From assembly GCA_944391425.1 (NCBI GenBank), contig CALXTO010000001.1:11066-75065 (forward strand): DNA of 64,000 nt, read 5' to 3'. Origin of the DNA: an uncultured Alphaproteobacteria bacterium (GTDB lineage: Bacteria; Pseudomonadota; Alphaproteobacteria; RF32; CAG-239). Under the pieces are notes generated by a model. That model had not been told where the DNA came from. It did no database searches and saw only the letters and a program-made list of their open reading frames with translations. How positions within the stretch are numbered: position 1 is the stretch's first letter; each line of letters begins with the position of its first letter. The position numbers were made by a program, and so were the translations under genes. This document shows positions 1-64,000 of this stretch, one piece after another.

Positions 1-19
1 TTTATAAAATTATTTAGCC

Positions 20-277
20 ATGATAAAAATGTTTCAAATGTTTCGCAAAATTGTGCTGCTGAGGAGATGGATTCTTTTTGGCCACAGTCTGGAGAGTTTC
101 AGAAGGATGACTTGCCGGCATGAATGGGTGTTTTCCGAGAAAAAACAAGACGGCGACGTTTTTTACGATGAACGGCAACGGAAGTGCATTATGATTTCGC
201 AGGAATGCCGTTGCTCACGTTGCGGAAAGACGGAAACGCACAGAATGCAAATGTATCTTTTTGAGAAAATTTTATGA
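20..277 (+). CDS. hypothetical small Cys-rich protein (85 aa)
   Basis: Only sizeable ORF here. It stops a few nt before a strong hairpin plus T-run terminator (284-317). It has a CRCSRCGK-type Cys cluster suggesting a zinc ribbon. No family recognised. Confidence 0.4.
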   Translation: MIKMFQMFRKIVLLRRWILFGHSLESFRRMTCRHEWVFSEKKQDGDVFYDERQRKCIMISQECRCSRCGKTETHRMQMYLFEKIL

Positions 278-283
278 AATGTA

Positions 284-317
284 AAGCCGAAGAATCGTTA
301 TCTTCGGCTTTTTTTTA
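284..317 (+). terminator. Rho-independent terminator
   Basis: Perfect 10-bp stem AAGCCGAAGA (284-293) / TCTTCGGCTT (301-310), 7-nt loop, followed by a T-run. Confidence 0.65.
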
Positions 318-555
318 GAATCGTACGAATCTGTCCGAAACAAGGGAAAATACCGGACTATTTGCTTTTATAATGCCACAAATCTGTGGAAAACCTTGAT
401 TTTTGGGCTTCTCCAAGCCCAAAAAAGGCAAAAATGTTGATAGATTTAATAATTTTATTTGACAGAGTTTTTTTTTAGTGTTCAAATTTTCCTGTAAGCA
501 AGGGAATTCCTTGTTTGACATTGGTTTATAACTTATATTAGAGGGAGTCCTCACC

Positions 556-828
556 GTGAATAAAAATGAATTGATTTCTAGCATTGCTAGCGAAACCGGC
601 CTTACCAAAACAGATTCTGCTAAGGCTTTGGATGCTTTTGTTTCTTCTATCACCAACGCTCTGAAGAAAGGTGATGAAGTTCGTCTGGTTGGTTTTGGTA
701 CTTTTGCCGTTTCTAAACGTGCTGCTACCACCGGCCGCAATCCCCGCACCGGTGCCACGATTAAAATTCCGGCTCGCAAGCAGGCTAAATTCAAAGCTGG
801 TAAAGCTTTGCAAGACTCTGTCAACTAA
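556..828 (+). CDS. hup: DNA-binding protein HU
   Basis: 90 aa, MNKNELISSIA...GFGTFAVSKRAATTGRNPRTGATIKIPARKQAKFKAGKAL is a canonical HU/IHF fold sequence. GTG start with GAGGGAG upstream. The minus-strand ORFs overlapping it are shadow ORFs. Confidence 0.95.
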   Translation: MNKNELISSIASETGLTKTDSAKALDAFVSSITNALKKGDEVRLVGFGTFAVSKRAATTGRNPRTGATIKIPARKQAKFKAGKALQDSVN

Positions 829-879
829 TATAATCAAGGACTGGCTGCGGCCGGTCCTTCTCTTATTAGATTTGACTTT

Positions 880-908
880 GAGCCGTGTTGCCCACGGCTC
901 ATTTTTTT
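880..908 (+). terminator. Rho-independent terminator after hup
   Basis: GAGCCGTG (880-887) / CACGGCTC (893-900) stem followed by ATTTTTTT. Confidence 0.6.
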
Positions 909-933
909 GAAATACAGCGACGAGGTTCGGATA

Positions 934-1812
934 ATGCCGGAAATGGAAGTTATAAAAGACAAGAGAAAATTTGATTTGGCCGTAGAGGTTTATCCTGATT
1001 TTATACGCAACCGTTTTGACGTCATGTATGGTGATGATTTTGATATTTTGAAAATTACGGATGACGGCGAAACTGTTTTTATTCCGCTGCATGCGCAGAA
1101 AAAGGAACTGGTTTGCGGAGTGGCTTTGACGCCTTTGAAGTTGCGTGTTTTTGATGATATGATAGACTTTTTGTTTCGGGCTTATCCAACAATTTCAAGA
1201 ATCCGTTTTTGGCATTCGGTCAACAAGTATCCCGGAATGCATACCAAAATTCATTGGAGCATAGATTTGCCGGCCAGCTGGGAAGAGTATCTGGCCAAAC
1301 TTCCGGGCAGGGTGCGTAATGAAATTAAACGCTATAATAAGAGAGTTACCGAGCATTTTGAGTATGAGTTTAAATACTATAAGGTTAAAGATCTTCCTAA
1401 AGAGATTGTTTCTAAGTACTTTGAATTTAAACAACAAACCCGCCATCGCGGCTATACGCTTTCAGAGGAAGAGTATCTTGAAAAATATTTTGTGACGGAT
1501 GCCGAGGTCTTGTATCTTAACGGAGAATTGGCTGCGGTTAATTTTCTCAGCATAGCTGGGGATAGCGCTTATCTTGAAAATATGGCCAATGATCCGCAAT
1601 ATAATAATTGTTATTTGGGAATCGTTCTTTTTTACCGCTGGATTGAGCGTTTGATCGGCCAGGGATTTAGGGCCTTTTATCTGGGGGGTGGAGATTATCA
1701 GTACAAGCGCCATTGCGCGTCCCGTAAAAATATTGTTTATACCGGGACTGTCGGCCGCTATTCCTGGGCGCGGCTGTGGCAGAAAGTTTTGCGTTTGGCG
1801 GGAAAAAGATAA
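934..1812 (+). CDS. FemAB/CelD-like GNAT-fold acetyltransferase (BioF2-like domain)
   Basis: The ORF track starts at a TTG at 907 inside the hup terminator. I use the ATG at 934, which is preceded by GAGG. The C-terminal half (LNGELAAVNFL...YLENMANDP...FYLGGGDYQYK) resembles Acetyltransf_6/CelD family proteins. The family call is from memory. Confidence 0.55.
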   Translation: MPEMEVIKDKRKFDLAVEVYPDFIRNRFDVMYGDDFDILKITDDGETVFIPLHAQKKELVCGVALTPLKLRVFDDMIDFLFRAYPTISRIRFWHSVNKYPGMHTKIHWSIDLPASWEEYLAKLPGRVRNEIKRYNKRVTEHFEYEFKYYKVKDLPKEIVSKYFEFKQQTRHRGYTLSEEEYLEKYFVTDAEVLYLNGELAAVNFLSIAGDSAYLENMANDPQYNNCYLGIVLFYRWIERLIGQGFRAFYLGGGDYQYKRHCASRKNIVYTGTVGRYSWARLWQKVLRLAGKR

Positions 1813-1846
1813 GAAGGAAATTTTTTTATTTTTTTGAATTTTTTGC

Positions 1847-1875
1847 TTGATTAATTAAATTACAGAGTGTATAAA
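1847..1875 (+). promoter_or_regulatory. putative sigma70 promoter of tRNA-Val
   Basis: TTGATT (1847-1852), 17-nt spacer, TATAAA (1870-1875). The tRNA starts 19 nt downstream. Confidence 0.45.
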
Positions 1876-1893
1876 GTCTTTCGTAAACAAGAG

Positions 1894-1969
1894 GGGCGCT
1901 TAGCTCAGCTGGAAGAGCATCTCGTTTACACCGAGAGGGTCGGGAGTTCGAACCTCTCAGCGCCCACCA
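1894..1969 (+). tRNA. tRNA-Val (anticodon TAC)
   Basis: Hand-folded cloverleaf. Acceptor GGGCGCT/AGCGCCC, D stem GCTC/GAGC, anticodon stem TCTCG/CGAGA with loop TTTACAC, T arm GGGAG-TTCGAAC-CTCTC, encoded ACCA. Confidence 0.95.
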
Positions 1970-2188
1970 ATTAAACCGCCTTTAAGGCGGTTTTTTTATA
2001 TGTGGAAAAGGTTCGAACTCCCTCGGGAGTTCTTCTGGCTCGTAAGCGTTGCTATCGATACGCAACGCTAACTCGCTGCGGTCACTCGATTTGTAACGTT
2101 TTCTCAGTTATGCCGGGATATTTCGAAAACGAACAAATCTTCGCCTGTCGTTAAACCACTCTCCACTGGAGAGTGATTTGGCCTCCAG
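1953..2188 (+). repeat. tandem repeat unit 1 (236 bp)
   Basis: The unit runs from the last 17 nt of tRNA-Val through the terminator and the conserved tRNA-flanking element. Sequence from 1953 onward recurs from 2189 onward (offset 236). Confidence 0.9.
1973..1997 (+). terminator. Rho-independent terminator after tRNA-Val (repeated at 2209-2233)
   Basis: ACCGCC / GGCGGT stem with TTTAA loop and a run of 7 T. An identical second copy lies 236 nt downstream as part of the tandem repeat. Confidence 0.7.
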
Positions 2189-2348
2189 CCTCTCAGCGCC
2201 CACCAATTAAACCGCCTTTAAGGCGGTTTTTTTATATGTGGAAAAGGTTCGAACTCCCTCGGGAGTTCTTCTGGCTCGTAAGCGTTGCTGTCGATACGCA
2301 ACGCTAACTCGCTGCGGTCACTCGATTTGTAACGTTTTCTCGGTTGTG
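2189..2348 (+). repeat. tandem repeat unit 2 (truncated, 160 bp), starting with a partial tRNA-Val 3' end
   Basis: CCTCTCAGCGCCCACCA (2189-2205) equals tRNA positions 1953-1969. The copy matches unit 1 with 3 mismatches (2290, 2342, 2346). It diverges after 2348 and lacks the distal half of the element. Confidence 0.9.
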
Positions 2349-2446
2349 AAAAATTTCAGATTGACTCTTATTGGCTATTTAATACATTAAATGCAGTTCA
2401 GTTTTGATTGGCATGACAAAAACGGAAAGTTTTAAGGCAGGAAAAA

Positions 2447-2959
2447 ATGATTATCCGGACGGAAACGCAAAAAGATTATGATGAAATTTATCATCTGGTC
2501 AGGGATGCCTTTAAGACGGCACAGGTTAGTGACGGGAAAGAGCAGGATTTTGTTGTGAAGCTGCGGCAGGAAGCCGATTATCTTGCTGATTTGGCTTTTG
2601 TTGCGGAGGAAGACGGGCGGATTATTGCCCATATTATGTTAACGAAGCAGAAGGTGTGGACAAGTTCAGGTTTTTTTGAGGCTTTATTGTTGGCTCCTTT
2701 ATGTGTGGCTTTTGATTACAGGAACCGCGGCATTGGCGCAGAATTAGTTCGTTATGCCATGAAGGTTGCGACAGAAAAGGGATATAAGGCCGTTTTTTTG
2801 GTCGGGAATCCGGATTATTACGGGCGTTTTGGTTTTATTGAAGCTTTGCGATATGGTATCCGCAACACGAACGGTATTCCGGCTCAGTATGTTTTGGCCG
2901 CTGAGCTGGAAAAAGGCGCTTTGTTCGGTGTTTCCGGACAAATAACATTTGCCGAATAA
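2447..2959 (+). CDS. GNAT family N-acetyltransferase
   Basis: 170 aa with the acetyl-CoA binding motif RNRGIGAELV and a typical small GNAT layout. AGGCAGGA lies upstream of the ATG. Confidence 0.8.
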   Translation: MIIRTETQKDYDEIYHLVRDAFKTAQVSDGKEQDFVVKLRQEADYLADLAFVAEEDGRIIAHIMLTKQKVWTSSGFFEALLLAPLCVAFDYRNRGIGAELVRYAMKVATEKGYKAVFLVGNPDYYGRFGFIEALRYGIRNTNGIPAQYVLAAELEKGALFGVSGQITFAE

Positions 2960-2960
2960 G

Positions 2961-3227
2961 CTATTTGAGCTGACTGTCTTTGCTGCCGCGGCGATTGTAC
3001 AGGCTGAAAGCTTTTTGTTGTTTGTCGGCTTCTTCTTGGCAATTGATGCAGAGACGTACGCCGGGAACGGCCTGACGGCGGGCAAGGGGAATTTCTTCGC
3101 CGCATTCCTCGCAATACTGCAGGCTTTCTCCGCAAGAGACATTGCGGCGCGCTCTTTTGACTTCATCTTTGATCGAGTCTTCAATTTGTTGGTTAACGGC
3201 ATCGTCTCCCGCCCATCCGTTGGCCAT
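2961..3227 (-). CDS. DksA/TraR family C4-type zinc-finger protein
   Basis: 88 aa with CEECGEEIP...(x)...CINCQ four-Cys finger typical of TraR/DksA. GGGAGG RBS upstream. Confidence 0.8.
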   Translation of the reverse strand: MANGWAGDDAVNQQIEDSIKDEVKRARRNVSCGESLQYCEECGEEIPLARRQAVPGVRLCINCQEEADKQQKAFSLYNRRGSKDSQLK

Positions 3228-3335
3228 GTTTTCCTCCCGGTTGCCGTTTTAGAAATGATAAGTAATATCTTATTTCCATCTTGCATTTTTTTAAAGAGGT
3301 GATATTTTTATTTTGTGTATCAAACGGAGGTGTTT

Positions 3336-3593
3336 ATGGAGAAGAGGGTAGCCATTGTAGGCATTATCGTTGAGAATAAAAATTCAATCGAAACGTTGAA
3401 TTCCATTTTGCATGACTATGCCGACTATATTATCGGCAGAATGGGGCTCCCTTACCGGGCTCGTGGTATCAATATCATCAGTATTGCCATGGATGCACCG
3501 CAGGACGTCATAAACGCCCTTTCAGGAAAAATCGGAAATTTGGAGGGTATTTGCAGCAAGACCGTGTATTCAGACGTGATTTGCAGCGAATAA
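3336..3593 (+). CDS. TM1266-like putative [FeFe]-hydrogenase system regulator (ACT-like)
   Basis: MEKRVAIVGIIVEN...IIGRMGLPYR...NIISIAMDAP resembles the small TM1266 family that usually sits beside hydE/F/G (from memory). Start moved to the ATG at 3336, which is preceded by GGAGG. Confidence 0.6.
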   Translation: MEKRVAIVGIIVENKNSIETLNSILHDYADYIIGRMGLPYRARGINIISIAMDAPQDVINALSGKIGNLEGICSKTVYSDVICSE

Positions 3594-3650
3594 CCCGTTA
3601 ACTTAACATGCTGATGGGGAAGAGTTTTCTGACCCAAAAGGAAGAGAGAA

Positions 3651-5069
3651 ATGTATAATCCAAAGTCATTAAAGGCTGAAGAATTTATCTGTCATGATGA
3701 AGTGACGGAATCTTTGAAATATGCCGAAGAACATAAAAACAATCCGGAACTGATTGATAAAGTTCTTGAAAAAGCTAAGCTGCGTAAAGGGCTTTCGCAT
3801 CGTGAGGCGCTGCTGCTTCTGGATTGTGAGCTGGAAGATAAAAATAAAGAAATTTATGCTCTGGCAGAACAAATAAAAAAAGATTTCTACGGCAACCGCA
3901 TTGTGCTGTTTGCACCTTTATACCTTTCAAACTATTGCGTCAACGGGTGTGTTTATTGTCCGTATCATGCCAAAAACAAGCATATTACCCGTAAAAAGAT
4001 GACGCAGGACGAAATCCGTCGGGAAGTTATCGCTTTGCAGGACATGGGACACAAGCGTCTGGCGTTGGAGGCCGGGGAAGATCCGGTCAACAATCCGATT
4101 GAGTATATTTTGGAATCGATAAAGACGATTTATTCCATAAAACACAAAAACGGAGCAATCCGGCGCGTTAATGTCAATATTGCGGCGACGACAGTTGAAA
4201 ATTACCGCAGATTGAAAGACGCTGGAATCGGAACTTATATCCTGTTTCAGGAAACTTATAACAAGGAAAGTTATGAAAAATTGCATCCGACCGGACCTAA
4301 ACACAATTATGCCTATCATACGGAGGCAATGGACAGAGCCATGGAAGGCGGGATTGACGATGTCGGGCTGGGCGTGTTGTTCGGGTTGGAATCTTACCGT
4401 TATGAGTTTGCGGGGCTTTTGATGCATGCCGAACATCTGGAGGCTGTGCACGGTGTCGGTCCGCATACTATCAGCGTGCCGCGCATTAGGGCGGCGGATG
4501 ATATTGATCCGTCGGCTTTTGAAAACGGCATTAATGATGATATTTTTGCCAAGATTGTCGCTTGTATCCGTATTGCGGTACCGTATACCGGTATGATTGT
4601 TTCAACCAGAGAAAGCCAAAAATCGCGCGAAAGAGTTTTGCATCTGGGAATTTCACAGATCAGCGGCGGTTCCAAGACCAGTGTCGGCGGCTATGCCGAG
4701 CCTGAAGCGGAAGCGGAAAATTCGGCCCAGTTTGATCTCAGCGATCAGCGTACGCTGGATGAGATCATTTACTGGTTGATGGATATGGGATATATTCCGA
4801 GTTTTTGTACGGCCTGCTATCGAGAAGGGCGGACGGGTGACCGGTTCATGGCTCTTTGCAAGAGCAAACAAATTCAAAACTGCTGCCATCCCAATGCTTT
4901 GCTGACTTTGAAAGAATATCTGGAAGATTATGCTTCGCCTCGGACAAAAGCTTTGGGTGACGCCATGATAAAAAAAGAACTATATAATATTCCGAAAGAA
5001 AAAGTCCGAGAGATTGTCGAAAAGAATCTTGAGGAAATCCGGCACGGACTGCGGGACTTTCGCTTCTGA
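3651..5069 (+). CDS. hydG: [FeFe]-hydrogenase maturase HydG (radical SAM tyrosine lyase)
   Basis: 472 aa. Radical-SAM motif CVNGCVYCPY near the N-terminus and a C-terminal CTAC-x22-C cluster motif, which distinguishes HydG from ThiH. Confidence 0.9.
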   Translation: MYNPKSLKAEEFICHDEVTESLKYAEEHKNNPELIDKVLEKAKLRKGLSHREALLLLDCELEDKNKEIYALAEQIKKDFYGNRIVLFAPLYLSNYCVNGCVYCPYHAKNKHITRKKMTQDEIRREVIALQDMGHKRLALEAGEDPVNNPIEYILESIKTIYSIKHKNGAIRRVNVNIAATTVENYRRLKDAGIGTYILFQETYNKESYEKLHPTGPKHNYAYHTEAMDRAMEGGIDDVGLGVLFGLESYRYEFAGLLMHAEHLEAVHGVGPHTISVPRIRAADDIDPSAFENGINDDIFAKIVACIRIAVPYTGMIVSTRESQKSRERVLHLGISQISGGSKTSVGGYAEPEAEAENSAQFDLSDQRTLDEIIYWLMDMGYIPSFCTACYREGRTGDRFMALCKSKQIQNCCHPNALLTLKEYLEDYASPRTKALGDAMIKKELYNIPKEKVREIVEKNLEEIRHGLRDFRF

Positions 5070-5072
5070 CTT

Positions 5073-6251
5073 TCAGCTTAGGCTCAGGATAAAAGCGACC
5101 AGAATAAACAGCATTAGCGCTGTTCCGACGAGAATGACGGGAGCCGAGGAGTCCGTTTCACGGCGAAGTTTCCAATTGGCGGCAAAGATGCCGAGATAAC
5201 TAACCAGAAAAGCTGCACTGGAAAGATTGACAATGGATGAGAAGTCAAAAGCCAGCGTTGCCAGGATGATTAAGATTGTGGTAAACGCATTACCCAGAGT
5301 TCCATGCTCCCAAAATTTTCGGACATAAAAGTGTGGCAGTATTTTTTGCTGGCCTAAAGAATGTGAGATGCGGAAGACGCTGAAGAAAGTGGCGTTTATT
5401 CCGGTAATAAAGGCAAAAACGGCAGCGGCGTAAATCAGCCCGTATCCCCAGGTGCCGAGAATTTTTTCCGCTGCCGTGGCAACAGCCGTATCGGCATTGT
5501 CCAGCAAGCTGGCTGACGGCGTATAGTTGAGGACGACATAAGCCAAGAAAATGTATAATGCGGTGACAATGGCCAAGGTGGCAAAAATCGCCATTGTAAT
5601 TGTGCGTCCGGGGTTTTTAACATTGGCGGCGGCGTTAGTGATGACGCCGTAACCGGCGTAGGCGAAAAAAGTTATGCCGACCGCTTGGAGAAATTTCCAT
5701 TGGGAGGTGGCTATTTCCGGTGCAAACAGGCGCAAGCCGGGTTGGAAAAAAGCACCGATGATTAAAGCAATCAAAATTAACACTTTAATGAAAACAAGCA
5801 GCGTTTCCGAACGTCCGACATCGGCAGCGCCGAGCATATTGAGCAGGGAAAGGGCAGCTATGAGTATGCAGGCAAACGAGTTGATCCATAATTCCGACGG
5901 AGGTATCTGATCAAAAAATTCGGTTGCGTAAATTCCGAAGGATTTAGCCATCATGGAAATGGATATGGCAGAGGTGAGCATGTATATCAGAGAGAGGGTT
6001 CCGGATATCCAGTGATTGGGGAATGCCAGATGAAAATAATTGGTGAGACCTCCGGCAACCGGGTATTTGGCCGCGAGTTTGGCATAAGAGTAGCCTGAAA
6101 ACATGGCGGCAGCTCCGGCCAGGACGAAAGCATAGTAAGTTTGGTGCCCGGCCAGCAGGATGACTTGTCCGAGAAGGGCGAAAATTCCGGCGCCGACAAT
6201 CGAACCGATACCAAGGGAAATAACATTAAGTAAAGACATATTGTTTTGCAT
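5073..6251 (-). CDS. APC-family amino acid permease
   Basis: 392 aa polytopic membrane protein. N-terminal GIGSIVGAGIF motif typical of the APC superfamily. Confidence 0.85.
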   Translation of the reverse strand: MQNNMSLLNVISLGIGSIVGAGIFALLGQVILLAGHQTYYAFVLAGAAAMFSGYSYAKLAAKYPVAGGLTNYFHLAFPNHWISGTLSLIYMLTSAISISMMAKSFGIYATEFFDQIPPSELWINSFACILIAALSLLNMLGAADVGRSETLLVFIKVLILIALIIGAFFQPGLRLFAPEIATSQWKFLQAVGITFFAYAGYGVITNAAANVKNPGRTITMAIFATLAIVTALYIFLAYVVLNYTPSASLLDNADTAVATAAEKILGTWGYGLIYAAAVFAFITGINATFFSVFRISHSLGQQKILPHFYVRKFWEHGTLGNAFTTILIILATLAFDFSSIVNLSSAAFLVSYLGIFAANWKLRRETDSSAPVILVGTALMLFILVAFILSLS

Positions 6252-6380
6252 TTTTATTCTCCGCGCAAAAAATGTAATTGCGGAATTGAAAAAAACAACC
6301 TGTCCGGTTTTTTACCAATGATTAAACTTTAAGACCTATTATTTATTTTGAGCGGAGTTAAACATAGGAAAGGGAAAAAG

Positions 6381-7541
6381 ATGGCAAAACGTTTTATTCT
6401 TAACGAGACCAGCTACCACGGGCACGGGGCGGTTAATGAAATCGTTACCGAAGTGAGGTCCCGCGGATTTAAAAAAGCATTGATTGTGACGGATGCCGAC
6501 CTGGTAAAATTCAAGGTTGTTAAAAAAGTTACGGATTTGCTCGACAAGAACAAGCTTCCTTATGAGGTTTTTGACAAAGTGAAAGCCAATCCCAGCGTGG
6601 AAGTTGTTCAGGATGGCGTTAAGGCATTTAAAAAAGCCAAGGCCGATTATATGATTGCCGTTGGCGGGGGATCTCCTCAGGATACGGCCAAAGGAATCGG
6701 CATTATCATTAATAATCCCGAGTTTGCCGATGTCGTTTCTCTGGAAGGCGTTGCGCCGACCAAAAACAAGAGCGTTCCGGTAATTGCGGTGGCTACTACG
6801 GCCGGAACGGCAGCTGAGACGACTATTAATTATGTGATTACAGATGAGAAGAAACGCCGGAAATTTGTCTGTGTTGATCCGCATGATATTCCGGTGGTAG
6901 CGATTGTTGATCCAGATATGATGTCATCTATGCCCAAGGGGCTGACTGCGGCGACCGGCATGGACGCGCTGACGCATGCAATTGAAGGCTATACGACGCA
7001 GGGGGCATGGGAATTGGCTGATACTCTGAATCTGAAAGCGATTGAGCTGATTTCCAAAAATTTGCGCAAAGCGGTTGAAAATGATCCGGACGGGCGCGAA
7101 GGCATGGCTTTGGGGCAATATGTTACCGGCATGGCTTTTTCCAATGTCGGTTTGGGCGTGGTGCACGGCATGGCACACCCGCTTTCGGCTTTTTATGATA
7201 CGCCGCACGGTGTGGCAAACGCAGTCTTATTGCCGTATGTGATGGAATTTAACGCGCCTTATACAGGCACAAAGTTTCGCGAGATTGCCCGAGCTATGGG
7301 CGTTAAGAAAGTGGATGAAATGAAACAGGCCGAATATCGCGAAGCGGCTGTTAAGGCCGTTAAAAAACTGTCAAAAGATGTCGGTATTCCCAAAACTCTC
7401 AAAGATATCGGGGTTAAAAAAGAAGATTTGGAAGCATTGGCAGAGGCGGCGATGGCCGATGTCTGTACGGGGGGAAATCCACGTCCTTGTTGCAAGGAAT
7501 TGGTTTGGGAAGTTTATAAAAAAGCATATAACGGCAAATAG
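6381..7541 (+). CDS. fucO: iron-containing alcohol dehydrogenase, lactaldehyde reductase-like
   Basis: From MAKRFILNETSYHGHGA onward it is collinear and highly similar to E. coli FucO as I remember it (GGGSPQDT, TTAGTAAE, DPHDIP, HGVANA motifs). The ATG at 6381 is preferred over the upstream track start. Confidence 0.8.
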   Translation: MAKRFILNETSYHGHGAVNEIVTEVRSRGFKKALIVTDADLVKFKVVKKVTDLLDKNKLPYEVFDKVKANPSVEVVQDGVKAFKKAKADYMIAVGGGSPQDTAKGIGIIINNPEFADVVSLEGVAPTKNKSVPVIAVATTAGTAAETTINYVITDEKKRRKFVCVDPHDIPVVAIVDPDMMSSMPKGLTAATGMDALTHAIEGYTTQGAWELADTLNLKAIELISKNLRKAVENDPDGREGMALGQYVTGMAFSNVGLGVVHGMAHPLSAFYDTPHGVANAVLLPYVMEFNAPYTGTKFREIARAMGVKKVDEMKQAEYREAAVKAVKKLSKDVGIPKTLKDIGVKKEDLEALAEAAMADVCTGGNPRPCCKELVWEVYKKAYNGK

Positions 7542-7561
7542 GTTCCGAGCGGTTCCGTCCA

Positions 7562-7593
7562 ATCCCCCGTTTTGGTAGCGGGGGATTTTTTTG
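7562..7593 (+). terminator. Rho-independent terminator
   Basis: AATCCCCCG (7562-7570) / CGGGGGATT (7580-7588) stem followed by a T-run. Confidence 0.7.
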
Positions 7594-7651
7594 CTTTACA
7601 AAACAGGCTGCTTGAGCCATTATCGGGAAAGAATGAATAGGGAGATTGGGA

Positions 7652-8002
7652 ATGCAGTTTGAAATGATGTTTTCAAAAATCCATCGTGCAACCGTTACTG
7701 ATGCCAATTTAAATTATAAGGGCTCAATCACCATTGATGAAGAACTGATGAAACGGGCCGGCTTGAGCGAGTTTCAGAAAGTCGACGTGGTAGATATTGA
7801 TAATGGCGAAAGACTGTCCACATATGTGATTAAAGGGCCGGGTGGAAAAGGCGATATTTGTCTGAACGGCGCTGCCGCGCGAAAAGTTCAGATTGGCGAT
7901 AAAGTCATTATCATTGCTTATGCAACGGTTGACGCAAAGGAGAAAGAGAACTGGAATCCTTTGATTGTTCAGGTTGATGAACATAATCATCCCCGGGATT
8001 AG
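7652..8002 (+). CDS. panD: aspartate 1-decarboxylase
   Basis: [27 protein letters not shown] contains the conserved Gly-Ser self-processing site. The ATG at 7652 follows GGGAG. Confidence 0.9.
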
Positions 8003-8006
8003 AAAA

Positions 8007-8588
8007 ATGCTTGATTTGGGAATAAAAAAATTTGAAAGATTCCGGCTTCCGGAAGAAATTATTGGCGAAAAAATTGTTTTGAAACGCCGGGCACATGAGC
8101 ATGATACCGCATTGTTTGCGTTGATAGACGGCTCTCGCGAGATTCTGCGCGAATTTTTATTTTGGGTTGATGACACGCAGAGTGTTGAAGACGTAAAAAA
8201 AGTAACGGATATTTTTGCAAAGAACTGGGACGAGTGCAACTCTTTTGAATATGTGTTTTTGGACAGACAGAGCGGAAAAATGGTCGGTGCCGGCGGGATT
8301 CATACGGTTTGTTATATGAACCGCATGGCCGAGTATGGTTATTATCTGGACAAAGACGCACGCGGCAACGGGTATGCCAGCGAATTTGTGCAGTTGATGG
8401 AAAAAGAGCTTTTTGCCAGAGGAATTCACCGCCTGGTTATTGAGTGTGATGAGAAAAATGCGGCATCGGCTGCCGTAGCTCAAAGAAACGGCTTCTTGTT
8501 TGAAGGAGTACTGCGAGATGCTAAATATGCATACGGAACCTATCGCAATGAGATGGTTTTTGCTAAGATAAACGGAGAGGACCGATGA
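8007..8588 (+). CDS. GNAT N-acetyltransferase (RimJ/RimL-like)
   Basis: Acetyltransf_3-like sequence (RGNGYASEF..., ENAASAAVAQRNGF). Start placed at the ATG at 8007 just after the panD stop. The track start at 7965 lies inside panD. Confidence 0.7.
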   Translation: MLDLGIKKFERFRLPEEIIGEKIVLKRRAHEHDTALFALIDGSREILREFLFWVDDTQSVEDVKKVTDIFAKNWDECNSFEYVFLDRQSGKMVGAGGIHTVCYMNRMAEYGYYLDKDARGNGYASEFVQLMEKELFARGIHRLVIECDEKNAASAAVAQRNGFLFEGVLRDAKYAYGTYRNEMVFAKINGEDR

Positions 8589-9556
8589 AAAACATTTTGG
8601 TTATGGGCGGCGCCGGTTATATCGGTTCGCATACGGTAAGACATTTGCAGGAACATGGCTATGGTTGTATCGTCGCGGACAATTTGATTTACGGACACAG
8701 AGAGGCTGTATCTGCATCGTCTTTCGAGTTGGCGGATTTGGCCGATAAGGCTTCTCTCAAGGCAGTCTTTGACAAATATCGGATTGATGCCGTGGTTCAT
8801 TTTGCAGCGTTTACCTATGTCGGGGAAAGTGTGGAAAATCCGCGGAAATATTACGAAAATAATGTTGTCGGAACGTTGAACCTGTTGGATGTCATGCTGG
8901 ATCATGATGTTAAAAAAATTGTTTTTTCCAGCACTTGCGCTACTTATGGTAATCCGCAATATATGCCGTTGGATGAAAAACATCCGCAGGCGCCGATTAA
9001 TCCGTACGGACGGAGTAAGTTTGTTATTGAAAAAATTTTTGAAGATTATGGCCGTGCCTATGGTTTAAAATATACTGCTTTGCGTTATTTTAATGCGGCC
9101 GGAGCATCCAAAGACGGACAAATCGGTGAGAGCCATAATCCGGAAACCCATCTTATTCCGCTGGTTTTGAAGGCGATTAAAGGCGAACGGGACTGCATCA
9201 AAGTGTTCGGAACTGATTATGATACACCGGATGGAACCTGTTTGCGCGATTATGTACATGTAGAGGATTTGGCGGCGGCGCACCGGCTGGCTTTGGAAAA
9301 ACTTGACGAATTTCAGGGCTTTTTGAATTTGGGGACGGGGATACCGACTTCTGTTTTGGAGATAATCAGGGCTGCGGAAAAAGTAAGCGGACGGAAATGT
9401 CCGGTTGTTTATGAAAAACGCCGCGCCGGAGATCCTGCCGTTTTGTATGCTGCTAACGAAGAAGCCCGTAGGGTTTTGGGGTGGAAACCCGGGTATACAG
9501 ATATTGAAGAGATTATTCGCACGGCATGGAACTGGGAAATGAACCGTAAGTTTTAG
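8585..9556 (+). CDS. galE: UDP-glucose 4-epimerase
   Basis: 323 aa. GGAGYIGSH Rossmann motif, YGRSK (YxxxK) catalytic motif, overall GalE length. ATGA overlap with the upstream gene. Confidence 0.9.
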   Translation: MKNILVMGGAGYIGSHTVRHLQEHGYGCIVADNLIYGHREAVSASSFELADLADKASLKAVFDKYRIDAVVHFAAFTYVGESVENPRKYYENNVVGTLNLLDVMLDHDVKKIVFSSTCATYGNPQYMPLDEKHPQAPINPYGRSKFVIEKIFEDYGRAYGLKYTALRYFNAAGASKDGQIGESHNPETHLIPLVLKAIKGERDCIKVFGTDYDTPDGTCLRDYVHVEDLAAAHRLALEKLDEFQGFLNLGTGIPTSVLEIIRAAEKVSGRKCPVVYEKRRAGDPAVLYAANEEARRVLGWKPGYTDIEEIIRTAWNWEMNRKF

Positions 9557-9566
9557 GAGAAAACAG

Positions 9567-9845
9567 ATGCGTTTGTGTTTATTGAGTTTGTTAATGTTTT
9601 TGTCTTTGGGCACAGGTGCTGTGTCTGCGCATTATTACCGTCATAGCGGTTATTATGACCATGGGAGCCGGCATCACCGCTATTATTCCAATAATTCCTA
9701 TACGGTGGAAGACAATACCGGGGATAAAGTGAAATATGACCGTTACGGCAATTATATTCCTGAGGAAAAGAAGCTCAACGCCAAGGAAGGCGAAAAAGTC
9801 ATATGCCGAAAAGACAAAGACGGAAAAATCATTTGCGATAACTAA
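9567..9845 (+). CDS. small secreted His/Tyr-rich protein
   Basis: 92 aa with an N-terminal signal-like segment (LCLLSLLMFLSLGTGAVSA), then HYYRHSGYYDHGSRHHRYY. No family recognised. Confidence 0.45.
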   Translation: MRLCLLSLLMFLSLGTGAVSAHYYRHSGYYDHGSRHHRYYSNNSYTVEDNTGDKVKYDRYGNYIPEEKKLNAKEGEKVICRKDKDGKIICDN

Positions 9846-11095
9846 TTCCTGAACATTTCCGAAAGCTCTTTGATTTTGGCGGTAATTTCCTCTTCGCCGA
9901 GAATATGATGGTTTTGCATAAGGATTTTGCCGTTGCAGATAACTGTATCAATGCAGGAGCTGTCGGCAGAATAAACCATGTTGGAAATTAAATTGTAGTT
10001 TGGCACCAGAAAATGGTTGTTTAAGTCAACCAAAATGCAATCAGCCAATTTGCCTTCGGCAATAATGCCGGCGTTGAGACCAAAAGCTTCCGCTCCGTTT
10101 CGGGTTGCGATTTTGAAGACTTCTTCAGCGGCTCCCGCCGTTGGATTCATGCTTTGTATTTTGGCAGAAAGAGCGCAAAGCTTCATCTCCTCCAGCATAC
10201 TCAGATTGTTGTTGGAGGCCATGCTGTCTGTGCCGAGTGTAATGATGCAGCCTTTTTCCAAGAGCTTTTGAAATTGAAAAACACCGGAAGCCAGTTTGTA
10301 GTTGGAAACGGGGTTGGTGCAGAGGCGGACTTTTTTGCGGGACAGAAGTTCAATGTCCCGGTCGTTGAGAAAAATCGCATGGGCAAGGATTGTCTTTTCA
10401 TTCAGAGCACCCAAACGGTCAAGATATTCAATCGGCGTGCAACCGTTTTGGCTCAGACAGTCGTCCACTTCTTTCTGTGTTTCGCAGGCATGAATATGCA
10501 GATACATATTGTTTTTGCGGGCGGTTTCCGTCGTGTAGCGTATAAGTTCCGGGGAAGCGCTGTAAACGGCGTGGATGGTTAAGACTTTGGCGGTAATTTC
10601 GGGGCAGGGATGAGGACAGTTCAGGTAGGCGTCGGTTTTACGTTTTTCCTGCTCGCAGCGCGCACAGTCAAACAAATCAAGGGCGCTGTGCGATGCAGCG
10701 ACCCGAATTCCCATTTCTGCCGCTGCTTTGAGAATAACCTGCGGTTCAAAATACATATCGGCAAAAAAGACAGTACCGGTTTTTATCATTTCCAAAATTG
10801 AAAATTTGGTGGCATGGTAAATAATATCCGACGTGAGGCGCGCTTCCCGGGGCCAAATATCGTCATGGAGCCAGGAAAACAGCTCTTTGTCGTCGCTAAT
10901 GCCGCGAAAAACGCTCATTCCGGCATGAGAATGTGTGTTGTAAAAACCGGGAAGAATGGCTTTGCCGCTGCCGTCAATGACATTGTCCGTCCGGGTGTTC
11001 AGATTGGGGGCAATTCGGGAAAAGGTATTGTTTTCAATCAGAACATCTGTTTGCTTTTGGTTGTGGACAACATTTCGGATTAAAAGGGAAGTCAT
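9842..11095 (-). CDS. mtaD: amidohydrolase, 5-methylthioadenosine/S-adenosylhomocysteine deaminase-like
   Basis: 417 aa. LPGFYNTHSHAGMS metal-binding HxH motif and overall chlorohydrolase/MtaD-like layout. Confidence 0.7.
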   Translation of the reverse strand: MTSLLIRNVVHNQKQTDVLIENNTFSRIAPNLNTRTDNVIDGSGKAILPGFYNTHSHAGMSVFRGISDDKELFSWLHDDIWPREARLTSDIIYHATKFSILEMIKTGTVFFADMYFEPQVILKAAAEMGIRVAASHSALDLFDCARCEQEKRKTDAYLNCPHPCPEITAKVLTIHAVYSASPELIRYTTETARKNNMYLHIHACETQKEVDDCLSQNGCTPIEYLDRLGALNEKTILAHAIFLNDRDIELLSRKKVRLCTNPVSNYKLASGVFQFQKLLEKGCIITLGTDSMASNNNLSMLEEMKLCALSAKIQSMNPTAGAAEEVFKIATRNGAEAFGLNAGIIAEGKLADCILVDLNNHFLVPNYNLISNMVYSADSSCIDTVICNGKILMQNHHILGEEEITAKIKELSEMFRN

Positions 11096-11106
11096 TGGCG
11101 TCCTCG

Positions 11107-11814
11107 TCAGCGGTTAGTGATTAAATCATCAATAAAAGCGGGCAGGGTGGAACCTGCCTTGCCAAAAATATGGCGGTCAAAATAGTAATTGTTGGAAGTC
11201 GGCTCAAGGTTAAATTCAACTGTTTCCGCACCGTTGAGCTTGGCAATCTGTACAAAGGCGGCCGCCGGAAAAACAACGCCGGAAGTGCCGACGGAAAGAA
11301 AAAGGTCACAAGTGCGCAGCAGCCGGTCGACTTCATCCATGCAAAGCAGATTTTCGCCAAAGAAAACAATATTGGGTTTCATCATGCCCATGATCTGACA
11401 ATGCGGGCAGACTGTTTCTGTGTCGACATCGCCAAAAGTTTCCAGAATCTGTCCGCAGTTTTGGCAGACTGCCTGATTGATTTGCCCATGAATATGATAA
11501 ATGTTGCGGCTGCCGGCTTTTTCATGCAGGGTATCAACATTCTGGGTAACAATGCTGATCCGGGCCGGATATTCGTTTTGCAGCCTGGTGAGCGCCAAAT
11601 GAGCCGGGTTAGGCTGCGCTTTAACAAGTTCTTGTTTGAGTTCGTTGTAAAAAGCGTGAACATAAGCCGGATTGCGCTGAAAACCTTCAACAGTGGCCAC
11701 GTCTTCAACCGGATGGTTATTCCATAATCCATTGGAGCTGCGAAAAGTCGCCAACCCGGATTCAGCGGAAATTCCGGCACCGGTTAAAATAACGATATTT
11801 TGATATTGCGGCAT
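11107..11814 (-). CDS. cobB: NAD-dependent protein deacylase (sirtuin)
   Basis: 235 aa. GAGISAESG, QNVDTLHEKAG, and Zn ribbon CQNC...CPHC. Short CobB-type sirtuin. Confidence 0.9.
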   Translation of the reverse strand: MPQYQNIVILTGAGISAESGLATFRSSNGLWNNHPVEDVATVEGFQRNPAYVHAFYNELKQELVKAQPNPAHLALTRLQNEYPARISIVTQNVDTLHEKAGSRNIYHIHGQINQAVCQNCGQILETFGDVDTETVCPHCQIMGMMKPNIVFFGENLLCMDEVDRLLRTCDLFLSVGTSGVVFPAAAFVQIAKLNGAETVEFNLEPTSNNYYFDRHIFGKAGSTLPAFIDDLITNR

Positions 11815-11908
11815 TTTTTATCCTTTCGGTTTCAGGATAGCTTTATTTTGCTAATTTTTGGTGAAAATTATTATTTTTTGTTTTATAGTAACCGCAAGGA
11901 GATTGTAA

Positions 11909-12433
11909 ATGGCTTTTTTGTTGTTGTCGTGCTGTGCACCGTGTTCCTGCGCGGTTATTGAAAAGCTTGCCGCTGCCGGAGAGCAGTTCGGCGTGGTTTT
12001 TTATAATCCAAACATTCGGCCCGAAGAAGAATATCGTAAACGTTGTGAAGAGAACAAAAGAGTCTGTCTGGTGTATCAGGTGCCGTTTACGGAACTGGAA
12101 TATGACAATGACCGTTGGTGCAGACTGACTACCGGGTTGGAGAACGAGCCGGAACGCGGGCGGCGTTGCAGTGTTTGTTTTTATATGCGTTTGAAGCGCG
12201 TTATGGAATATGCAAAAGAGAACGGATATGAAGCAGTTGCTTCGGTGTTGGGCGTTTCACGCTATAAAGATTTATCCCAGGTTAATCGGGCGGCGGCCCG
12301 GGCGGCAGAAGAAACCGGCGTGCCGTATTTGGAAGTGGAAGGGCGCAAAGGCGGTATGCAGGAAAGACGTGCCCAACTCATTAAGGAGTTGGGTCTTTAT
12401 AACCAGAATTATTGCGGCTGCAAGCCCCGTTAG
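11909..12433 (+). CDS. queH: epoxyqueuosine reductase QueH (DUF208)
   Basis: N-terminal SCCAPCS, YNPNIRPEEEY and C-terminal YCGC motifs are characteristic of DUF208/QueH. Confidence 0.8.
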   Translation: MAFLLLSCCAPCSCAVIEKLAAAGEQFGVVFYNPNIRPEEEYRKRCEENKRVCLVYQVPFTELEYDNDRWCRLTTGLENEPERGRRCSVCFYMRLKRVMEYAKENGYEAVASVLGVSRYKDLSQVNRAAARAAEETGVPYLEVEGRKGGMQERRAQLIKELGLYNQNYCGCKPR

Positions 12434-13347
12434 TTCTTTTCGCGCGGTTCAAAAAAGAAGAGAAATTTCTTTTTTTGGGTATGGCGCGTGGTAAGAATGT
12501 CGCCATAAAGGTAGCGGTAACGCAAAGGGTTGAGTTCAGGCGGCAAAGGCAGCCCGTTTTTCCACAACGAATAAACAAAGCTGACCTGATCACGGCGAGA
12601 GAAGTCTTTGACCATTTGCCACCAGGTCTGCATGGCTGTTTTGATTTCCGGATTGTTGTTGCGGCGATAGAGGATATGCGTTTCATACATACCGTAGTTT
12701 TCGGGAAAGCCCTCGCTTTTCATCAGGTCATATTCTTTTTGGATGAGGGCAGGGTCGTCTTTGCGTCGTTTCATGCATTCCTGAGCTTCCAGATACGAGC
12801 ATTTGCGCGTATGCATGGCGACGGCCATCGGGGCGCCGGAGGCACGGATTTTTTGCAGGTCGCTGTATAAAAGAGGGCTTAAAATGTCAATGTTACTGTC
12901 AATCCAGAGTGTTTCCTCATATTCGGGGAACAACTGCTGCCCCATGATTTTGTGCCATCTGGCATTGCGAACTTTGTCAAGCTCTGCGAATGCCAGCGGG
13001 CGGAAATCCCATGGATAGTCTTCGGGAGCGTAAGCTTCCGGATTTTCTACGAAAAAGACATAGTCAAAGTCCGGATTGATAAACTTCAGCTGCATGGGCG
13101 GGTCGTAGTTGGATGTAATGCAGGAATAGACAACCAGTTTGGCTTTGCGCTTTTTTTGCTGTTGTCTGTAGTCACTGACAAGGCGGCGGTAGTTTCTTTT
13201 GATGCTGTAGATTTCCCACAACCGTTTGAACGATCCGAGATATGACCAATAGAAAAAGGTTTTGCGGAGATTTCTGGACGGGTTGGTGCGAAACAGAAAC
13301 TGCATGAAATAGAAGTAAAAACCGCGTTTTAACGAATATGGTTGCAT
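12430..13347 (-). CDS. putative glycosyltransferase (DUF616-like)
   Basis: 305 aa. KLVVYSCITSNYDPP resembles the DUF616 signature (from memory). Convergent 4-nt overlap with queH. Confidence 0.5.
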   Translation of the reverse strand: MQPYSLKRGFYFYFMQFLFRTNPSRNLRKTFFYWSYLGSFKRLWEIYSIKRNYRRLVSDYRQQQKKRKAKLVVYSCITSNYDPPMQLKFINPDFDYVFFVENPEAYAPEDYPWDFRPLAFAELDKVRNARWHKIMGQQLFPEYEETLWIDSNIDILSPLLYSDLQKIRASGAPMAVAMHTRKCSYLEAQECMKRRKDDPALIQKEYDLMKSEGFPENYGMYETHILYRRNNNPEIKTAMQTWWQMVKDFSRRDQVSFVYSLWKNGLPLPPELNPLRYRYLYGDILTTRHTQKKKFLFFFEPREKN

Positions 13348-13351
13348 TTTG

Positions 13352-13378
13352 TTTTCCTGTATTTGACAAACAGGAAAA
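13352..13378 (-). promoter_or_regulatory. 9-bp perfect hairpin covering the Shine-Dalgarno of the DUF616-like gene
   Basis: The minus-strand mRNA reads UUUUCCUGU-(9 nt)-ACAGGAAAA-CAAA-AUG. The AGGAAA SD lies entirely in the 3' arm. Confidence 0.35.
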
Positions 13379-13565
13379 TTATATCTTTATTTGCCGTTGA
13401 TTTAAATATTCAATTTGAATATGTGGACAAATGAAGTTGATTGAGTTTGCAGTTTCGGAGCTTTTGGGCATAGACATAATTTTCTGTTAGTATATGTTTT
13501 TTCTTGTGTTATATCTTGGAAAGGGAATGTAAAATGAGCTGTCTTTAATTGATAAAGTACTGCCG

Positions 13566-14456
13566 ATGATTTATGACTGTTTTCCCTTTTTTAATGAACT
13601 TGATTTGCTTGAAATCCGTCTTAATGTTTTAAACGGCGTTGTGGACAAGTTTGTGCTGGTGGAAGCAACGCAAACCTTTAATGGCGAAAGCAAGCCTCTG
13701 TATTTTAACGAAAATAAACAACGCTTTGCACGTTTTGCCGATAAGATTATTCATATCGTTTGCGATGAGGATTTTTCAGGGGAGAAAAATCCTTGGGTTA
13801 TTGAGCATAAACAGCGTAATTATATTGCCAAGGGCTGGCAAAACTGCCAAGATGAAGACGTGATTATGATTTCGGATCTGGATGAAATTCCTAATCCCGA
13901 AAAAATAATTAAATATAAAGATGTTCCCGGCATCAAATGTTTTCGGAACAATTTTTATTATTACTATCTGAATTATATTTGTGTTGATGATCCGGTATGG
14001 AAAAAAGGGACGCGTATGCTTAAATATAAGGACTGCCGAAACAGTCTTGATGCGGAAAAAGTACGGATGAACAGCCATTTGCCGGATGAATACAAACAAG
14101 GAACAACGCCCAATAAAATACGTTATTATAAAAAAGGCCTGTGGGTACGGAACGGTGGTTGGCATTTCAGTTATTTGGGTGGTGCCGAGGCCATTCGCAA
14201 GAAGATTTTATCCATTTCGCATACGGAGTTCCATAAACCGGAATATACGGATATTAAGAAAATTGAAGAAAGGATTGCTGCCGGAGACGATTTGTTTGGG
14301 CGGGGAATGCGTTTTCGGGCCGTGGCCATTGATAAAAGTTACCCACAGTATATTAGAAATAATCTTATAAAATACAATAAGTTGATAATGTTTTCAGAAA
14401 GTCTTAGGTTAACAATATTCGACAAGATTAAGATTTTTATTAAAAATATCTTTTAA
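13566..14456 (+). CDS. glycosyltransferase family 17-like
   Basis: The N-terminus MIYDCFPFFNELDLLEIRLNVL matches the characteristic start of GT17 (beta-1,4-mannosyl-glycoprotein GlcNAc-transferase-like) proteins. Confidence 0.7.
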   Translation: MIYDCFPFFNELDLLEIRLNVLNGVVDKFVLVEATQTFNGESKPLYFNENKQRFARFADKIIHIVCDEDFSGEKNPWVIEHKQRNYIAKGWQNCQDEDVIMISDLDEIPNPEKIIKYKDVPGIKCFRNNFYYYYLNYICVDDPVWKKGTRMLKYKDCRNSLDAEKVRMNSHLPDEYKQGTTPNKIRYYKKGLWVRNGGWHFSYLGGAEAIRKKILSISHTEFHKPEYTDIKKIEERIAAGDDLFGRGMRFRAVAIDKSYPQYIRNNLIKYNKLIMFSESLRLTIFDKIKIFIKNIF

Positions 14457-14465
14457 AGGGGTTTT

Positions 14466-15392
14466 ATGTTTTGGAAAAAATGGTTTGAGCCAAAACCTTT
14501 TAATGAAGGTTTTTTGCCGGAAAAAGAAGGACATAAAGTTTTTTTTGCAGAATTTGGGAATCCGGAAGGAGTACCGATTTTGTGTTTTCATGGCGGTCCG
14601 GGAGGCGGGAGCCGCCCGCAGCAGGCGCGATTTGCGGATTTGAAACGTTTTCGGGTGATTTTGTTTGACCAAAGAGGATGCGGGAGATCTCTTCCTGCCG
14701 GTGAGCTGAAAAACAACACGACTCAGGATTTATTAAAAGATGCAGAACGTTTGCTTGATTATTTGAAAATAAAGGAAAAAGTAATTTTGAGAGGTGCTTC
14801 CTGGGGTGCTGCGTTGGCTTTGTTGTTTGCCGAAAAACATGCTCGTAAAATTTGCGGTTTATTGTTGTCGCAGGTTTTTTTGGCGGATAAGGCGGCGCAG
14901 GAATGGGAAATTGAAGGAAACCGCAATTTTTATCCTGATTTTGTGGCGGAAATGGAGAGTAAGGCGAGGGGGAATATTCGTTCTTTTTATGAAGCGGAAA
15001 TTAATTCAAAAAGCGTAAAAAGGCAGCTTAATGCCGCCAATCATTACGGTTTTTTTGAACGAATATGCGGCAGTCTGACGCCGGCATGGGGTGTTTGCTC
15101 CGAGTTGAGCGAAAAAGAACTTGCAAGCCAGCGCGTTTTTCTGCACTATGCGGCGCAGAATTTTATGCTCGGCGAACGCGAAATTATGGATAATATTGAA
15201 AAAATCAAGCAAATTCCTGCAGTTATCGTGCATAATCGTCTGGATTTCGTTTGTCCGCCGAAGGGGGCGTATGATGTGCACCGGGTACTTTTAAAGTCAA
15301 AATTGGTGATTGTTCCTGAAAAAGGGCATGTCGGCAGGCTTTTAGCCAAAGCTATCCGTACGGAATTTGCGGCTTGGCTGCGAAATATGTGA
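14466..15392 (+). CDS. pip: proline iminopeptidase (alpha/beta hydrolase)
   Basis: 308 aa. FHGGPGGG oxyanion motif and GASWGA nucleophile elbow typical of prolyl aminopeptidase. Confidence 0.85.
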   Translation: MFWKKWFEPKPFNEGFLPEKEGHKVFFAEFGNPEGVPILCFHGGPGGGSRPQQARFADLKRFRVILFDQRGCGRSLPAGELKNNTTQDLLKDAERLLDYLKIKEKVILRGASWGAALALLFAEKHARKICGLLLSQVFLADKAAQEWEIEGNRNFYPDFVAEMESKARGNIRSFYEAEINSKSVKRQLNAANHYGFFERICGSLTPAWGVCSELSEKELASQRVFLHYAAQNFMLGEREIMDNIEKIKQIPAVIVHNRLDFVCPPKGAYDVHRVLLKSKLVIVPEKGHVGRLLAKAIRTEFAAWLRNM

Positions 15393-15415
15393 TTCCCGGT
15401 ATTTGAGACAGAGGC

Positions 15416-16003
15416 ATGAAAAAAGAGTTTTATATTTTCCGGCACGGACAAACAACATTTAATGTCGAGGGAAGAATTCAAGGGCAGCTTGATGATTCGG
15501 TCTTAACACCTTTGGGGGTTCGCCAGGTTAAAAGAATAGGTAAGCTTCTGGCAAACAGGAAGGTTGATGTTCTGGTTTGTTCGCCACTCAGACGGACAAG
15601 GCAAAGCGCCGAATTGGTTAATGCTTTTATCGGTGTGCCGCTGTTGGAAGATCGTCGTTTTCGTGAAGCGGAGATCGGCAAGGCCGAAGGGCTGCTGCAT
15701 GCGGAGATTGAAGATAAGTATCCGGATAAATACCGTCAATGGAAAAGTTCGGCCTGTGAATTTGACAATATTTGTTTTGAAGGTGGAGAAACAAAGAAGC
15801 AAATCCGTGGACGCGTTATGGATGCCTTACTGGATTATGCCGATAAGTCAGATTATAAAATTGTTGCTGTTTCAACACACAGGATTGTCATTGAGCAAAT
15901 CATGATTGCTTTGGGCGCCGGATATATTGATGTCAGGAACGGAGCAATCCTTCATATTGTTTATCAGAACGGAATGTGGAAGATCATCGGCTGGCTGGAA
16001 TGA
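15416..16003 (+). CDS. histidine phosphatase family protein (GpmB-like)
   Basis: The FRHGQTTFN N-terminal RHG motif defines histidine phosphatase branch 1. Confidence 0.8.
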   Translation: MKKEFYIFRHGQTTFNVEGRIQGQLDDSVLTPLGVRQVKRIGKLLANRKVDVLVCSPLRRTRQSAELVNAFIGVPLLEDRRFREAEIGKAEGLLHAEIEDKYPDKYRQWKSSACEFDNICFEGGETKKQIRGRVMDALLDYADKSDYKIVAVSTHRIVIEQIMIALGAGYIDVRNGAILHIVYQNGMWKIIGWLE

Positions 16004-16273
16004 ATTTTCAGCGAGCTGAAGTATAATTTATCGGAAAAAATGATTTTGCTCGTTGTGAGAGCCTTAAATTTGTTTTTTATGTTTATCGAGGTTTTATTTT
16101 TATTGCTTCTGTTGTTTTTTATATCTCCTTACTATACATAATAAACATTATGCGACAAAAGTTTGTGAAAACAATAATGCTTCCCTCACTTAAAATTATT
16201 CAATTTCAAGGTGTTGTCCTTGTTTGACAAAATCCGTATATGCTTTTGTTGGGCGTGTTTTGGGGTTGCGTTG

Positions 16274-16618
16274 TTATTTGTTGATGATGAGTTTGATGAG
16301 ATTCATCAGAAAAACGATTGCCATAAAAGTTACGGCTCTGGCGGCAAAAGTTATCAACCCCGCTCCGTGTCCGAGTACGACAAACTGGATAATGATTGCA
16401 GCGGCCACGGCGCAGCCGGCAATAATCAGCCAGTAATTTTTGTTTCCAAGGAAAATAAAGGCGCAAACGGCAGCGGATACGGCTAAAATGTTGCTTCCCG
16501 CAAAGTTAAAGCACAGGCCGACAAAATGTTTAACAGCTGCGATATTGAAGATATATCCGGCCGCGACAATGATGAGCGCTGCGGTTAGAATAGTAAAGTA
16601 GGATTTAGTTTTGGTCAT
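16274..16618 (-). CDS. small hydrophobic membrane protein
   Basis: 114 aa, 3-4 predicted TM segments. Overlaps the stop of the upstream HD gene by 14 nt (coupled). Confidence 0.5.
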   Translation of the reverse strand: MTKTKSYFTILTAALIIVAAGYIFNIAAVKHFVGLCFNFAGSNILAVSAAVCAFIFLGNKNYWLIIAGCAVAAAIIIQFVVLGHGAGLITFAARAVTFMAIVFLMNLIKLIINK

Positions 16619-17180
16619 GGTTTTCCCTTTCAGAAATCAGTATGTTTAAAATATTTTGAATGGATTCAATATCCGAAGATGCAATTTTTTCAATCTGTTT
16701 GCGCGCATAAGCTGAAAATTCTGCAAATACGGGAGTTTCTGAGCGCTTGCTGCAGTCATAGTAACAGGCCGCAAAAACGGTATCGAGCTTATCAATTGCT
16801 TTAACAAAACGAGATTCCGCCGTTTTCTGAGCTTCAAATTCGGCAAACAAATCCAAGAGACGGGGTGATTCCAGTTCTTGAGCGATGCGTTGCATGCCCT
16901 GCTCTTCCAAAAGATGTTTTTGTATCGGAGAGATATTGTCGCAAGGCGTATAGTCGCCGCTGTAAAGTTCGGCGAGATCGTGAATCAGAGCCAATTCCAG
17001 GCAGCGGCAGCGGTTAAGATGTTCCGGGGCCAGTAAAAAAGTCAGGAAGCAAACACTAAAGCTGTGGTCAGCATCGCTTTCGGGAGAAAGTACGCCGCGT
17101 TTAAGCCAGCCGGAACGTTTTAAGTCTTTAAAACGCCCCAGGATGTTTGTCAGGTTATATATTTGCTTTTTATTTAACAT
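16605..17180 (-). CDS. HD-domain phosphohydrolase (YfbR-like)
   Basis: 191 aa. RSGWLKRGV, ESDADHSF and HDLAELYSGD motifs of HD superfamily 5'-nucleotidases. Confidence 0.75.
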   Translation of the reverse strand: MLNKKQIYNLTNILGRFKDLKRSGWLKRGVLSPESDADHSFSVCFLTFLLAPEHLNRCRCLELALIHDLAELYSGDYTPCDNISPIQKHLLEEQGMQRIAQELESPRLLDLFAEFEAQKTAESRFVKAIDKLDTVFAACYYDCSKRSETPVFAEFSAYARKQIEKIASSDIESIQNILNILISERENHDQN

Positions 17181-18741
17181 TATATAAAGCCGCTTTTATC
17201 AGCCGACGGGTATATTCCTGTCGGGGATGTTCAAAAATTTGTTTAAGTTGTCCCTGTTCAATGATTTTGCCGTCTTTCATAACGGCAATTTCGTCCGACA
17301 TGGCGCGAACCGCCTGCATATCATGAGAGATAAAGATATAAGACAGTTTGCGCTTTTGCTGAATATCCTGCAAAAGCGCGATGATTTGCGCCTGAATGGT
17401 TACATCCAAAGCAGAAGTCGGTTCGTCCAACACAAGGATTTGAGGTTCCAGAATCAACGCCCGGGCAATTGCTATTCTTTGGCGCTGTCCGCCGGAAAAT
17501 TCATGTGGGTATTTGACGGCAGATTCGGGGCGGAGACCTACTTCTTGAAGGGCAAAGAGAATTTTTTGCTTTTTGTCTTGCGGGGAAAGCTTTGGAAAAT
17601 GGACGTTAAGCCCCTCGCCTACGATTTGTTCAACGTTCATGCGGGGATTTAATGAATTGTAAGGATCCTGAAAGACGATCTGCACCGATTTGCGGAAGTC
17701 AGCTTCTCTGAGGCCGGGAAACGTTATTTTGCCGTCGAATTTAATCAGGCGGCAGAAGGCTTGTCCTAAAGTGGTTTTTCCGGAACCGGATTCACCGACG
17801 ATGCCTAAAGTCTGTGCTTTTTTTAACTGAAAGGAAACGTTGTCGACGGCATAAAGATATTCTTTTACGCTGCCCCAAAAGTTTTTTTTGAGCGGATAGC
17901 GGACGGTCAGTCCTTTAACATCCGCCACAACAGTTTCTGACAAAATATTGTTTAATTTCATTATGTTATGCGCATTAATTAATGCTTTTGTGTAATTTTC
18001 TTTAGGCTCTTCGAATATCTGTTTGCAGCTGCCGCGTTCAATGATTTTACCGCTTTTCATTACAAGGACATGGTCGGCTGTGTTGCGAATGAGACCCAAA
18101 TCATGGCTGATAAAAATTACGGACATGCCGAGTTGATTCTTCAGTTTGAGCAACAAATCAAGGATTTGTTTTTGGATTGTAACATCCAATGCCGTTGTCG
18201 GCTCGTCTGCAATCAGAATATCCGGACGGTTGGCTATGGCCATTGCAATCATCACTCTTTGGCGTTGTCCGCCTGACAGTTCGTGCGGATAAGCCTTCAA
18301 TCGCTGCCGGGCATTGGTAATTCCGGTCAGTTTCAGTAATTTCAGGACTTCTGCCCTGGCCTGCCGGGGCGATAATCCGCGATGAACAATCAATGTTTCG
18401 GCAATTTGATGTTCAATTGTGTGCAGCGGGTTTAATGAAGACATCGGCTCTTGGAAAACAAAACCGATTCGGCCGCCGCGGAATTCTTTTAGGTCGGGAT
18501 TGCCAAGCAGCTGCGTGCCTTTAAAACAGATGGAAGAAGCCGGATTGTGAAAAGCCTTTGGGTATGGAAGCAGACCGAGGATGGAGAGCGCCGTAAGGGT
18601 TTTCCCGGAACCGGATTCGCCGACGATGCCTAAGATTTCGCCCCGGCGAAGCTGAAAAGAAATGTTTTTAACGGCAAAGAAATCTTTTTCTTCATTATGA
18701 AAGCCGATGCTCAGATTTTTTACGTCCAGAAGGTTTTCCAT
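17170..18741 (-). CDS. yejF: ABC transporter ATP-binding protein with two ATPase domains (YejF-like)
   Basis: 523 aa with two Walker A motifs (GESGSGKT twice) and two LSGGQRQR signatures. Confidence 0.85.
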
Positions 18742-19781
18742 TATTTATTTCTCCGGGTATCAAAAGCGTCGCGAATGCCTTCGCCGATGAATATCAGCAA
18801 AGTCAACAAACCAGAAAGGACGATAAAGATGGAGATGCCAATCCAAGGCGCTTGCAAATTGTCTTTTCCCTGACGCACCAAATCCCCCAACGACGGATAA
18901 TCATGAGAGAGTCCAAGCCCCAAAAAATCCAAGGCTGTGAGGGCAACAATGGCTTCCGAGAGAAAAAACGGAACAAAAGTGACGGTAGCAATGACTGCAT
19001 TGGGCAAAATGTGCCGAAACATAATGCGGAAATCGCTTACACCAAGTGCTTTAGCCGCTTTGACGAATTCAAAGTTGCGGGTGCGCAGAAATTCGGCGCG
19101 GACAACACCGGTCAGGTTCATCCAAGTGAAGCAGAGCATGATGACCAGCAGCGTCCAGAAAGTCGGTACGAAAATGCTGGCGATGATAATTAAGACGAAG
19201 AGCTGCGGCAAAGCCTCCCAGATTTCGAGAAAGCGCTGAAACAGGATGTCTGTTTTTCCGCCGAAATATCCCTGAATAGCTCCTGCACAAATTCCGATTA
19301 CCGAAGAAATTCCCGTAAGCAGAAAGGCAAAAACAACCGAAAGGCGCAAACCGTATATAATCCGAACTAAAATATCCCTGCCCTCATCGTCCGTACCCAA
19401 GAAATGTTTGGAATCGGGTGGAGACGGTGTCGGTTTTTCAAGAGTGTAGTCAACGGTATTGAAGGAATAAGGCAAAAACGGAAAGACCATAAAACCGTTT
19501 TGTTCAATGTTGTTTTTGATATACGGATCACGATAGTCGGCCGGTGTCGGAAAGTCTCCGCCGAAGGTTTGTTCCGTATAGGTTTTGAACAAGGGAAAGT
19601 AATATTCTCCTTTGTATTTGACCAGCAACGGCTGATCATTGGCGATGATTTCGGCAAAAAGTGTCAGGACAAAAAGAGAGCCGAAAATCAGCAAAGACCA
19701 AAAAGCGCGCCGGTTTTTACGAAATGCCCGCAAGCGTTTCAGGGTAACGGGGCTTAGTTTTTCCAAGGTCAGGCCAAACAA
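18741..19781 (-). CDS. yejE: ABC transporter permease (YejE/OppC-like)
   Basis: 346 aa. BPD_transp_1-type permease with an N-terminal extension as in YejE. Start/stop overlap with yejF. Confidence 0.8.
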   Translation of the reverse strand: MFGLTLEKLSPVTLKRLRAFRKNRRAFWSLLIFGSLFVLTLFAEIIANDQPLLVKYKGEYYFPLFKTYTEQTFGGDFPTPADYRDPYIKNNIEQNGFMVFPFLPYSFNTVDYTLEKPTPSPPDSKHFLGTDDEGRDILVRIIYGLRLSVVFAFLLTGISSVIGICAGAIQGYFGGKTDILFQRFLEIWEALPQLFVLIIIASIFVPTFWTLLVIMLCFTWMNLTGVVRAEFLRTRNFEFVKAAKALGVSDFRIMFRHILPNAVIATVTFVPFFLSEAIVALTALDFLGLGLSHDYPSLGDLVRQGKDNLQAPWIGISIFIVLSGLLTLLIFIGEGIRDAFDTRRNK

Positions 19782-19790
19782 TGCGCTTTC

Positions 19791-22181
19791 CTATTCTTTC
19801 TTTTCTTCTTCTGCCGGACGGTATTGGATCTCGCCAAGCAAAAATGGCGGTACGACATCGTGAGATTTTTGATTTTCAATGACTTTGACTTCAATTTTGA
19901 CGTCGGCTGGCTGCTTCGTGCCTGGGTTTTCCGGTGTCGGGGCTTTTTCTTCCTGTTCTGCCCGGGCTTTCTCTTTGAGCTGTTGCGGTTTGTCTAAGGG
20001 AGACTCCGCTTTTGTTTTTTGAGGCTTTGTTTTGACTGTATTTTCTTGTGCCGGTTCAGAGGTTTGGGGTTGCGGTTGTTTTTTTTCGGCAGTGTCTGTA
20101 CCGTCCTGGTTTTCAGGAGTTTGTTCTGTCGTGCCTTCTGTTTGCTGCGCAGTCTCGGAAATACTTTGAAGCTTTTTTCCTTCCGGGAGTTCTTCAACTG
20201 CGGCGACCGGCGCATCATGAATGATTACCTCCTGTGCTTCAGACTGCTCTTTTTCCAGCGGGATGGTCGGTTCGAGCATCAGATTTTCGACCTGGTTATG
20301 CCCTGCCCAAGCCTGATACCAGCGTTTAAACCGGTTGACGGCATTTGTCGCTTCTTGTTCTGAGATTTGTTCTTTGGCATTGCTTTCCCGGATGTCTTTT
20401 TTGAGATTATCGGAAATTTTTATATTTTCCAATTCTTGGCAGTCATTTTGTTTTAGAATGACGTTGCCGAGAATGCTTGAAGCCGCGCAGAGTTTGCTGT
20501 CGGTCTGCGGGGATGTGCTCTGAGGAAGACGGACAGCCAATGCAACTTGTTTTTGGTGTTTAAATTCCTGGTAGAAATCTTTGGGCTGACCGGAAAACAG
20601 CGGCAGAGGCGAGCTTAACCCAAGCACCACAATTGTCGTGTTGTCCAGTTTTTGTTCTTTTTGCAGCTGTTGAATGAAGTTTTCCAATTTGCCGTAGAGA
20701 CAGCTTACCTGAGCCGTGTAGGCCTGCCTTTTATCAAGCAGGTTGTTGTCTTCTTTGAGGCTCAGCCATTGAGAAACGGGTTTGATACTGCAAAGGCCGT
20801 TATAAATATACAAATCTGAAGGCAAGTCTATGACTGCAAAATAGGCATTGTTGCCGCTTCCGGATTTTATGTCGGCGGCGATCATATCGAGAATTTTCGG
20901 TGTGTTGTAGACGTAAAGGTCACGAGGCGAAAATTTCAGCGGAGCGATATCTTTGTTTATTCCAAGGAAAGACAAGCCCTTCAGTATGGGATTCAATCCG
21001 CCGGAAAGTCCTGTACTTTCAAGCCAGCCGGCAGTGAGCAGAATTGTTTTTTGCGTCAGGCTGAAGTTGTCGTTTTCGAGGTTTATGGGCGGCGTGGCTT
21101 TGGCCGTGCATTCGGCGGCCAGCATGGCATTGTTGATCCGGCACAGTTCCATCCCCCGGGTTTGGTAGATATGCAGGTTATAACCGTCGTTGCGGAATGT
21201 GTCGAAAAATTTGTTATTTTTTAAGTATATTTTTTCTGCCGCGAGGTTGGAAAAATCCCAATAACTTTTAAGCAGGACATCCGACAACTGCAATTTTTCA
21301 ACAGACAATTCGGAATCCGGGTTGAATATCCGGATTAAATTTTCGAAAGGTTTTTGCGGGTTGTCAATATAAGCGGCGGAATAGTGCGTAAAGTTATTGC
21401 GGGTGTAAAAGCCGAGCATTGCCGCGGCGGCTGTTTTGGCATCGTCGGAAGCCCTTGGCATCTGAGACAGCTCACGCAGGTTATTATAAGAAGCAAGCTG
21501 CGGCAAGGCAAGAAAAACAATGTTGCGGCCGTTGGGGTGCGTAAATTCGTCGCCGTTGGCCCGGATATTTTTGAATTGGGGCGATACCGGATCAAAATAA
21601 GCGTCGCTGACGATATAGCCGAAGATGAAAATAAGAGTACCGAGGAAATAAGCCTGGTTGGAGCGGCGGCCATAAGTCAGAAAGAGGAAAAAAAGGATTC
21701 CGGCAGCGCCGGCGATAACCAGATGAGATGATGTCATTAAGATACGGCTTATTCCAGAACCGAAATATTGTCCGAACAGGCTGTCTAAAACCGAATGGCG
21801 GTCAAACAGCGCAAACTGTGTCAGAACTGCCAAGACAAAGAACCCGGCGATGATAGCCGTAAACAAATCCTGCAGAAACAGCGAGAAAGACAGCAGAAAC
21901 AAAATTGCAAAAGATACTGCGGCGATGGCAGAGTAAATGATGATAGCTTCGGTATTTAAGGTCTGAGTGTTGTCAAACAGGCTGTAGCTTCCCGCTTCGG
22001 CGAACAAAGTGAAGTCAATGCCGATAAGAACGGCGCAAATCAGGCTTTTAATGATCCAGTCTGCAAAATATTCGCGAAAGCGGCGTTTTTTTAATTTGCG
22101 CTCGGCTTTATTTTTAGCAGAGACGGCTTTAGCGGAGATTTGTCTGGGATCATCAAGAAAAATATCGTCCATGTTTTGCAC
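19791..22181 (-). CDS. large membrane protein of unknown function
   Basis: 796 aa, first gene of the yejE/yejF operon. It has an N-terminal polytopic region, a large extracytoplasmic domain and an E/Q/K/P-rich tail. About 5-6 TM helices occupy the first 200 aa, followed by a 400-aa soluble region and a low-complexity C-terminus. The topology recalls PbgA(YejM)/EptA/LtaS proteins, but I could not find catalytic sulfatase motifs. Confidence 0.75.
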   Translation of the reverse strand: MQNMDDIFLDDPRQISAKAVSAKNKAERKLKKRRFREYFADWIIKSLICAVLIGIDFTLFAEAGSYSLFDNTQTLNTEAIIIYSAIAAVSFAILFLLSFSLFLQDLFTAIIAGFFVLAVLTQFALFDRHSVLDSLFGQYFGSGISRILMTSSHLVIAGAAGILFFLFLTYGRRSNQAYFLGTLIFIFGYIVSDAYFDPVSPQFKNIRANGDEFTHPNGRNIVFLALPQLASYNNLRELSQMPRASDDAKTAAAAMLGFYTRNNFTHYSAAYIDNPQKPFENLIRIFNPDSELSVEKLQLSDVLLKSYWDFSNLAAEKIYLKNNKFFDTFRNDGYNLHIYQTRGMELCRINNAMLAAECTAKATPPINLENDNFSLTQKTILLTAGWLESTGLSGGLNPILKGLSFLGINKDIAPLKFSPRDLYVYNTPKILDMIAADIKSGSGNNAYFAVIDLPSDLYIYNGLCSIKPVSQWLSLKEDNNLLDKRQAYTAQVSCLYGKLENFIQQLQKEQKLDNTTIVVLGLSSPLPLFSGQPKDFYQEFKHQKQVALAVRLPQSTSPQTDSKLCAASSILGNVILKQNDCQELENIKISDNLKKDIRESNAKEQISEQEATNAVNRFKRWYQAWAGHNQVENLMLEPTIPLEKEQSEAQEVIIHDAPVAAVEELPEGKKLQSISETAQQTEGTTEQTPENQDGTDTAEKKQPQPQTSEPAQENTVKTKPQKTKAESPLDKPQQLKEKARAEQEEKAPTPENPGTKQPADVKIEVKVIENQKSHDVVPPFLLGEIQYRPAEEEKKE

Positions 22182-22239
22182 CTTGGATTATTTTATCACG
22201 GTGTTTCTATATAACCATATCTTGTTTTAATTTTAAAGC

Positions 22240-22277
22240 AAAAATCCTCAGAGGTTGCACAACTTCTGAGGATTTTG
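22240..22277 (-). terminator. terminator after rpsD
   Basis: AATCCTCAGA (22243-22252) / TCTGAGGATT (22265-22274) stem. The minus-strand reading is followed by TTTTT. Confidence 0.6.
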
Positions 22278-22295
22278 AAACCGGCAGCGGCCTTA

Positions 22296-22907
22296 TTATC
22301 TGGAGTAGAACTCGATAACCAAATTCGGTTCCATGACGGAGGCATAAGGAACATCGTCAAATTTAGGAACGAATGTGTATTTGGCGCTGAACTTCTTGCT
22401 GTCAACTTCAAGATAAGCCGGATGGTCGCGCGTAGCGGATTCCATGGCGGCAATCACAATCGGCAGCTGTTTTGATTTTTCGCGGACTTCAATAACGTCA
22501 CCGGCTTTAACCATGTAAGAAGGAATATTTACCTTTTTGCCGTTAACGGTAATATGTCCGTGGTTTACAAACTGGCGGGCAGCGAAAATCGTGGGAACGA
22601 ATTTGGCTTTGTAGACCAGATTGTCCAGACGGGATTCCAAAATACCGATCAGGTTTTCAGCGGCATCGCCAGAGCGGCGGATGGCTTCAACATAGTATTT
22701 GTGAAACTGCTTTTCAGAAACGTTTCCGTAATAGGTTTTCAATTTCTGTTTGGCATAAAGCTGCTGGCCGTAGTCCGTAGGCTTTTTGCGGCGCTGACCG
22801 TGCTGGCCGGGCGCGTATTCTCTTTTATTGACGGAACCGTTGGGAGCGCCCCAGATGGTACCGTACTGGCGTTCTTTCTTTTTCTTTGCAGAAACGATAC
22901 TTTTCAT
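22296..22907 (-). CDS. rpsD: 30S ribosomal protein S4
   Basis: 203 aa. YGxQLxxKQKxK, S4 RNA-binding domain ([11 protein letters not shown]...[17 protein letters not shown]). Confidence 0.97.
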
Positions 22908-23118
22908 TATAAATTTTCCTTTTATTTATTGTATTATTGTCCCGGTAGTTTTGACTTATTGGCTGTCAAACGAGGTGTTTTCCATCTTCATTCCCGGAAG
23001 TGAGGGCAATTTATAACATTAATTACTGAAAATCAAGTCTTTTTTTATAATTTAGTGGATTTTTAAGCAAAAGGTGTTATACCGTAAGAAAAATAAGCCG
23101 TAACGGGAGAAATTCCGA

Positions 23119-24882
23119 ATGTCATACGATATGTTGCTACAGCGGGCGCTGGCTTTGCATGACGCCGGACAGCTTGACGAAGCCGAGGCCGTTTACCGCC
23201 AGATATTGGAAACGGCGCCGGAGCAGCCCGACGTGCTCAATCTTCTGGGGTTAGTGGCACAAGCCAAAGGGGCTCAGGACGAGGCTTGCCGCCTGTTTGC
23301 TACGGCCTTGCGCAAAAAGGGAACGGATGATGCCGCCATCTGCTATAACCTCGCCTACTCTCTTCGTTTGTCCGGAAAAATGCATGAAGCCGTCGATTTT
23401 CTGCAGAGAGTGCTGCTGCTCAAACCTGACTTGAAAGAAGCTTATAATGAACTGGGGCTTGCTTTGTGGGATTTACAGCAGCCGGAAACCGCAAGGGAAA
23501 ACTGGAGCAAGGCTTCTGCTCTGGATCCTTCTTATGCCGCTGCCCGGATCAATCTGGCCAGAAGTTATGAGCAGGAAAATCCCGTGCGGGCAGCCGAAGA
23601 ATTAGAAAAAGTGACGGCGGTTTTTCCCGGCGAAGCGGCGGCATGGTATTATCTCAGCCGTCTCTGTTATCTTAACGGTGATTATGCAAAAGCTTGGGAT
23701 GCCGCAATTAAGGCCAAAGAACAGGCTCCGGCATCTGATGATGCAAGGGTGATGCTGGCCCTGCTCTCTTTGCAGGAAAAACAGGAGGCAAATGCAAAAA
23801 TTTATTTTATGAAAGCCGTAATGTTAAATCCCGGCAATATTGACGCCGTACTCGGGCTGGCGAATCTTAACAGTCGCGAAGGCAATTTTGAAGAAGCGGA
23901 AAAAGGATATCTGCAGGCAATTGAGCTGGATGCGGAAAATTTTGACGCCCACAATAATTATGCCGAAATGTTGTATCGGCAGAACCGCCTTGCCGAGGCT
24001 CTGGAAGAATATCGGAAAGCTGTTATCATCAATCCCAAAGCTGCGGAAGTCAGCAACAATCTTGCGTTGATTTTGAAAGACCGGGGCGAATATGAAGAAG
24101 CCTTGGGTTTGCTGTTTAACGCATTTATCTTGAAGCCCAACATGGAAGAAACTGCCGTCAATTTGGCCGAGACACTGACTTTATTTTACCGCTGTGAACC
24201 GCAAAAAACGGTTGAATTGGCTGAAAAATGGCTTGAATATGCTCCGGATAACGTTTTTGCCACCCGTGTGTGTGCCGCACTGAAAGGACAAAAAAGTGAA
24301 AATAATCAGATTTATGCTCAGAAGTTGTTTGACCATTTTGCTGATCGTTACGAACTGGTTATGCAGAATCTGGGTTATACAGTTCCGCTGGCTATGGGAA
24401 GAATTGCAGGATCTCTTAAAGGTTCCGTTGTGGATTTGGGGTGTGGTACGGGGCTTGTGGGCAAAGTTCTTAAAAATTCTGAAAATACACTGACCGGCGT
24501 GGATATTTCAGCCCAAATGCTGAAAAAAGCACAAGAAAAAGGTGTTTATGACTGTTTAGCGCAAGATGACATCGCGGCATATTTGCGGCGGAACGGTAAC
24601 TTTGACTGGGCGGTTGCCGCCGATGTTTTCGGATATGTGGGCGATTTGTCTGAGATGGTGGCTTTATGCCGCGGGAAGAATTTGCTTTTTTCGACGGAAA
24701 ATGCGGAAGATACTGAAACTTACAAGATGTCCGAGAGCGGACGTTACCGCCATAATCCGGCTTATGTGAGAAAGCTTTTGCAGGAGAACGGTTTTGAAAA
24801 AATCAATGCGGAAGAACTTTTGCTGCGTTCGGAAAATGGTATTGCTGTTTCGGGAACAATCTGGAAAGCTGAGAGCCGATAA
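23119..24882 (+). CDS. TPR-repeat protein with C-terminal class I SAM-dependent methyltransferase domain
   Basis: 587 aa. Many 34-aa TPR-like repeats in the first ~380 aa, followed by VVDLGCGTGLVG (methyltransferase motif I). Confidence 0.8.
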   Translation: MSYDMLLQRALALHDAGQLDEAEAVYRQILETAPEQPDVLNLLGLVAQAKGAQDEACRLFATALRKKGTDDAAICYNLAYSLRLSGKMHEAVDFLQRVLLLKPDLKEAYNELGLALWDLQQPETARENWSKASALDPSYAAARINLARSYEQENPVRAAEELEKVTAVFPGEAAAWYYLSRLCYLNGDYAKAWDAAIKAKEQAPASDDARVMLALLSLQEKQEANAKIYFMKAVMLNPGNIDAVLGLANLNSREGNFEEAEKGYLQAIELDAENFDAHNNYAEMLYRQNRLAEALEEYRKAVIINPKAAEVSNNLALILKDRGEYEEALGLLFNAFILKPNMEETAVNLAETLTLFYRCEPQKTVELAEKWLEYAPDNVFATRVCAALKGQKSENNQIYAQKLFDHFADRYELVMQNLGYTVPLAMGRIAGSLKGSVVDLGCGTGLVGKVLKNSENTLTGVDISAQMLKKAQEKGVYDCLAQDDIAAYLRRNGNFDWAVAADVFGYVGDLSEMVALCRGKNLLFSTENAEDTETYKMSESGRYRHNPAYVRKLLQENGFEKINAEELLLRSENGIAVSGTIWKAESR

Positions 24883-24911
24883 AAAAGCCGTCTGTTTTCA
24901 GACGGCTTTAA
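24883..24911. terminator. bidirectional terminator between convergent genes
   Basis: AAAGCCGTCTG / CAGACGGCTTT 11-bp stem with a TTTT loop, A-run upstream and T-rich downstream. Confidence 0.7.
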
Positions 24912-24930
24912 CGGTCAAGTTTTAACCGGT

Positions 24931-25494
24931 TTAGAACGTATATCTGAGACCGGCGGTTACTTCGGCCAGGTGATTCAAATCACGGGTGCCGATATAGGAA
25001 TAACGCCCGACAACACGCGCTGAAATATGATCCGTCAAGTCATACTGAGCACCGCCACCGACACGATAACCGACGCGGCTTTTGGTGATTTTTTCACCGG
25101 CGTGTTTGAGTTTGGTATCATAAACGGCCGCACCGGCAGTTGCCAAAAGGCTGAATTTTTGTTCACATCCCAGCGGCAGATAACCATACAAATCCAAACC
25201 GTAAGCGTTGAATTTGTATTTCATGTCTCCGCCTTCGGCTTCGCTGAGGTGGGTTTTGCGGTTACCGGACTGCTGGTAAAAAGCTTCCAAGCTGACGTAA
25301 TCCATCAACTCGATACCGGCATTGATAATTCCGGAATTGAAATTGTCTTTTGAAGCAGAGGCTCTGCCCTTTAGGTCGGCCTTGTCATAAGCATAATCGG
25401 CACCGATGTAGGGTTTGAAATCCTTCAGCATCTGTGCATTGGCCGAAGCAGAAATCAAACAAGCAACACTTGCAAGTAATAATGTCTTTTTCAT
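24931..25494 (-). CDS. outer-membrane beta-barrel protein (Omp25/OmpA_membrane-like)
   Basis: 187 aa. Signal peptide ending ASANA, alternating amphipathic strands, C-terminal GLRYTF aromatic terminus. Confidence 0.8.
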   Translation of the reverse strand: MKKTLLLASVACLISASANAQMLKDFKPYIGADYAYDKADLKGRASASKDNFNSGIINAGIELMDYVSLEAFYQQSGNRKTHLSEAEGGDMKYKFNAYGLDLYGYLPLGCEQKFSLLATAGAAVYDTKLKHAGEKITKSRVGYRVGGGAQYDLTDHISARVVGRYSYIGTRDLNHLAEVTAGLRYTF

Positions 25495-25727
25495 TGTTTT
25501 TAAACTCCATTTATAAATAGGTTTTCATAGTGATTAAAAGCATTATGCTTTGAACGTCCCGTAAAACTGTCATTTTGCGGCAGTTTCTGAAAAGTAGATA
25601 ATCTTGTCTGAAAGGATTTAAAGGGGGAAAAGAAAAATTTATAATATTTTCTTCTAATATTTGGTGCTTTTAAGTTTTTTTTTACGGAGATATGTTTGAT
25701 TGAAAATATTAAATTCAGGAGAATATC

Positions 25728-26369
25728 ATGCATTTTACTTGTCCGGACAAAAGCTGCGTCAAATGTCAAAGGCTGTTAGATTTCAGAGCCGAAAACATTA
25801 AAAAATTCCCGTCTTATTATAATGGTCCCGTTCCTTCTTTCGGTCCTTTGGAGGCAGAAATCCTGATTGTGGGGCTGGCTCCGGGACTAAACGGGGCCAA
25901 TCAGACCGGGCGGCCGTTTACAAATGACTATGCCGGGGATGTTTTATACCCTATTCTTAAAAAGCACGGTTTGGCACGGGGAGAATACGGCAAACGCAAA
26001 GATGACGGATTTGAGCTGACCAATGTGCGAATAACCAATTCGGTTCGCTGTGTCCCGCCCCAAAATAAAGTTACCGGCGAGGAAGTTAAGAACTGCGGCG
26101 CCTATCTTATTGACGAAATTGCCGCCATGACGAGGCTTAAAGTTATTTTGACATTGGGAAGCGTTGCCCATAATGCCGTGTTGGGCGTGCTGGGATATCG
26201 TAAGTCGCAATTTAAATTTGTGCACGGAGCCATGCATGAGCTCGGACGGCACGGACTGATTTTGGCTAATTCTTACCATACGTCGCGTTATAACATCAAT
26301 ACCGGGGTTTTAACCTATGAAATGTTTGATGCTGTCGTTTCTTCGGTAAAAAAAATATTGACAAAATAA
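25728..26369 (+). CDS. uracil-DNA glycosylase superfamily protein (family 5/UDGb-like)
   Basis: GLAPGLNGANQTGRPFTND motif A and HTSRYN motif B, plus N-terminal Cys residues for an Fe-S cluster. Confidence 0.8.
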   Translation: MHFTCPDKSCVKCQRLLDFRAENIKKFPSYYNGPVPSFGPLEAEILIVGLAPGLNGANQTGRPFTNDYAGDVLYPILKKHGLARGEYGKRKDDGFELTNVRITNSVRCVPPQNKVTGEEVKNCGAYLIDEIAAMTRLKVILTLGSVAHNAVLGVLGYRKSQFKFVHGAMHELGRHGLILANSYHTSRYNINTGVLTYEMFDAVVSSVKKILTK

Positions 26370-26433
26370 CTGAAAAGGCTACTCTGTAAAAGTTTCAATT
26401 TTATTATTAAGACATCATTTAAACTTCAATAGT

Positions 26434-26838
26434 ATGAGAAAAAACGAGAAAAACCGTGCCGAATACGGGTATGGGAAAGACAGCATTTTGTTCTATCGCG
26501 GCAGTGATGAGAAAGTAAACAGCTTAAAAGAAGCAGCCATTGCCGCTCGGAAAACCGGTTTGGGTTTTGTGGTTAAACATGAAGGTCCGTTTTTAAGGAC
26601 GGTCAGTACCGTCTTGGGCTGGGACGTTGAGATTATGACTGTTAGACAGGCTCAGGAGCTGTTTGCCGGCAATGATGAAGTCTTAAGCGAGTTGCATATG
26701 ATTTCTCAGGTCGGCTGGCCCCGGAGAGAAACAATTGTAGCCGTTTCGGGAAAAGACAGCGGCAACCCGTATGTCTTTATGATGGAAGGCCTGAATTTCA
26801 GAAAAGTCTTATGGGAAGATCTCGTGAAGGAGCCTTAG
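26434..26838 (+). CDS. hypothetical protein (134 aa)
   Basis: Clean ORF ending inside a GGAGCC/GGCTCC hairpin plus T-run. No family recognised. Confidence 0.5.
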   Translation: MRKNEKNRAEYGYGKDSILFYRGSDEKVNSLKEAAIAARKTGLGFVVKHEGPFLRTVSTVLGWDVEIMTVRQAQELFAGNDEVLSELHMISQVGWPRRETIVAVSGKDSGNPYVFMMEGLNFRKVLWEDLVKEP

Positions 26839-26849
26839 GGCTCCTTTTT

Positions 26850-27425
26850 TTATTGGCTGATACCGGCAAAACCCATAAAAGCCATAGACAGCAAACCTGC
26901 GGTAATCAAAGCTAACGGTGTTCCTTTTAGGGCCGACGGAACTTCCGTATCGGCCAGGCGTTCGCGAATGCCGGCAAAAATGACGATGGCCAGAGTGAAG
27001 CCCATGGCATTGGCGAGCGCATAACAAATTCCTGCCGTCAGTGTATAATTCTTTTGTATGGTCAAAATGGCAATTCCCAAGACAGCGCAGTTGGTGGTGA
27101 TCAGCGGCAGGAATATACCCAGAGCCTGATAAAGCGGCGGCGAAACCTTTTTAACAATGATTTCCACCATTTGCACCAAGGCCGCGATGACCAAGATGAA
27201 AGTTACCGTTGTCATAAACGTCAGGTTGTAAGGTTGCAAAAAGGTATAGTAGATCAGAAAAGTGGCTATTGTGGCAATTGTCATGACGAACATGACAGCA
27301 AAACCCATACCGGCTGCCGTCGAGATTTTTTTGGAAACGCCCAAAAAAGGACAGATGCCCAGAAACTGCGACAACACAATGTTATTTACGAAAACGGCGG
27401 TGATAAAAATCATAAAGTATGCCAT
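26850..27425 (-). CDS. rnfA: Rnf electron transport complex subunit A
   Basis: 191 aa. VNNIVLSQFLGICPFLGVSKK matches the RnfA/NqrE family N-terminus. Confidence 0.93.
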   Translation of the reverse strand: MAYFMIFITAVFVNNIVLSQFLGICPFLGVSKKISTAAGMGFAVMFVMTIATIATFLIYYTFLQPYNLTFMTTVTFILVIAALVQMVEIIVKKVSPPLYQALGIFLPLITTNCAVLGIAILTIQKNYTLTAGICYALANAMGFTLAIVIFAGIRERLADTEVPSALKGTPLALITAGLLSMAFMGFAGISQ

Positions 27426-27427
27426 GG

Positions 27428-28024
27428 TTATTCAGCCTTTCGCAGTCTGTTAAACAAGATAATCAACGCGGCCAGAGCCAAAAAGGCGCCGGGCGGCATG
27501 ATAAACAAAAGTACAGGATTGGCGTCCTCAGCAATAAACGAATAATTAAAAATCGAACCATTGCCCAAAACTTCCCTGACAATTCCCAGTGAAGTCAGTC
27601 CGATGGTAAAGCCCGTGCCCATTCCGACGGCGTCTAAAACCGACTGCCAGATATTATTTTTGGAGGCAAATGCTTCCGCCCGTCCCAAAATGATGCAGTT
27701 GACAACAATCAACGGGATGAAAATGCCCAGAGCGGCATGCAGCGCCGGGAGGTAAGCGGCCATCAACAGGTCGACAACCGTTACGAAGGAAGCGATGATA
27801 ACGATAAAAGATGGAATTCTGACTTTGGGCGGAATGATTCCTTTAACCAGAGAAATGGCCACGTTAGACAGAATTAGGACGAACAGTGTTGCCAGCCCCA
27901 TTCCTAAACCGTTGAGAGCCGAGGTTGTGACGCCTAAAGTCGGGCACATTCCCAAAAGCATGACAAAGGTCGGGTTTTCTCTGATAATTCCTCTGGTCAG
28001 GTTTTCTAAACTGGTTTTATTCAT
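27428..28024 (-). CDS. rnfE: Rnf complex subunit E
   Basis: 198 aa. [24 protein letters not shown] matches RnfE/NqrD. Confidence 0.93.
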
Positions 28025-28611
28025 GGCTGTTTACCCGGATTGAAGTTATTGTAAGCGTCAACGGCATGTTGAATTGCATCAATGACCGCGCGGGAGGTGA
28101 TGGTTGCTGCCGTGATGCCGTCAATTTCCCCGCCGTCTTGACGGACTTTGAATTTATGCTTGTTGGGGTTAAAACCGTCAAATTGTTTTTTAAAACGCGG
28201 TTCGTCAGCTTTGGAACCCAGCCCCGGTGTTTCGTTGTGTTTGGTGATTTTGAAGGTTTTGACGGAACCGTCGATATAAAAACCTGCAATCAGTTCAATT
28301 CTGCCGCCGTATCCGGCGTTGGAATAGGTTTTGACGGCAAAACCGCTGATGCTGCCGTTTTTACGGGCGGGATAAAGCTTCAGTTTGTATTTTTTATCGG
28401 GAGTGACAATGTTCATTTGCTCGGCAAAAGGATCGTTATCAAATTCGCCGACAACTTCAGCGATTGCCTCCAATTCTCTTTGATCTTTGGCTTTTTGAAT
28501 CGGTTCGCGCGTCAGTTGTTCAACAAAGGCGAGGATAAAAGCCGACAGCACGGCAATAGCCGTTAAAACCGTTACCATGCTCCAGAATGTGTTTGAGGAA
28601 TTTTTGGACAT
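28021..28611 (-). CDS. rnfG: Rnf complex subunit G (FMN-binding)
   Basis: 196 aa, single N-terminal TM. The C-terminal [12 protein letters not shown] site is the covalent-FMN threonine motif. Confidence 0.9.
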
Positions 28612-28614
28612 GCT

Positions 28615-29595
28615 TTATCTCCTGCTGCCGTAAAAACGCGGAGCAACATATTTGTCAATCAGTGGGACGAAGGCGTTCATAATTAAAATTGCAAAAGAAA
28701 CGCCTTCCGGATATGCGCTCCAGAGCCTGATGGCAACGGTGAGGATACCGCAGCCGACGGCGAAAATCACCTGCCCTTTTTTGTTCATGGGTGATGTAGC
28801 ATAATCCGTTGCCATAAAAAAGGCACCAAGCAGCAATCCGCCGGAAAACAAATGTGTCAAAGGATCATAACGCGGATCTCCGGTGGACAGCCACAGGACA
28901 GCCGTTATTAGAAATACGGTAGAAACGTAATAAAAAGGAATGTGCCAGGTAATGACACGCCGCCACAACAGGTAAAATAACCCAATCAGCAGCGCAAGCG
29001 CGGATACCTCACCGAGACAGCCGCCAATATTGCCTGCAAACATGTCCCAATAGCCGGGAAGCTTTCCCTGCAGAGCCGTGGCTGAAGTTTCGGCATCAAG
29101 ATGTTTCAGGATACCCAGCGTTGTGGCTCCGGTTTGAGCATCGGTTTCCCAAAAGCGCGCCAGATGCGGCTGCGGCCAGGAGGTCATCTGCACCGGAAAA
29201 GATATAAACAGAAAAACACGGCCGACCAAAGCCGGATTAAAAATATTTTTGCCCAGTCCGCCGTAACAGGTTTTGGCAACGATTATTGCCATAAAACAAC
29301 CGACCAGCGTCATCCACACCGGCATGGAACTCGGAAGGTTGTAAGCCAGAAGCAGTCCGGTGATAACCGCGGAAAAGTCGGTCGTGGTATTGCGGGTCTT
29401 GAGCCAGTAGCGGCAAGCCAGATATTCAAACAGGACACAGCCGGCCACTGAGGTAAAAATAACCAGCAGCGCGTTTATGCCGAAGAACAGGACGGCTGCC
29501 AGAGCTGCCGGCATAAGAGCTATGACGACGTCCAGCATAATGCTGCGGGTATCGCGGGTTGTTTGAAAATGCGGTGCAGTAGATATTTTTAGCAT
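28615..29595 (-). CDS. rnfD: Rnf complex subunit D
   Basis: 326 aa polytopic protein of the NqrB/RnfD family with the TGATTLG flavinylation motif. Confidence 0.92.
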   Translation of the reverse strand: MLKISTAPHFQTTRDTRSIMLDVVIALMPAALAAVLFFGINALLVIFTSVAGCVLFEYLACRYWLKTRNTTTDFSAVITGLLLAYNLPSSMPVWMTLVGCFMAIIVAKTCYGGLGKNIFNPALVGRVFLFISFPVQMTSWPQPHLARFWETDAQTGATTLGILKHLDAETSATALQGKLPGYWDMFAGNIGGCLGEVSALALLIGLFYLLWRRVITWHIPFYYVSTVFLITAVLWLSTGDPRYDPLTHLFSGGLLLGAFFMATDYATSPMNKKGQVIFAVGCGILTVAIRLWSAYPEGVSFAILIMNAFVPLIDKYVAPRFYGSRR

Positions 29596-29601
29596 GGTTC
29601 C

Positions 29602-30921
29602 TTATTTCTTTTTCAGTTCGGATTTGGCCAGTTTACAGTAATCCAACAGCGGCAGGCGGGCCGGACAGGTATAGGCGCAGCAGCCGCATTCGATGCAGTC
29701 CAAAACATGGCAATCGCGGAGTTCGTCAAAATTTCCGCCGCGAACTTTGCGCGCAATCAGGTACGGTTGCAGGCCGACCGGACAGACTTCCGTGCATTTT
29801 GCGCAGCGGATACAGCTATTTTCCGGGGCTTTGCGGCTTGTTTTTTCGGACAACAGCAAAATTCCGGATGTCAGCTTGGTGACGGGTGCATTGATATTGA
29901 ATGCCGCCGTTCCCATCATGGGACCGCCGAAAATAACTTTGGCCGTTTCGGGCGTTAACCCGCCGGCTTTATCAATCAGGAAAGATGCCGGAGTTCCTAT
30001 TCTGACCCGATAATTGGCCGGATGAAGGCAGGCATCGCCGCTGACGGTTACAATACGTTCAAACAACGGTTTGTTTTTCATGACAGCTTCATAAATTGCA
30101 AAGGCAGTGCCGACATTTTGTACCAGACACCCGGCATCCGCAGGAAGTTTTCCCGAAGGAACTTCGCGGCCGGTGATAGCTGTAATCAGCTGTTTTTCTC
30201 CCCCTTGCGGATACTTGGTTGCACAGACCTGAACGTTTACGCCGACATAAGTTTTGGTAACTTTGGAAACGGCTTCGACAGCGTGCGGTTTGTTTTCGTC
30301 AATGGCGATAACGGCGTTTTGGATACCGAGAATTTTGTTGATTATTTTGGCGCCGATAACGATTTGTTCCGCTTTTTCAACCATCAGGCGGTCATCAGCG
30401 GTTAAAAACGGTTCACACTCGATGCCGTTGATAATCAGCGTATCTACTTTTTTGTTTGACGGGATGCTGGTTTTAACGGGAGTCGGATACCCTGCTCCAC
30501 CCATGCCGACAATTCCGGCCTGCCGGATTTTGGCGATAATTTCCTCTGCCGTAAAGGGAATTTCTCTGGCGATGTCCGAAGAAAGGTCAACGGAAGGTTC
30601 AAACTCATCACCTTCGACGCGGATTGTTATCATGTCTTCGACATAGCCGAATTCGCCTTCGACAGCTTCTACCTTTAAAACTTCGCCGGATACGGATGAA
30701 TGGACGTCGGCCGAAACAATGCCGTCGGCATCGGCCAACAGCGTTCCGACTTTGACCTTGTCGCCTTTGGCAACAAGTATTTTGGCCGGGGAGCCGATAT
30801 GCTGTTTTACGGGAATATAGACTATTTCCGGCAAGCCGGCATCCATAATCGGGGATTCCGAAGTGATTTTATATTTATCGGGATGGATACCGCCCATAGG
30901 AAATGTTTTTAGCTTAGACAT
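29602..30921 (-). CDS. rnfC: Rnf complex subunit C
   Basis: 439 aa. GMGGAGYPT nucleotide-binding motif and two ferredoxin motifs, CIRCAKCTEVCP and CIECGCCAYTCP. Confidence 0.93.
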   Translation of the reverse strand: MSKLKTFPMGGIHPDKYKITSESPIMDAGLPEIVYIPVKQHIGSPAKILVAKGDKVKVGTLLADADGIVSADVHSSVSGEVLKVEAVEGEFGYVEDMITIRVEGDEFEPSVDLSSDIAREIPFTAEEIIAKIRQAGIVGMGGAGYPTPVKTSIPSNKKVDTLIINGIECEPFLTADDRLMVEKAEQIVIGAKIINKILGIQNAVIAIDENKPHAVEAVSKVTKTYVGVNVQVCATKYPQGGEKQLITAITGREVPSGKLPADAGCLVQNVGTAFAIYEAVMKNKPLFERIVTVSGDACLHPANYRVRIGTPASFLIDKAGGLTPETAKVIFGGPMMGTAAFNINAPVTKLTSGILLLSEKTSRKAPENSCIRCAKCTEVCPVGLQPYLIARKVRGGNFDELRDCHVLDCIECGCCAYTCPARLPLLDYCKLAKSELKKK

Positions 30922-31753
30922 GGCTGTTTTCTCCGCAACGGGTACATATAATGGCTCCTGTCGGGCAGGTTTGAGCCAATTCCGCGCCGAATTTTTCAGC
31001 CGAAACCGTATCCGGAATATAGGAAAGATTATTTTCGACTTTGATATCGGAATGAATTTTAGTGCATTTAAGGCAGGCTATGCAGGCCGCTTTGCAGTTT
31101 TTACGGGCAACGGCACCTTTTTGAGTATTACGGCAGGCGACATAGACGCGGCAGCCGTCTTTGCCGATGGCGCGAATTTCGAATAGCTGCCGCGGACAAG
31201 CGCGCACGCAGGCGCCACAGGAGGTGCATTTGTTTTCGTCGACAACGGGAATTCCCGTTGTTTTATCAATATGCAGAGCACCGAAAGGACAGGCTTTGAC
31301 GCAGTCTCCCAAGCGCAGGCAGCCTGACGGACAACCTGTCTGCCCGCAGGAAACTCTGTCGGCAATGCGGCAGCTGGAAACGCCGTCGTATTCTATTTTG
31401 GCCGGAGCATTTTCACAGGTGCCGTTGCAGCGCAAAACGGCTATGGTCGGTTCTTTGGCGGCGACGGAAAACCCCAGCACGGAAGCAATCTGCTCCATAA
31501 CCTTCATACCGCCAACCGGGCAAAACAAACCGGCAAACCCCGCCTCGTCGGCTCCGGCGCAGGCCGTGGCAAAATCATGGCAACCCGCTTTGCCGCAGCC
31601 GCCGCAGTTGGCCTGCGGCAGAATTTCGTCTATCTGCGTGATTTTATCGTCTTCTTCAACGGCAAATTTTCGGGAAACCAGATAAAGTACGATGGCGGCC
31701 GCAAGCGCCGTAACGCCCAAAACCAAAATGCTTAACAAGATAATGTTTTCCAT
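30914..31753 (-). CDS. rnfB: Rnf complex subunit B (polyferredoxin)
   Basis: 279 aa. N-terminal TM, CGGCGKAGC motif, then several CxxCxxCxxxCP clusters. Confidence 0.9.
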   Translation of the reverse strand: MENIILLSILVLGVTALAAAIVLYLVSRKFAVEEDDKITQIDEILPQANCGGCGKAGCHDFATACAGADEAGFAGLFCPVGGMKVMEQIASVLGFSVAAKEPTIAVLRCNGTCENAPAKIEYDGVSSCRIADRVSCGQTGCPSGCLRLGDCVKACPFGALHIDKTTGIPVVDENKCTSCGACVRACPRQLFEIRAIGKDGCRVYVACRNTQKGAVARKNCKAACIACLKCTKIHSDIKVENNLSYIPDTVSAEKFGAELAQTCPTGAIICTRCGENSHV

Positions 31754-31763
31754 GTCGGTCGCC

Positions 31764-32177
31764 CTAAGTTATTTTTGAGATATGAAAACTGAATTGCTTT
31801 TTTATTCGTTTCTGCGTTAAGAATAGTCCGAAATAATAAGGAATCAAGATAATAATTGCAGATATTCCAGCGCTAATTTCAGAGAAACCGGCGCACAATG
31901 CTACAACAAGAGTCGCAAGCATCAGCGCCAGCGGGAGGATATAAGCGTAAAAGACGGCCAGCCATCCCTGCCCGGCATTCATGCCGAGGCGGACCGTTTC
32001 CCCAGGGTGAAAATCGGCTGCGTGCGGAGACGGCACTTCTATGACCTTGTCCTGGCAGGACATCAGTCCGCAGCCATGGCGTGCATCACAGTCATGACAG
32101 GCCGGATAACGGCTTATTTTAACGCTGACGATGCCGTTTTTAACGGCGGTTACGGTTCCCAGATGTTCAATCGGCAT
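31764..32177 (-). CDS. RseC/MucC family (SoxR-reducing system) membrane protein
   Basis: 137 aa. N-terminal soluble part with a CHDC...C motif, then two TM helices. It sits directly upstream of rnfB, as RseC/RsxX-type genes often do. Confidence 0.65.
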   Translation of the reverse strand: MPIEHLGTVTAVKNGIVSVKISRYPACHDCDARHGCGLMSCQDKVIEVPSPHAADFHPGETVRLGMNAGQGWLAVFYAYILPLALMLATLVVALCAGFSEISAGISAIIILIPYYFGLFLTQKRIKKQFSFHISKIT

Positions 32178-33201
32178 TGCCGGATACTCCTATCAAATCT
32201 CTGGCGGCCGGAGAAACGTAAACTTCTCCGCCGTCCATTTGCAAAATAACGGCGAGCTGTTGTTTTTGGGCAAAAGCTTTGGCCTTTTCCGTTCCCATGG
32301 CGGTAAGCGCGGTTGCGTAAGCATCGGCCCAGGCACATTCCGGATAAAAAACCGTGGCCGAGACCAAGGCGTTTTCCGCGGGATATCCGGTTTGCGGGGA
32401 AATGGTATGGGCATATTTACGCCCGTTTCTGTAATAATAATTGCGGTAATTACCGGAAGTAGCTACGGAATAATCCGTCATTTCTATCCGCATTTCCGGG
32501 AAATTACGGTTTGGGTCCGGGATTGTAATGCCGACGAGCCAGCTCCCGTGAGGTCCTCGTCCGGAGACGCGCACCTCTCCTCCGATTTCAATCAAATAGT
32601 CACGGATGCCGTTTTGTTCCAGCAGCCGCGCGACTTCATCCACTCCGAAGCCTTTGGCAACGGCGGAAAGGTTTAAGAAGGTACGGCTGTCTTTTTTGCG
32701 CAAAGTGCCGAAATCCTTGCTAAAAGTGAGGCTGCCGAAATTGCTGTAAGACAGGACTTGCGAAATTTTTCCGGCGGAAGGTTCGTGATCCGGTTTTTCG
32801 GTGCCGAATCCCCAAAGTTCCACAAGTTTGCCAACAGCTGGATCAAACCAGCCGCCGCTTTGCTTCCATACGTCATGCGATATTTGCATCAGAGTTTGCA
32901 TTTGCGGAGACAGGCTGATGTCTTCTCCCGCTTCGGCACGGTTGATGCGGCTGATTTCGGAGTGCGGGACAAAGACGGACATATGATTGTCCACTTCTTG
33001 AAGCTTTTCTTTTATTTTATCTTCCAGCTTATTGATTTTTCGTCCTGAATTAAATTTTATTTTGTAATATGTGCCGAATATGTTTCCTTCAAACGACTGG
33101 TAGGAAGAGGTATAGCGGCGCAGGCACAAGGCTGCGACGGAAACTACAAGGATTATTGAAATGTATTTTAAAATACGCATATTATTATCAATCTTTTGCA
33201 T
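32167..33201 (-). CDS. apbE: FAD:protein FMN transferase ApbE
   Basis: 344 aa. ApbE family features (FGTYYKI, SRIN, LSAVAKGFGVD, GGEV, VATSGNY, ADAYATAL). The true start may be the internal MRILKY lipoprotein-like start. Confidence 0.88.
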   Translation of the reverse strand: MQKIDNNMRILKYISIILVVSVAALCLRRYTSSYQSFEGNIFGTYYKIKFNSGRKINKLEDKIKEKLQEVDNHMSVFVPHSEISRINRAEAGEDISLSPQMQTLMQISHDVWKQSGGWFDPAVGKLVELWGFGTEKPDHEPSAGKISQVLSYSNFGSLTFSKDFGTLRKKDSRTFLNLSAVAKGFGVDEVARLLEQNGIRDYLIEIGGEVRVSGRGPHGSWLVGITIPDPNRNFPEMRIEMTDYSVATSGNYRNYYYRNGRKYAHTISPQTGYPAENALVSATVFYPECAWADAYATALTAMGTEKAKAFAQKQQLAVILQMDGGEVYVSPAARDLIGVSGNAD

Positions 33202-33284
33202 AATTCGGAACTAGTTTTTTACTTTAAGAAAAATCTGTTATACGATGTATGCCGGCATCGTAATTTTTTATGAGGGATTATAAT

Positions 33285-33977
33285 ATGCAAAACAGAGTTG
33301 AAGCAATCATAAATAAAATAAAGTCACAATATATTAAGTCGGATTTTTGCCTGCAGAGCAAATGTGTGCGCCAAAAATGGCAAAAAGCGATTAATAAGGC
33401 GGGAGAAAAATTCGCCAAAGCAGGTGTTTCGGCCAACGTCATTTCCGTCAGCGGTTTTATTATCGGCCTGCTGGCCATTAATTTTCTGGCAATGAATATG
33501 TATTTTTGGGCATTGGTCTGCATTTTGGCCAACAGATTTTTTGATGCTTTGGACGGCGCCGTTGCCAGAGCCGCAAAAAGCAGTGATTTCGGCGTATTTT
33601 TGGATGCTTGCCTGGATTATACCTTTTATGCCGGGGTTATTTTCGGGTTTGCGCTTGCCTCCCCTTATCAAAATGCGGTTGCGGCTGCTTTCTTGTTGTT
33701 TGCGTTTACGGCTTCGGCCTGCGCCATGTTGTCTTATTCGGTGATTGCTTATAAAAACCGCCCGTCCCAGAAGTTGGACCTGGATCAGTCTCCTTTTTAT
33801 CTCGGCGGTCTGGCTCAGGGATTCGAAACTTTGACGGCTTTGGTCATTTTATGTATTGTTCCGGGATGGTTCCTGCCGGTGGCCGTTATTTTGGGCTGTT
33901 GGTGCCTGGTGAAATTCCTGCTTGTGATTTCGACGGCTTATTATAATTTTGTGGTCGCAGCCAAGAGTAAACCGTAA
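33285..33977 (+). CDS. CDP-alcohol phosphatidyltransferase family protein
   Basis: DALDGAVARAAKSSDFGVFLDACLDY matches the DG(x2)AR...G(x3)D(x3)D signature. Multi-TM. The ATG at 33285 follows GAGGGA. Confidence 0.8.
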   Translation: MQNRVEAIINKIKSQYIKSDFCLQSKCVRQKWQKAINKAGEKFAKAGVSANVISVSGFIIGLLAINFLAMNMYFWALVCILANRFFDALDGAVARAAKSSDFGVFLDACLDYTFYAGVIFGFALASPYQNAVAAAFLLFAFTASACAMLSYSVIAYKNRPSQKLDLDQSPFYLGGLAQGFETLTALVILCIVPGWFLPVAVILGCWCLVKFLLVISTAYYNFVVAAKSKP

Positions 33978-35578
33978 TGCAGAAAATCAAGGCTGTCTTT
34001 TATATTGTCTGGGGAATCGTTTTATCTGCTCCCGTTTTGGCACAGGAGACAGAAAACCGTTTTGACAACGATAAAGTCAGCCTTCGGCTTTTTTCCAATT
34101 TTGAACAGGTAAATCCTCTGCAAAATCTGGAAATATTTTTGCGTTTTAAAATGCATGACGGCTGGCATATCTTTTCACAGGAACCGGGAGAAGCTGGCAT
34201 GCCGACCCAGGTCAAGTGGTCTTTGCCCCAAGGCTACCGTCAGCTTGAAGAAAGCTGGAGTAGAGATGAAACTTTTGAAACGGAAGGAATTGTTCAGCAT
34301 GGGTACGGTGATACGGCTTATTACAAAGCAACCATCCGTCCTGATGCGGCTTCTGCTGCTGTCGGCGGCGAAGCCATGTTGACGGCTGATGTCCGCTGGC
34401 TGGCGTGCCGGGAAGAATGCGTTCCGGAAAAGGCGCGCCTGAGGTTGAAGTTACCCATAACGTATCGGGATCTGTTGCCCGGAAAAGAGTGGCAGAATGT
34501 TGCGGCGGCGGCTCAGGAATGGTTTCATCCCCGGGCGGAAAAAGAAGAATTCGGTTTGTGGTTGGTTTTGTTGATGGCTTTTGCCGGTGGAATCGTTTTG
34601 AATTTTATGCCGTGCATTTTTCCGATTTTGGCAATCAAAGCCATTTCTTTATCACAGACGTCTTACAGCAAATATAAAAGCCGAATGGAATCTTTGTTTT
34701 ACACGTTGGGCGTGATTGTTTCTTTTTTAATTATGGCGGCAATATTGTACGCCTTGCGGAGCCAGGGCGAATATCTGGGCTGGGGATTTCAGTTGCAGTC
34801 TCCCGTGTTTGTGGGAATCATGATTGTTGTTTTTGCGGTTATTGCCCTGATGTTTTTGGATATTGTCGTTATCAATAATCCTTTTGCCGATAAGTTGGGA
34901 CGGATGTCTTTTCAAAATCATTTGCTCAGTTCTTTTATGACAGGTTTTTTGGCTGTTTTGATTGCCAGCCCCTGCACGGCTCCCTTTATGGGGGTTGCCG
35001 TCGGATATACGCTGAGCGCGCCGCCGCATATTTATTATCCGGTCTTCTTTGTTTTAGGGCTTGGATATGCTCTTCCCTTTGCATTGGCCGGACTTTTTCC
35101 GAAAATAATTGCCAAGATTCTGCCGCGACCGGGAAAATGGATGGTGATTTTGAAGAAAATATTTGCCATTCCCGTCCTTTTGACTTGTGTCTGGCTGGTA
35201 TGGGTGCTGTATAATCAGCTTATTCCGCGCAAGGCTCCGGATTTGTTGTGGAAAGAGTATGATGTCCGAGGGGTGGAACAGCTGCTGTCCCGCCATGAAC
35301 CCGTGTTTGTCGATTTTACGGCCAAATGGTGCATCACCTGTCTGATTAACCGGGAAACAGCCCTGCAATCAAAAGAATTTGAGAAATTAGTTGATGAGCA
35401 CGGCATACACCTGTTTCGGGCGGATTGGACAAACAACAGCGAAAATATTGCCAGAGCCCTGGCTTCTTATGGGCGCAACAGTATTCCGCTTTATGTGTAT
35501 TATGACGGAAAATCGGATGATTATTTAATTTTACCGCAGTTGCTTACGCCTGGTATTCTGAGAGAATATTTAAAATAA
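33977..35578 (+). CDS. dsbD: thiol:disulfide interchange protein DsbD-like
   Basis: 533 aa. Periplasmic N-domain, central DsbD TM domain (two conserved Cys in TM helices) and a C-terminal thioredoxin fold with WCITC. Confidence 0.85.
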   Translation: MQKIKAVFYIVWGIVLSAPVLAQETENRFDNDKVSLRLFSNFEQVNPLQNLEIFLRFKMHDGWHIFSQEPGEAGMPTQVKWSLPQGYRQLEESWSRDETFETEGIVQHGYGDTAYYKATIRPDAASAAVGGEAMLTADVRWLACREECVPEKARLRLKLPITYRDLLPGKEWQNVAAAAQEWFHPRAEKEEFGLWLVLLMAFAGGIVLNFMPCIFPILAIKAISLSQTSYSKYKSRMESLFYTLGVIVSFLIMAAILYALRSQGEYLGWGFQLQSPVFVGIMIVVFAVIALMFLDIVVINNPFADKLGRMSFQNHLLSSFMTGFLAVLIASPCTAPFMGVAVGYTLSAPPHIYYPVFFVLGLGYALPFALAGLFPKIIAKILPRPGKWMVILKKIFAIPVLLTCVWLVWVLYNQLIPRKAPDLLWKEYDVRGVEQLLSRHEPVFVDFTAKWCITCLINRETALQSKEFEKLVDEHGIHLFRADWTNNSENIARALASYGRNSIPLYVYYDGKSDDYLILPQLLTPGILREYLK

Positions 35579-35612
35579 AAAAAGCCTCCCCGGAGGGAGG
35601 CCTCAGTTTTTT
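35578..35612. terminator. bidirectional terminator
   Basis: GCCTCCC (35584-35590) / GGGAGGC (35595-35601) stem flanked by an A-run and a T-run, between convergent genes. Confidence 0.7.
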
Positions 35613-36387
35613 ATTTTCCGAAAATGCCAATGCTTTTGACTTTGTCTTTAACGCCGCCGACAACATTGTCCAAATTTTCTTTGGCAATGTTTTTAACGTC
35701 GTTTAATCCGCTTTTGACAACCGTCTGCGAAGCGGTGTTCAGAATCTTGGCAAAGATTTTGGAAATGGAGGCTGCAATACTTTCACCTTTTTTGTCTTGT
35801 CCGATATCTTTCAAGGTAATTTCAGGAAGCTTGACGTCCAGTGCTGCTGCCTTGCCTTCTAACGGTGTTTCGGCTTTGATTTCGCCGCCGGCGACAATAA
35901 CCTTTTTAATAATGACTTTTTTTGATGCTGCTTTTTGTTCCGCAGATTTTTTCGGCTCTGCCGCGGTTTTTTGTTCTTCTTTGACGGCAGAAGCTGTGTT
36001 TTTGGAAATATTTTCCTGAATCTGTTTGATGTTGTTTTGAGTCAAAGAGCGCATTTCATAGGTGATAACAGGCTTTTGGATATTTATTTCTTCAATAACA
36101 ATAGTATCCGTGGTCAGACTTTTAACGTCGACTTTAACGTTTATGCTGCCTAGATCAAACAAATAAGGACTTTTGTAATTTTTGGGATTGGCAACGGTCA
36201 ACCCGGAAACGGAAGCCGTCCCGTTTAACGGGGAAAACTGGAAACCGCCAAGCTTGACCTCCGTTCCTGTGATTTCGGAGCCATATTTGTTGACAACGGT
36301 TTTGACGATTGATTCTAAAGAAAGCCATACTGCGCCGACGGCAAGCAGAATAATGGCAACAAGGCTGATAAATATTTTCTTTTTCAT
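35611..36387 (-). CDS. membrane-anchored hypothetical protein (AsmA/DUF748-like?)
   Basis: Start set at the ATG at 36387, preceded by GGAGG (MKKKIFISLVAIILLAVGAV). One N-terminal TM, beta-rich body and a K/E/A-rich linker. The family assignment is tentative. Confidence 0.6.
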   Translation of the reverse strand: MKKKIFISLVAIILLAVGAVWLSLESIVKTVVNKYGSEITGTEVKLGGFQFSPLNGTASVSGLTVANPKNYKSPYLFDLGSINVKVDVKSLTTDTIVIEEINIQKPVITYEMRSLTQNNIKQIQENISKNTASAVKEEQKTAAEPKKSAEQKAASKKVIIKKVIVAGGEIKAETPLEGKAAALDVKLPEITLKDIGQDKKGESIAASISKIFAKILNTASQTVVKSGLNDVKNIAKENLDNVVGGVKDKVKSIGIFGK

Positions 36388-36483
36388 GTAATCCTCCTTC
36401 AGTTGATGATGCGGTAATTGTAAATCTTTCTTGATGTTTGGCAAGAAAAATATTTTTTGATGAAAAAAAGTTCAAAAAATTGT

Positions 36484-36512
36484 TGCAAAAATTTTTTAGT
36501 CGGTTTATATTC
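36484..36512 (+). promoter_or_regulatory. putative sigma70 promoter of tRNA-Lys
   Basis: TTGCAA (36484-36489), 17-nt spacer, TATATT (36507-36512). The tRNA starts at 36531. Confidence 0.5.
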
Positions 36513-36530
36513 CCGCTGTATTCGCTGATG

Positions 36531-36606
36531 GGTGCGTAGCTCAGTTGGTAGAGCAACTGACTCTTAATCAGTGGGTCTGGGGTTCGAACCCCCACGCGCC
36601 TACCAG
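36531..36606 (+). tRNA. tRNA-Lys (anticodon CTT)
   Basis: Hand-folded. Acceptor GGGTGCG/CGCGCCT, D stem GCTC/GAGC, anticodon stem ACTGA/TCAGT with loop CTCTTAA, T arm TGGGG-TTCGAAC-CCCCA, encoded ACCA. Confidence 0.95.
36591..36606 (+). repeat. direct repeat, left copy (last 16 nt of tRNA-Lys)
   Basis: CCCCACGCGCCTACCA recurs exactly at 36828-36843 (offset 237). Confidence 0.9.
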
Positions 36607-36615
36607 TTTATTGGA

Positions 36616-36652
36616 AAACCGGAATTTAAGCAATTCCGGTTTTTGTTTTTTA
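36616..36652 (+). terminator. Rho-independent terminator directly after intact tRNA-Lys
   Basis: CCGGAATT (36620-36627) / AATTCCGG (36633-36640) stem followed by TTTTTGTTTTTT. Confidence 0.7.
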
Positions 36653-36827
36653 TGGGGCGTGGATGGTTCTCACGTTCTTGCTCGTAGGCTCTGCTGCTGC
36701 AATCGCCAACTCGCTTCGGTCACTCAGTTTGTAACGTTTGCGGCGTCGGTAACCATCGACTGGCAAACGAACAAACTTTCGCCTGTCGTCAGAAAAAGCT
36801 TCACCGGAGCTTTTTCTTTCCTCCAGC
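36653..36827 (+). other. conserved structured tRNA-flanking element, copy B (candidate ncRNA or miniature integrative element)
   Basis: Collinear with 1998-2188 downstream of tRNA-Val. Shared blocks: GTTCTT..GCTCGTA; a 32-nt block 29/32 identical; a 25-nt block 23/25 identical; CCTCCAGCC. Inter-block distances are identical (57 and 55 nt). Two helices are supported by compensatory changes. No conserved ORF. Confidence 0.6.
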
Positions 36828-36843
36828 CCCACGCGCCTACCAT
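36828..36843 (+). repeat. direct repeat, right copy (partial tRNA-Lys 3' end, T-stem 3' strand to CCA)
   Basis: Exact 16-nt copy of 36591-36606, preceded by CCTCCAG instead of the T loop. It is not part of a foldable tRNA. Confidence 0.9.
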
Positions 36844-36845
36844 TA

Positions 36846-36873
36846 AAAAGCCTGCTTTTTTTGCAGGCTTTTA
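36846..36873. terminator. hairpin terminator after the partial tRNA-Lys copy
   Basis: AAAGCCTGC (36848-36856) / GCAGGCTTT (36864-36872) stem with a T7 loop. It also abuts the stop of the minus-strand GT2 gene. It is probably the ancestral tRNA-Lys terminator and acts bidirectionally. Confidence 0.6.
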
Positions 36874-37806
36874 TTTTGCTTTGAATGTGAATGTTTTATT
36901 GAATAGCTCCAATGTATATGTTTTGCTGCCCAGCAATTTAGTGCGGGATAAGCTGATGAAGTTTTTTATTTTGAAATAGTTTTTTGTTTTTTTCATGTGT
37001 TTGAGGATTTTTGCTTTATCACTGCTATGGCTAAGTTCATACATTAGAGTCTGCTTTTGCATTTGTTTCATCTTGTTCTTTTGATGAATAGTGTTGTTGC
37101 CGTGGATGCGATATGCAAACAGTATTTTGTCTAGATACTTGAATTTGCCGATTTTTGATAATTGCAGCATCATATAAAGGTCTTCCAACGGTGCTTCCGT
37201 TCTAAACACGAAGCGGTCAAGCGCCGTTTTGCGGATGCAGTAGCCGTTGGGAATGTAATTTCCCTTTAACAGAGAATAATAATCGCCAAAGTTTTTTCCG
37301 TTGAAATCAACGTCACGGCGGTGTTTTTTCCAGTATGAAGACACCGTTTTGTGTTCCGCTCCGTGATAAGGATGCAAATGCTGTCTGGCATCCCAGCCGG
37401 CAATTTTAGAAGCGGCGTCAATAATTTGATTGTCGCCGACAACTAAAACGTAATCTGGATTTTGTTCCAGAAAACCAACTTCTTCGGAGATGGCTTCCGG
37501 TTTGGCGATATCATCCGAAGCAATCATATAAATATATTTTCCCTCGGATTTTGCCAAAAGACGATTGATTGTCGTGCATAGCCCGGCGTTGGGCTGAGTT
37601 TCAAAGCTGAACTTTTGAAAACGTCGACAGCATAGCGGTTCCAGTTCTCTTATTTTTTGTGCAGTGCAATCGGAAGAGCCGTCATCTATAATGATCAGTT
37701 CTATATTATCATAAGTTTGATTTATAATAGAAAGTATCGTTTCGGCAACATATTTTTCGTGGTTATATGCTGCAATGATAACGGACACCAAACTATTTGT
37801 AGGCAT
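36871..37806 (-). CDS. family 2 glycosyltransferase
   Basis: 311 aa. [40 protein letters not shown] is a classic GT2 N-terminus with a DDG motif. Confidence 0.88.
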
Positions 37807-38881
37807 TTACAATGTCCACCAGCTGTTGTATTTCCGTATCGGTCATAACCGGGCTTATCGGCAGTGATATAATTTCACTGTGAATTTTTTCGCTGATTGG
37901 GTAGCTGCGGGTGTTCCATTCAGTATAAGCAGGTTGTTTATGCGGCGGAGTTGGATAATGAATAAGCGTTTGTACGCCGTTATCCGTAAGATATTTTTGA
38001 AAGCGTTCCCTTTCCGGCGTCCTGACGGCAAATACATGCCAAACATGTGCTTTTTCATCATAAGTCTGCGGCAGGGTTATCAGCGGGTTTTTGATATTTT
38101 GACGATAATATTCGGAAATTTGCCGGCGTTTTTGATTGTCGGCATCCAGATATTTTAATTTAACATCCAAAACTGCAGCCTGAATTTCATCCAGGCGAGA
38201 ATTTACACCTTTATAGAGGTTATGGTATTTTACATCTGAACCATAATTTGCCAGAGCTTTGATTTTGTTGTACAATTCTTCATCATTGGTTGTTACGGCA
38301 CCGCCATCGCCCAAACAACCGAGGTTTTTGCCCGGATAGAAAGAAAATCCCGCGGCATCGCTTAAATTTCCGGTCCGGCGTCCCCGGTATTCCGCGCCGT
38401 GTCCCTGTGCGGCATCTTCAATAACTTTTAATTTATATTTTTGAGCCAGTTGCCAGATTTTTTCCATCTGTACGGCTTGTCCGTAAAGGTGGACAACCAT
38501 AATAGCTTTGGTTCGGGGTGTAATTTTCTCTTCAATCAAGTCGGGATTAATGTTGTAAGTATTGATGTCCGGTTCGACAAGCACCGGAGTGGCGCCGTTT
38601 TGAGAAATGGCCAGGATGCTGGCAATGTAAGTGTTGGAAGGAACAATGATTTCGTCCCCTGCCCCAAATCCGTAAGCGCGGATAATCAGCGTAAGCGCAT
38701 CAAGGCCGTTGGCAACGCCCCATGCATGTTTTACACCGCAGTAATCGGCAAAATTTTGCGCAAATTTTTTGTTTTCATCTCCCTGCAGATACCATCCCTT
38801 ATCAAGGATTGTTTTGATCCGAGTGTCTATTTCTACACGAAAACGGTTGTTTATTTTTTCCAAATCTAAAAATTTAATCAT
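37793..38881 (-). CDS. DegT/DnrJ/EryC1/StrS-family sugar aminotransferase
   Basis: 362 aa. PLP-dependent sugar aminotransferase layout with the [10 protein letters not shown] lysine motif. Confidence 0.88.
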
Positions 38882-38913
38882 TTTATACTGCCTTTCATAT
38901 CTAAAATTTCTAT

Positions 38914-40311
38914 CTATTTTTCATTAAATAGGGTGTCTAAAATTTCTTTTTCTTTACTTAAAGAATGATCCATCCGATTAAGTGTGTACAATGCGCCGGA
39001 GAAATGAAACCATGTTTTATTATTTTGAGGGTCTATTTTATCCTGTGTAAACGAAAAGCCGTAACAATCTGATTTTTGAAAATCCGCTTTTATTTTCCTA
39101 GTCCAATAAACCATGGAAAATCCACTGGTAGGAATGTGTATTTTTTCCAACATTTCCTTTCTCAGCAAATAAGGATAGCTGAGTATTTTTCCTCCGTTTT
39201 GAAGAAAATTGTATAAATCATCCCATAATGTCGGGTTATGTGGAATGGTGGTTGCCCAATCGTAAATATCGGTTGCGATGACAATCGCTTTTAAATTATC
39301 TTTATTATGCAGGGGTATTGGGAAAAATATCCAGTCAACCCAGATATCTGTTTTTGTTCCTAAATCTTCTGCATATTTTCCGGTGTTATCATAATCGTTG
39401 AAACGGATGACAATATCATGTCCGTCAATTTCTTTTCCTGTCTTTTTTCCGTTTTGTTGCGGACCATTGCCGATGATAGCCACAGTCTTATTTTGGATCA
39501 GTTTTTCATAGGTGTTGGCATTTTCATTTATTTTCAATGCGTTGTATATTGCATTTGCTTTAAAAAATATATCATCTTTATATCCTAAGTCATATGCAAA
39601 AGATGATAACAACAAATGCTTTTTTATATTTTCCATGCCAAAGTTTTTTTCGTAATAGTGAAAAATCTTTTCAGCTAAAGAATATTGTTCTTTATATAGG
39701 CAGAGGTTAAAATATCTGCCCCAAAACCAAATTCCATAATTGTTAAAAATATCATTATCAATTTCCTCTTTGACGACTTTCAGCCAATCATTTTCAAAAT
39801 CATGTGCCGCCAATAAAGCGTTCAATAATTTTATTTTGCTCGCGAAAGTATCAATATCTTTATTGATAAAATCAGCGTAAATTTGAGCATATTGAGATGA
39901 AGTTATTCCTCCGGTTACTTTATACAACTCATCTATTATATGAGATAATTCAGTTGAAAAAATTTCTTTTAAATGACCACACTGAGGTGTTTGAAAAAAA
40001 GAACGTTCCAGCGCATTACCAAAGAGAGAATTTGTTCTTAGAAAGTCATGCTCAGGAAGCATCTGTTTTATAATATCAGGAAAAAGTTCTTTCAGAATAA
40101 GGATGTTTTTTATATCTGCAATTTGAGAGTTGACAGTGTTGGCAAAGTTATCCAGTTTGTTATTTAAAATATGATTACTCTCTTGGATATCCACTTTGGC
40201 AGATTCCGTGGATAACCCTTTGGCAACTATTTGTTTTTGCAAATGTTTCCAAATTTTGTATTTATAATATGTCAAAAATGATACTTTTTTACCTCGTATT
40301 TTTTTAGTCAT
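38914..40311 (-). CDS. two-domain protein: N-terminal helical region plus C-terminal GT29-like (eukaryote-type) sialyltransferase domain
   Basis: aa 277-325 [46 protein letters not shown] aligns with sialyl motif L (human ST6Gal1 ...[30 protein letters not shown], from memory). aa 393-419 PTSGFSM...CYGF resembles motif S. aa 449-454 HSLSKE fits motif VS (H-x4-E). Confidence 0.65.
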
Positions 40312-40328
40312 TTATAAATTCCTTGCAT

Positions 40329-41414
40329 TTATTTTTTAGATTGCTTGTTCTTTTGGAGCTTTCCCTTTAAATAATTGGTAATTGGTCGCTCAATACATAT
40401 GGCTGCACCCCCCCCCACAACAATACAAAAAGTTGTAAAAAGAAGTAACAGATGGACATCGTTTTTTATCAGATTTGTTTCTAAGATATATTTGCGTAAA
40501 ACAGCAATACAGGGAAAATGCATAACGTAAATTGCATAGGAAAAGCTGCCTAAAACACCAAAAATTTTATGGTTAAACAACTGGGAAAAGAATCCTTTAT
40601 TTTGAAGAAATAAAAATAAAAGAATGATGAATAGCAGCTGATAATATATTTCTTCTGAAAATTTGGGGTTATGCCAAGCAACTGATTTAATAAAATATAA
40701 AAAGATAAAAATTTCGGTGACAGATATAAGTATTTTTTTCCCCAGCCATGTTTTTTCATTATCTAAAGAAAAGGAGCTATAAATAATAGCACACAGTATT
40801 CCCAAGCTCATACCGCCAAGTGCCTCAATCATTCCTACTGTAAGTCGCAGGGATGGAAGAGCTATTGCGCCATATCCTTTTCCATTGGGAGAGTAAGTCA
40901 AAATGATAAAGCAAAAAAATGAAAAAAAGGCACAGATGTTTATTATTTTTTGTCTGCTATTTTGTTTAATTAAACAATAGAAAAAAATACTTGTAAAAAA
41001 CAAAACACAAATAAACCATGTTGCCGGATTATTGGAACCGCCTTTTACAATTCCCGTTCCAGCGCTGATAAAGAAGATGTTGAGGGTGTCTAAATATTTA
41101 TTGTAAGTTCCCAGAAAAATGAAAGGTACAAAAGAGATTGCCATGAGCGGCCACAATCGAATAACTTTTTGCAAAATAAAGTCGGAAAGCTTTTCTGGCT
41201 TAGAGATATTGGTTATATATAAAAAAAAGCCACTTAAAATAAAGAAAGCGTAAACGATATTCGGACCAATAAGTCCACCTTTTACAGCTAAATTTTGTAG
41301 AAAAGAAGTGTTATGAAAATTATTTAAAACTCCAACTACATGATAATACATAATCATTATTGCAAACATAAATCTTAAAAAATCTATGTTATATAATCTT
41401 TTTGTTGGGGACAT
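40329..41414 (-). CDS. acyltransferase family 3 (membrane O-acyltransferase)
   Basis: 361 aa, about 10 TM. The N-terminal IDFLRFMFAIMIMYYH motif is typical of Acyl_transf_3. Confidence 0.85.
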   Translation of the reverse strand: MSPTKRLYNIDFLRFMFAIMIMYYHVVGVLNNFHNTSFLQNLAVKGGLIGPNIVYAFFILSGFFLYITNISKPEKLSDFILQKVIRLWPLMAISFVPFIFLGTYNKYLDTLNIFFISAGTGIVKGGSNNPATWFICVLFFTSIFFYCLIKQNSRQKIINICAFFSFFCFIILTYSPNGKGYGAIALPSLRLTVGMIEALGGMSLGILCAIIYSSFSLDNEKTWLGKKILISVTEIFIFLYFIKSVAWHNPKFSEEIYYQLLFIILLFLFLQNKGFFSQLFNHKIFGVLGSFSYAIYVMHFPCIAVLRKYILETNLIKNDVHLLLLFTTFCIVVGGGAAICIERPITNYLKGKLQKNKQSKK

Positions 41415-41439
41415 AGCGTAAACTCCTTTATAATAATTT

Positions 41440-42801
41440 TTATTTTTTTTCTTTTTGAGTTGCCCGTATTGTCAATAAGGAAAAAAACTTATACGTTTTT
41501 TTATTTTTATATGTTTTGATTTTTAAAAACGGTAAAAAAGAAAATAGATAAAACCTCTTTGCTTTTCTTTTTTTCTTTATCTTTAACAGAGGCAGACCGC
41601 AAAATTTATATTTATAAACCAAGTTTAGTGAAGATGTTGAATTTAAGATATCACAATTTTCAAGTGAATTTTTTATTTTTTGTATTTGAAGAAAATTATA
41701 AACACTTGAATATTGTAAGCTGCTCTTGGACATCTGTTTTTTAAAACAGGAAGCGACATATGCTGGGGAGTGTTTTTTCTTTATGTAGGAAAAACACGCG
41801 GAGCCATATTTTTCTTTGTATCCTTTATTATAAATATTGTTAATTATTGTTTTGAAATTCATTGTTTTTAATTTTAATTCTTTTTGCTGATTGGGATAAA
41901 AACCCAGTACCATATCTGTTGTTTCGGATAACAATGTAAAGGTATCCGAATCAAAGCTTTTCATTTCAGAAGGAATTATAAAAGATGGTAATTTTAATGC
42001 GGCTCCTTCCAATACGGATGTTCCCATGGCAAACAGTGCATCGACTTGTGAAGACAGATAAGTGTTTAATTTATCGTCAGTTAAAATGCCGCACAATTTT
42101 ACGGATATATTTGATGCTGCGTTTTTATTTATTTGGTTAATTGAAATTCCGTCTCCAATTATATGTATGTTAATTTTCTTTTGAGGCCTATATTTGGCAG
42201 CTTGAGCAATGACGTTATTAATGGCATGCACTTTATCCGGGACAACTCTGCCTAAAATAGCTATGTTAATTTCGTTATTATTAATTATTTGAGTTGTTGC
42301 GGTTACTGTCTTTGGAGGTACAATCAACGAAACATAGTCATATCCAAAAGGGAGGCCCGTAATTGTGTTGTTCGTTAAACGATGAGAACCATCCACAAAA
42401 ACCTGAGCGTTATGGGCAAAGACTTCAGACATAAAGTACTTTAGTTCTACCTGAGAAAAATGCATTACTCTTTTTAATACAGGAAGGCATTCATTGTGCC
42501 AATTGTGAAATAAAATCTGTGAATTCGGATTTAACAAAGGAAGTTTATGTACTTCATATATTGGCATAAATATAAGGCATTCTTCCGTGAGAAGAAACTC
42601 GGAACAGTTGTCTTTATATTCTATAAATCTAACTTTTTGAGATTCCTTTATATCGGGAATAGTTCTTGAAAAACCGTCTTTATAATCGACGTAATAAACA
42701 TTATACTGTTTATCTTTAGCTAATTCATTTGCTAAACGAACCAACCAATACGGACCGCCTCCAATTTTTTTATCAGGGTAAAAAATACAAATATTTTTCA
42801 T
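41440..42801 (-). CDS. putative GT-B fold glycosyltransferase with a basic repeat C-terminal tail
   Basis: Start set at the ATG at 42801, preceded by AAGGTGGA (MKNICIFYPDKKIGGGP). ILGRVVPDKV...HIIGDG...GTSVLEGAALKLPSFII resembles GT4-type motifs. The tail has LPLLKIKKK / LPFLKIKTYKNKK repeats. Confidence 0.55.
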   Translation of the reverse strand: MKNICIFYPDKKIGGGPYWLVRLANELAKDKQYNVYYVDYKDGFSRTIPDIKESQKVRFIEYKDNCSEFLLTEECLIFMPIYEVHKLPLLNPNSQILFHNWHNECLPVLKRVMHFSQVELKYFMSEVFAHNAQVFVDGSHRLTNNTITGLPFGYDYVSLIVPPKTVTATTQIINNNEINIAILGRVVPDKVHAINNVIAQAAKYRPQKKINIHIIGDGISINQINKNAASNISVKLCGILTDDKLNTYLSSQVDALFAMGTSVLEGAALKLPSFIIPSEMKSFDSDTFTLLSETTDMVLGFYPNQQKELKLKTMNFKTIINNIYNKGYKEKYGSACFSYIKKKHSPAYVASCFKKQMSKSSLQYSSVYNFLQIQKIKNSLENCDILNSTSSLNLVYKYKFCGLPLLKIKKKRKAKRFYLFSFLPFLKIKTYKNKKTYKFFSLLTIRATQKEKK

Positions 42802-42814
42802 TTGTTCCACCTTT

Positions 42815-43987
42815 TTAGCTAAGTGCGATTTTTCTTGATAATTCTCGAATAAGATCATGTCCGTCCCAATAAGGGCCGATATCCATTGCTTTTCCTATAG
42901 GAACAATCCGATCTATGCCGCGGACATTATTATTGATAATAGCCTGCCGAAAATCTTTTTCAGAAAGACCATAATGAGTCACTGTCTGGAACTTCTCGGT
43001 GGTAACCGAAAATAACTCCTCCCAGGAACGAAGCGAGTGTTCATAAAAATAGCCGCCATTTCCTCGGTTTTTAATTATTTCCGGAGTTAATTTGTTTATT
43101 TCAATACGATATGCCAGGTTTTTAAACCTGTTTAGTTTTTGAAAGTTTGATAAATCGACAGCATCTATGCAGGCATGTGTGTATTTATCTACAACGACGG
43201 CATCCTGCAAATTATATTTGACAGATGCTTCTTTAATAACGGCATTCCAAAAGATTTCTCTTGCTCGCAATGAATCATTTTGCCATAAAATAATCTGCGG
43301 GGAAGAACAAGCATTTTGATCCATCAAGTAAGTATCATTATAAAAGTTTTCGGCTAACCTTTTGATGTTATCGGGGGTTGTTTCCAGAATTTTCTGTCCG
43401 TCAATTATACATACCGAATATCTGTCTGCAAAACTTATGTCTACGCATCGCGGCTGACAAGGCATGCTTTTTACCATTGCAATAGTTTTGTCGCCGCCCC
43501 AAATCATTCGCGCATCAGCCAAAGAACATAATTGTGCTGTAATATCGTTGTCACGAGGATATTTAATGAAAGCTGTTCGCTTTTCTATTTCTGGGTACCG
43601 AGGTAAAATTTCTTTTAACAGATTAGAGATGATGTCAATTTGCGGAAATTCTTTACTGGGTAACCGAACAATATTTGCATTTCCTGCCAACAGAGAAAAA
43701 AAGTAAGAAAAAGCAAAATTTATAGGGATATTTGATGGGGTGATATGGAAACATAATCCCCGCCCCATGCGGTCTTCTGTGTTTCCGAAGTCTGATTTTA
43801 ATTTTGTGATATTGGCTTTTCTAGCCCAAAAAGCCAGTGCAGATAAATCAGGATATGTTCTGACTATCGGAGATTTTAACAAATTCGCCGATATTTCTGA
43901 TAAAAATTCGCAGACATTCGTATCGTACGTTTGAAAGGCAGTTCTATTCAGTTCTGAATTACCAATTAAATATTTAACGTCGCTCAT
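42815..43987 (-). CDS. LuxC-like acyl-CoA/acyl-ACP reductase
   Basis: CFHITPSNIPINFAFS and the overall aldehyde-dehydrogenase-like LuxC family layout. The ATG at 43987 overlaps the LuxE-like stop (ATGAGCGACGTTAA), implying translational coupling. Confidence 0.7.
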   Translation of the reverse strand: MSDVKYLIGNSELNRTAFQTYDTNVCEFLSEISANLLKSPIVRTYPDLSALAFWARKANITKLKSDFGNTEDRMGRGLCFHITPSNIPINFAFSYFFSLLAGNANIVRLPSKEFPQIDIISNLLKEILPRYPEIEKRTAFIKYPRDNDITAQLCSLADARMIWGGDKTIAMVKSMPCQPRCVDISFADRYSVCIIDGQKILETTPDNIKRLAENFYNDTYLMDQNACSSPQIILWQNDSLRAREIFWNAVIKEASVKYNLQDAVVVDKYTHACIDAVDLSNFQKLNRFKNLAYRIEINKLTPEIIKNRGNGGYFYEHSLRSWEELFSVTTEKFQTVTHYGLSEKDFRQAIINNNVRGIDRIVPIGKAMDIGPYWDGHDLIRELSRKIALS

Positions 43988-45050
43988 AAGTATCACTACA
44001 CCCCCGTATTTCTGCATTTTTAATTCGCCCGTGTATTTTGAAATATTTCCCTTTTCTTCCGCAAGGACAATCATCAATCCCTAAGATTTCCCCTTCATCT
44101 TCTGTCAGAATGATATGTCCCGGATATGATGACGGTAGGACAGATAACAATTCAATTAGCCCTTTTTGTCCTATTGGGGCTTCTGAAAAATCATATGGAC
44201 ACCGAATGATAACATCTGAATAATTTGAACAATGCATATGGCCATGTTCACATTCAACAAAAACAGAGCCTAATTGTTCAGCCATTCCATAATAATTGTA
44301 AACTTTTACGTTTCCTAAACACTCTTGGACGTTACGATTATATGTTGCCGTATCAACAGCTTGGTCTTTAAGCTTCTTCCAGCCGCCGATATGAAATAAA
44401 ATTCCGTTTTTCAGGTTGAATTTTTTTCCTCTTTTTTTCAATTCCTGTATAACAAACTGCCAAATCATATAAGTATACCCGAACATGAGGATTGTTTCAT
44501 TTTGGTGTTTTTCCAAAAATTCTTCTATTTTTGAAATATTTATTTGCATATCAGCATCCAATGCATAGGTAATATCTTTACCAAAAATTGAAAAGCCTAT
44601 GATGCCGGCGCCGCGAGCTGAATACATTGAACGGTCTTTTTTTATCATTTCTGTATCAAGAAGCAAAAGAGGAAGTCTTTGTTTTCCAATAAAAGAAGAT
44701 ATTATTTCATTAAGCGTTTTTGTTTGATTATGCACGTTTTCGGCATCTAATAGAATTTTAGAAACGGCCTGCCCTGATGTTCCCGATGATGTTAACGTCT
44801 TAACGATTTTTTCTTGCGGAACACTTTTCAAAGTATATGTTTTAAATAGCCTGACAGGAATAAACGGTAATTCACTTACGTCTATCGAATGTGTGATGTC
44901 ATAATTCAGAGCATCAAGTATTTTTTTGTATTCTATACAATTCTTGTAGTGAAAATGCGTTAACCTGCTCAAAATTTCTTTTAAAATTTCATTTTTTTGT
45001 TGCTGATTTAAGCTATATGGTGGTATTGCAAACAGTTCTTCTAGTGTCAT
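43974..45050 (-). CDS. LuxE-like acyl-protein synthetase / adenylate-forming enzyme
   Basis: 358 aa. LTSSGTSGQ P-loop-like motif and the length and arrangement of the LuxE family. Confidence 0.7.
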   Translation of the reverse strand: MTLEELFAIPPYSLNQQQKNEILKEILSRLTHFHYKNCIEYKKILDALNYDITHSIDVSELPFIPVRLFKTYTLKSVPQEKIVKTLTSSGTSGQAVSKILLDAENVHNQTKTLNEIISSFIGKQRLPLLLLDTEMIKKDRSMYSARGAGIIGFSIFGKDITYALDADMQINISKIEEFLEKHQNETILMFGYTYMIWQFVIQELKKRGKKFNLKNGILFHIGGWKKLKDQAVDTATYNRNVQECLGNVKVYNYYGMAEQLGSVFVECEHGHMHCSNYSDVIIRCPYDFSEAPIGQKGLIELLSVLPSSYPGHIILTEDEGEILGIDDCPCGRKGKYFKIHGRIKNAEIRGCSDTYERR

Positions 45051-45718
45051 TTATGGATTACCTCTTTTAAAAAGATATCTTGCGGCGAGCTAAAATTTGC
45101 ACCTAAGAAGGCATATAAATTCATTACCGGTGTGTTCATTGAACTTATACGCCCCTCAATTTTCTTATATCCCTGATTTCTTGCCCAAAGGCATGCTTTT
45201 GCGTACAATCCGAGAGCTGCTCCGGTTGTACGATATTTTTCTTCCACGGCTGCTAAATTTATAAATGTGCTATCGGGAGAAGTTTCCTGTAATGCTAAGA
45301 AACCTATGATCTGATTCTTAAAACGACAGATTAACACTTCAGATAAATTATTAATCCATTCTCTTAAAACTAAAGCTGCTGTGTTGGAGTTGCAGTTCGG
45401 AGTTATGTGAAAGCGCCTATCATATTTAAAGTTGCGAATGGCAATTTCCAAAATCTCAGATTTGTATTCTGTACTAAATTCTATCGGAAGCCGTATCATC
45501 TTTTCTAAATCGGCTGAAATTCTGGATAAAAAGATCTCTGTTTTGATTGTCCTGTCAACCCAAACAAAACCTTGTTCCTGCAAAAGCTTAATTGTTGCCG
45601 GTTCAGAAGAAATTTGGAGCCTTATTACATCAAACATGGATATATCAGAAAGAACTGGTATTTCATTGGCAATATCCAGAAGCACTAAATTTTCATATTT
45701 TTTTATTTGTTGAGTCAT
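45047..45718 (-). CDS. GNAT-fold acyltransferase
   Basis: 223 aa. The C-terminal half has a GNAT core (VEEKYRTTGAALGLY...NTPVMNLYAFLG). 4-nt overlaps with both neighbours. Confidence 0.6.
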   Translation of the reverse strand: MTQQIKKYENLVLLDIANEIPVLSDISMFDVIRLQISSEPATIKLLQEQGFVWVDRTIKTEIFLSRISADLEKMIRLPIEFSTEYKSEILEIAIRNFKYDRRFHITPNCNSNTAALVLREWINNLSEVLICRFKNQIIGFLALQETSPDSTFINLAAVEEKYRTTGAALGLYAKACLWARNQGYKKIEGRISSMNTPVMNLYAFLGANFSSPQDIFLKEVIHK

Positions 45719-47118
45719 GCAGATTTATCCAATTCTTTGTATAGTGTTTTGCCTGCCTCATTTTTGGGAATTTGTTCAATGTATTTAACCGTAAAGGCAA
45801 CAAAATTTAAATTGCTTGTTTCCGCAACAAACTTTTGTACTTCTTTTATTTTTTGATTATCTGTGATATAGATACACATTGCATCATCTATCCCGGCACA
45901 TGCACAATCCAGTGTCTGGAAACGAGTTTTGATCAATCTCTCTGTTTCATCCAGATTAACTCTGTTTCCAAAAATTTTTAAAAATCTTTTTTTCCTGCCT
46001 ACAATATAAAAATATCCGTCCGCATCAAATTTTGCCATATCTCCGGTAACCAGGCGACCGTTAAATTCATCTTCTTTGCATAAATCATTTCCGTCTTCAG
46101 CGTATCCTAAAGCGACATTTTTACCTTGATATACCAATTCTCCTATAGTTTCAGGCTGGGTAATTGTTTTTCCCTCTGCATCAACTAATGAAAAAAGCCC
46201 CCCCGGAATAGCAATTCCCATAGATCCGATTTTTGCCAGAGATTGTTCCGGAGGTAGGTATCCCATTCTGGCTGTCGCTTCCGTTTGTCCATACATTACC
46301 ACAAAGTTTTTGTTGTTTTCTTTAGCATATTGCGCAAATTTCTCATGCAATTCAGGAGACAACTTCCCTCCCGCCTGTGTCAATGTCTGCAAACACGGGA
46401 GTTTACGTCTTTGAAAACGTAATTTGTCAAGCATTTCATAGGTATACGGTACTCCGGAAAGCGAGGTTACCTGATATTTTTCTATCAGTTCCCAAAATTC
46501 TCTTTGTATGATGGTGTAAGGACATAAGACGATACCTGCTCCCTGCATTAGATGACTATTAATAACGGATAGCCCAAATGTGTAGTTCATAGGCAGGGAA
46601 GTTATCGCCCTTTCTGCAGAGGTTATTTTTAAATAATCAATGATTGATTCTGTGTTATTGAGAATATTTTCATAACTTAATCTTACAAATTTGGGACTTC
46701 CCATTGAGCCTGAAGTTGTAAGTAACAGAGCCAGTTTGCCATATATTGGGTAATAATGGGGCCATGTTAATTCTATAAGAGAATATCCCCATTTATTAAA
46801 TATTTCTTTTCCGCTGATGTTCAAAGGAAGTTTTTTATTAGCCCAGAGGTAGCGGGGATGATACAAATTACAAAAATTACTCAGCAATTTGTGATCAATA
46901 TGTTCATCCAGCATTAAGGGAACATTATTATGCTCTATAGCCGATAAATAACCTACCAGAGAACCTAATGTATTGGAGCAAAGATTAAATATAAGGCTGT
47001 GAGGTTCAATATATCTGCTTAATTCCTGGCAGTATTCTGAAAGCTCTTGGTATGTTATTTCCTTACCATCAGGTTCAATGACAGCTATGCTCTGTTTAAA
47101 CTTATTAAAATTCCACAT
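45715..47118 (-). CDS. AMP-dependent synthetase/ligase (adenylation enzyme)
   Basis: LLTTSGSMGSPK (A3 core), YGQTEA (A5), GDMAKFDADGYFYIVGRKK (A7/A8). The ATG at 47118 overlaps the ACP stop. The track start at 47151 is a TTG inside the ACP gene. Confidence 0.85.
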   Translation of the reverse strand: MWNFNKFKQSIAVIEPDGKEITYQELSEYCQELSRYIEPHSLIFNLCSNTLGSLVGYLSAIEHNNVPLMLDEHIDHKLLSNFCNLYHPRYLWANKKLPLNISGKEIFNKWGYSLIELTWPHYYPIYGKLALLLTTSGSMGSPKFVRLSYENILNNTESIIDYLKITSAERAITSLPMNYTFGLSVINSHLMQGAGIVLCPYTIIQREFWELIEKYQVTSLSGVPYTYEMLDKLRFQRRKLPCLQTLTQAGGKLSPELHEKFAQYAKENNKNFVVMYGQTEATARMGYLPPEQSLAKIGSMGIAIPGGLFSLVDAEGKTITQPETIGELVYQGKNVALGYAEDGNDLCKEDEFNGRLVTGDMAKFDADGYFYIVGRKKRFLKIFGNRVNLDETERLIKTRFQTLDCACAGIDDAMCIYITDNQKIKEVQKFVAETSNLNFVAFTVKYIEQIPKNEAGKTLYKELDKSA

Positions 47119-47341
47119 TGTATTTAGCCAGAATTTCTTTTCCTTTTTCAAAAGAATTCAAATCAACGATATCGTCGGGCTCCATCATGATGTCAAAACT
47201 TTCTTCCAAAGCGGCAATTAATCCCATGTGTCCGACAGAATCCCAAGCGTCAATTCCTTGAAATTTTAAATTAATTGCTTGGTTTTCATCTATTTCGAAT
47301 GTATCCATAAATGCTTTTGTATATTTTTCCAAATTAGTCAT
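47105..47341 (-). CDS. acyl carrier protein
   Basis: 78 aa, acidic. GIDAWDSVGHMGLI contains the DS phosphopantetheine attachment motif at the expected position. Confidence 0.85.
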   Translation of the reverse strand: MTNLEKYTKAFMDTFEIDENQAINLKFQGIDAWDSVGHMGLIAALEESFDIMMEPDDIVDLNSFEKGKEILAKYNVEF

Positions 47342-47358
47342 TTTTTTCTCCTTATTGT

Positions 47359-48108
47359 TTAGTTTCTTCCGCCATCAACTCGAATGATTTGTCCCGTGAT
47401 ATATCGTGATGCATCTGAAGCCAGAAATACGGCTGCGTCAGCTATTTCTTCAGGCTTTCCAAGGCGATTGAGATATGTATTATTTTGATCTTTCTGCAAC
47501 ACATCCTCAGACATATCTTTGATAAGCGGTGTTTGAGTTATACCTGGGGCCAGACAGTTTGCCCTGATATTGTAATGTCCTAATTCTTTAGCTAAAGATT
47601 TGGTCATGGAATAAACTGCAGCTTTACTGGCTCCATATAATGTTTCTCCCTCAACGCCATCTAATGCAGCCATTGAAGACATATTGATTATGGACCCGCC
47701 CTGAGGCTGGCGGATCATTAATTTTGATACTAACTGTGTCAAATAAAATACCGCAAAAAAGTTTACTTCAAACAATTGCCTTGCCATATCCATGGAACTC
47801 ATTTGCAGTAAAGCTTCTTTTAATATTCCGGCATTGTTTATTAATACATCAACGGGACGTTTGTTGCTACGAATTTTCATAACCATATTTTTTACGGCAT
47901 CGTAATCCGTCAAGTTTACGGAGAATGTTTCTATTGTAACGCCATTGTTTTGTGAAATCTGTGAAACAAATTCTGCAAAATCGTCCGAAATATTTATATC
48001 ACAAGCCCAAATATTAGCTTTTTGTTCTGCAAAAGCTTTGACCATTGCTCTGCCCATGCCGCCACAACAGCCGGTGAGTAAAACATTTTTGTTTAACAAT
48101 CCAGACAT
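47359..48108 (-). CDS. short-chain dehydrogenase/reductase (FabG-like)
   Basis: 249 aa. TGCCGGMG cofactor motif, NNAG, and the S...YGASK catalytic triad. Confidence 0.88.
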   Translation of the reverse strand: MSGLLNKNVLLTGCCGGMGRAMVKAFAEQKANIWACDINISDDFAEFVSQISQNNGVTIETFSVNLTDYDAVKNMVMKIRSNKRPVDVLINNAGILKEALLQMSSMDMARQLFEVNFFAVFYLTQLVSKLMIRQPQGGSIINMSSMAALDGVEGETLYGASKAAVYSMTKSLAKELGHYNIRANCLAPGITQTPLIKDMSEDVLQKDQNNTYLNRLGKPEEIADAAVFLASDASRYITGQIIRVDGGRN

Positions 48109-48638
48109 TATTTACAAAACCTTTCTATATACTTTTTGTTTTTCTCATAGTTTTCTTTAGTGAGATTAAAATAAATAAGTTCGTTATCTTGGGCGGTTAT
48201 GGTACATCCCCACATTTTGAAATAATTAATCATATTAGAATTATTGTGACGTGTATCTGTCCGTATATTTTGCGTTCCGAGAACATTATAAGCGTAATTT
48301 TTTAACAGCATATCTCCCTCTATACCTTCTTGAATCCTAGAAGTTTGAGACATTACCCATCGTCCCGTACAAACACTGTCATCCTGAATATCATAGATAC
48401 TTAGGCATCCTAAAGGGAGGCCTTCTTTGTTTTCGACGATAAAATAGTATTCATCATCCAAGGTCTGATATCTTTTTATATATTCTATTTGCTTTTGAAG
48501 ATCCGGCGAAGTTTTATGAAGGAAACGAGCCCCTTTTCCCTCTGTTCTTAATTTTAAAATAAATGCAGCATCATCTGTCGTTACTTCACGCAAATTGACA
48601 TATTTTCCAATTAAAGCAGTTTGTTCAATTTTCTTCAT
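48108..48638 (-). CDS. GNAT N-acetyltransferase (RimJ/L-like)
   Basis: 176 aa, Acetyltransf_3-like. TAATG overlap with the SDR gene. Confidence 0.7.
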   Translation of the reverse strand: MKKIEQTALIGKYVNLREVTTDDAAFILKLRTEGKGARFLHKTSPDLQKQIEYIKRYQTLDDEYYFIVENKEGLPLGCLSIYDIQDDSVCTGRWVMSQTSRIQEGIEGDMLLKNYAYNVLGTQNIRTDTRHNNSNMINYFKMWGCTITAQDNELIYFNLTKENYEKNKKYIERFCK

Positions 48639-49047
48639 TTTTATCTTTCTTAAAAGTACATATGTTCAAGTATTCGTTATAATCTGAAATATATTCAGAA
48701 GCATCATATAGGTGATCAGATAGGATTAATAAGGTTGTTTGAGGAGAAAAATCATACATCTCTTTCCATACCATATTGTTCAGCCACAATCCTTGCTCCG
48801 GTGTGTTCAAAGTGTATATTTTCTCTTCATGAGGAAGGCGTATTTTTACTTTGCAGCTACCTTGCAGAGGAATAAGGACGAATTGGGATTTTTTGTTGGC
48901 GTGGCAGCCGCGCGGAGAATCGTTTTGCGTATTATAGATGTAGAAAACTCTTTTAATCTCAAAAGGGATGTCTTTATTGTTTTCAATGGCAACAAGCGAG
49001 CCTCTTGCATCACCTCTGACGATGAAATTTAAAAGTCTATAATTCAT
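48625..49047 (-). CDS. WxcM/FdtA-like cupin (sugar 3,4-ketoisomerase), paralog 2
   Basis: 140 aa. DARGSL...IPFEIKRVFYIYN...PRGCHANKK...L.G is the FdtA_WxcM signature. Confidence 0.8.
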   Translation of the reverse strand: MNYRLLNFIVRGDARGSLVAIENNKDIPFEIKRVFYIYNTQNDSPRGCHANKKSQFVLIPLQGSCKVKIRLPHEEKIYTLNTPEQGLWLNNMVWKEMYDFSPQTTLLILSDHLYDASEYISDYNEYLNICTFKKDKNEEN

Positions 49048-49319
49048 AACAAGCCCTTTACTCTTCTTCGGCGGCGGAGGAGAGTCGAAAAGGATATGCT
49101 TATGATGATAAAAAAGTTACCATTATACAAAACTAAATGTCCACTCAATATACGTGAACATTTAGAATACTGCACTAAGAGCTTTCGACGGCTCCGCACT
49201 AATTTTAAGTGCTAAACGCAAAATTTACATTTCGGAAGTTAGGCTATTATCAAAGTTTCTTTATGTCAAGACAAAAAAATTAAATTTGTTTTTCTGTTAA
49301 ATAGCTTTCAATATAAAAA

Positions 49320-49712
49320 TTATATCTCTTTTTTAAATTGAGAATAATCTCTTATATAATCTGTTTCATCATAAATTTCGGAAGCAAGTACCATAACAAC
49401 GCAATCTGGCGAAAAATTCGTAAATTCCCGCCATACGTTTCCTGATATCAAAAGACCTTGTTCGGGTGAGTTAAAATGAAAAGTCTGTCTTTGAGAGCCG
49501 TCATCTACAGTGAAGTCACAGCTCCCTGAAGGACAAAAAATGACTTGCTGTAATTTTCGATGCGAATGTTTGCCGCGAATGGCATCTTTGGAAGTTCCGT
49601 AAATGTAGTAAACTCGTTTGATATTAAATGGAATATTGCCGTTGCTTTCTAAATTTATAACAGAGCAACAGTCTTTATTCTCAGCGCTAAAATTGATTAA
49701 ACAGTAACTCAT
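49320..49712 (-). CDS. WxcM/FdtA-like cupin (sugar 3,4-ketoisomerase), paralog 1
   Basis: 130 aa. IPFNIKRVYYIYGT...IRGKHSHRKLQQVIFCPSGS shows the same fold signature as paralog 2. Confidence 0.8.
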   Translation of the reverse strand: MSYCLINFSAENKDCCSVINLESNGNIPFNIKRVYYIYGTSKDAIRGKHSHRKLQQVIFCPSGSCDFTVDDGSQRQTFHFNSPEQGLLISGNVWREFTNFSPDCVVMVLASEIYDETDYIRDYSQFKKEI

Positions 49713-49791
49713 TTATCTCTCAAACTACAATGAATTTATTGATAAATTTATTATTTAGCAATTATCAAGTCAAGACAAAAATCAGTATGTT

Positions 49792-51210
49792 CTAATTTTT
49801 ATCGGGGAGGAAAACAGAGAAAACAGTATATTTTCCGGGGGAAGAACGCAGCTTTATATCGGCACCGAGCAGGCGGGCAATTTTTTGAACGATGCTTAAG
49901 CCCAACCCTGCCCCGCGACTGCGGTTATTTTCAATATTTTTGCTTTGATAAAATTCTTCAAAAACCAGTTTGCTTTCCTCTTTACTAATACCGGCTCCGT
50001 TGTCGGCAACGCTGATGAGCGTACCTTTTTGCTTTTTTCGGCAGGAGATTAATATTTTATCTTTTGTGTATTTCATGGCATTGCTAAGCAGGTTGCGCAC
50101 AAGACGTTCCCAGAGGAGTGAATCGCTGTCGATAATACTATTTTGCAACCGGCAGATGATTTTTATTTTTTGCAGTTCGGCACAAGACTGATATTCTTTG
50201 CACAACCGGCATAATAATTCGGAGATATCGAAGGAAGCGTTTTCTATGATTATTCCGTCGGAATCCAAACGTGAAATGTCTAACAGATTATCCAAAAGTG
50301 CTTTCAGGCTGGCTGCAGAATCTTCTATTTTTTGAATAACTTGTTTCTGCCGAAGCGTATTTTTTTCTTCCTTTAACAACTCAATAAACATTTGCAGCGC
50401 CTGCATCGGCTGGCGGAGATCATGGCTGGCCTGAGCCAAAAAGTAAGATTTTGCCCGATTGGAAGCTTCCGCCTGATGTTTGGCATCTTCCAGAGAATTC
50501 TGGATTTCTATTAAATTGCTGATGTCCTGAAATGTTCCGGCCACTTTTTCGCCCTGATTGTCAAATACCAATCCGGCCTTGAATAGGCAATGTGCAATAT
50601 AGCCGTTACGCCGCCGGACGCGGAGCATCCCTTCGACCGGCATTCCGCTTTTAAGCAATTCGCCCAATTTACTCTTATATAAGGGCAAATCCTCACTGAT
50701 AACCTGTTCTCTGATTAAATTTCTTTTTTGATGGACATTTTGGGCATCCACCCCGAAGATCCGATACATTTCACCCGACCAATAAAATTTCCGGGCCGGC
50801 AAATCAAGTTCCCAGTATCCTAATTTGGCTGTTCTTTCCGCGAATTCAAGCCGTTGCCGTGTTTCATGCAGATGATGGGAAAGATGACGGCGTTCGGTAA
50901 TATCTTCCATGCATAAGACGGCATGCCGTTGCCGGGGATAAATGAAAAGGTTATAAAACCGGCCTTGAAAATCCAGTGTTACGGTGTCAGGATAATTTTG
51001 ATACAGAACATTGGCAACGTGTTTACGAATTAAGGAAACATTTCTGGAATCAAATAATGTATCAATGTTTTTTGCCCGGCTGTCGGCATTGTGAAATATA
51101 TAGGCGGCTTTTTTACTGGCGTAGGTTATTTGCCCATGGCCGTTAAGCTCCAGAAAAATATTCGTGGAGATGTCGAGCATAAATTTTTCGAGTTCCGAAT
51201 TGTTTCTCAT
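49792..51210 (-). CDS. cytoplasmic PAS-domain sensor histidine kinase
   Basis: 472 aa, no TM segment. Two PAS-like regions, HisKA H-box (SHDLRQP) and HATPase_c (DNGAGI, GAGLGLSI). 4-nt overlap with the upstream gene. Confidence 0.88.
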   Translation of the reverse strand: MRNNSELEKFMLDISTNIFLELNGHGQITYASKKAAYIFHNADSRAKNIDTLFDSRNVSLIRKHVANVLYQNYPDTVTLDFQGRFYNLFIYPRQRHAVLCMEDITERRHLSHHLHETRQRLEFAERTAKLGYWELDLPARKFYWSGEMYRIFGVDAQNVHQKRNLIREQVISEDLPLYKSKLGELLKSGMPVEGMLRVRRRNGYIAHCLFKAGLVFDNQGEKVAGTFQDISNLIEIQNSLEDAKHQAEASNRAKSYFLAQASHDLRQPMQALQMFIELLKEEKNTLRQKQVIQKIEDSAASLKALLDNLLDISRLDSDGIIIENASFDISELLCRLCKEYQSCAELQKIKIICRLQNSIIDSDSLLWERLVRNLLSNAMKYTKDKILISCRKKQKGTLISVADNGAGISKEESKLVFEEFYQSKNIENNRSRGAGLGLSIVQKIARLLGADIKLRSSPGKYTVFSVFLPDKN

Positions 51211-52166
51211 TCTTTCTGCGGCATCAGCTTATATGAAAACAAGGCTTTCCCTGCGGAAGACGGAATTTTAAAATACCAGTCTTCATAAAGAAAAGCGTTA
51301 TCCCTAATATAAGCATTAACCGCAGAGGTTGGTAGGGGGGTGGTCGACAAAGTTATGCTGCCCCAGCAATCCTGATTATTGCAAGACAGGGTTAAGCGGA
51401 CGATTAGCCCGTCAAAAGACGTCAAAATAATATTTTTAACATCAGGAAATTTTGAGCGGTCAAAGCCGAAAGACGGAACAACTTCAACGGACGGAAGCCA
51501 GGCGAAATTTTCCAGAAAAGCCTTAACCAGAGCCGCCTTCCCGTCCGGATAGACGAAATCTGCAAAAGGCGAGGTTCGGGAAACTTTGATGTCGTCAACC
51601 TGAAGAGACTCCACCATCGAAGACGGCAACTCCAATAGCGGCTGTAAAAACCAGGAAGCCTGATCTTCCGGCAGTTGCCAGTTACCGCTGATTTGCCAAA
51701 TTTCATTTTTACCGGAAACAGCTGCAAAGGCGGTTTGCGCTGTGGCCCGGCGGCCGACGCAGATGTTGTCCAGTTTTTGTTCTCCGGCATAGGTTTCAAT
51801 ATTCAGGCATTGCCCCTGCCCCAATCCGCTTTTTTGCAGATTTTCTTCCGAGTACGGACGCTGCATAAGAAAAACGGCATCATTAATATTTTGGAGCAGC
51901 TTGGATACCAGCCGCGTATTGGCATAATATCCTCCGGTTTCGGCAATGCGCCAGTAGCCGTCCATATGCGCCAGAGTAATCGTTTTTTCTTTTGAAGTCA
52001 GGATTATCTTGTCAACTTCTCCGCCATGACAGAAAGTTTGAGAAAAAACAAGCTGTCCCTGGCTTTGAACAGGATAATTGAGGTTAGTAAACATAATGCT
52101 TGCCGCAGCAAAGAGCAAAGACAGGAACAAAACCCAGATACCTTGTTTCAGCAGTTTATCATTCAT
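51207..52166 (-). CDS. DUF4340-like periplasmic protein of the GldG-type ABC operon
   Basis: Start at MNDKLLKQGIWVLFLSLL (the ATG overlaps the GldG-like stop). Single N-terminal TM. The family call comes from context and is from memory. Confidence 0.5.
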   Translation of the reverse strand: MNDKLLKQGIWVLFLSLLFAAASIMFTNLNYPVQSQGQLVFSQTFCHGGEVDKIILTSKEKTITLAHMDGYWRIAETGGYYANTRLVSKLLQNINDAVFLMQRPYSEENLQKSGLGQGQCLNIETYAGEQKLDNICVGRRATAQTAFAAVSGKNEIWQISGNWQLPEDQASWFLQPLLELPSSMVESLQVDDIKVSRTSPFADFVYPDGKAALVKAFLENFAWLPSVEVVPSFGFDRSKFPDVKNIILTSFDGLIVRLTLSCNNQDCWGSITLSTTPLPTSAVNAYIRDNAFLYEDWYFKIPSSAGKALFSYKLMPQKE

Positions 52167-53820
52167 GGGCATACTCCCGGGCGTTGTTGCGCCCTCTGCG
52201 CCGCGACAAGCTGACAGCCAAATACAGTACGGCAATCAATATTCCGGGAAAAATGACGATATTCGCGGCCATAAACAGCATTTCGAGCTTCTTTCTGTAT
52301 TGTCTGATTTCGGCATTTATCCGGCGCAACGCTTTATCTGTATCTGCAATTTCTTTTTGTAAGGCTTCGCCGTGCCCTGAAATTTTAAGCGAAGCAACTA
52401 TCTTTCCCGATACGACGTTTTGGCGCAGCTGTTGCAGCATTTCCTCCTTTTCTCGCTTTTGCTTAGCGGTTTCTTCGTATTCGGCCGCATAGCGTTCTTT
52501 GCTGATTTCTTCAAAACGGGACAAGATATCCGGACATGTTTTAAAAGCATGCCGGGGAACAACGGAAAGCAAATTCCGGTTTGCCGCGGCATAATCAATA
52601 ATTTTTTCAATCAGATCCATATTGTTGCTGTGGTAAACCATGGCATTATCCGAAGCTTCGGGCTGCAGCCATAAGGCCTCATGCAGCATGTCGCTGTCCG
52701 CAAAGAAAAAAATTTTTCCAGGAGCGACGGAAATGCTGACGAACGGGAGTTTTGACAACAGCTCTCCGTCAAAAGGCGGTTCAGGAAAAGAGGCATGGAA
52801 AGTCCCTTCCAAAATGCCGCCGAGACTTCCTTCCGCAGAGGACAGAAGTTCCGTAAACCGCACTTCGTCGCCGTTAACGGTAAAACTCCCGGAAGAACTT
52901 AAGTTTATCCGATTCATGTTGCGAGTGAGGAAATGAGGATTGATACCAACATCGGATATCTGAGGCCGGGCATTATAAGATATTCCCAAATTCCGCAAGA
53001 AATTTTCCAGTCCGCTCGGGCGCATATCCGGTTGTCCGTTCACAGCCAGACCGGCTTCCGAAAAAGCATCATAAAAAATGACCAGATTTCCGCCGCGCAG
53101 CAGATATTGTTCCAAGGCATAAACCGTATTGTTTTCGACACGGCGCGGATTTACGATTACAACCGCTTTGGTTTCCGGAGGTATCTGCGCGACACCGTTT
53201 GAAAGTTTCCGGATTTCATAATATGGGCGCAAAAGGCTTATAAACGGCCAATCCTGGCTGTAATCCAAACGGGAATCGCCTTTTTGCAGTTCAAGAGCCG
53301 GAGATAAAACCCCGATTACAGGCTTTTCATATTCGCCCAAAGCGCTTAAGTTCCGACTGAGATCATGCTCCAGATAAGTCAGACGCCGGGATTCCAGATA
53401 AGGTATGCTTCGGCTGCGGCCGCTGTCATCCGCCAAGACCAAACCGAAATATAACGGGTTTTCACGGCTGCCCAGCGGACGAATGCCAAATTTTTCGGCT
53501 TCGGCCGCCGCAGGCGTGAATGCTTTTGTTTCAACCAGACTGATGCTGAGCTGGTTATGCGCGTTGGCTTTATACTCTTCCAAAACCTGCATGATGCGCA
53601 CAAGGCTGTCGTTTTGCAGTTCCGGAGAAACATACAGGCGGGCAAAAAGACCTTTCCGGTTGTGCCGGAGCCAATCTAGGGTTTCCGGGCTGAGTGTATA
53701 TCTTTTATCCGGCGTGAGATCAAAGCTGTACGGAATACCAAAAAGGGAAACGCCAATGTTAATGGCGGCAAATGAGATAATCAGACAGACAGCGAAAAAC
53801 GGCAGGGTATATTTTTTCAT
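52159..53820 (-). CDS. GldG-like ABC transporter auxiliary protein
   Basis: 553 aa. N- and C-terminal TM anchors with a large periplasmic ABC_transp_aux-type region. It sits after the ABC-2 permease, as gldG does. Confidence 0.7.
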   Translation of the reverse strand: MKKYTLPFFAVCLIISFAAINIGVSLFGIPYSFDLTPDKRYTLSPETLDWLRHNRKGLFARLYVSPELQNDSLVRIMQVLEEYKANAHNQLSISLVETKAFTPAAAEAEKFGIRPLGSRENPLYFGLVLADDSGRSRSIPYLESRRLTYLEHDLSRNLSALGEYEKPVIGVLSPALELQKGDSRLDYSQDWPFISLLRPYYEIRKLSNGVAQIPPETKAVVIVNPRRVENNTVYALEQYLLRGGNLVIFYDAFSEAGLAVNGQPDMRPSGLENFLRNLGISYNARPQISDVGINPHFLTRNMNRINLSSSGSFTVNGDEVRFTELLSSAEGSLGGILEGTFHASFPEPPFDGELLSKLPFVSISVAPGKIFFFADSDMLHEALWLQPEASDNAMVYHSNNMDLIEKIIDYAAANRNLLSVVPRHAFKTCPDILSRFEEISKERYAAEYEETAKQKREKEEMLQQLRQNVVSGKIVASLKISGHGEALQKEIADTDKALRRINAEIRQYRKKLEMLFMAANIVIFPGILIAVLYLAVSLSRRRGRNNAREYAHE

Positions 53821-54555
53821 TTAACGCCTCCCCACTGCCAAGGCTGCCGTATTAAACCAAAGCGAAAAGGCAATGATTCCCAGAAAATAGACAATATCCC
53901 CCGCACTCAGGCGTCCTGTCATGAAGTTTTGAAAATGGTAATCAAAATTAAGCGCCTGTCCGGAGCGCATGAAAATTTCACCGGAAACATTGCTTAGCTT
54001 CCAAAGCCATTCAAAATTAATCATTTTGACAACAATGCAGGCGACCAGCGACAAAATAAAAGCCGAAACGGTTCCCGATGCCGGAAAAGAAACGGCTGAA
54101 GCCAAAGCAATGAACGCCCCGGCGGTTAAAATGCAGCCGACAATCCCCGCGGCGACCAAAGATGTCGACACCGGAACAAGAAAAGAGGCCGATATCCACA
54201 GTCCCGAAACCAAAAACAGGAGCAATACATAAAAGCTCCAGGCAGACAAAAATTTTCCGATTACAATAGCGGAAAAAGCGACCGGCTGGCTGATTAAAAA
54301 TTCAAAAGTGCCACGGCGTTTTTCATTAGCCCAAAAGGTTACGGCAAGCGCCGGAACCGCCAGCAGCAGGATTTCGGGCTGCGTCTGGAAAAACGGCGTG
54401 TTTCCTTCCACGCAGGTTCCCAGGTAATTTCCGCCGTAAAAAGCGGCTGACAAAGACAATAAGGCATAAACGCAGGCCATAATCCAGCCGAACGGGCTGC
54501 GGAGCAAACCGATAAATTCTTTTTTGAAGATTGTCAGAATCGCACTGCCCGTCAT
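53821..54555 (-). CDS. ABC-2 type transporter permease (GldF-like)
   Basis: 244 aa, 6 TM. Adjacent to the ATPase with abutting start/stop codons. Confidence 0.8.
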   Translation of the reverse strand: MTGSAILTIFKKEFIGLLRSPFGWIMACVYALLSLSAAFYGGNYLGTCVEGNTPFFQTQPEILLLAVPALAVTFWANEKRRGTFEFLISQPVAFSAIVIGKFLSAWSFYVLLLFLVSGLWISASFLVPVSTSLVAAGIVGCILTAGAFIALASAVSFPASGTVSAFILSLVACIVVKMINFEWLWKLSNVSGEIFMRSGQALNFDYHFQNFMTGRLSAGDIVYFLGIIAFSLWFNTAALAVGRR

Positions 54556-55281
54556 TTACATTCCCCGTTTTTCAAATGTTACGGCCCGGAACGCCGCCTC
54601 AATATCGTTTCCCGGCGTCAGCTTTTTCAGTTCCGCCGGCGTCGTGTCGCTGATAAGCTTGCCACGGCTGATAAACAGAATGCGATCCGCTAAAGCTTCG
54701 ACCTCTTCCATGATGTGCGTGGAAATAATAACCGTACCGTGTCGGCCGTATGTTTTAAGTAAATTTCTGAACTCGAACTTTTGATTCGGATCCAAACCTT
54801 CAGTCGGTTCGTCCAAAAGCAGTATTTCCGGACGGGACAGAAAGGCGCCGGCCAAAGCAACACGGCGACGGAAACCTTTGGATAATATTTCATTCTTAGC
54901 ATTAAGGACTTCCGACAAACCCAGGCTGCTGACCAGAGACGGCAAAGTTTCGGCAAAACGCCGCTCGCTCAGCTGCCGCAGCCGCGCAATAAATTTCAAA
55001 TATTCAAAAACCGTCATTTCGGGGTAAAGTGCGGCGCTTTCAGGAACGTAGGCAATATTTTGCAGGGCTTCGAGTCTTTGCGTCGCAATGTTTTTATGAT
55101 TGACGGAAATCTCGCCGCCGTCCGGAACAAGATATCCGCAAATGAGGCGCAGCAAAGTTGTCTTTCCGGCACCGTTAGGCCCGAGCAAGGCGGCAATTTC
55201 CCCCTTATGGAGGCAAAAATTGACGTTATCGACCGCTTTGCGGGAGCCGAAAGATTTGGATAAGTTTTTAACTGCCAGCAT
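54556..55281 (-). CDS. ABC transporter ATP-binding protein (GldA-like)
   Basis: 241 aa. Walker A GPNGAGKTT, signature SKGFRRR, Walker B LLLDEP. Confidence 0.9.
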   Translation of the reverse strand: MLAVKNLSKSFGSRKAVDNVNFCLHKGEIAALLGPNGAGKTTLLRLICGYLVPDGGEISVNHKNIATQRLEALQNIAYVPESAALYPEMTVFEYLKFIARLRQLSERRFAETLPSLVSSLGLSEVLNAKNEILSKGFRRRVALAGAFLSRPEILLLDEPTEGLDPNQKFEFRNLLKTYGRHGTVIISTHIMEEVEALADRILFISRGKLISDTTPAELKKLTPGNDIEAAFRAVTFEKRGM

Positions 55282-55425
55282 TTGCGTCCTGTTTTGGAAT
55301 TGTTTTGCCTCATCTTAACAAAATTATTTTTAAATTTTAACAATTATTTTCATTTTTCAAAATCTTTGGTGACAAAATATTTATTTTACATTATTTATAT
55401 AATAACAATACAAAGGATTTTTGCA

Positions 55426-55920
55426 ATGATGGTACAACAAGAAACTTATTCTAAAGAAGAAAGCCGCTATCTGAAAATCGGTTTCGGCGTTGCCGCGGCC
55501 ATTTTGCTGATTGTCGGACTGTGGACACTAGACGGCCGGAATGTTTCGCATGCCGAAAGCGGCCGTTACTATCCGCTGATGGCCCGCTTTAACCGGACGG
55601 ACGGCCTGCTGGTCGGCGATGTTGTCCGCCTGGCCGGCATGAATGTCGGCAAAGTCGTTGATGCCAAACTGGATGATAATTTTAAGGCCGTGTTGACGCT
55701 GGAGATAAAAGACGGTATTTTAATTCCCGACGACAGCAGCGCATCCATAGTCAGTTCCGGACTTATGGGGCCGAAATATATTGAAATCGAGCCGGGCGGT
55801 TCCATGGATATGATCCCTACCGGCGGAGAATTCGCCTATACTCAGGACGCCATGGTTATCGAAGAACTGCTTGACCGCATTGTGAGCATCGGCAAAGCAA
55901 ACCGCAAAGCCGTAAAATAA
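55426..55920 (+). CDS. MlaD/MCE-domain protein 1
   Basis: Start at the MMVQQE ATG at 55426 (the upstream part of the track ORF is an AT-rich promoter region). N-terminal TM, then an MCE fold (GLLVGDVVRLAGMNVGKV). Confidence 0.8.
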   Translation: MMVQQETYSKEESRYLKIGFGVAAAILLIVGLWTLDGRNVSHAESGRYYPLMARFNRTDGLLVGDVVRLAGMNVGKVVDAKLDDNFKAVLTLEIKDGILIPDDSSASIVSSGLMGPKYIEIEPGGSMDMIPTGGEFAYTQDAMVIEELLDRIVSIGKANRKAVK

Positions 55921-55940
55921 TTTAAGTGAGGAGATTTTTG

Positions 55941-56402
55941 ATGAACAAAAAACCGGTTGAAACAATTATGGGTATCGTCGTTATTGCTGTAGCGGCCTTT
56001 TTTGCCTATTTTGCTTATAATGTTTCTGATTTGCAGGTTGTCAAAGGTTATACCGTTACCGCTAAGTTTCTGAAAGTGGGCGGTCTGACAGTCGGTTCCG
56101 ACGTACGTATCAACGGCATCAAAGTCGGAACGGTTATCGGCCAGAATTTAGACAACGAGGATTATACTGCCGAAGTAAAGATGAGCTTGGCCTCTAATAT
56201 TGATCTTCCCGTTGACAGTGAAGCCGCAATTGTCGGCGACGGTTTGGTCGGTGATAAGTTCATTAAAATTGAACCCGGGCATGCCAAAACCATGCTCAAA
56301 GACGGAGATGTCATCAAAAACACCAAGGATTTCAAAACATTGGAAGATATGGTCGGTGAAATAATTTTTATGGTGACGGATAATGGCTCGGAAAACAACT
56401 AG
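55941..56402 (+). CDS. MlaD/MCE-domain protein 2
   Basis: The ATG at 55941 follows GAGGAG. N-terminal TM, then GGLTVGSDVRINGIKVGTV MCE motif. Confidence 0.8.
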   Translation: MNKKPVETIMGIVVIAVAAFFAYFAYNVSDLQVVKGYTVTAKFLKVGGLTVGSDVRINGIKVGTVIGQNLDNEDYTAEVKMSLASNIDLPVDSEAAIVGDGLVGDKFIKIEPGHAKTMLKDGDVIKNTKDFKTLEDMVGEIIFMVTDNGSENN

Positions 56403-57207
56403 CCTGCTTTTGGCAATTGTCTTAAGCTGTCGTTTTTTTCCGGTAGCTGCTGCCGAAATAAAAACAAACATGGCCAGAATGCAGGCAATGGACAAGATTA
56501 CCGGAAAGGTCAGCGAAATTGACGTTCCAGTCGGCGGCGAAGCTTTTTTCGGAAGCTTTTCAATTGTAGCGCGTACCTGCGTAACCAGGCCTCCGGAGGA
56601 AACTCCCGAAAATTTTGCCTTTATTGATGTGGTGGATAATTATAAAAGTGAGAAGCCCGTCAATATATTCAAAGGCTGGATGATGTCTTCAACCCCTGCC
56701 CTGAATGCCGTGGAACATCCGATTTATGATGTGTGGCTGTTAAAATGTTATGACGGAAAACTTGAAGGAAAAAAACTGCTTTCCCAACAGGAACTGACCG
56801 CGCGCGATGCAATTCCCATGATGCAGACGGAAAATTCTGAGGAAGAGGAAAATAAAAAAGACGTCGCAAATTCCGTTGCCGCAGAAGAAACAGAAGTTTC
56901 CGAACAAGCTCCGGCTGAAGAAAATAAAAGTGCCGTACCGCAGAATATAACCAAAGAATCACAGCAAGACAATGAGCCTGAAGTTGTATCCGTCGTAATA
57001 ACAGATGTTGAAACTGCAGAAACCGATGCGCCTAAACCTTTATTGGAAATTGAAACTCAGCCTTCCGCTGAAACAGGCGATGAAGCTCCTTTGCAAAATC
57101 TTACAGAACAAATTCTTCAGGAAGAAAATGCTGCTGCCGTTAATGAACCCGTGGTCACTTTTGAAGAAGCGGAAGAAAACGGCTTTGGAGATGGGCCCAA
57201 CGAATAG
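56383..57207 (+). CDS. DUF2155 domain protein with acidic low-complexity C-terminal extension
   Basis: Signal peptide, then MQAMDKITGKVSEIDVPVGGEAFFGSFSIVARTCVTRPPEETPENFAFIDV, which matches the DUF2155 pattern I associate with Alphaproteobacteria. The last ~130 aa are E/Q/P/A-rich. Confidence 0.7.
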   Translation: MARKTTSLLLAIVLSCRFFPVAAAEIKTNMARMQAMDKITGKVSEIDVPVGGEAFFGSFSIVARTCVTRPPEETPENFAFIDVVDNYKSEKPVNIFKGWMMSSTPALNAVEHPIYDVWLLKCYDGKLEGKKLLSQQELTARDAIPMMQTENSEEEENKKDVANSVAAEETEVSEQAPAEENKSAVPQNITKESQQDNEPEVVSVVITDVETAETDAPKPLLEIETQPSAETGDEAPLQNLTEQILQEENAAAVNEPVVTFEEAEENGFGDGPNE

Positions 57208-57272
57208 GTGCGAATCCGCACGGGCCAAGCAAGCGTCTGGAGGCGATACTGGCAGCACTCAAAATCGTGCTG

Positions 57273-58910
57273 CTAGAATAATCTTAGAATCGATTGGGCG
57301 GCTTGGGAGGCTAAAGATAAGGAATTGGTTGCCAGCTGCTGTCTGGTTTGTAAAGCCAGCATATTGGCGCTTTCTTCATTCATGTCTGCCAGGGTCAGCT
57401 TATCCGCGCCTTCTTCCAGCACGTTGATTAAATTCTCGGTAAAGTCCTGACGATTAAGCACAATGTTATAATAACCGCCCAACTCTGATGACATACTGCG
57501 GATTTGGTTCAAGGCCGAGGATATTTCCTTTAGGGATTGGGCGATGTCTTCAATAGTATTCCACTCCGTCGTTGTCAGTCCGAGAGCGGCGGATGAAGCA
57601 TCTTTACCCCTGACATCCAGCCAGGCACTGCGGTTCTCGTTAAAGGTGACTTTCAAATCCTGTTCCTGCAGCAAATTGACGCCTTTATAAGAACTGTCTT
57701 TGATTAAGGAATCATACTGAAACAAAATATTTTGATACTGTTGTTCTTCTGCCGAGGACAAAGAACTTTCTGCTATGGCTTCCTGAATGGCGGTCAGAAA
57801 TTGGCTGCTGTCATAGTTGTCTATACCGGTGACGTCTTCGCGAGATTTAGTGCTGGTGGTGTGGTATGTATATGTTTGTGTTCCGGTATAAGGATCATCG
57901 GGATTGAAATTGCTGGTTGAATCTGTGGAGTTGAAAGTCAAATCTTTAAGATTAACGATCTTAGCGGATTTGCCGTCTTCCGAAACCCAGGTGACAATAC
58001 CGACTGCAGTTTTGCTGTCATCGTAATCATCGGCCGAACCATAGGTTAAATCCGAGTACATCACGTCACCGATTTGCGGCGCTGAAGCTGCATCTGTCGG
58101 ATTGAAATAATTTTCTAAAAATTGGAAACATCGGACGTAGTGGTAGAGGAGGCTCCTAATATTGCCGTTTCGGTCCCCATTATCCATATGGAATAGCCAT
58201 GAACTGGAATTGTGATACTCAGAAGAAGACCAATAATATTCATTCGCTAAAGTTGTGCAATCTACGCCTAAATTTTTTAAGGTTGCAAGGGCGTCATTAA
58301 TGACGTTTTTATTTTCACCACTTGCTCCTGTTGTCCCGCGTCCATCGGTGATATTACCGGCTGTTGTACCATACATTTCCATTAACTCACCAACAGCGGG
58401 CAGATACCATTGTCCCTGACCGAAATTGGCATCATCTTTATCCACGCCCGGCGCATAAAACTGATTAGCTGCCGTCGCTGCCAAGGCGTCGGCACCAATC
58501 TGATCCAGCATCGCCTGTGTGTTAGCGCGGCCGTCAAAAAGGCTGGTGTCGCGGATGGCCGCGCCATCACTGATGCCGCTCGGCTGCCGAATATAAATTC
58601 TTTCCGCGCTTTCCAGCGCCTGGGTGGCAACAGCCGAAGCCTGTTCCAGAAAATCCGCTGCCGTTTCCAGAGATGTGGTCGCCGACTTAATGGTAGAAAC
58701 AGCCTGCCCCATAGAGTCAAGCAAGGCATCCAAGTCGCTGGCGCGATTGCTTAAGCTGCGCGCCGTGTAATAAGAGGAAGGATTATCAATTGCCGAATTG
58801 ACTTTTTTACCGGTGGACAATCTGTTCTGGGTAGAATCAACCTGCCTGCTGATATTCTGCAGGCTCAGCAGATTGCTCCTCATGCTTGCGGTCAGGCTTA
58901 CTTTATCCAT
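57273..58910 (-). CDS. flagellin with a large central insert
   Basis: 545 aa. N-terminal D0/D1 (LLSLQNISRQVDSTQNRLSTGKKVNSAIDNP) and C-terminal D1/D0 (LALQTRQQLATNSLSLASQAAQSILRLF) flagellin helices. About 270 aa lie between them. Confidence 0.9.
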   Translation of the reverse strand: MDKVSLTASMRSNLLSLQNISRQVDSTQNRLSTGKKVNSAIDNPSSYYTARSLSNRASDLDALLDSMGQAVSTIKSATTSLETAADFLEQASAVATQALESAERIYIRQPSGISDGAAIRDTSLFDGRANTQAMLDQIGADALAATAANQFYAPGVDKDDANFGQGQWYLPAVGELMEMYGTTAGNITDGRGTTGASGENKNVINDALATLKNLGVDCTTLANEYYWSSSEYHNSSSWLFHMDNGDRNGNIRSLLYHYVRCFQFLENYFNPTDAASAPQIGDVMYSDLTYGSADDYDDSKTAVGIVTWVSEDGKSAKIVNLKDLTFNSTDSTSNFNPDDPYTGTQTYTYHTTSTKSREDVTGIDNYDSSQFLTAIQEAIAESSLSSAEEQQYQNILFQYDSLIKDSSYKGVNLLQEQDLKVTFNENRSAWLDVRGKDASSAALGLTTTEWNTIEDIAQSLKEISSALNQIRSMSSELGGYYNIVLNRQDFTENLINVLEEGADKLTLADMNEESANMLALQTRQQLATNSLSLASQAAQSILRLF

Positions 58911-58994
58911 GGTTGTCCTCTTTGATTACCTATATCGACAATATATTAATCATCGCCGAACAAGCAACAAACAAGAAAAACTTTTCCACAGAAA

Positions 58995-60428
58995 TCAACG
59001 CCAGAAACTTTTGGTGAAAATAACCAGTATTGTCATAACTTCCAGACGGCCTAACAACATAGCAAAAGATAAAATATATTTGGTAAAATCGCTCAAGGCG
59101 GAATAGTTTCCGCTGGGGCCGATTTCCGGTGTTATACCCGGCCCGCTGTTGGTAATGCAAGAAATAACCGCGCTAAATGAAGTAAGAAAATCTATTCCGC
59201 TCAGAGAAATTAAAATTGTCAATCCCATAATACTTAAAAAGTAAATGACAAAAAAAGTGAAAACAGAATTGGCAACCTGAGAGGAAACGACACTGAAGCC
59301 GATTTTAAGCGGAACCAAGCGATTGGGTTCCGTTGTAGAGATAAAACTTCGTTTAAGCTGAGCAAAAATTACCTGCCAGCGGAAAATTTTAATCGAACCG
59401 GAAGTTGATCCGGTGCAACCTCCGGTTAACGCAAAAATAACAAAAGCCGTTCCGGCAAATGCTCCCCAATTTAAATAATCCGCAGAAACAAATCCTGTCG
59501 ATGTTACAATTGAAGTAACGTTGAATGCTGCCTTGCGTAATGCATCGGGAAAGCCATAAGTTCCGTTATAGACCAACCAGAAAGTCATAAATAAAATGTA
59601 AAATCCAAGTACTTTAAAAAAAGCGCTGACTTGTGACGAACGCAACGAATGCAGGCTGCGCGTTGCCCAGACGCTATGATAGAAAGTTAACGGAATTGCC
59701 CCTAAAATCATAAATAAAGTAATAATCCAGTCAATTGAAGCACTGTTAAAATAACCGACGGAACTGTTTTTGGTTGAAATACCACCGGTTGAAATCGTTG
59801 ACAGTGCGTGGCAAACGGCATCAAACCAGTTCATTCCGGCCAGCTTGAGCGATACTGCACACAAAATCAGCAAAACAACATAAACCCAGATTATGCGTTT
59901 GGCGATATAACTGATTTTAGGAAGAAATTTTTCGTTAACATCGGAATTTTCTTTTTGGAAAATTTGCATGCCGCCAATTCCTAAAAACGGAAGCATGGCA
60001 ATGGCAAAGATAACAATGCCGATACCGCCCAGACCGTTTAACAAAGAACGCCACAACAAAATTGACGCCGGCAAAGCTTCTACATCGGCATATATGCTGG
60101 CGCCGGTGGTGCTGATGCCCGCCGCAGCTTCAAAAAGCGCATCTGCCGGAGAAGTTCCATATAGGATAAACGGCAGAGCTGCCAATAGCGTAACCGAAAA
60201 CCAGCTGATGACGGTCAACAAATAAGCCTGATGCTGCGAAATGTTTTTAATCTTGTTGTTATTCGCTAAAAACAGCGATAATCCGATAAATACCGAAATA
60301 ATTGACGCCGTAATGAAATATGACCAGTTGGTTTGCGTTTGGCTGATGTCAACGGCAGCCGGAAGGAGCATTGATAATCCTAGTACGCTGATAAAGTACC
60401 CGCTGATCATCAGAACCGGCTGCCACAT
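58995..60428 (-). CDS. trkH: TrkH-family potassium uptake protein
   Basis: 477 aa polytopic protein with repeated pore-loop segments (ISTTGAS, TGGIST, TSTGF, TNSGPG) typical of TrkH/KtrB. Confidence 0.9.
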   Translation of the reverse strand: MWQPVLMISGYFISVLGLSMLLPAAVDISQTQTNWSYFITASIISVFIGLSLFLANNNKIKNISQHQAYLLTVISWFSVTLLAALPFILYGTSPADALFEAAAGISTTGASIYADVEALPASILLWRSLLNGLGGIGIVIFAIAMLPFLGIGGMQIFQKENSDVNEKFLPKISYIAKRIIWVYVVLLILCAVSLKLAGMNWFDAVCHALSTISTGGISTKNSSVGYFNSASIDWIITLFMILGAIPLTFYHSVWATRSLHSLRSSQVSAFFKVLGFYILFMTFWLVYNGTYGFPDALRKAAFNVTSIVTSTGFVSADYLNWGAFAGTAFVIFALTGGCTGSTSGSIKIFRWQVIFAQLKRSFISTTEPNRLVPLKIGFSVVSSQVANSVFTFFVIYFLSIMGLTILISLSGIDFLTSFSAVISCITNSGPGITPEIGPSGNYSALSDFTKYILSFAMLLGRLEVMTILVIFTKSFWR

Positions 60429-60446
60429 TGTTCTTTCCTTTCCGGG

Positions 60447-61262
60447 TTATTCCGTATCCAAAGCGACGTTTTTAGAATAGCCGTTGTCAACCAAAGCATG
60501 GTTCAGGCTGATTTCTCCGGCTTTACAGATTCCGGTCGGGACAGACTGGTAAGTATAAGCCGGAATTTCACAATCCACTGTTTTGCCGGAAACGGTTTGT
60601 TCCAAAAAGCGCTTAGCTTCAACGCCGCGAGGAGAAAGCGGGTCGGCATATATTCCGAACAAAAAGAGCCCCTTCCCGTCTACGATTAACTCATTGGCGT
60701 TAACAATAATGGCATTTCCGGAAAGTTTTTCAGGTTGTTCCAGATAGACCAACGCCAGCTTTTTCTTTGCCGTCGGCTGCGGTTGAGATGAAGCTGCCGA
60801 CACAGATGCCGGTGCAGAGGGTTCCGCTGTTTGAGAAACGGTTTTCTGTTTTGCCAAAATATCTATAGCGACAGGTTTGGTTTTGGCTTTTTCAAACATT
60901 TTGCGCCGGGTTTCTTTTTGCGGAATATTGACAACCCTGGGTTGTCCTGCCTCCCCTTTTTTCTGGATTTCGGGAAGTTTGATTTCGGGAATTTTTTCCA
61001 TAACATCTTTGGTCTTGCTGCTGACAACGGCAGAAACATCCGATGATGACTGCTTTATTTTACTCCAGTACCAGGTATGGACTTCTGCCGGTTTTACACC
61101 GAAAAACGTCGGTGCCAGAAACGCAATGGCAACAAGGCTCAAAAACCATAGCGGTTTGCGCAATGGAAACAGAATGAACATTACCGTGCGATGCATCAAT
61201 CTGGCCCAGCCGCGGCTGGGGCCGAGATAATCGTCATCTTTTTTTCTTCTTCTGGCAAACAT
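60447..61262 (-). CDS. membrane-anchored protein with C-terminal SNase/thermonuclease-like domain (possibly degenerate)
   Basis: 271 aa. N-terminal TM and a P/S/A-rich linker. The C-terminus (VDGKGLFLFGIYADP...AKRFLEQTVSGKTVDCE...LNHALVDNGYSK) follows the SNase-like pattern but lacks the usual GDT/APE residues. TAATG overlap with metG. Confidence 0.45.
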   Translation of the reverse strand: MFARRRKKDDDYLGPSRGWARLMHRTVMFILFPLRKPLWFLSLVAIAFLAPTFFGVKPAEVHTWYWSKIKQSSSDVSAVVSSKTKDVMEKIPEIKLPEIQKKGEAGQPRVVNIPQKETRRKMFEKAKTKPVAIDILAKQKTVSQTAEPSAPASVSAASSQPQPTAKKKLALVYLEQPEKLSGNAIIVNANELIVDGKGLFLFGIYADPLSPRGVEAKRFLEQTVSGKTVDCEIPAYTYQSVPTGICKAGEISLNHALVDNGYSKNVALDTE

Positions 61263-62959
61263 TATTTTGAACTTCCGTATTTTTGTTTTAACTCTTCAAC
61301 TTTTTCCGGCGTAATCCGTTCGAAAAGCGCCTCGCCTACCGTAAAAGGATGCCCGGCCTCAAGAGCGGACAGTTCTTGACTGATGTTGAAATTCTTTATA
61401 TTTGGGATATCCGCCATTGTCAGTCCCAGTCTGGAAAGCATGCTTTCGCTGGTTTGCGGCATAACCGGCGCGCTCAGGATTGCAAAGATGCGGATTAGAT
61501 TGATGCAGGTACGCAGAATGGCAGCGGCTCTCGCTTCATCTGTTTTTATAACACTCCAAGGTTCGGCAAGGGTAATATAATTATTTCCTTCCACCCAGAT
61601 GCCGCGCAACTCGTTCATTGCCTTGCGAAATTCCATTTCATTCATGTATTTGAAATAGTCGTTTACCCTGGTTTGCAGATTTTCAGCCAGGCTTTTTTCC
61701 AAATCTCCATCCATGCCGCCGGCTGGTACTTTTTCGCCGAGCTTGGAGGCCGTCATTTTCAGGACTCGAGATACGAAATTGCCCAAAACGCCGTTAAGAT
61801 CTTTGTTGACAACAGCGGCAAACAGATCAAAACTAAACGATGCATCGGAACTTTCGGGTGCGTTGGACATCAGCCAGTAACGCCAATAGTCAGCGGGAAA
61901 TTCCTTAACCGCATCTTCGGCAAAAACGCCCCGTTTTTCAGACTTGGAAAATTTTCCGCCTTCATAAGTCAGGTAACTCATGCCTTTAAGATAGTCGACC
62001 TGCGTCCAATTTTCACCGGTACCAAGCAAAGTGGCCGGAAAAGTAATTGAATGGTACGGGACATTGTCTTTACCCATGAATTCAACATGACGGACATCTC
62101 CGGCACTCAGCCACCAATCTTTCCAACTGCGTTCTTCCGGTTTTTCGTCTGCCCATTGTTTGGTAATGCCGATGTAACCGATCGGCGCGTCAAACCAAAC
62201 GTAAAAGACCTTGTCTTCATAACCGGGCTTGTTGACCGGGAAGCCCCATTTGAGATCGCGGGTAATACAGCGCGGCTGCAGTCCCTCTTTGAGCCATTTT
62301 TGGGCAATGGTATAAGCAACGTCCGGCCAGAAAGGCTCTTTGGTTTTGATCCATTCGCCGAGGCGTTTTTCCAATTTGGGCAAATTTAAGAACAAATGTT
62401 TGGTTTCGCGAACTTCAAGATTGGAGGAACCGGAAACGGAACTGCGCGGACTGATCAAATCCGTCGGTTCCAGAACTTTGGTGCAGTTTTCGCACTGATC
62501 ACCGCGAGCCTTTTCATAGCCGCAGTAAGGGCATGTGCCGGTAATGTAGCGGTCCGCCAGAAACATTCCGTCATCGACAGAATAGACCTGTTTAACCGTC
62601 CGTTCTTCAATAAAGCCGTTTTTATCCAGTTGTTCGAAAATATGGTAGGTAATTTCCTTGTTTTGCGGACTGGAGGTTCGCCCAAAATAGTCAAAAGAAA
62701 GGTTAAAATCTCTGTATGTTCGGGCATGGCGGGCATGATACATATCGCAGTAAGCCTGGACATCCATACCTTCTTTTAAGGCGCCGACTTCCGAAGTCGT
62801 GCCATGTTCGTCGGTTCCGGCAACATATAAAACCTCATTACCCAGCATTCGCATGTAACGGGCGTAAATATCCGAAGGCAGAAGACAGCCGACCATATGA
62901 CCCAAATGCGGCAAACCGTTGATATACGGCAATGCTGAAGTAATCAAGATTTTAGACAT
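61262..62959 (-). CDS. metG: methionine--tRNA ligase
   Basis: 565 aa. ITSALPYINGLPHLGH (HIGH), KFSKS (KMSKS) and a Zn knuckle CPYCG...CENC. Confidence 0.97.
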   Translation of the reverse strand: MSKILITSALPYINGLPHLGHMVGCLLPSDIYARYMRMLGNEVLYVAGTDEHGTTSEVGALKEGMDVQAYCDMYHARHARTYRDFNLSFDYFGRTSSPQNKEITYHIFEQLDKNGFIEERTVKQVYSVDDGMFLADRYITGTCPYCGYEKARGDQCENCTKVLEPTDLISPRSSVSGSSNLEVRETKHLFLNLPKLEKRLGEWIKTKEPFWPDVAYTIAQKWLKEGLQPRCITRDLKWGFPVNKPGYEDKVFYVWFDAPIGYIGITKQWADEKPEERSWKDWWLSAGDVRHVEFMGKDNVPYHSITFPATLLGTGENWTQVDYLKGMSYLTYEGGKFSKSEKRGVFAEDAVKEFPADYWRYWLMSNAPESSDASFSFDLFAAVVNKDLNGVLGNFVSRVLKMTASKLGEKVPAGGMDGDLEKSLAENLQTRVNDYFKYMNEMEFRKAMNELRGIWVEGNNYITLAEPWSVIKTDEARAAAILRTCINLIRIFAILSAPVMPQTSESMLSRLGLTMADIPNIKNFNISQELSALEAGHPFTVGEALFERITPEKVEELKQKYGSSK

Positions 62960-63067
62960 ATTTATTATTCTCCGTTATTTTTGCTATTAACCTGTCGAGT
63001 TTACAACAATTTTACAATTTCTCAAGCAAAAAAACGAGAACAACCCCTTAAAAACAGGCTTTAAAGT

Positions 63068-64000
63068 TTACCTTATGGCCCGGCCGATAATCTGCGCGGC
63101 ATCCTGAGGCGTCAGCGCTACGGGATCCAGCTCATACAAAGCGCCCATTGCTTCAAAAGAATTGGCGGCAAGCTTTTCGGCCTCTTCCGGACGTATTCCC
63201 CAGTCAGACAATTTCAAATCGGACAATCCGACAGCAGAAATCAGTTTTTTCAGAGCCTCAATAAAGCTTTCCGGCGTTTCTCCTGGCATGCCCATGGCAT
63301 GAGCCATTTCAATATATCTGACACGTACCTTATCTGGATTTTTTTCCAGCAGGTAACTGAAATACGGAACGGACAACGCAACCAAACCGGCTCCGTGCGG
63401 CAAATCAGGATAAAAAGCCGATAACGCGTGTTCCATCGAATGTTCCGAAATGCAGCTAGACGTGCTTTCCACCATGCCGGCCGCCGTTGAGGCCCAGGCC
63501 ATTTGTTCCCTGGCTTGCAGATTTTCACCGTCAACAACGGCAATCGGCAAAAACTCCGCAATCAGACGAATGGCTTCTTTGGCAAGCATATCGCTGAACG
63601 GCTGTGCCACACAAGCTAAATATCCTTCAACGGCATGAAAAAAAGCGTCCATTCCCTGATAAGCCGTCAATTTTTGCGGAACAGACACCATCAGCAGCGG
63701 ATCGACGATTGCCACTGACGGAAACAATTCCGGAATACCGTAACCGATTTTCTCGTTAGTATCAAGATTGCTTATCACCGTCCAAGGATCAGCTTCCGTT
63801 CCCGTTCCTGCCGTTGTCGGAATGGCAACAACGGGCAGTATCTTTTGCGTTATTTTCTTAAGACCTTTGACATAATCCCAATAAGTTCCCGGATTTTTTA
63901 CCATTAAAGCGATGGCTTTGGCCGAATCTATTGCACTGCCGCCGCCAAGGCCGATAATAAAGTCGCAATTTCCGTTGCGTGCCTGTTCGACAGCTTCCAT
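63068..64000 (-). CDS. iron-containing alcohol dehydrogenase (partial, N-terminus beyond window end)
   Basis: GLGGGSAIDSAKAI, PTTAGTGTEADP and metal-binding His motifs. The ORF runs off the right edge. Confidence 0.85.
   Translation of the reverse strand: MEAVEQARNGNCDFIIGLGGGSAIDSAKAIALMVKNPGTYWDYVKGLKKITQKILPVVAIPTTAGTGTEADPWTVISNLDTNEKIGYGIPELFPSVAIVDPLLMVSVPQKLTAYQGMDAFFHAVEGYLACVAQPFSDMLAKEAIRLIAEFLPIAVVDGENLQAREQMAWASTAAGMVESTSSCISEHSMEHALSAFYPDLPHGAGLVALSVPYFSYLLEKNPDKVRVRYIEMAHAMGMPGETPESFIEALKKLISAVGLSDLKLSDWGIRPEEAEKLAANSFEAMGALYELDPVALTPQDAAQIIGRAIR

Follow-up and report, generated by a model that had tools for sequence, protein, structure and literature searches.

A carrier protein, an adenylating ligase and LuxE/LuxC-type enzymes encoded beside amino-sugar genes: a probable N-acylation cassette in an uncultured alphaproteobacterium

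What might be made by seven genes that combine a stand-alone acyl carrier protein (ACP) with relatives of luminescence enzymes, and why do they lie among genes for amino-sugar synthesis? This question is raised by a locus in a 64,000-nt stretch of DNA from an uncultured alphaproteobacterium (hereafter, the window). The earlier note described a tightly coupled block encoding an ACP, an AMP-ligase, an SDR, LuxE, LuxC and two GNATs, and each of these elements can be recognized by profile hits, motifs and coordinates (Table 1). The genes lie on the minus strand, exactly where they were first placed, and all are intact, full-length open reading frames whose products keep their catalytic residues. 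Because the junctions either overlap by 1-47 nt or leave one 17-nt gap, the block is regarded as one coupled unit. For LuxC there are two possible starts, giving 390 aa (from 43987) or 420 aa (from 44077), and the AMP-ligase might begin at 47118 instead of 47151. Overall, the cassette probably makes a small hydroxylated acyl group on the ACP, to be attached to a 3-amino-3,6-dideoxy sugar in a surface glycan. The analysis itself shows which genes are present, that their catalytic residues are intact, to which families they belong, that their synteny is conserved and that they occur together with genes for amino-sugar synthesis.

Table 1. Features of the block and of the surrounding island, with positions in the window
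Feature	Position	Strand	Basis
FdtA-family 3,4-ketoisomerase, paralogue 1	49320..49712	-	PF05523 E=5e-46; canonical H-x-H (GKHSHRK)
FdtA-family cupin, paralogue 2	48625..49047	-	PF05523 E=2.4e-40; variant H-x-N (GCHANKK)
FdhC/QdhC-like GNAT (GNAT3)	48108..48638	-	Pfam Acetyltransf_3; PDB 5kta match
FabG-like SDR	47359..48108	-	adh_short_C2 E=3.7e-60
Stand-alone 78-aa ACP	47105..47341	-	translation; weak NCBIfam ACP match
ANL-superfamily adenylating ligase (AMP-ligase)	45715..47151	-	PF00501 E=1.5e-39
WecD-fold two-domain GNAT	45047..45718	-	AlphaFold model and Foldseek; NCBIfam WecD E=1.2e-9
LuxE-type acyl-protein synthetase	43974..45050	-	PF04443 E=1.8e-53
LuxC-type acyl-thioester reductase	42815..44077	-	PF05893 E=3e-27
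Probable GT-B glycosyltransferase, 472 aa (context)	41440..42858	-	homology only
Acyl_transf_3 membrane acyltransferase (context)	40329..41414	-	PF01757 E=1.9e-24
GT29-like glycosyltransferase (context)	38914..40311	-	PF00777 E=1.7e-12
DegT: QdtB/FdtB/WlaRG-type dTDP-3-keto-6-deoxyhexose 3-aminotransferase	37793..38881	-	PF01041 E=3e-115
GT2 glycosyltransferase, last gene of the island	36871..37806	-	PF00535 E=2.9e-25
tRNA-Lys	36530-36605		adjoins GT2 gene

The grouping of these genes is far beyond chance, as the same order is found in about 130 loci of other species. A core of ACP, AMP-ligase, LuxE and LuxC, usually with the SDR, is present in at least 590 species genomes from many phyla, in nearly all cases with amino-sugar genes next to it. 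Between phyla, LuxE proteins are up to 60-79% identical, a sign of horizontal transfer. Within the genus, only one of 24 congeners carries the cassette. The possibility had been raised that relatives would carry it without sugar-modifying neighbours, but glycan genes lie no more than 10 kb away in 36 of the 50 loci of a first set, the remainder being mostly on short contigs. Flavobacterium plurextorum has the same architecture (two FdtA genes, GNAT3, ACP, SDR, ligase, LuxE, LuxC and DegT) inside a Wza/Wzz/Wzx polysaccharide locus.

The serine of the ACP motif WDSVGHM, invariant in 34 of 34 homologues, is presumed to be the phosphopantetheine site, and the protein is 53-78% identical to cassette ACPs elsewhere. 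Its presumed loading enzyme, the AMP-ligase, has the motifs TSGSMGSPK, YGQTE, TGD and GRKK as well as the C-terminal GK; among solved structures, luciferases and oxalate-CoA ligases come closest (E about 1e-23), and the gene adjoins that for the ACP in 77 of 80 distant loci. The SDR carries TGxxxGxG, NNAG and YxxxK, finds its best NCBIfam match in FabG (TIGR01830; 218 bits, under the cut-off of 298), and is 42-48% identical to the SDRs that lie before a transketolase or ACP gene in relatives.

LuxE aligns with luminescence LuxE (7xc6_E), with RGCS opposite KGCS; the RGC is kept in 51 of 52 homologues and is invariant in alignment A1. The putative synthetase would adenylate a carboxylate and then acylate its own C-terminal cysteine. 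In LuxC, DQNACSS aligns with the catalytic-cysteine motif DQQACFS of 7xc6_A, a motif kept in 48 of 50 homologues. With the luminescence fatty-acid reductase LuxC-LuxE(-LuxD) (PDB 7xc6; PMC9157457), the pair has in common the two catalytic cysteines, the general folds and presumably also the type of reaction: carboxylate to acyl-AMP, acyl-S-LuxE, acyl-S-LuxC and aldehyde. It had been considered that the closest characterised homologues might belong to lipid or fatty-aldehyde pathways, yet the relationship to the characterised lux proteins is only a remote one (E=2e-16 and 5e-5). Since the NCBIfam scores fall far under the equivalog cut-offs (37 bits against 750 for LuxC, 72 against 550 for LuxE), the two proteins are not lux orthologues. 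The block also lacks luxAB and luxD, and its setting is glycan synthesis.

The retained cysteines would also suit an order of events closer to luminescence, in which an acyl chain, built or loaded on the ACP, is released, LuxE re-activates it, and LuxC yields a free aldehyde as the real product, which then becomes an alcohol or an alkyl or acetal ("liposugar") substituent of the glycan rather than an N-acyl group. In many relatives, thioesterase or MBL-fold hydrolase genes lie between ACP/ligase and LuxE, and a lipid component has been suggested for Aeromonas and Enterobacteriaceae (PMC7874193, PMC4875605). However, genes for a thioesterase, a KAS or a dehydratase are missing from the window, so a chain cannot be built, and this route appears quite unlikely. 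The low NCBIfam scores also speak against it, as do the two sugar N-acyltransferase-like GNATs embedded in the block and the short hydroxyacyl amide of Vibrio cholerae O1, the one system with such a cassette whose product has been solved.

Cassettes of this type have been described before, for the cholera O1 antigen and as the recurrent "fatty-acid-like" set of flagellin glycosylation islands. V. cholerae reportedly employs an Fe-alcohol dehydrogenase and a hexapeptide-type transferase where the block has an SDR and GNATs, so the analogy is one of logic and not of strict orthology. LuxC and LuxE, separate proteins in the block, are reportedly fused in V. cholerae RfbN. The parallel drawn in the earlier note with the O1 tetronate set (ACP, ligase, dehydrogenase, LuxC/LuxE-like RfbN and acyltransferase) agrees with the literature (PMC4772473, PMC3441752). 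According to these papers, the tetronate is 2,4-dihydroxybutanoyl on perosamine, and the genes (Morona et al. 1995, Gene 166:19, as cited in PMC4772473) encode, among others, a LuxE-domain protein and WbeL, a 471-aa ATP-binding protein needed for O1 antigen (PMC3441752). The proposed 3-deoxy-L-glycero-tetronyl N-acyl pathway of rfbK-O/wbeK-O (VC0248-VC0252) resembles the block, when compared by gene content, in having a stand-alone ACP, an ANL ligase of about 470 aa, LuxE- and LuxC-type domains, one extra reductase and one acyltransferase, all set within the 6-deoxy-amino-sugar pathway for a surface glycan. It differs in its sugar, GDP-perosamine rather than a dTDP-3-amino-3,6-dideoxyhexose.

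The Group II polar flagellin islands of Aeromonas carry orf1-5, encoding an ACP, a 3-oxoacyl-ACP reductase, an AMP-dependent synthetase, LuxE and LuxC, directly after the GNAT gene pseH (PMC7874193), and Enterobacteriaceae flagellin islands have equivalent sets (PMC4875605). By gene content, this is the same five-gene, transketolase-free assortment as in the block, where it follows the FdhC-like GNAT and includes an extra WecD-fold GNAT. The Aeromonas set lies among pseudaminic acid and maf genes, whereas the genome studied here has no NeuB-type synthase and its predicted sugar is Fuc3N/Qui3N. A Pse derivative of 376.14 Da and an unexplained moiety of 102 Da are present in the Group II glycan (PMC7874193); by our own arithmetic, a C4H6O3 acyl group fits both masses. 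A literature search found no enzyme assays for any cassette member.

The block is a pared-down version of a larger cassette, which as a rule includes a split transketolase and in many cases KAS III. The larger form (SDR, split transketolase, ACP, ligase, GNAT, LuxE and LuxC, with or without KAS III) is common in gut Alphaproteobacteria, Gastranaerophilales, Bilophila and Clostridia; its ACP, ligase, WecD-fold GNAT, LuxE and LuxC are 53-79% identical to those of the block, in the same order. Lacking the transketolase pair, KAS III, a second ACP and a glyoxalase-fold gene, the block cannot extend a chain and should give a shorter acyl group. Transketolase genes sit between SDR and ACP in 37 of 50 close relatives and in the cassette-bearing congener, and their absence from the window might mean that loss of transketolase and KAS III left a dead cassette, with only the Fuc3N/Qui3N genes and the FdhC-like transferase still of consequence. 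Such decay is highly improbable given the full-length reading frames with intact motifs, the clean 17-nt spacer between SDR and ACP, the occurrence of the transketolase-less form in at least 31 of 69 distant loci (F. plurextorum included) and the match to the five-gene Aeromonas set (PMC7874193).

Flanking FdtA-like 3,4-ketoisomerases and a DegT aminotransferase had been reported, and all are present, although DegT sits three genes (about 5 kb) from LuxC. The FdtA paralogues are 38% identical, and the F. plurextorum pair likewise has one canonical (HxH) and one variant (HxY) member. DegT matches 7n63 (E=2e-162), 5u1z (E=5e-151) and QdtB 3frk (E=2.6e-131) in the PDB, and homologues 73-79% identical follow the cassette in four loci, that of the congener among them. 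With QdtB among the best solved relatives of DegT and one GNAT being FdhC-like, the proposed link to dTDP-3-amino-3,6-dideoxyhexoses is strengthened. The reported absence of rmlA and rmlB from the window holds, the sole RmlB-like match (8585-9556) scoring 134 bits against a cut-off of 365, and both genes were located above cut-offs on another contig of the genome. Further along the island, the 472-aa GT-B candidate has no Pfam match and is 25-30% identical to a cluster with a Glycos_transf_1 match, which follows GNAT3 in two loci; a gene homologous to the membrane acyltransferase comes after LuxC in five. The block is best explained as the source of the acyl donor within a surface-glycan island of 13 kb (36871-49712) that is low in GC and was acquired horizontally. 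The island as a whole may work for flagellin or LOS instead of an O-antigen polymer.

The two GNATs differ in kind, one being FdhC-like and the other WecD-like. WecD is a dTDP-fucosamine acetyltransferase, and the AlphaFold model of the second GNAT (pLDDT 94) has WecD 2fs5_A as its top Foldseek match (E=6.6e-13, TM 0.71, full length). This gene is an add-on of one gut clade, occurring in 35 of 50 close loci versus 4 of 80 distant ones. GNAT3 matches FdhC (PDB 5kta) over residues 15-174 (E=4.1e-18), its homologues adjoin FdtA or DegT in nine loci, and it is a candidate N-acyltransferase for the dTDP-3-amino sugar. It has the GNAT fold and full-length similarity in common with the FdhC/QdhC 3-hydroxybutanoyl transferases of Acinetobacter nosocomialis (FdhC), E. 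coli O103, Salmonella O55 and Hafnia alvei, and like theirs its gene lies beside FdtA and an FdtB/QdtB-type aminotransferase. The known enzymes, however, take 3-hydroxybutanoyl-CoA from general metabolism, without an adjoining dedicated ACP, ligase, LuxE or LuxC. It counts against acyl building by the block that the FdhC donor is this CoA ester rather than an acyl-ACP, and that two GNATs are present for one amino group.

The block could instead perform two jobs, with the FdhC-like GNAT and SDR (with ACP and ligase) making and transferring 3-hydroxybutanoyl, for example by ketoreduction of ACP-loaded acetoacetate, while LuxE and LuxC act elsewhere, perhaps on the carboxyl of another sugar or of a finished acyl-sugar. 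Among relatives of GNAT3, FdhC is the best characterised, and it transfers this very group (PMC4869667), the top family matches of the SDR are 3-oxoacyl-ACP and acetoacetyl-CoA reductases, and the GNAT3 and SDR genes are adjacent, overlapping by 1 nt. This division of labour is nevertheless unlikely. ACP, ligase, LuxE and LuxC are jointly present in 69-80 of 80 distant species while SDR and GNAT3 are optional, which ties LuxE and LuxC to carrier-protein chemistry; the same species have the SDR in 59 cases, DegT in 36, a PglD-like LbH protein in 20 and NeuB in 17. Moreover, 3-hydroxybutanoylation of the E. coli O103 type works without an ACP or ligase (PMC4869667). The genome yielded no true thiolase, so a PHB-type route to 3-hydroxybutanoyl-CoA is unlikely.

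For the favoured reading, synthesis of a hydroxyacyl group on the ACP, we infer the substrate, the order of steps, which of the GNATs accepts acyl-ACP and what acyl group results. RmlA and RmlB, whose genes lie on another contig, would supply dTDP-4-keto-6-deoxyglucose, which the FdtA-family enzymes would isomerise to the 3-keto sugar for amination by DegT to dTDP-Fuc3N and/or dTDP-Qui3N. Two separate carboxylate-activating enzymes suggest a substrate with two carboxyls, such as malate, succinate or malonate. LuxE would adenylate one carboxyl of this small diacid and pass it through its C-terminal cysteine to the catalytic cysteine of LuxC, which would reduce it with NAD(P)H to an aldehyde, and the SDR would then convert the aldehyde to an omega-hydroxyl. 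After the AMP-ligase has placed the remaining carboxyl on the ACP, the FdhC-like GNAT, the WecD-fold GNAT, or each for one of two sugars could move the hydroxyacyl group, at best guess a C3-C4 unit such as 2,4-dihydroxybutanoyl, to the 3-amino group, and the glycosyltransferases of the island would use the N-acylated sugar. The thioesterase and MBL-hydrolase genes of relatives fit equally well with the lux-like order of assembly on the ACP, release and reduction.

The cassette at 42815-48638 (ACP, AMP-ligase, SDR, LuxE-like and LuxC-like proteins, and two GNATs) can be classed from its gene content as a reduced-form member of a known and widespread cassette with predicted chemistry. An earlier note had read these genes as builders of an unusual N-acyl group for an amino sugar. 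Its observation is confirmed and its interpretation is supported with refinements, and open reading frame (ORF) calls together with Pfam and NCBIfam scans found its gene list and coordinates to be correct. As a genomic finding, the cassette is one further example of a known pattern.

The cassette is part of a putative surface-glycan island that runs on the minus strand from 49712 to 36871 as a series of ORFs that overlap or nearly abut. The gene order was taken from Pfam and NCBIfam scans of the island proteins. The GC content of the island is 30-37% compared to ~45% in its flanks, and a tRNA-Lys gene (36530-36605) adjoins its end. Scanned for promoters and terminators, the island gave 48 promoter-like sites, where 49.8 are expected from shuffled sequence. 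This number is not above chance, and thus the scan is uninformative on operon boundaries.

Genes of the island in their order of reading, with window coordinates
Feature	Position	Strand	Basis or remark
FdtA (FdtA1)	49320-49712	-	Pfam/NCBIfam; 272-bp gap to next gene
FdtA (FdtA2)	48625-49047	-	Pfam/NCBIfam
GNAT, Acetyltransf_3 (FdhC-like)	48108-48638	-	Pfam/NCBIfam
FabG-like SDR	47359-48108	-	Pfam/NCBIfam
78-aa ACP	47105-47341	-	WDSVGHM motif
AMP-ligase	45715-47151	-	PF00501, E=1.5e-39; overlaps ACP gene
GNAT (WecD-fold)	45047-45718	-	Pfam/NCBIfam, model
LuxE-like	43974-45050	-	Pfam/NCBIfam
LuxC-like	42815-44077	-	Pfam/NCBIfam
472-aa protein		-	After LuxC-like; without Pfam match
Acyl_transf_3		-	After 472-aa protein; Pfam/NCBIfam
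GT29-like		-	After Acyl_transf_3; Pfam/NCBIfam
DegT	37793-38881	-	Pfam/NCBIfam
GT2	36871-37806	-	Pfam/NCBIfam; last in order

The genome (1.47 Mb, 100% complete) holds a complete set of genes for a dTDP-3-amino-3,6-dideoxyhexose (Fuc3N/Qui3N) pathway, namely RmlA, RmlB, 3,4-ketoisomerase, and 3-aminotransferase. It had been noted that rmlA and rmlB are not in the window, which holds, and a genome-wide search places both on contig C21 (428 and 473 bits, respectively, above the curated cut-offs), so the FdtA substrate should be available. The nearest solved relatives of DegT are sugar 3-aminotransferases, including QdtB (E=2.6e-131), and DegT also matches two solved "putative aminotransferases" (E=2e-162 and 5e-151), one of which is presumably Campylobacter WlaRG. 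The predicted sugar product of the island is a dTDP-3-amino-3,6-dideoxyhexose. The proposed setting of the cassette within a 6-deoxy-amino-sugar pathway of a surface glycan is borne out by the island, which encodes two FdtA paralogues, a QdtB-type DegT, and 3-4 glycosyltransferases.

The two FdtA paralogues (48625-49712) carry different catalytic motifs, H-x-H (GKHSHRK) in one and H-x-N (GCHANKK) in the other. The FdtA pair of Flavobacterium plurextorum (locus L092, 6249-7059) is divided likewise into HxH and HxY forms, which suggests that the arrangement of two cupins is conserved and did not arise by recent duplication. Campylobacter jejuni 81116 is said to make dTDP-Fuc3N as well as dTDP-Qui3N with two such isomerases and a single aminotransferase, and by analogy with this precedent, an island output of two sugars bearing two acyl groups is plausible.

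The WDSVGHM motif of the ACP, which contains the presumed phosphopantetheine-site serine, is invariant in all 34 collected homologues, the SDR has its TGxxxGxG, NNAG, and YxxxK motifs, and the ANL core motifs of the ligase are intact. In an alignment with the solved Photobacterium LuxC (7xc6_A), the LuxC-like protein places DQNACSS opposite the catalytic-cysteine motif DQQACFS (PMC9157457), and this motif is kept in 48 of 50 homologues. Similarly, the LuxE-like protein can be aligned over its entire length with LuxE (7xc6_E), and its C-terminal RGCS lies opposite KGCS, the site of the self-acylated cysteine; RGC is kept in 51 of 52 homologues and is invariant in alignment A1. NCBIfam equivalog scores reach 37 bits for LuxC (cut-off 750) and 72 bits for LuxE (cut-off 550), and the two proteins are not lux orthologues. 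The lux fatty-acid reductase system (LuxCDE with LuxAB) is different in that equivalog-level similarity, luxD, and luxAB are all missing from the cassette and island, and no luciferase or LuxD domain was found among the island proteins by Pfam scans. Neither a biochemical study of non-lux LuxE/LuxC proteins nor enzyme assays on cassette members were found in the literature that could be searched, and the PGAP labels in a Rhizobium plasmid copy are generic ("long-chain fatty acid--CoA ligase" and "acyl-CoA reductase").

The analogy with Vibrio cholerae O1 drawn in the earlier note stands in part. It extends to the ACP, the ligase, LuxE and LuxC with their catalytic cysteines, and the amino-sugar setting, but not to the Fe-dependent alcohol dehydrogenase and hexapeptide acyltransferase of the tetronate-type cassette, which are reportedly RfbM and RfbO. 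The window instead has an SDR and two GNATs, which may be functional analogues of RfbM and RfbO from different families. In the O1 antigen, perosamine bears 3-deoxy-L-glycero-tetronate as its N-acyl group, and wbeL (471 aa, ATP-binding) is required (PMC3441752). RfbN has a LuxE domain, and a pathway was proposed by Morona et al. 1995 (cited in PMC4772473).

Flagellin islands provide a second comparison. In Aeromonas Group II islands, pseH is immediately followed by genes for an ACP, 3-oxoacyl-ACP reductase, AMP-dependent synthetase, LuxE, and LuxC (PMC7874193), and the same gene set is found in flagellin islands of Enterobacteriaceae (PMC4875605). Aeromonas has a 376.14-Da Pse derivative and an unexplained 102-Da moiety (PMC7874193). 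By our own arithmetic, the former is Pse5Ac7Ac (316.13) plus 60.02, and the masses are compatible with a C4H6O3 acyl group. The Aeromonas island type, in which pse/leg genes and a Maf-type transferase lie beside flagellin, is not matched by the island of the window with regard to pse/leg genes, and no NeuB- or PseB-type gene was found in the genome by tblastn. Among the best 80 loci from each of two alignment-seeded genome scans, neither Vibrio nor Aeromonas was present.

To count the loci that carry each gene, the ORFs of 50 close loci were clustered. A second set of 80 loci from more distant species was taken from an alignment-seeded scan with at least 575 confirmed species genomes.

Number of loci carrying each gene in the close and distant sets
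Gene	Close loci (n=50)	Distant loci (n=80)
LuxE	50	80
LuxC	47	78
AMP-ligase	45	77
ACP	34	69
SDR	40	59
Split transketolase, C half	37	
Split transketolase, N half	35	
Transketolase		41
WecD-fold GNAT	35	4
KAS III	29	
Second ACP	21	
DegT		36
PglD-like hexapeptide transferase		20
FabA-like		18
NeuB		17
RmlB		12

The counts in both sets identify ACP, ligase, LuxE, and LuxC as the universal core. The WecD-fold GNAT is an add-on of the gut clade that includes the copy in the window, and within that clade it belongs to the cassette core. Pfam scans of the loci confirm the accessory families and sugar genes. Relatives devoid of sugar-modifying neighbors, which had been named as evidence against a role in sugar modification, did not emerge: recognizable glycan genes lie within 10 kb in 36 of the 50 close loci, and the remainder are mostly short contigs.

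The cassette of the window has neither the transketolase pair nor the KAS III that most relatives have, and could be read as a decayed remnant. Among the 69 distant loci with both ACP and LuxE, 31 are also without transketolase, including locus L092 of F. plurextorum CCUG 60112. The minimal form thus recurs as a regular variant, and the remnant reading was rejected. Locus L092 contains RmlB, Wza, Wzz, FdtA, FdtA, an FdhC-like GNAT, ACP, SDR, ligase, LuxE, LuxC, DegT (56% identical), LbH, Wzx, and glycosyltransferases, and is the module of the window, minus the WecD-fold GNAT, within a classical polysaccharide locus. The window holds the simplest natural version of the cassette, and the attached sugar pathway is well understood, with dTDP-Fuc3N and dTDP-Qui3N accessible by enzymatic synthesis. 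It should therefore be a convenient system for studying the role of LuxE/LuxC in glycan loci.

The ANL ligase and LuxE would be two independent carboxylate activators in a cassette whose output should remain an activated acyl donor, which argues for a dicarboxylic substrate. The first carboxyl would be bound as a thioester to the ACP and end up in the amide, and the other would be converted by LuxE/LuxC to an aldehyde, which the SDR of the window would reduce to an alcohol. The 2,4-dihydroxybutanoyl group of V. cholerae is malate with its distal carboxyl reduced to an alcohol. Within the cassettes of relatives there are aldehyde-consuming, C-C bond-forming enzymes, either a split transketolase or, in some loci, a NeuB-like protein. 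It is possible, if rather doubtful, that the LuxE/LuxC semialdehyde is the branch point of one modular system, with an SDR, a transketolase (C2), or a NeuB-like enzyme (C3) acting on it, and with paired isomerases and GNATs leading to two sugars. In the minimal form, SDR reduction would give a tetronate-like C3-C4 hydroxyacyl group such as 2,4-dihydroxybutanoyl from malate. In relatives, the split transketolase would add two carbons to the aldehyde before ketoreduction, such that malate semialdehyde and a C2 ketol unit would yield 2,4,5,6-tetrahydroxyhexanoyl. Once 2-O-methylated, this group matches the carbon/oxygen pattern of the 2-methoxy-4,5,6-trihydroxyhexanoyl group on the flagellin sugar of Treponema denticola (PMC13439194), a species that does not figure in the 80 best of over 575 matches from a scan seeded with spirochaete LuxE sequences. 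In other relatives, an in-cassette NeuB-like enzyme may add three carbons. Finally, the HxH and HxN isomerases, the FdhC-like and WecD-fold GNATs, and one aminotransferase would furnish two differently N-acylated 3-amino sugars.

Other arrangements were seen among the loci. An LDH/MDH-family gene (Ldh_1_N/Ldh_1_C), absent in the island of the window, directly follows LuxC in 16 loci, seven of them from the second set, and would fit a 2-hydroxy-diacid substrate such as malate. A NeuB-family gene is present inside the cassette, between ACP/FabA-like genes and the ligase, in five loci (and also in two others) from several phyla. NeuB-family enzymes condense PEP with aldehydes, and the in-cassette member could be a C3-extending counterpart of transketolase rather than an ordinary nonulosonate synthase. 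Nine loci, mostly from Clostridia, have two LuxE-LuxC pairs and two split transketolases, which suggests two reduce-and-extend rounds or two different acyl groups.

The FdhC-like GNAT matches FdhC (PDB 5kta) with E=4.1e-18 over residues 15-174 of 176, and its gene overlaps FdtA2 by 14 nt. Full-length similarity and adjacency to an FdtA gene are thus shared with the FdhC/QdhC N-acyltransferases, a family that 3-hydroxybutanoylates Fuc3N or Qui3N in E. coli O103, Salmonella O55, Hafnia, and Acinetobacter (PMC4869667). A thiolase search of the genome returned KAS-type enzymes only, which is weak evidence against a PHB-type source of 3-hydroxybutanoyl-CoA. A model of the WecD-fold GNAT, built from 24 homologues (pLDDT 94), has E. 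coli WecD, a dTDP-fucosamine acetyltransferase, as its best structural match (E=6.6e-13, TM 0.71, whole length). The NCBIfam WecD model matches weakly, in agreement with the fold, and a profile search of the family against PDB sequences gave generic GNATs only and no WecD; the fold and the NCBIfam model alone reveal the relation. The resemblance of one to FdhC and the match of the other to WecD make both GNATs look like nucleotide-sugar N-acyltransferases. Distant loci commonly have an FdhC-like or PglD-like transferase immediately upstream of (SDR-)ACP, which favors the FdhC-like GNAT as the one of the two that accepts acyl-ACP. A transferase-type gene lies within 3.5 kb of the ACP in 24 of 69 loci, a count from a limited query set that includes WecD-fold GNATs. 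The cassette on the symbiosis-type megaplasmid pRA_T24_2 of Rhizobium anhuiense (locus L214, 185517-195299) is accompanied by a hexapeptide transferase whose PGAP name, "acyl-ACP--UDP-N-acetylglucosamine O-acyltransferase", hints that this version acylates the sugar from an acyl-ACP donor.

Antigenicity, phage receptors, and recognition by the immune system are all shaped by the N-acyl groups that surface amino sugars bear. Pfam scans of the island found neither Wzx nor Wzy, and no initiating transferase or ABC exporter, which fits either cytoplasmic glycosylation of flagellin or extension of LOS. A flagellin gene is located 8 kb from the island. This proximity is weak evidence because the 1.47-Mb genome has at least 13 flagellin paralogues, spread over ten contigs and 79-86% identical to the 545-aa flagellin of the window (57273-58910). 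A flagellin link via the congener G016 was rejected, as the genes between its LuxC and flagellin are unrelated (OmpH, PH, MORN, and TSCPD).

The cassette is present in at least 590 species genomes and crosses phyla in gut and rumen communities. LuxE-like relatives number in the thousands, with the best 120 clusters 68-99% identical. At 60-76% identity they occur in species-representative genomes from a number of gut and rumen groups, namely Alphaproteobacteria, Gastranaerophilales, Bilophila, Mailhella, Lachnospiraceae, Oscillospiraceae, Spirochaetia, Fretibacterium, and Succinatimonas. Two profile-seeded scans with LuxE each gave at least 575-592 confirmed species genomes, whose carriers include Erwinia amylovora, Pantoea, Kosakonia, Flavobacterium, Novosphingobium, Azonexus, Paraburkholderia, Bacteroides, Selenomonas, and Butyrivibrio. 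The LuxE of Treponema bryantii is 84% identical to Lachnospiraceae copies, and sequence relationships of this kind clearly point to movement of the cassette between phyla.

A LuxE relative occurs in just one of the 24 further species of the genus, where it is 55% identical and lies in a differently built island. In this sole congener with the cassette (G016:C1:15000-28000, loci L212/L213), DegT is 77%, GT2 50%, FdtA 54%, and the FdhC-like protein 44% identical, and the cassette bears KAS III, FabA, transketolase, and an MBL-fold gene. The sugar module is shared and the acyl module is another, and thus the two modules appear to have been exchanged independently.

A search of a phage collection gave one weak match (24% identity), which lends no support to carriage of the cassette by known phages. 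In several gut Alphaproteobacteria, the LuxC-AT3 end of the cassette is followed immediately downstream by Phage_tail_APC, Phage_T7_tail, and type I restriction-modification genes. Such phage-tail-like neighbors are present in five loci (at ~13.4-14.7 kb in L059), and a prophage border or a point of phage-driven exchange at this end is possible.

Follow-up and report, generated by a model that had tools for sequence, protein, structure and literature searches.

The flagellin gene lies on the reverse strand at positions 57273–58910 of the 64-kb stretch of DNA analysed here (the window), as delimited from the list of open reading frames and from Pfam, and encodes 545 amino acids followed by a stop codon. 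It is an orphan gene whose neighbours are the housekeeping genes MlaD, DUF2155, TrkH and MetRS. A protein identical to the window flagellin is present in public data (P0001); exact look-ups for P0004 and for a 158-aa start variant of MlaD returned no match. The window flagellin belongs to a large family in uncultured human-gut Alphaproteobacteria.

Both ends of the protein are recognised by Pfam, with Flagellin_N (PF00669) matching aa 12–101 at 39.2 bits (cut-off 26.6) and Flagellin_C (PF00700) matching aa 460–545 at 36.9 bits (cut-off 23); the NCBIfam flagellin subfamily models also match, below their cut-offs. The N-terminal D0/D1 helices (aa 1–101, 58608–58910, reverse strand), delimited by Flagellin_N, AlphaFold2 and Foldseek, are predicted at residues 8–32 and 44–101, and the C-terminal D1/D0 region (aa 367–545, 57276–57812, reverse strand), delimited by Flagellin_C and AlphaFold2, has predicted helices at 368–405 and 453–544. 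The canonical D0/D1 helices that the preliminary description had placed on either side of an insert are thus borne out by Pfam matches above cut-off and by the modelled terminal helices. Foldseek superposes the full-length model on filament flagellins, the top matches being 6xky (Caulobacter FljK), 7sn9 and 9n8a (E 2e-5 to 1e-3); with the whole model, only flagellin cores were matched and no other structure. The D0/D1 portion is intact and conserved over its entire length, and from its sequence and predicted structure the gene product is a flagellin with the standard D0/D1 polymerisation helices. Flagellinolysins are protease flagellins with an HEXXH motif; this motif is absent from the translation of the window flagellin, which gave no peptidase match in Pfam.

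The surface-exposed part between these helices begins with a short linker (aa 102–126, 58533–58607, reverse strand), defined by segment lengths across 86 homologues, at which longer relatives carry an extra domain of 137–240 aa that in some is Pectate_lyase_5-like (PF20585). The linker is followed by an Lcl_C/DUF1566-like domain of the C-type-lectin-fold family (aa 127–266, 58113–58532, reverse strand), identified by Pfam, a PDB profile match and AlphaFold2, and then by a beta-rich second outer subdomain (aa 267–366, 57813–58112, reverse strand), identified by AlphaFold2 and by its co-occurrence with the lectin-like part. According to the literature, DUF1566 adopts a C-type-lectin (CLec) fold (PMC6642488). 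The DUF1566 signatures noted in the preliminary description, GQGQWYLPAVGELMEMYG (aa 164–181) and EYYWSSSE...YHYVRCF (aa 224–262; nt ~58125–58421 together), are found where it had placed them and homologues exceed the Pfam threshold, but the window protein itself falls below it: PF07603 (Lcl_C/DUF1566) matches aa 160–261 of the whole protein at E=2e-4 and 22.1 bits (profile positions 38–115 of 117), and the insert alone at E=4.6e-5 and 24.1 bits, below the gathering score of 34.9. Among cropped family members, 25 of 27 match Lcl_C (best E=2.2e-9), and homologues retrieved with the insert profile (E 1e-278 to 1e-96) carry the domain at 50–75 bits. As judged from these profile matches, the resemblance to Lcl_C is real, sub-threshold in the window protein and solid at the level of the family.

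AlphaFold2 modelling, which the preliminary description had suggested for the insert, gives a confidently folded region, with pLDDT values per ten-residue block of 89–98 over aa 111–380 of the full-length model (92–98 in the lectin-like domain) and a mean of 88.8 for the insert modelled by itself. A sequence search of the PDB with the insert profile gave one partial match, 8q4e_A (E=3e-4), on the YWSS...VR motif, and a search with the insert alone gave chance-level matches only. Foldseek with the insert-only model reached a best E of about 1 in the PDB, with nothing significant for lectin-fold structures, and E=3e-3 (an unnamed protein) in BFVD, where a phage DUF1566 protein was matched at E=0.38. 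The confident fold over aa ~102–366, together with the family-level Lcl_C matches, upholds the proposal that a folded DUF1566-type domain stands in place of the usual flagellin outer region. In the second subdomain, strands are predicted at residues 283–285, 302–309 and 316–319 (pLDDT about 89–97); Pfam finds no match in this subdomain by itself, and it co-occurs with the lectin-like part both in flagellins and in multi-copy non-flagellin proteins. The segment is a distinct beta-rich subdomain that accompanies the lectin-like part; the predicted outer region is a module of two units, an Lcl_C/DUF1566-type domain and, after it, this small subdomain. For such a module, a binding function displayed along the filament would be a reasonable reading.

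The segment that follows the motifs had been taken in the preliminary description for the N-terminal part of a circularly permuted DUF1566 domain, the one basis for which is that TAVGIVTWVSEDGKSAKIV looks similar to N-terminal strands in some DUF1566 proteins. This claim did not hold: moving aa 276–330 ahead of aa 124–266 leaves the Lcl_C match unchanged (24.6 versus 24.1 bits, profile 38–115), the segment aa 276–372 alone matches nothing, and the native N-terminal helices of other members already align to profile positions 20–37. A permutation is therefore very improbable.

In a diversity-generating retroelement (DGR), reverse transcription of a template RNA introduces errors specifically at adenines, and the resulting cDNA replaces a variable region (VR) of the target gene. 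At eight related flagellin loci of gut Alphaproteobacteria, the flagellin gene is adjoined by an AAY-rich template repeat of ~115 nt, a reverse transcriptase (RT) and bAvd. Off-gene copies of the VR stretch are located at L026:6084-6198, L023:6088-6201, L034:5704-5816 and L044:1475-1362. Mismatches between template and VR in the related loci are almost confined to template adenines, with 14 adenine and 0 other mismatches in L023 and 18 and 0, within the repeat core, in L026; adenine-specific pairs were confirmed for L023, L026, L033, L034, L044, L092-96, L106 and L108. In L026 the order is template, RT, bAvd and flagellin, where the RT matches RVT_1 (E=1.2e-16) and has IGNLTSQ and YVDD motifs, and bAvd matches PF22296 at 59.7 bits (cut-off 40) and, below cut-off, NCBIfam DivGenRetAVD (E=1e-12). 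Further RT clusters are 65–83% identical to the L026 RT, and all three that were looked up adjoin flagellins; another cluster, P0325, comes from a DGR whose target is a small Lcl_C protein other than a flagellin. Because template repeats, RT and bAvd adjoin related flagellins with adenine-specific mismatches, the YWSSSE...VRCFQ strands and loops of the predicted lectin-like domain are, in these relatives, identified as a DGR variable region. The earlier reading from sequence alone had noted these motifs but missed that they form a VR, which is the most informative feature. The conserved LLEN codons that directly follow the VR encode a hairpin; this was considered as a target-recognition element but is inseparable from constraint on the protein.

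Variation between samples is seen at the P0275 locus, where the template is identical in 5 samples and the template-RT-Avd stretch has no variable columns, while 34 columns vary within the roughly 125 nt of the VR, against a background of about 3%, and 4 alleles occur among the 5 samples. Templates may also act at a distance. The VR of L020 differs from the template of L034, on another contig of the same MAG, by 16 adenine and 2 other mismatches, and this pair points to remote targeting.

In the window gene, the stretch homologous to these VRs, YWSSSE...VRCFQF, spans aa 226–265 (58117–58235, reverse strand); the coordinates were obtained by blastn with an inferred template and are supported by template alignments. 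Compared with the templates of L023, L026, L034 and L044, the window VR has mismatches at 18–20 of 40–44 adenine sites and at 13–24 of 71–74 other sites; since the non-adenine sites also differ by 18–32% from these foreign templates, an adenine-only origin would be provable only with the cognate template. The codons carry a clearer footprint. NNY codons make up 18 of the 20 variable codons of the window VR, the exceptions being CTA (template codon AAA) and ATG (template ATG in L034), and a broader post-hoc count gives 20/21 (P=1.4e-4 versus a non-VR rate of 57%). Across 35 family members, K/E/Q/W/M, which AAY templates cannot yield, account for 6% of residues in VR variable columns and 19% in other variable outer-domain columns, and third-position pyrimidines for 83% and 59%, respectively.

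A second footprint is found in the comparison with paralogue L079, whose source sample also contains, at equal coverage, a copy of the window locus with 100% identity. Third positions of the two genes are identical at 25/28 sites in the VR and at a fraction of 0.63 elsewhere in the gene, whereas identity at positions 1 and 2 is 0.59 in the VR and 0.91 elsewhere. DGR-linked pairs give the same third-position pattern (for example 0.96 versus 0.43 for L026 and L015), and the real L023 template is matched at 88% identity by the one inferred from the window gene and L079. The cognate template of the window VR would be expected to be a sequence of ~115 nt that matches TTGGTCTTCTTCTGAG...TACGTCCGATGTTTCCAATTTTT and has adenines at the variable sites of this VR. 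The share of mismatches that involve adenine, between the window gene and its paralogues, is higher inside the VR than outside it, a non-significant difference (Fisher p 0.12–0.31).

Nearby machinery was sought for the window copy. The 64-kb window contains no template repeat of the gene (blastn, word sizes 7 and 11), tblastn of the gene against the window gave chance matches only, two of them within ApbE and an amino-acid permease, and tblastn with the L026 RT and Avd gave nothing at E<=10. The flanks of the closest paralogues of the window gene likewise contain no template, RT or Avd, and none of the RT clusters P0275, P0325, P0309 and P0270 comes from the samples of the window. The window VR shows 0 differences in L082, L083, L087 and L090, a comparison of little power because the flanks are 99.96–100% identical and thus from the same strain.

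These observations would fit an ordinary hypervariable outer domain, shaped by diversifying selection from antibodies or phages and by recombination between paralogues, with no retroelement acting now or recently. Such an explanation could draw on the lack of a template or RT in the window and next to the nearest paralogues, on the invariance of the window VR among same-strain samples, and on two other loci: paralogue L080 shares no third-position signal with the window gene and so gives no sign of a shared template, and L084 has 19 clustered synonymous differences, which suggests exchange between paralogues or a chimeric assembly. We nevertheless regard it as unlikely, since selection alone predicts neither NNY at 18 of the 20 variable codons nor the depletion of K/E/Q/W/M, fails to predict a VR in which third positions are better conserved than elsewhere in the gene and positions 1 and 2 are divergent, and since the stretch is homologous, position for position, to proven VRs. 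Given the codon and third-position footprint, the window VR appears to have been written by a DGR of this kind and, as no template or RT occurs within 64 kb, we infer that the window copy is targeted remotely by a DGR located elsewhere in the genome or else was a target in the past.

A conserved box, TGTGGAAAAGTTTT (58977–58990, reverse strand), was identified by upstream comparison of many paralogues; it is located about 70 nt upstream of the ATG, has a single occurrence in the window and is common to flagellin paralogues at unrelated loci, including one beside flg genes. The box may act as a promoter or have a regulatory role; near the window gene no sigma-70-like promoter is evident, and a scan for sigma-70 and terminator consensus sequences was uninformative. 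At the 3′ end, an inverted repeat, GCAGCAC-N8-GTGCTGC (57252–57273), overlaps the stop codon, extends just past the gene and may form a terminator stem. Megablast of orthologous loci and the junction sequences define a segment, 57246–58976, whose presence differs from strain to strain: L086 has 162 nt in its place, between flanks that are about 99.5% identical between the strains, and a diverged copy of the inverted repeat persists in this strain without the gene. Absence from one closely related strain indicates that the gene is dispensable.

This dispensability, the orphan position among housekeeping genes and the very large number of paralogues in related genomes (29 of 77 returned loci come from one MAG) would be compatible with a product that is not part of the filament proper, such as a flagellin-derived adhesin that is secreted by flagellar type III export or lies near the cap, or with a rarely expressed, silent spare cassette. 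Either is quite improbable, given that D0/D1 is intact and conserved throughout, that the upstream box is common to a paralogue beside flg genes and that the predicted model superposes on filament flagellins. A flagellar apparatus exists in the lineage, as implied by a paralogue that adjoins flgF/G/A/H and flaF.

Taken together, the gene probably encodes a flagellin with a lectin-like, VR-bearing outer module that is rewritten by DGRs in relatives, the window copy being a remote or former target. In the proposed mechanism, the DGR template RNA would be copied into cDNA with errors at adenines, and this cDNA would replace the flagellin VR; the window VR would have been written by such an element in the past or from a remote locus. 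The filament would then expose a variable face for ligand binding thousands of times over, which might help in attachment to glycans or proteins of the host or of particles, in evading antibodies and flagellotropic phages, or in both. On this evidence, the module likely provides the filament with a variable and multivalent surface, for binding or as an antigen. A more far-reaching version, tentative and somewhat doubtful, is that one DGR simultaneously reprograms the lectin-fold binding face of several flagellin paralogues, including a live, remote window copy, so that the filament would be a massively multivalent, antibody-like adhesin or decoy that changes its specificity within the host.

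Known DGR variable proteins with a C-type-lectin fold include Mtd of a Bordetella phage, TvpA of Treponema and numerous DUF1566/PF07603 targets known from surveys. PF07603 is a frequent DGR target domain (PMC6642488), with 338 occurrences in a supplement of PMC8144416. The family described here shares with these targets the domain family and the position of the VR in the C-terminal strands of the domain and, in the relatives, the AAY-rich template, the adenine-specific mismatches and the RT with bAvd. It differs in that the domain is placed inside a flagellin, which makes the VR internal, about 280 residues before the C-terminus, with a further subdomain and the D1/D0 helices coming after it. 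The carrier belongs to a class of proteins that self-polymerise into a motility filament, in contrast to tail fibres, lipoproteins and pilus-associated proteins, and in the case of the window copy no DGR is found nearby.

The collagen-like adhesin Lcl of Legionella provides another point of comparison. The W-x-LP...EL and YWSS...W...G...VR motifs are common to the window protein, the C-terminal domain of Lcl and DUF1566 proteins including PDB 8q4e ('HbP1'), although the window protein does not reach the Pfam cut-off and its alignment with the 8q4e chain covers only about 40 residues. Similar to Salmonella fliC/fljB switching and to multi-flagellin families, the exposed surface changes while the core is kept and many paralogues occur per genome; unlike these systems, the relatives use targeted rewriting of codons by reverse transcription and not promoter inversion or gene choice. 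We know of no flagellin outer domain for which rewriting by a retroelement has been reported. The outer-domain clusters of flagellins surveyed by Fields et al. 2024 (PMC11532411) include pectate-lyase-like (cluster #35) and Ig-like domains, and a lectin or DUF1566 outer domain is unmentioned there. These clusters and flagellinolysin resemble the window flagellin in combining a conserved D0/D1 core with a folded non-canonical domain on the filament surface, and the long family members, with their Pectate_lyase_5-like domain, resemble cluster #35.

No description of a DGR-diversified flagellum was found in the searchable literature, the sole mention being the one word 'flagellin' among DGR target annotations in PMC6642488. 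Rewriting of flagellin binding loops by a retroelement is thus apparently undescribed for a flagellum, and would add to the known DGR targets a new class in which the VR is internal to a self-assembling protein, one that may also offer a natural scaffold for polyvalent display.

Flagellin is one of the main bacterial antigens for the gut immune system, through TLR5 and anti-flagellin antibodies, as well as a phage receptor; apart from adaptive immunity, DGRs are, to our knowledge, the only natural system that produces targeted hypervariation of proteins. A flagellin face rewritten by a DGR, if confirmed, would link this hypervariation with a target of gut immunity and phages. The motility organelle would gain a binding or antigenic surface that is programmable and repeated thousands of times along each filament, and this would account for part of the extreme diversity of flagellins in these uncultured gut bacteria.

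The flagellin gene occupies 57273-58910 on the reverse strand and encodes a protein of 545 aa; in the ORF list it encloses the whole of the insert region first singled out (57786-58598). In the window protein both terminal domains exceed their Pfam cut-offs (Flagellin_N, aa 12-101; Flagellin_C, aa 460-545), while several NCBIfam flagellin subfamily models match under their cut-offs, the best being PRK12688, a large alphaproteobacterial type. The structure modelling proposed in the preliminary description was carried out with AlphaFold2 on an 86-sequence alignment (mean pLDDT 85.9). The model has long terminal helices, solved flagellar filaments are its matches as a whole (Foldseek), and the insert is confidently folded, with ten-residue block means of 89-98 over aa 111-380. 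As the genes around it have housekeeping roles (an ABC transporter, two MlaD proteins, DUF2155, TrkH and MetRS), it is an orphan flagellin gene; no second flagellin was found in the 64-kb window.

The preliminary description had likened the insert to DUF1566 from motifs at about 58125-58433, and the translated ORF bears these motifs at those positions. On the window protein Lcl_C (PF07603) reaches 22-24 bits, its gathering score being 34.9, over profile positions 38-115 of 117; the resemblance is real, though under threshold, and at the family level homology is secure, with 25 of 27 cropped family members matching Lcl_C (best E 2.2e-9). Precomputed PF07603 matches are also present on many homologues. 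The suggestion of a permuted arrangement fails: a circular permutation of DUF1566 was rejected, as permuted constructs left the score and the profile positions covered as they were, and no Pfam match was found for the post-motif segment on its own. Residues 267-366 form a beta-rich subdomain in their own right, which occurs together with the lectin-like part. The original observation is confirmed save for the permutation, and its interpretation, which invoked host or glycan binding, is partly supported and can be substantially extended.

Structure comparison gave no help in assigning the fold: Foldseek returned no significant PDB match for the insert-only model (pLDDT 88.8) and weak matches in BFVD (best E=3e-3, to an unnamed protein; a phage DUF1566 protein at E=0.38). 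The probable C-type-lectin fold of the insert is therefore assigned from its sequence family and from the statement that DUF1566 adopts this fold (PMC6642488). Among PDB sequences, 8q4e_A (‘HbP1’) matches the insert profile on the YWSS...VR block (E=3e-4). In a search with this profile, 2,204 representative proteins matched at E<=1e-3, and 113 did so at E<=1e-30. Of the multi-copy matches, the six with the highest scores were scanned: all are non-flagellins with 2 to 7 module copies, and in five of the six Lcl_C scores 50-75 bits. Other matches are proteins of 350-390 aa with the lectin-like part at the extreme C-terminus. Large non-flagellins of 1,100-1,700 aa (P0121, P0122, P0126, P0136, P0144 and P0193) carry 3 to 13 copies of the lectin-like plus beta-subdomain module; such proteins may be adhesins built of repeats, and the flagellin insert may possibly have come from them or passed into them.

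Relatives were found only in MAGs of uncultured Alphaproteobacteria from the human gut (cohorts including Hadza, Nepal and Brazil); some are labelled Azospirillaceae. Flagellin paralogues are numerous in these genomes. A survey for presence or absence of the insert, also proposed at the outset, found the lectin-like module in about 40 of 77 related flagellin loci. One MAG, CAKQMD01, supplies 29 of the 77 retrieved, an unusually large gene family in which several entries are fragments at contig ends; the lectin-like module is present in 8 of these 29 loci (within L006-L074), the others having different outer domains. Conservation of the module (aa 127-366) extends across 86 homologues, in which the segment between aa 101 and 127 measures 26 residues in the window protein, 10-37 in short forms as a whole and 137-240 in long forms, some annotated Pectate_lyase_5.

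In the cropped family alignment, the motif block YWSSSE-x5-SW-x3-M-x2-G-x-R-x5-K-x4-VRCF has invariant scaffold residues alternating with hypervariable ones. Because DUF1566 is the commonest target domain of diversity-generating retroelements (DGRs; PMC6642488), template repeats were looked for by blastn of each variable region (VR) against all fetched loci. AAC/AAT-rich off-gene copies of about 115 nt were found at four related loci: L026 (6084-6198), L023 (6088-6201), L034 (5704-5816) and L044 (1475-1362). Compared with the VR of the adjacent flagellin, mismatches at template adenines and at other sites number 18 and 0 (L026), 14 and 0 (L023), 18 and 1 (L034) and 18 and 2 (L044). The gene order in L026 is template, 437-aa reverse transcriptase (RT; RVT_1 E=1.2e-16, with IGNLTSQ and YVDD motifs), 120-aa accessory protein bAvd (PF22296, 59.7 bits against a cut-off of 40; NCBIfam DivGenRetAVD E=1e-12, under its cut-off) and flagellin. 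RT and Avd homologues also adjoin flagellins in L014, L023, L033 and L034, and L044 has an RT homologue without Avd; the L033 template lies between Avd and flagellin in opposite orientation. A uniform scan found adenine-specific template/VR pairs in L023, L026, L033, L034, L044, L092-96, L106 and L108. Protein searching with the L026 RT gave about 54 clusters at >=59% identity, and all three looked up (P0275, P0309 and P0270) adjoin flagellins. The YWSS...VRCF block is a DGR variable region in this family.

Outside the flagellin-linked group, the RT closest to that of L026 is P0325 (58% identity). It belongs to a classical cassette (L103, 591-4299) with a 267-aa Lcl_C target followed by bAvd and RT, which hints that the flagellin-linked DGRs derive from such a system. 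A stop codon or frameshift falls exactly within the VR in L001 (~8598-8816), L034 (~9029-9150), L044 (~3310-3541) and L037 (~9097-9231); either the genes are pseudogenes or the consensus is an artefact of assembling a heterogeneous VR population.

Turnover of the VR was seen at the P0275 locus, which contains a full flagellin gene and was compared in at least five samples. The five samples have one identical template, and no column varies in the 2.5 kb that spans template, RT and Avd, against 34 variable columns in the ~125-nt VR and a background of about 3% over 10 kb. Four VR alleles occur among the five samples, each with 16-19 adenine and 1-2 other differences from the template, at least one of the latter at the repeat's 3' edge. 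An active DGR is expected to give this picture. Between positions 5250 and 7750 of L092-L096, the block of template, RT and Avd is invariant in five samples while the flanks differ by 1.5-2.5%, suggesting strong constraint or recent spread of the cassette. In MAG JAHALQ01, the VR of the L020 flagellin differs from the L034-adjacent template, on a different contig, at 16 adenine and 2 other sites, so one DGR can serve remote flagellin copies.

No template, RT or Avd was found in the 64-kb window. The closest paralogues of the window copy (82-86% identity) are at unrelated loci (L079, beside flgF/G/A/H-flaF; L080, beside carD; and L081), and no DGR was found within 4-10 kb either side of these three. 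Orthologous loci were retrieved through exact look-up of the neighbouring MlaD protein; four of them (L082, L083, L087 and L090) are 99.96-100% identical to the window, VR included, and therefore represent the same strain and say little on diversification, and contigs of more divergent strains end at the edge of the flagellin gene.

The window VR (58117-58235, reverse strand) is nonetheless position-for-position homologous to proven VRs, and the window copy, without a nearby element, yet carries a DGR footprint. Of its 20 variable codons 18 are NNY, the exceptions being CTA, at a site where 4/5 templates read AAA, and ATG, found at the corresponding site of the L034 template too. Among 35 family members, K/E/Q/W/M make up 6% of VR variable columns versus 19% of other variable outer-domain columns, and third-position pyrimidines at four-fold sites 73% in VR variable columns versus 59%. 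Against foreign templates the window VR is mismatched at 44-45% of adenine sites and 18-32% of other sites. Compared with L079, which one sample contains together with a 100%-identical window locus at equal coverage, third codon positions are identical at 25/28 in the VR versus 0.63 in the rest of the gene, and positions 1+2 at 0.59 versus 0.91. The same third-position inversion is shown by pairs whose templates are known to be almost the same, such as L026/L015 (0.96 versus 0.43). When a template is inferred from the window and L079, it shares 88% identity with the actual L023 template, an argument that is partly circular. No shared third-position signal was found with L080. Our reading is that the window VR was probably written by a DGR after the paralogues diverged; that it is still a target is possible, at somewhat short of an even chance.

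In the strain of L086 (GCA_949291265.1, CASEVC010000045.1), which lacks the flagellin gene, the flanks are 99.4-99.7% identical to those of the window, and 57246-58976 is replaced by 162 nt. One end of this replacement retains the upstream box together with a leader like that of L079, and the other end a diverged 3' hairpin copy; it looks as though the coding part of the gene had either been excised cleanly or had never entered. L084/L078 (ERZ28614520 scaffold_894) encodes an identical protein with 19 nt differences from window 58660-58835, all synonymous and clustered in codons 26-84 near the contig end, suggesting exchange with a paralogue or a chimeric assembly. The box, TGTGGAAAAGTTTT (58977-58990, reverse strand), is common to paralogues at unrelated loci, which suggests that they may be regulated in common. 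As (T)GTGGAAAAGTTTT it lies about 65-110 nt upstream of L003, L008, L011, L015, L038, L079, L080, L081 and other paralogues. It contains AAAGTTT, a sequence known as the sigma-28 -35 element; no matching -10 was seen at the usual spacing from it.

Among known systems, the nearest are the DGR variable proteins with a lectin fold (Mtd, TvpA, DUF1566 targets) and flagellins whose outer domains are functional. A 2024 structural survey of flagellin outer domains has clusters including Ig-like, pectate-lyase-like and HEXXH domains and, in the text available, none with a lectin or DUF1566 domain (PMC11532411). Discussion of flagellins was not found in the accessible text of open-access DGR surveys; ‘flagellin’ appears as a single word among target annotations in one (PMC6642488), and the portion examined of the Roux et al. 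supplement lists 338 PF07603 targets and no PF00669 or PF00700 (PMC8144416). On this open-access literature, we therefore rate a DGR-diversified flagellin as a new combination of known kinds.

The window gene is a member of a flagellin family with a DGR-diversifiable lectin-like outer domain. Relatives have the template/VR/RT/Avd arrangement, adenine-specific differences and between-sample VR turnover. In a DGR, the RT-Avd complex copies template RNA, misincorporating opposite adenines, and the cDNA replaces the VR. In these flagellins the face that the outer lectin-like domain exposes would be formed by the VR; each filament would then display thousands of copies of one variant. Plausible benefits may include attachment to ligands on mucus or particles, and evasion of flagellotropic phages or secretory antibodies.
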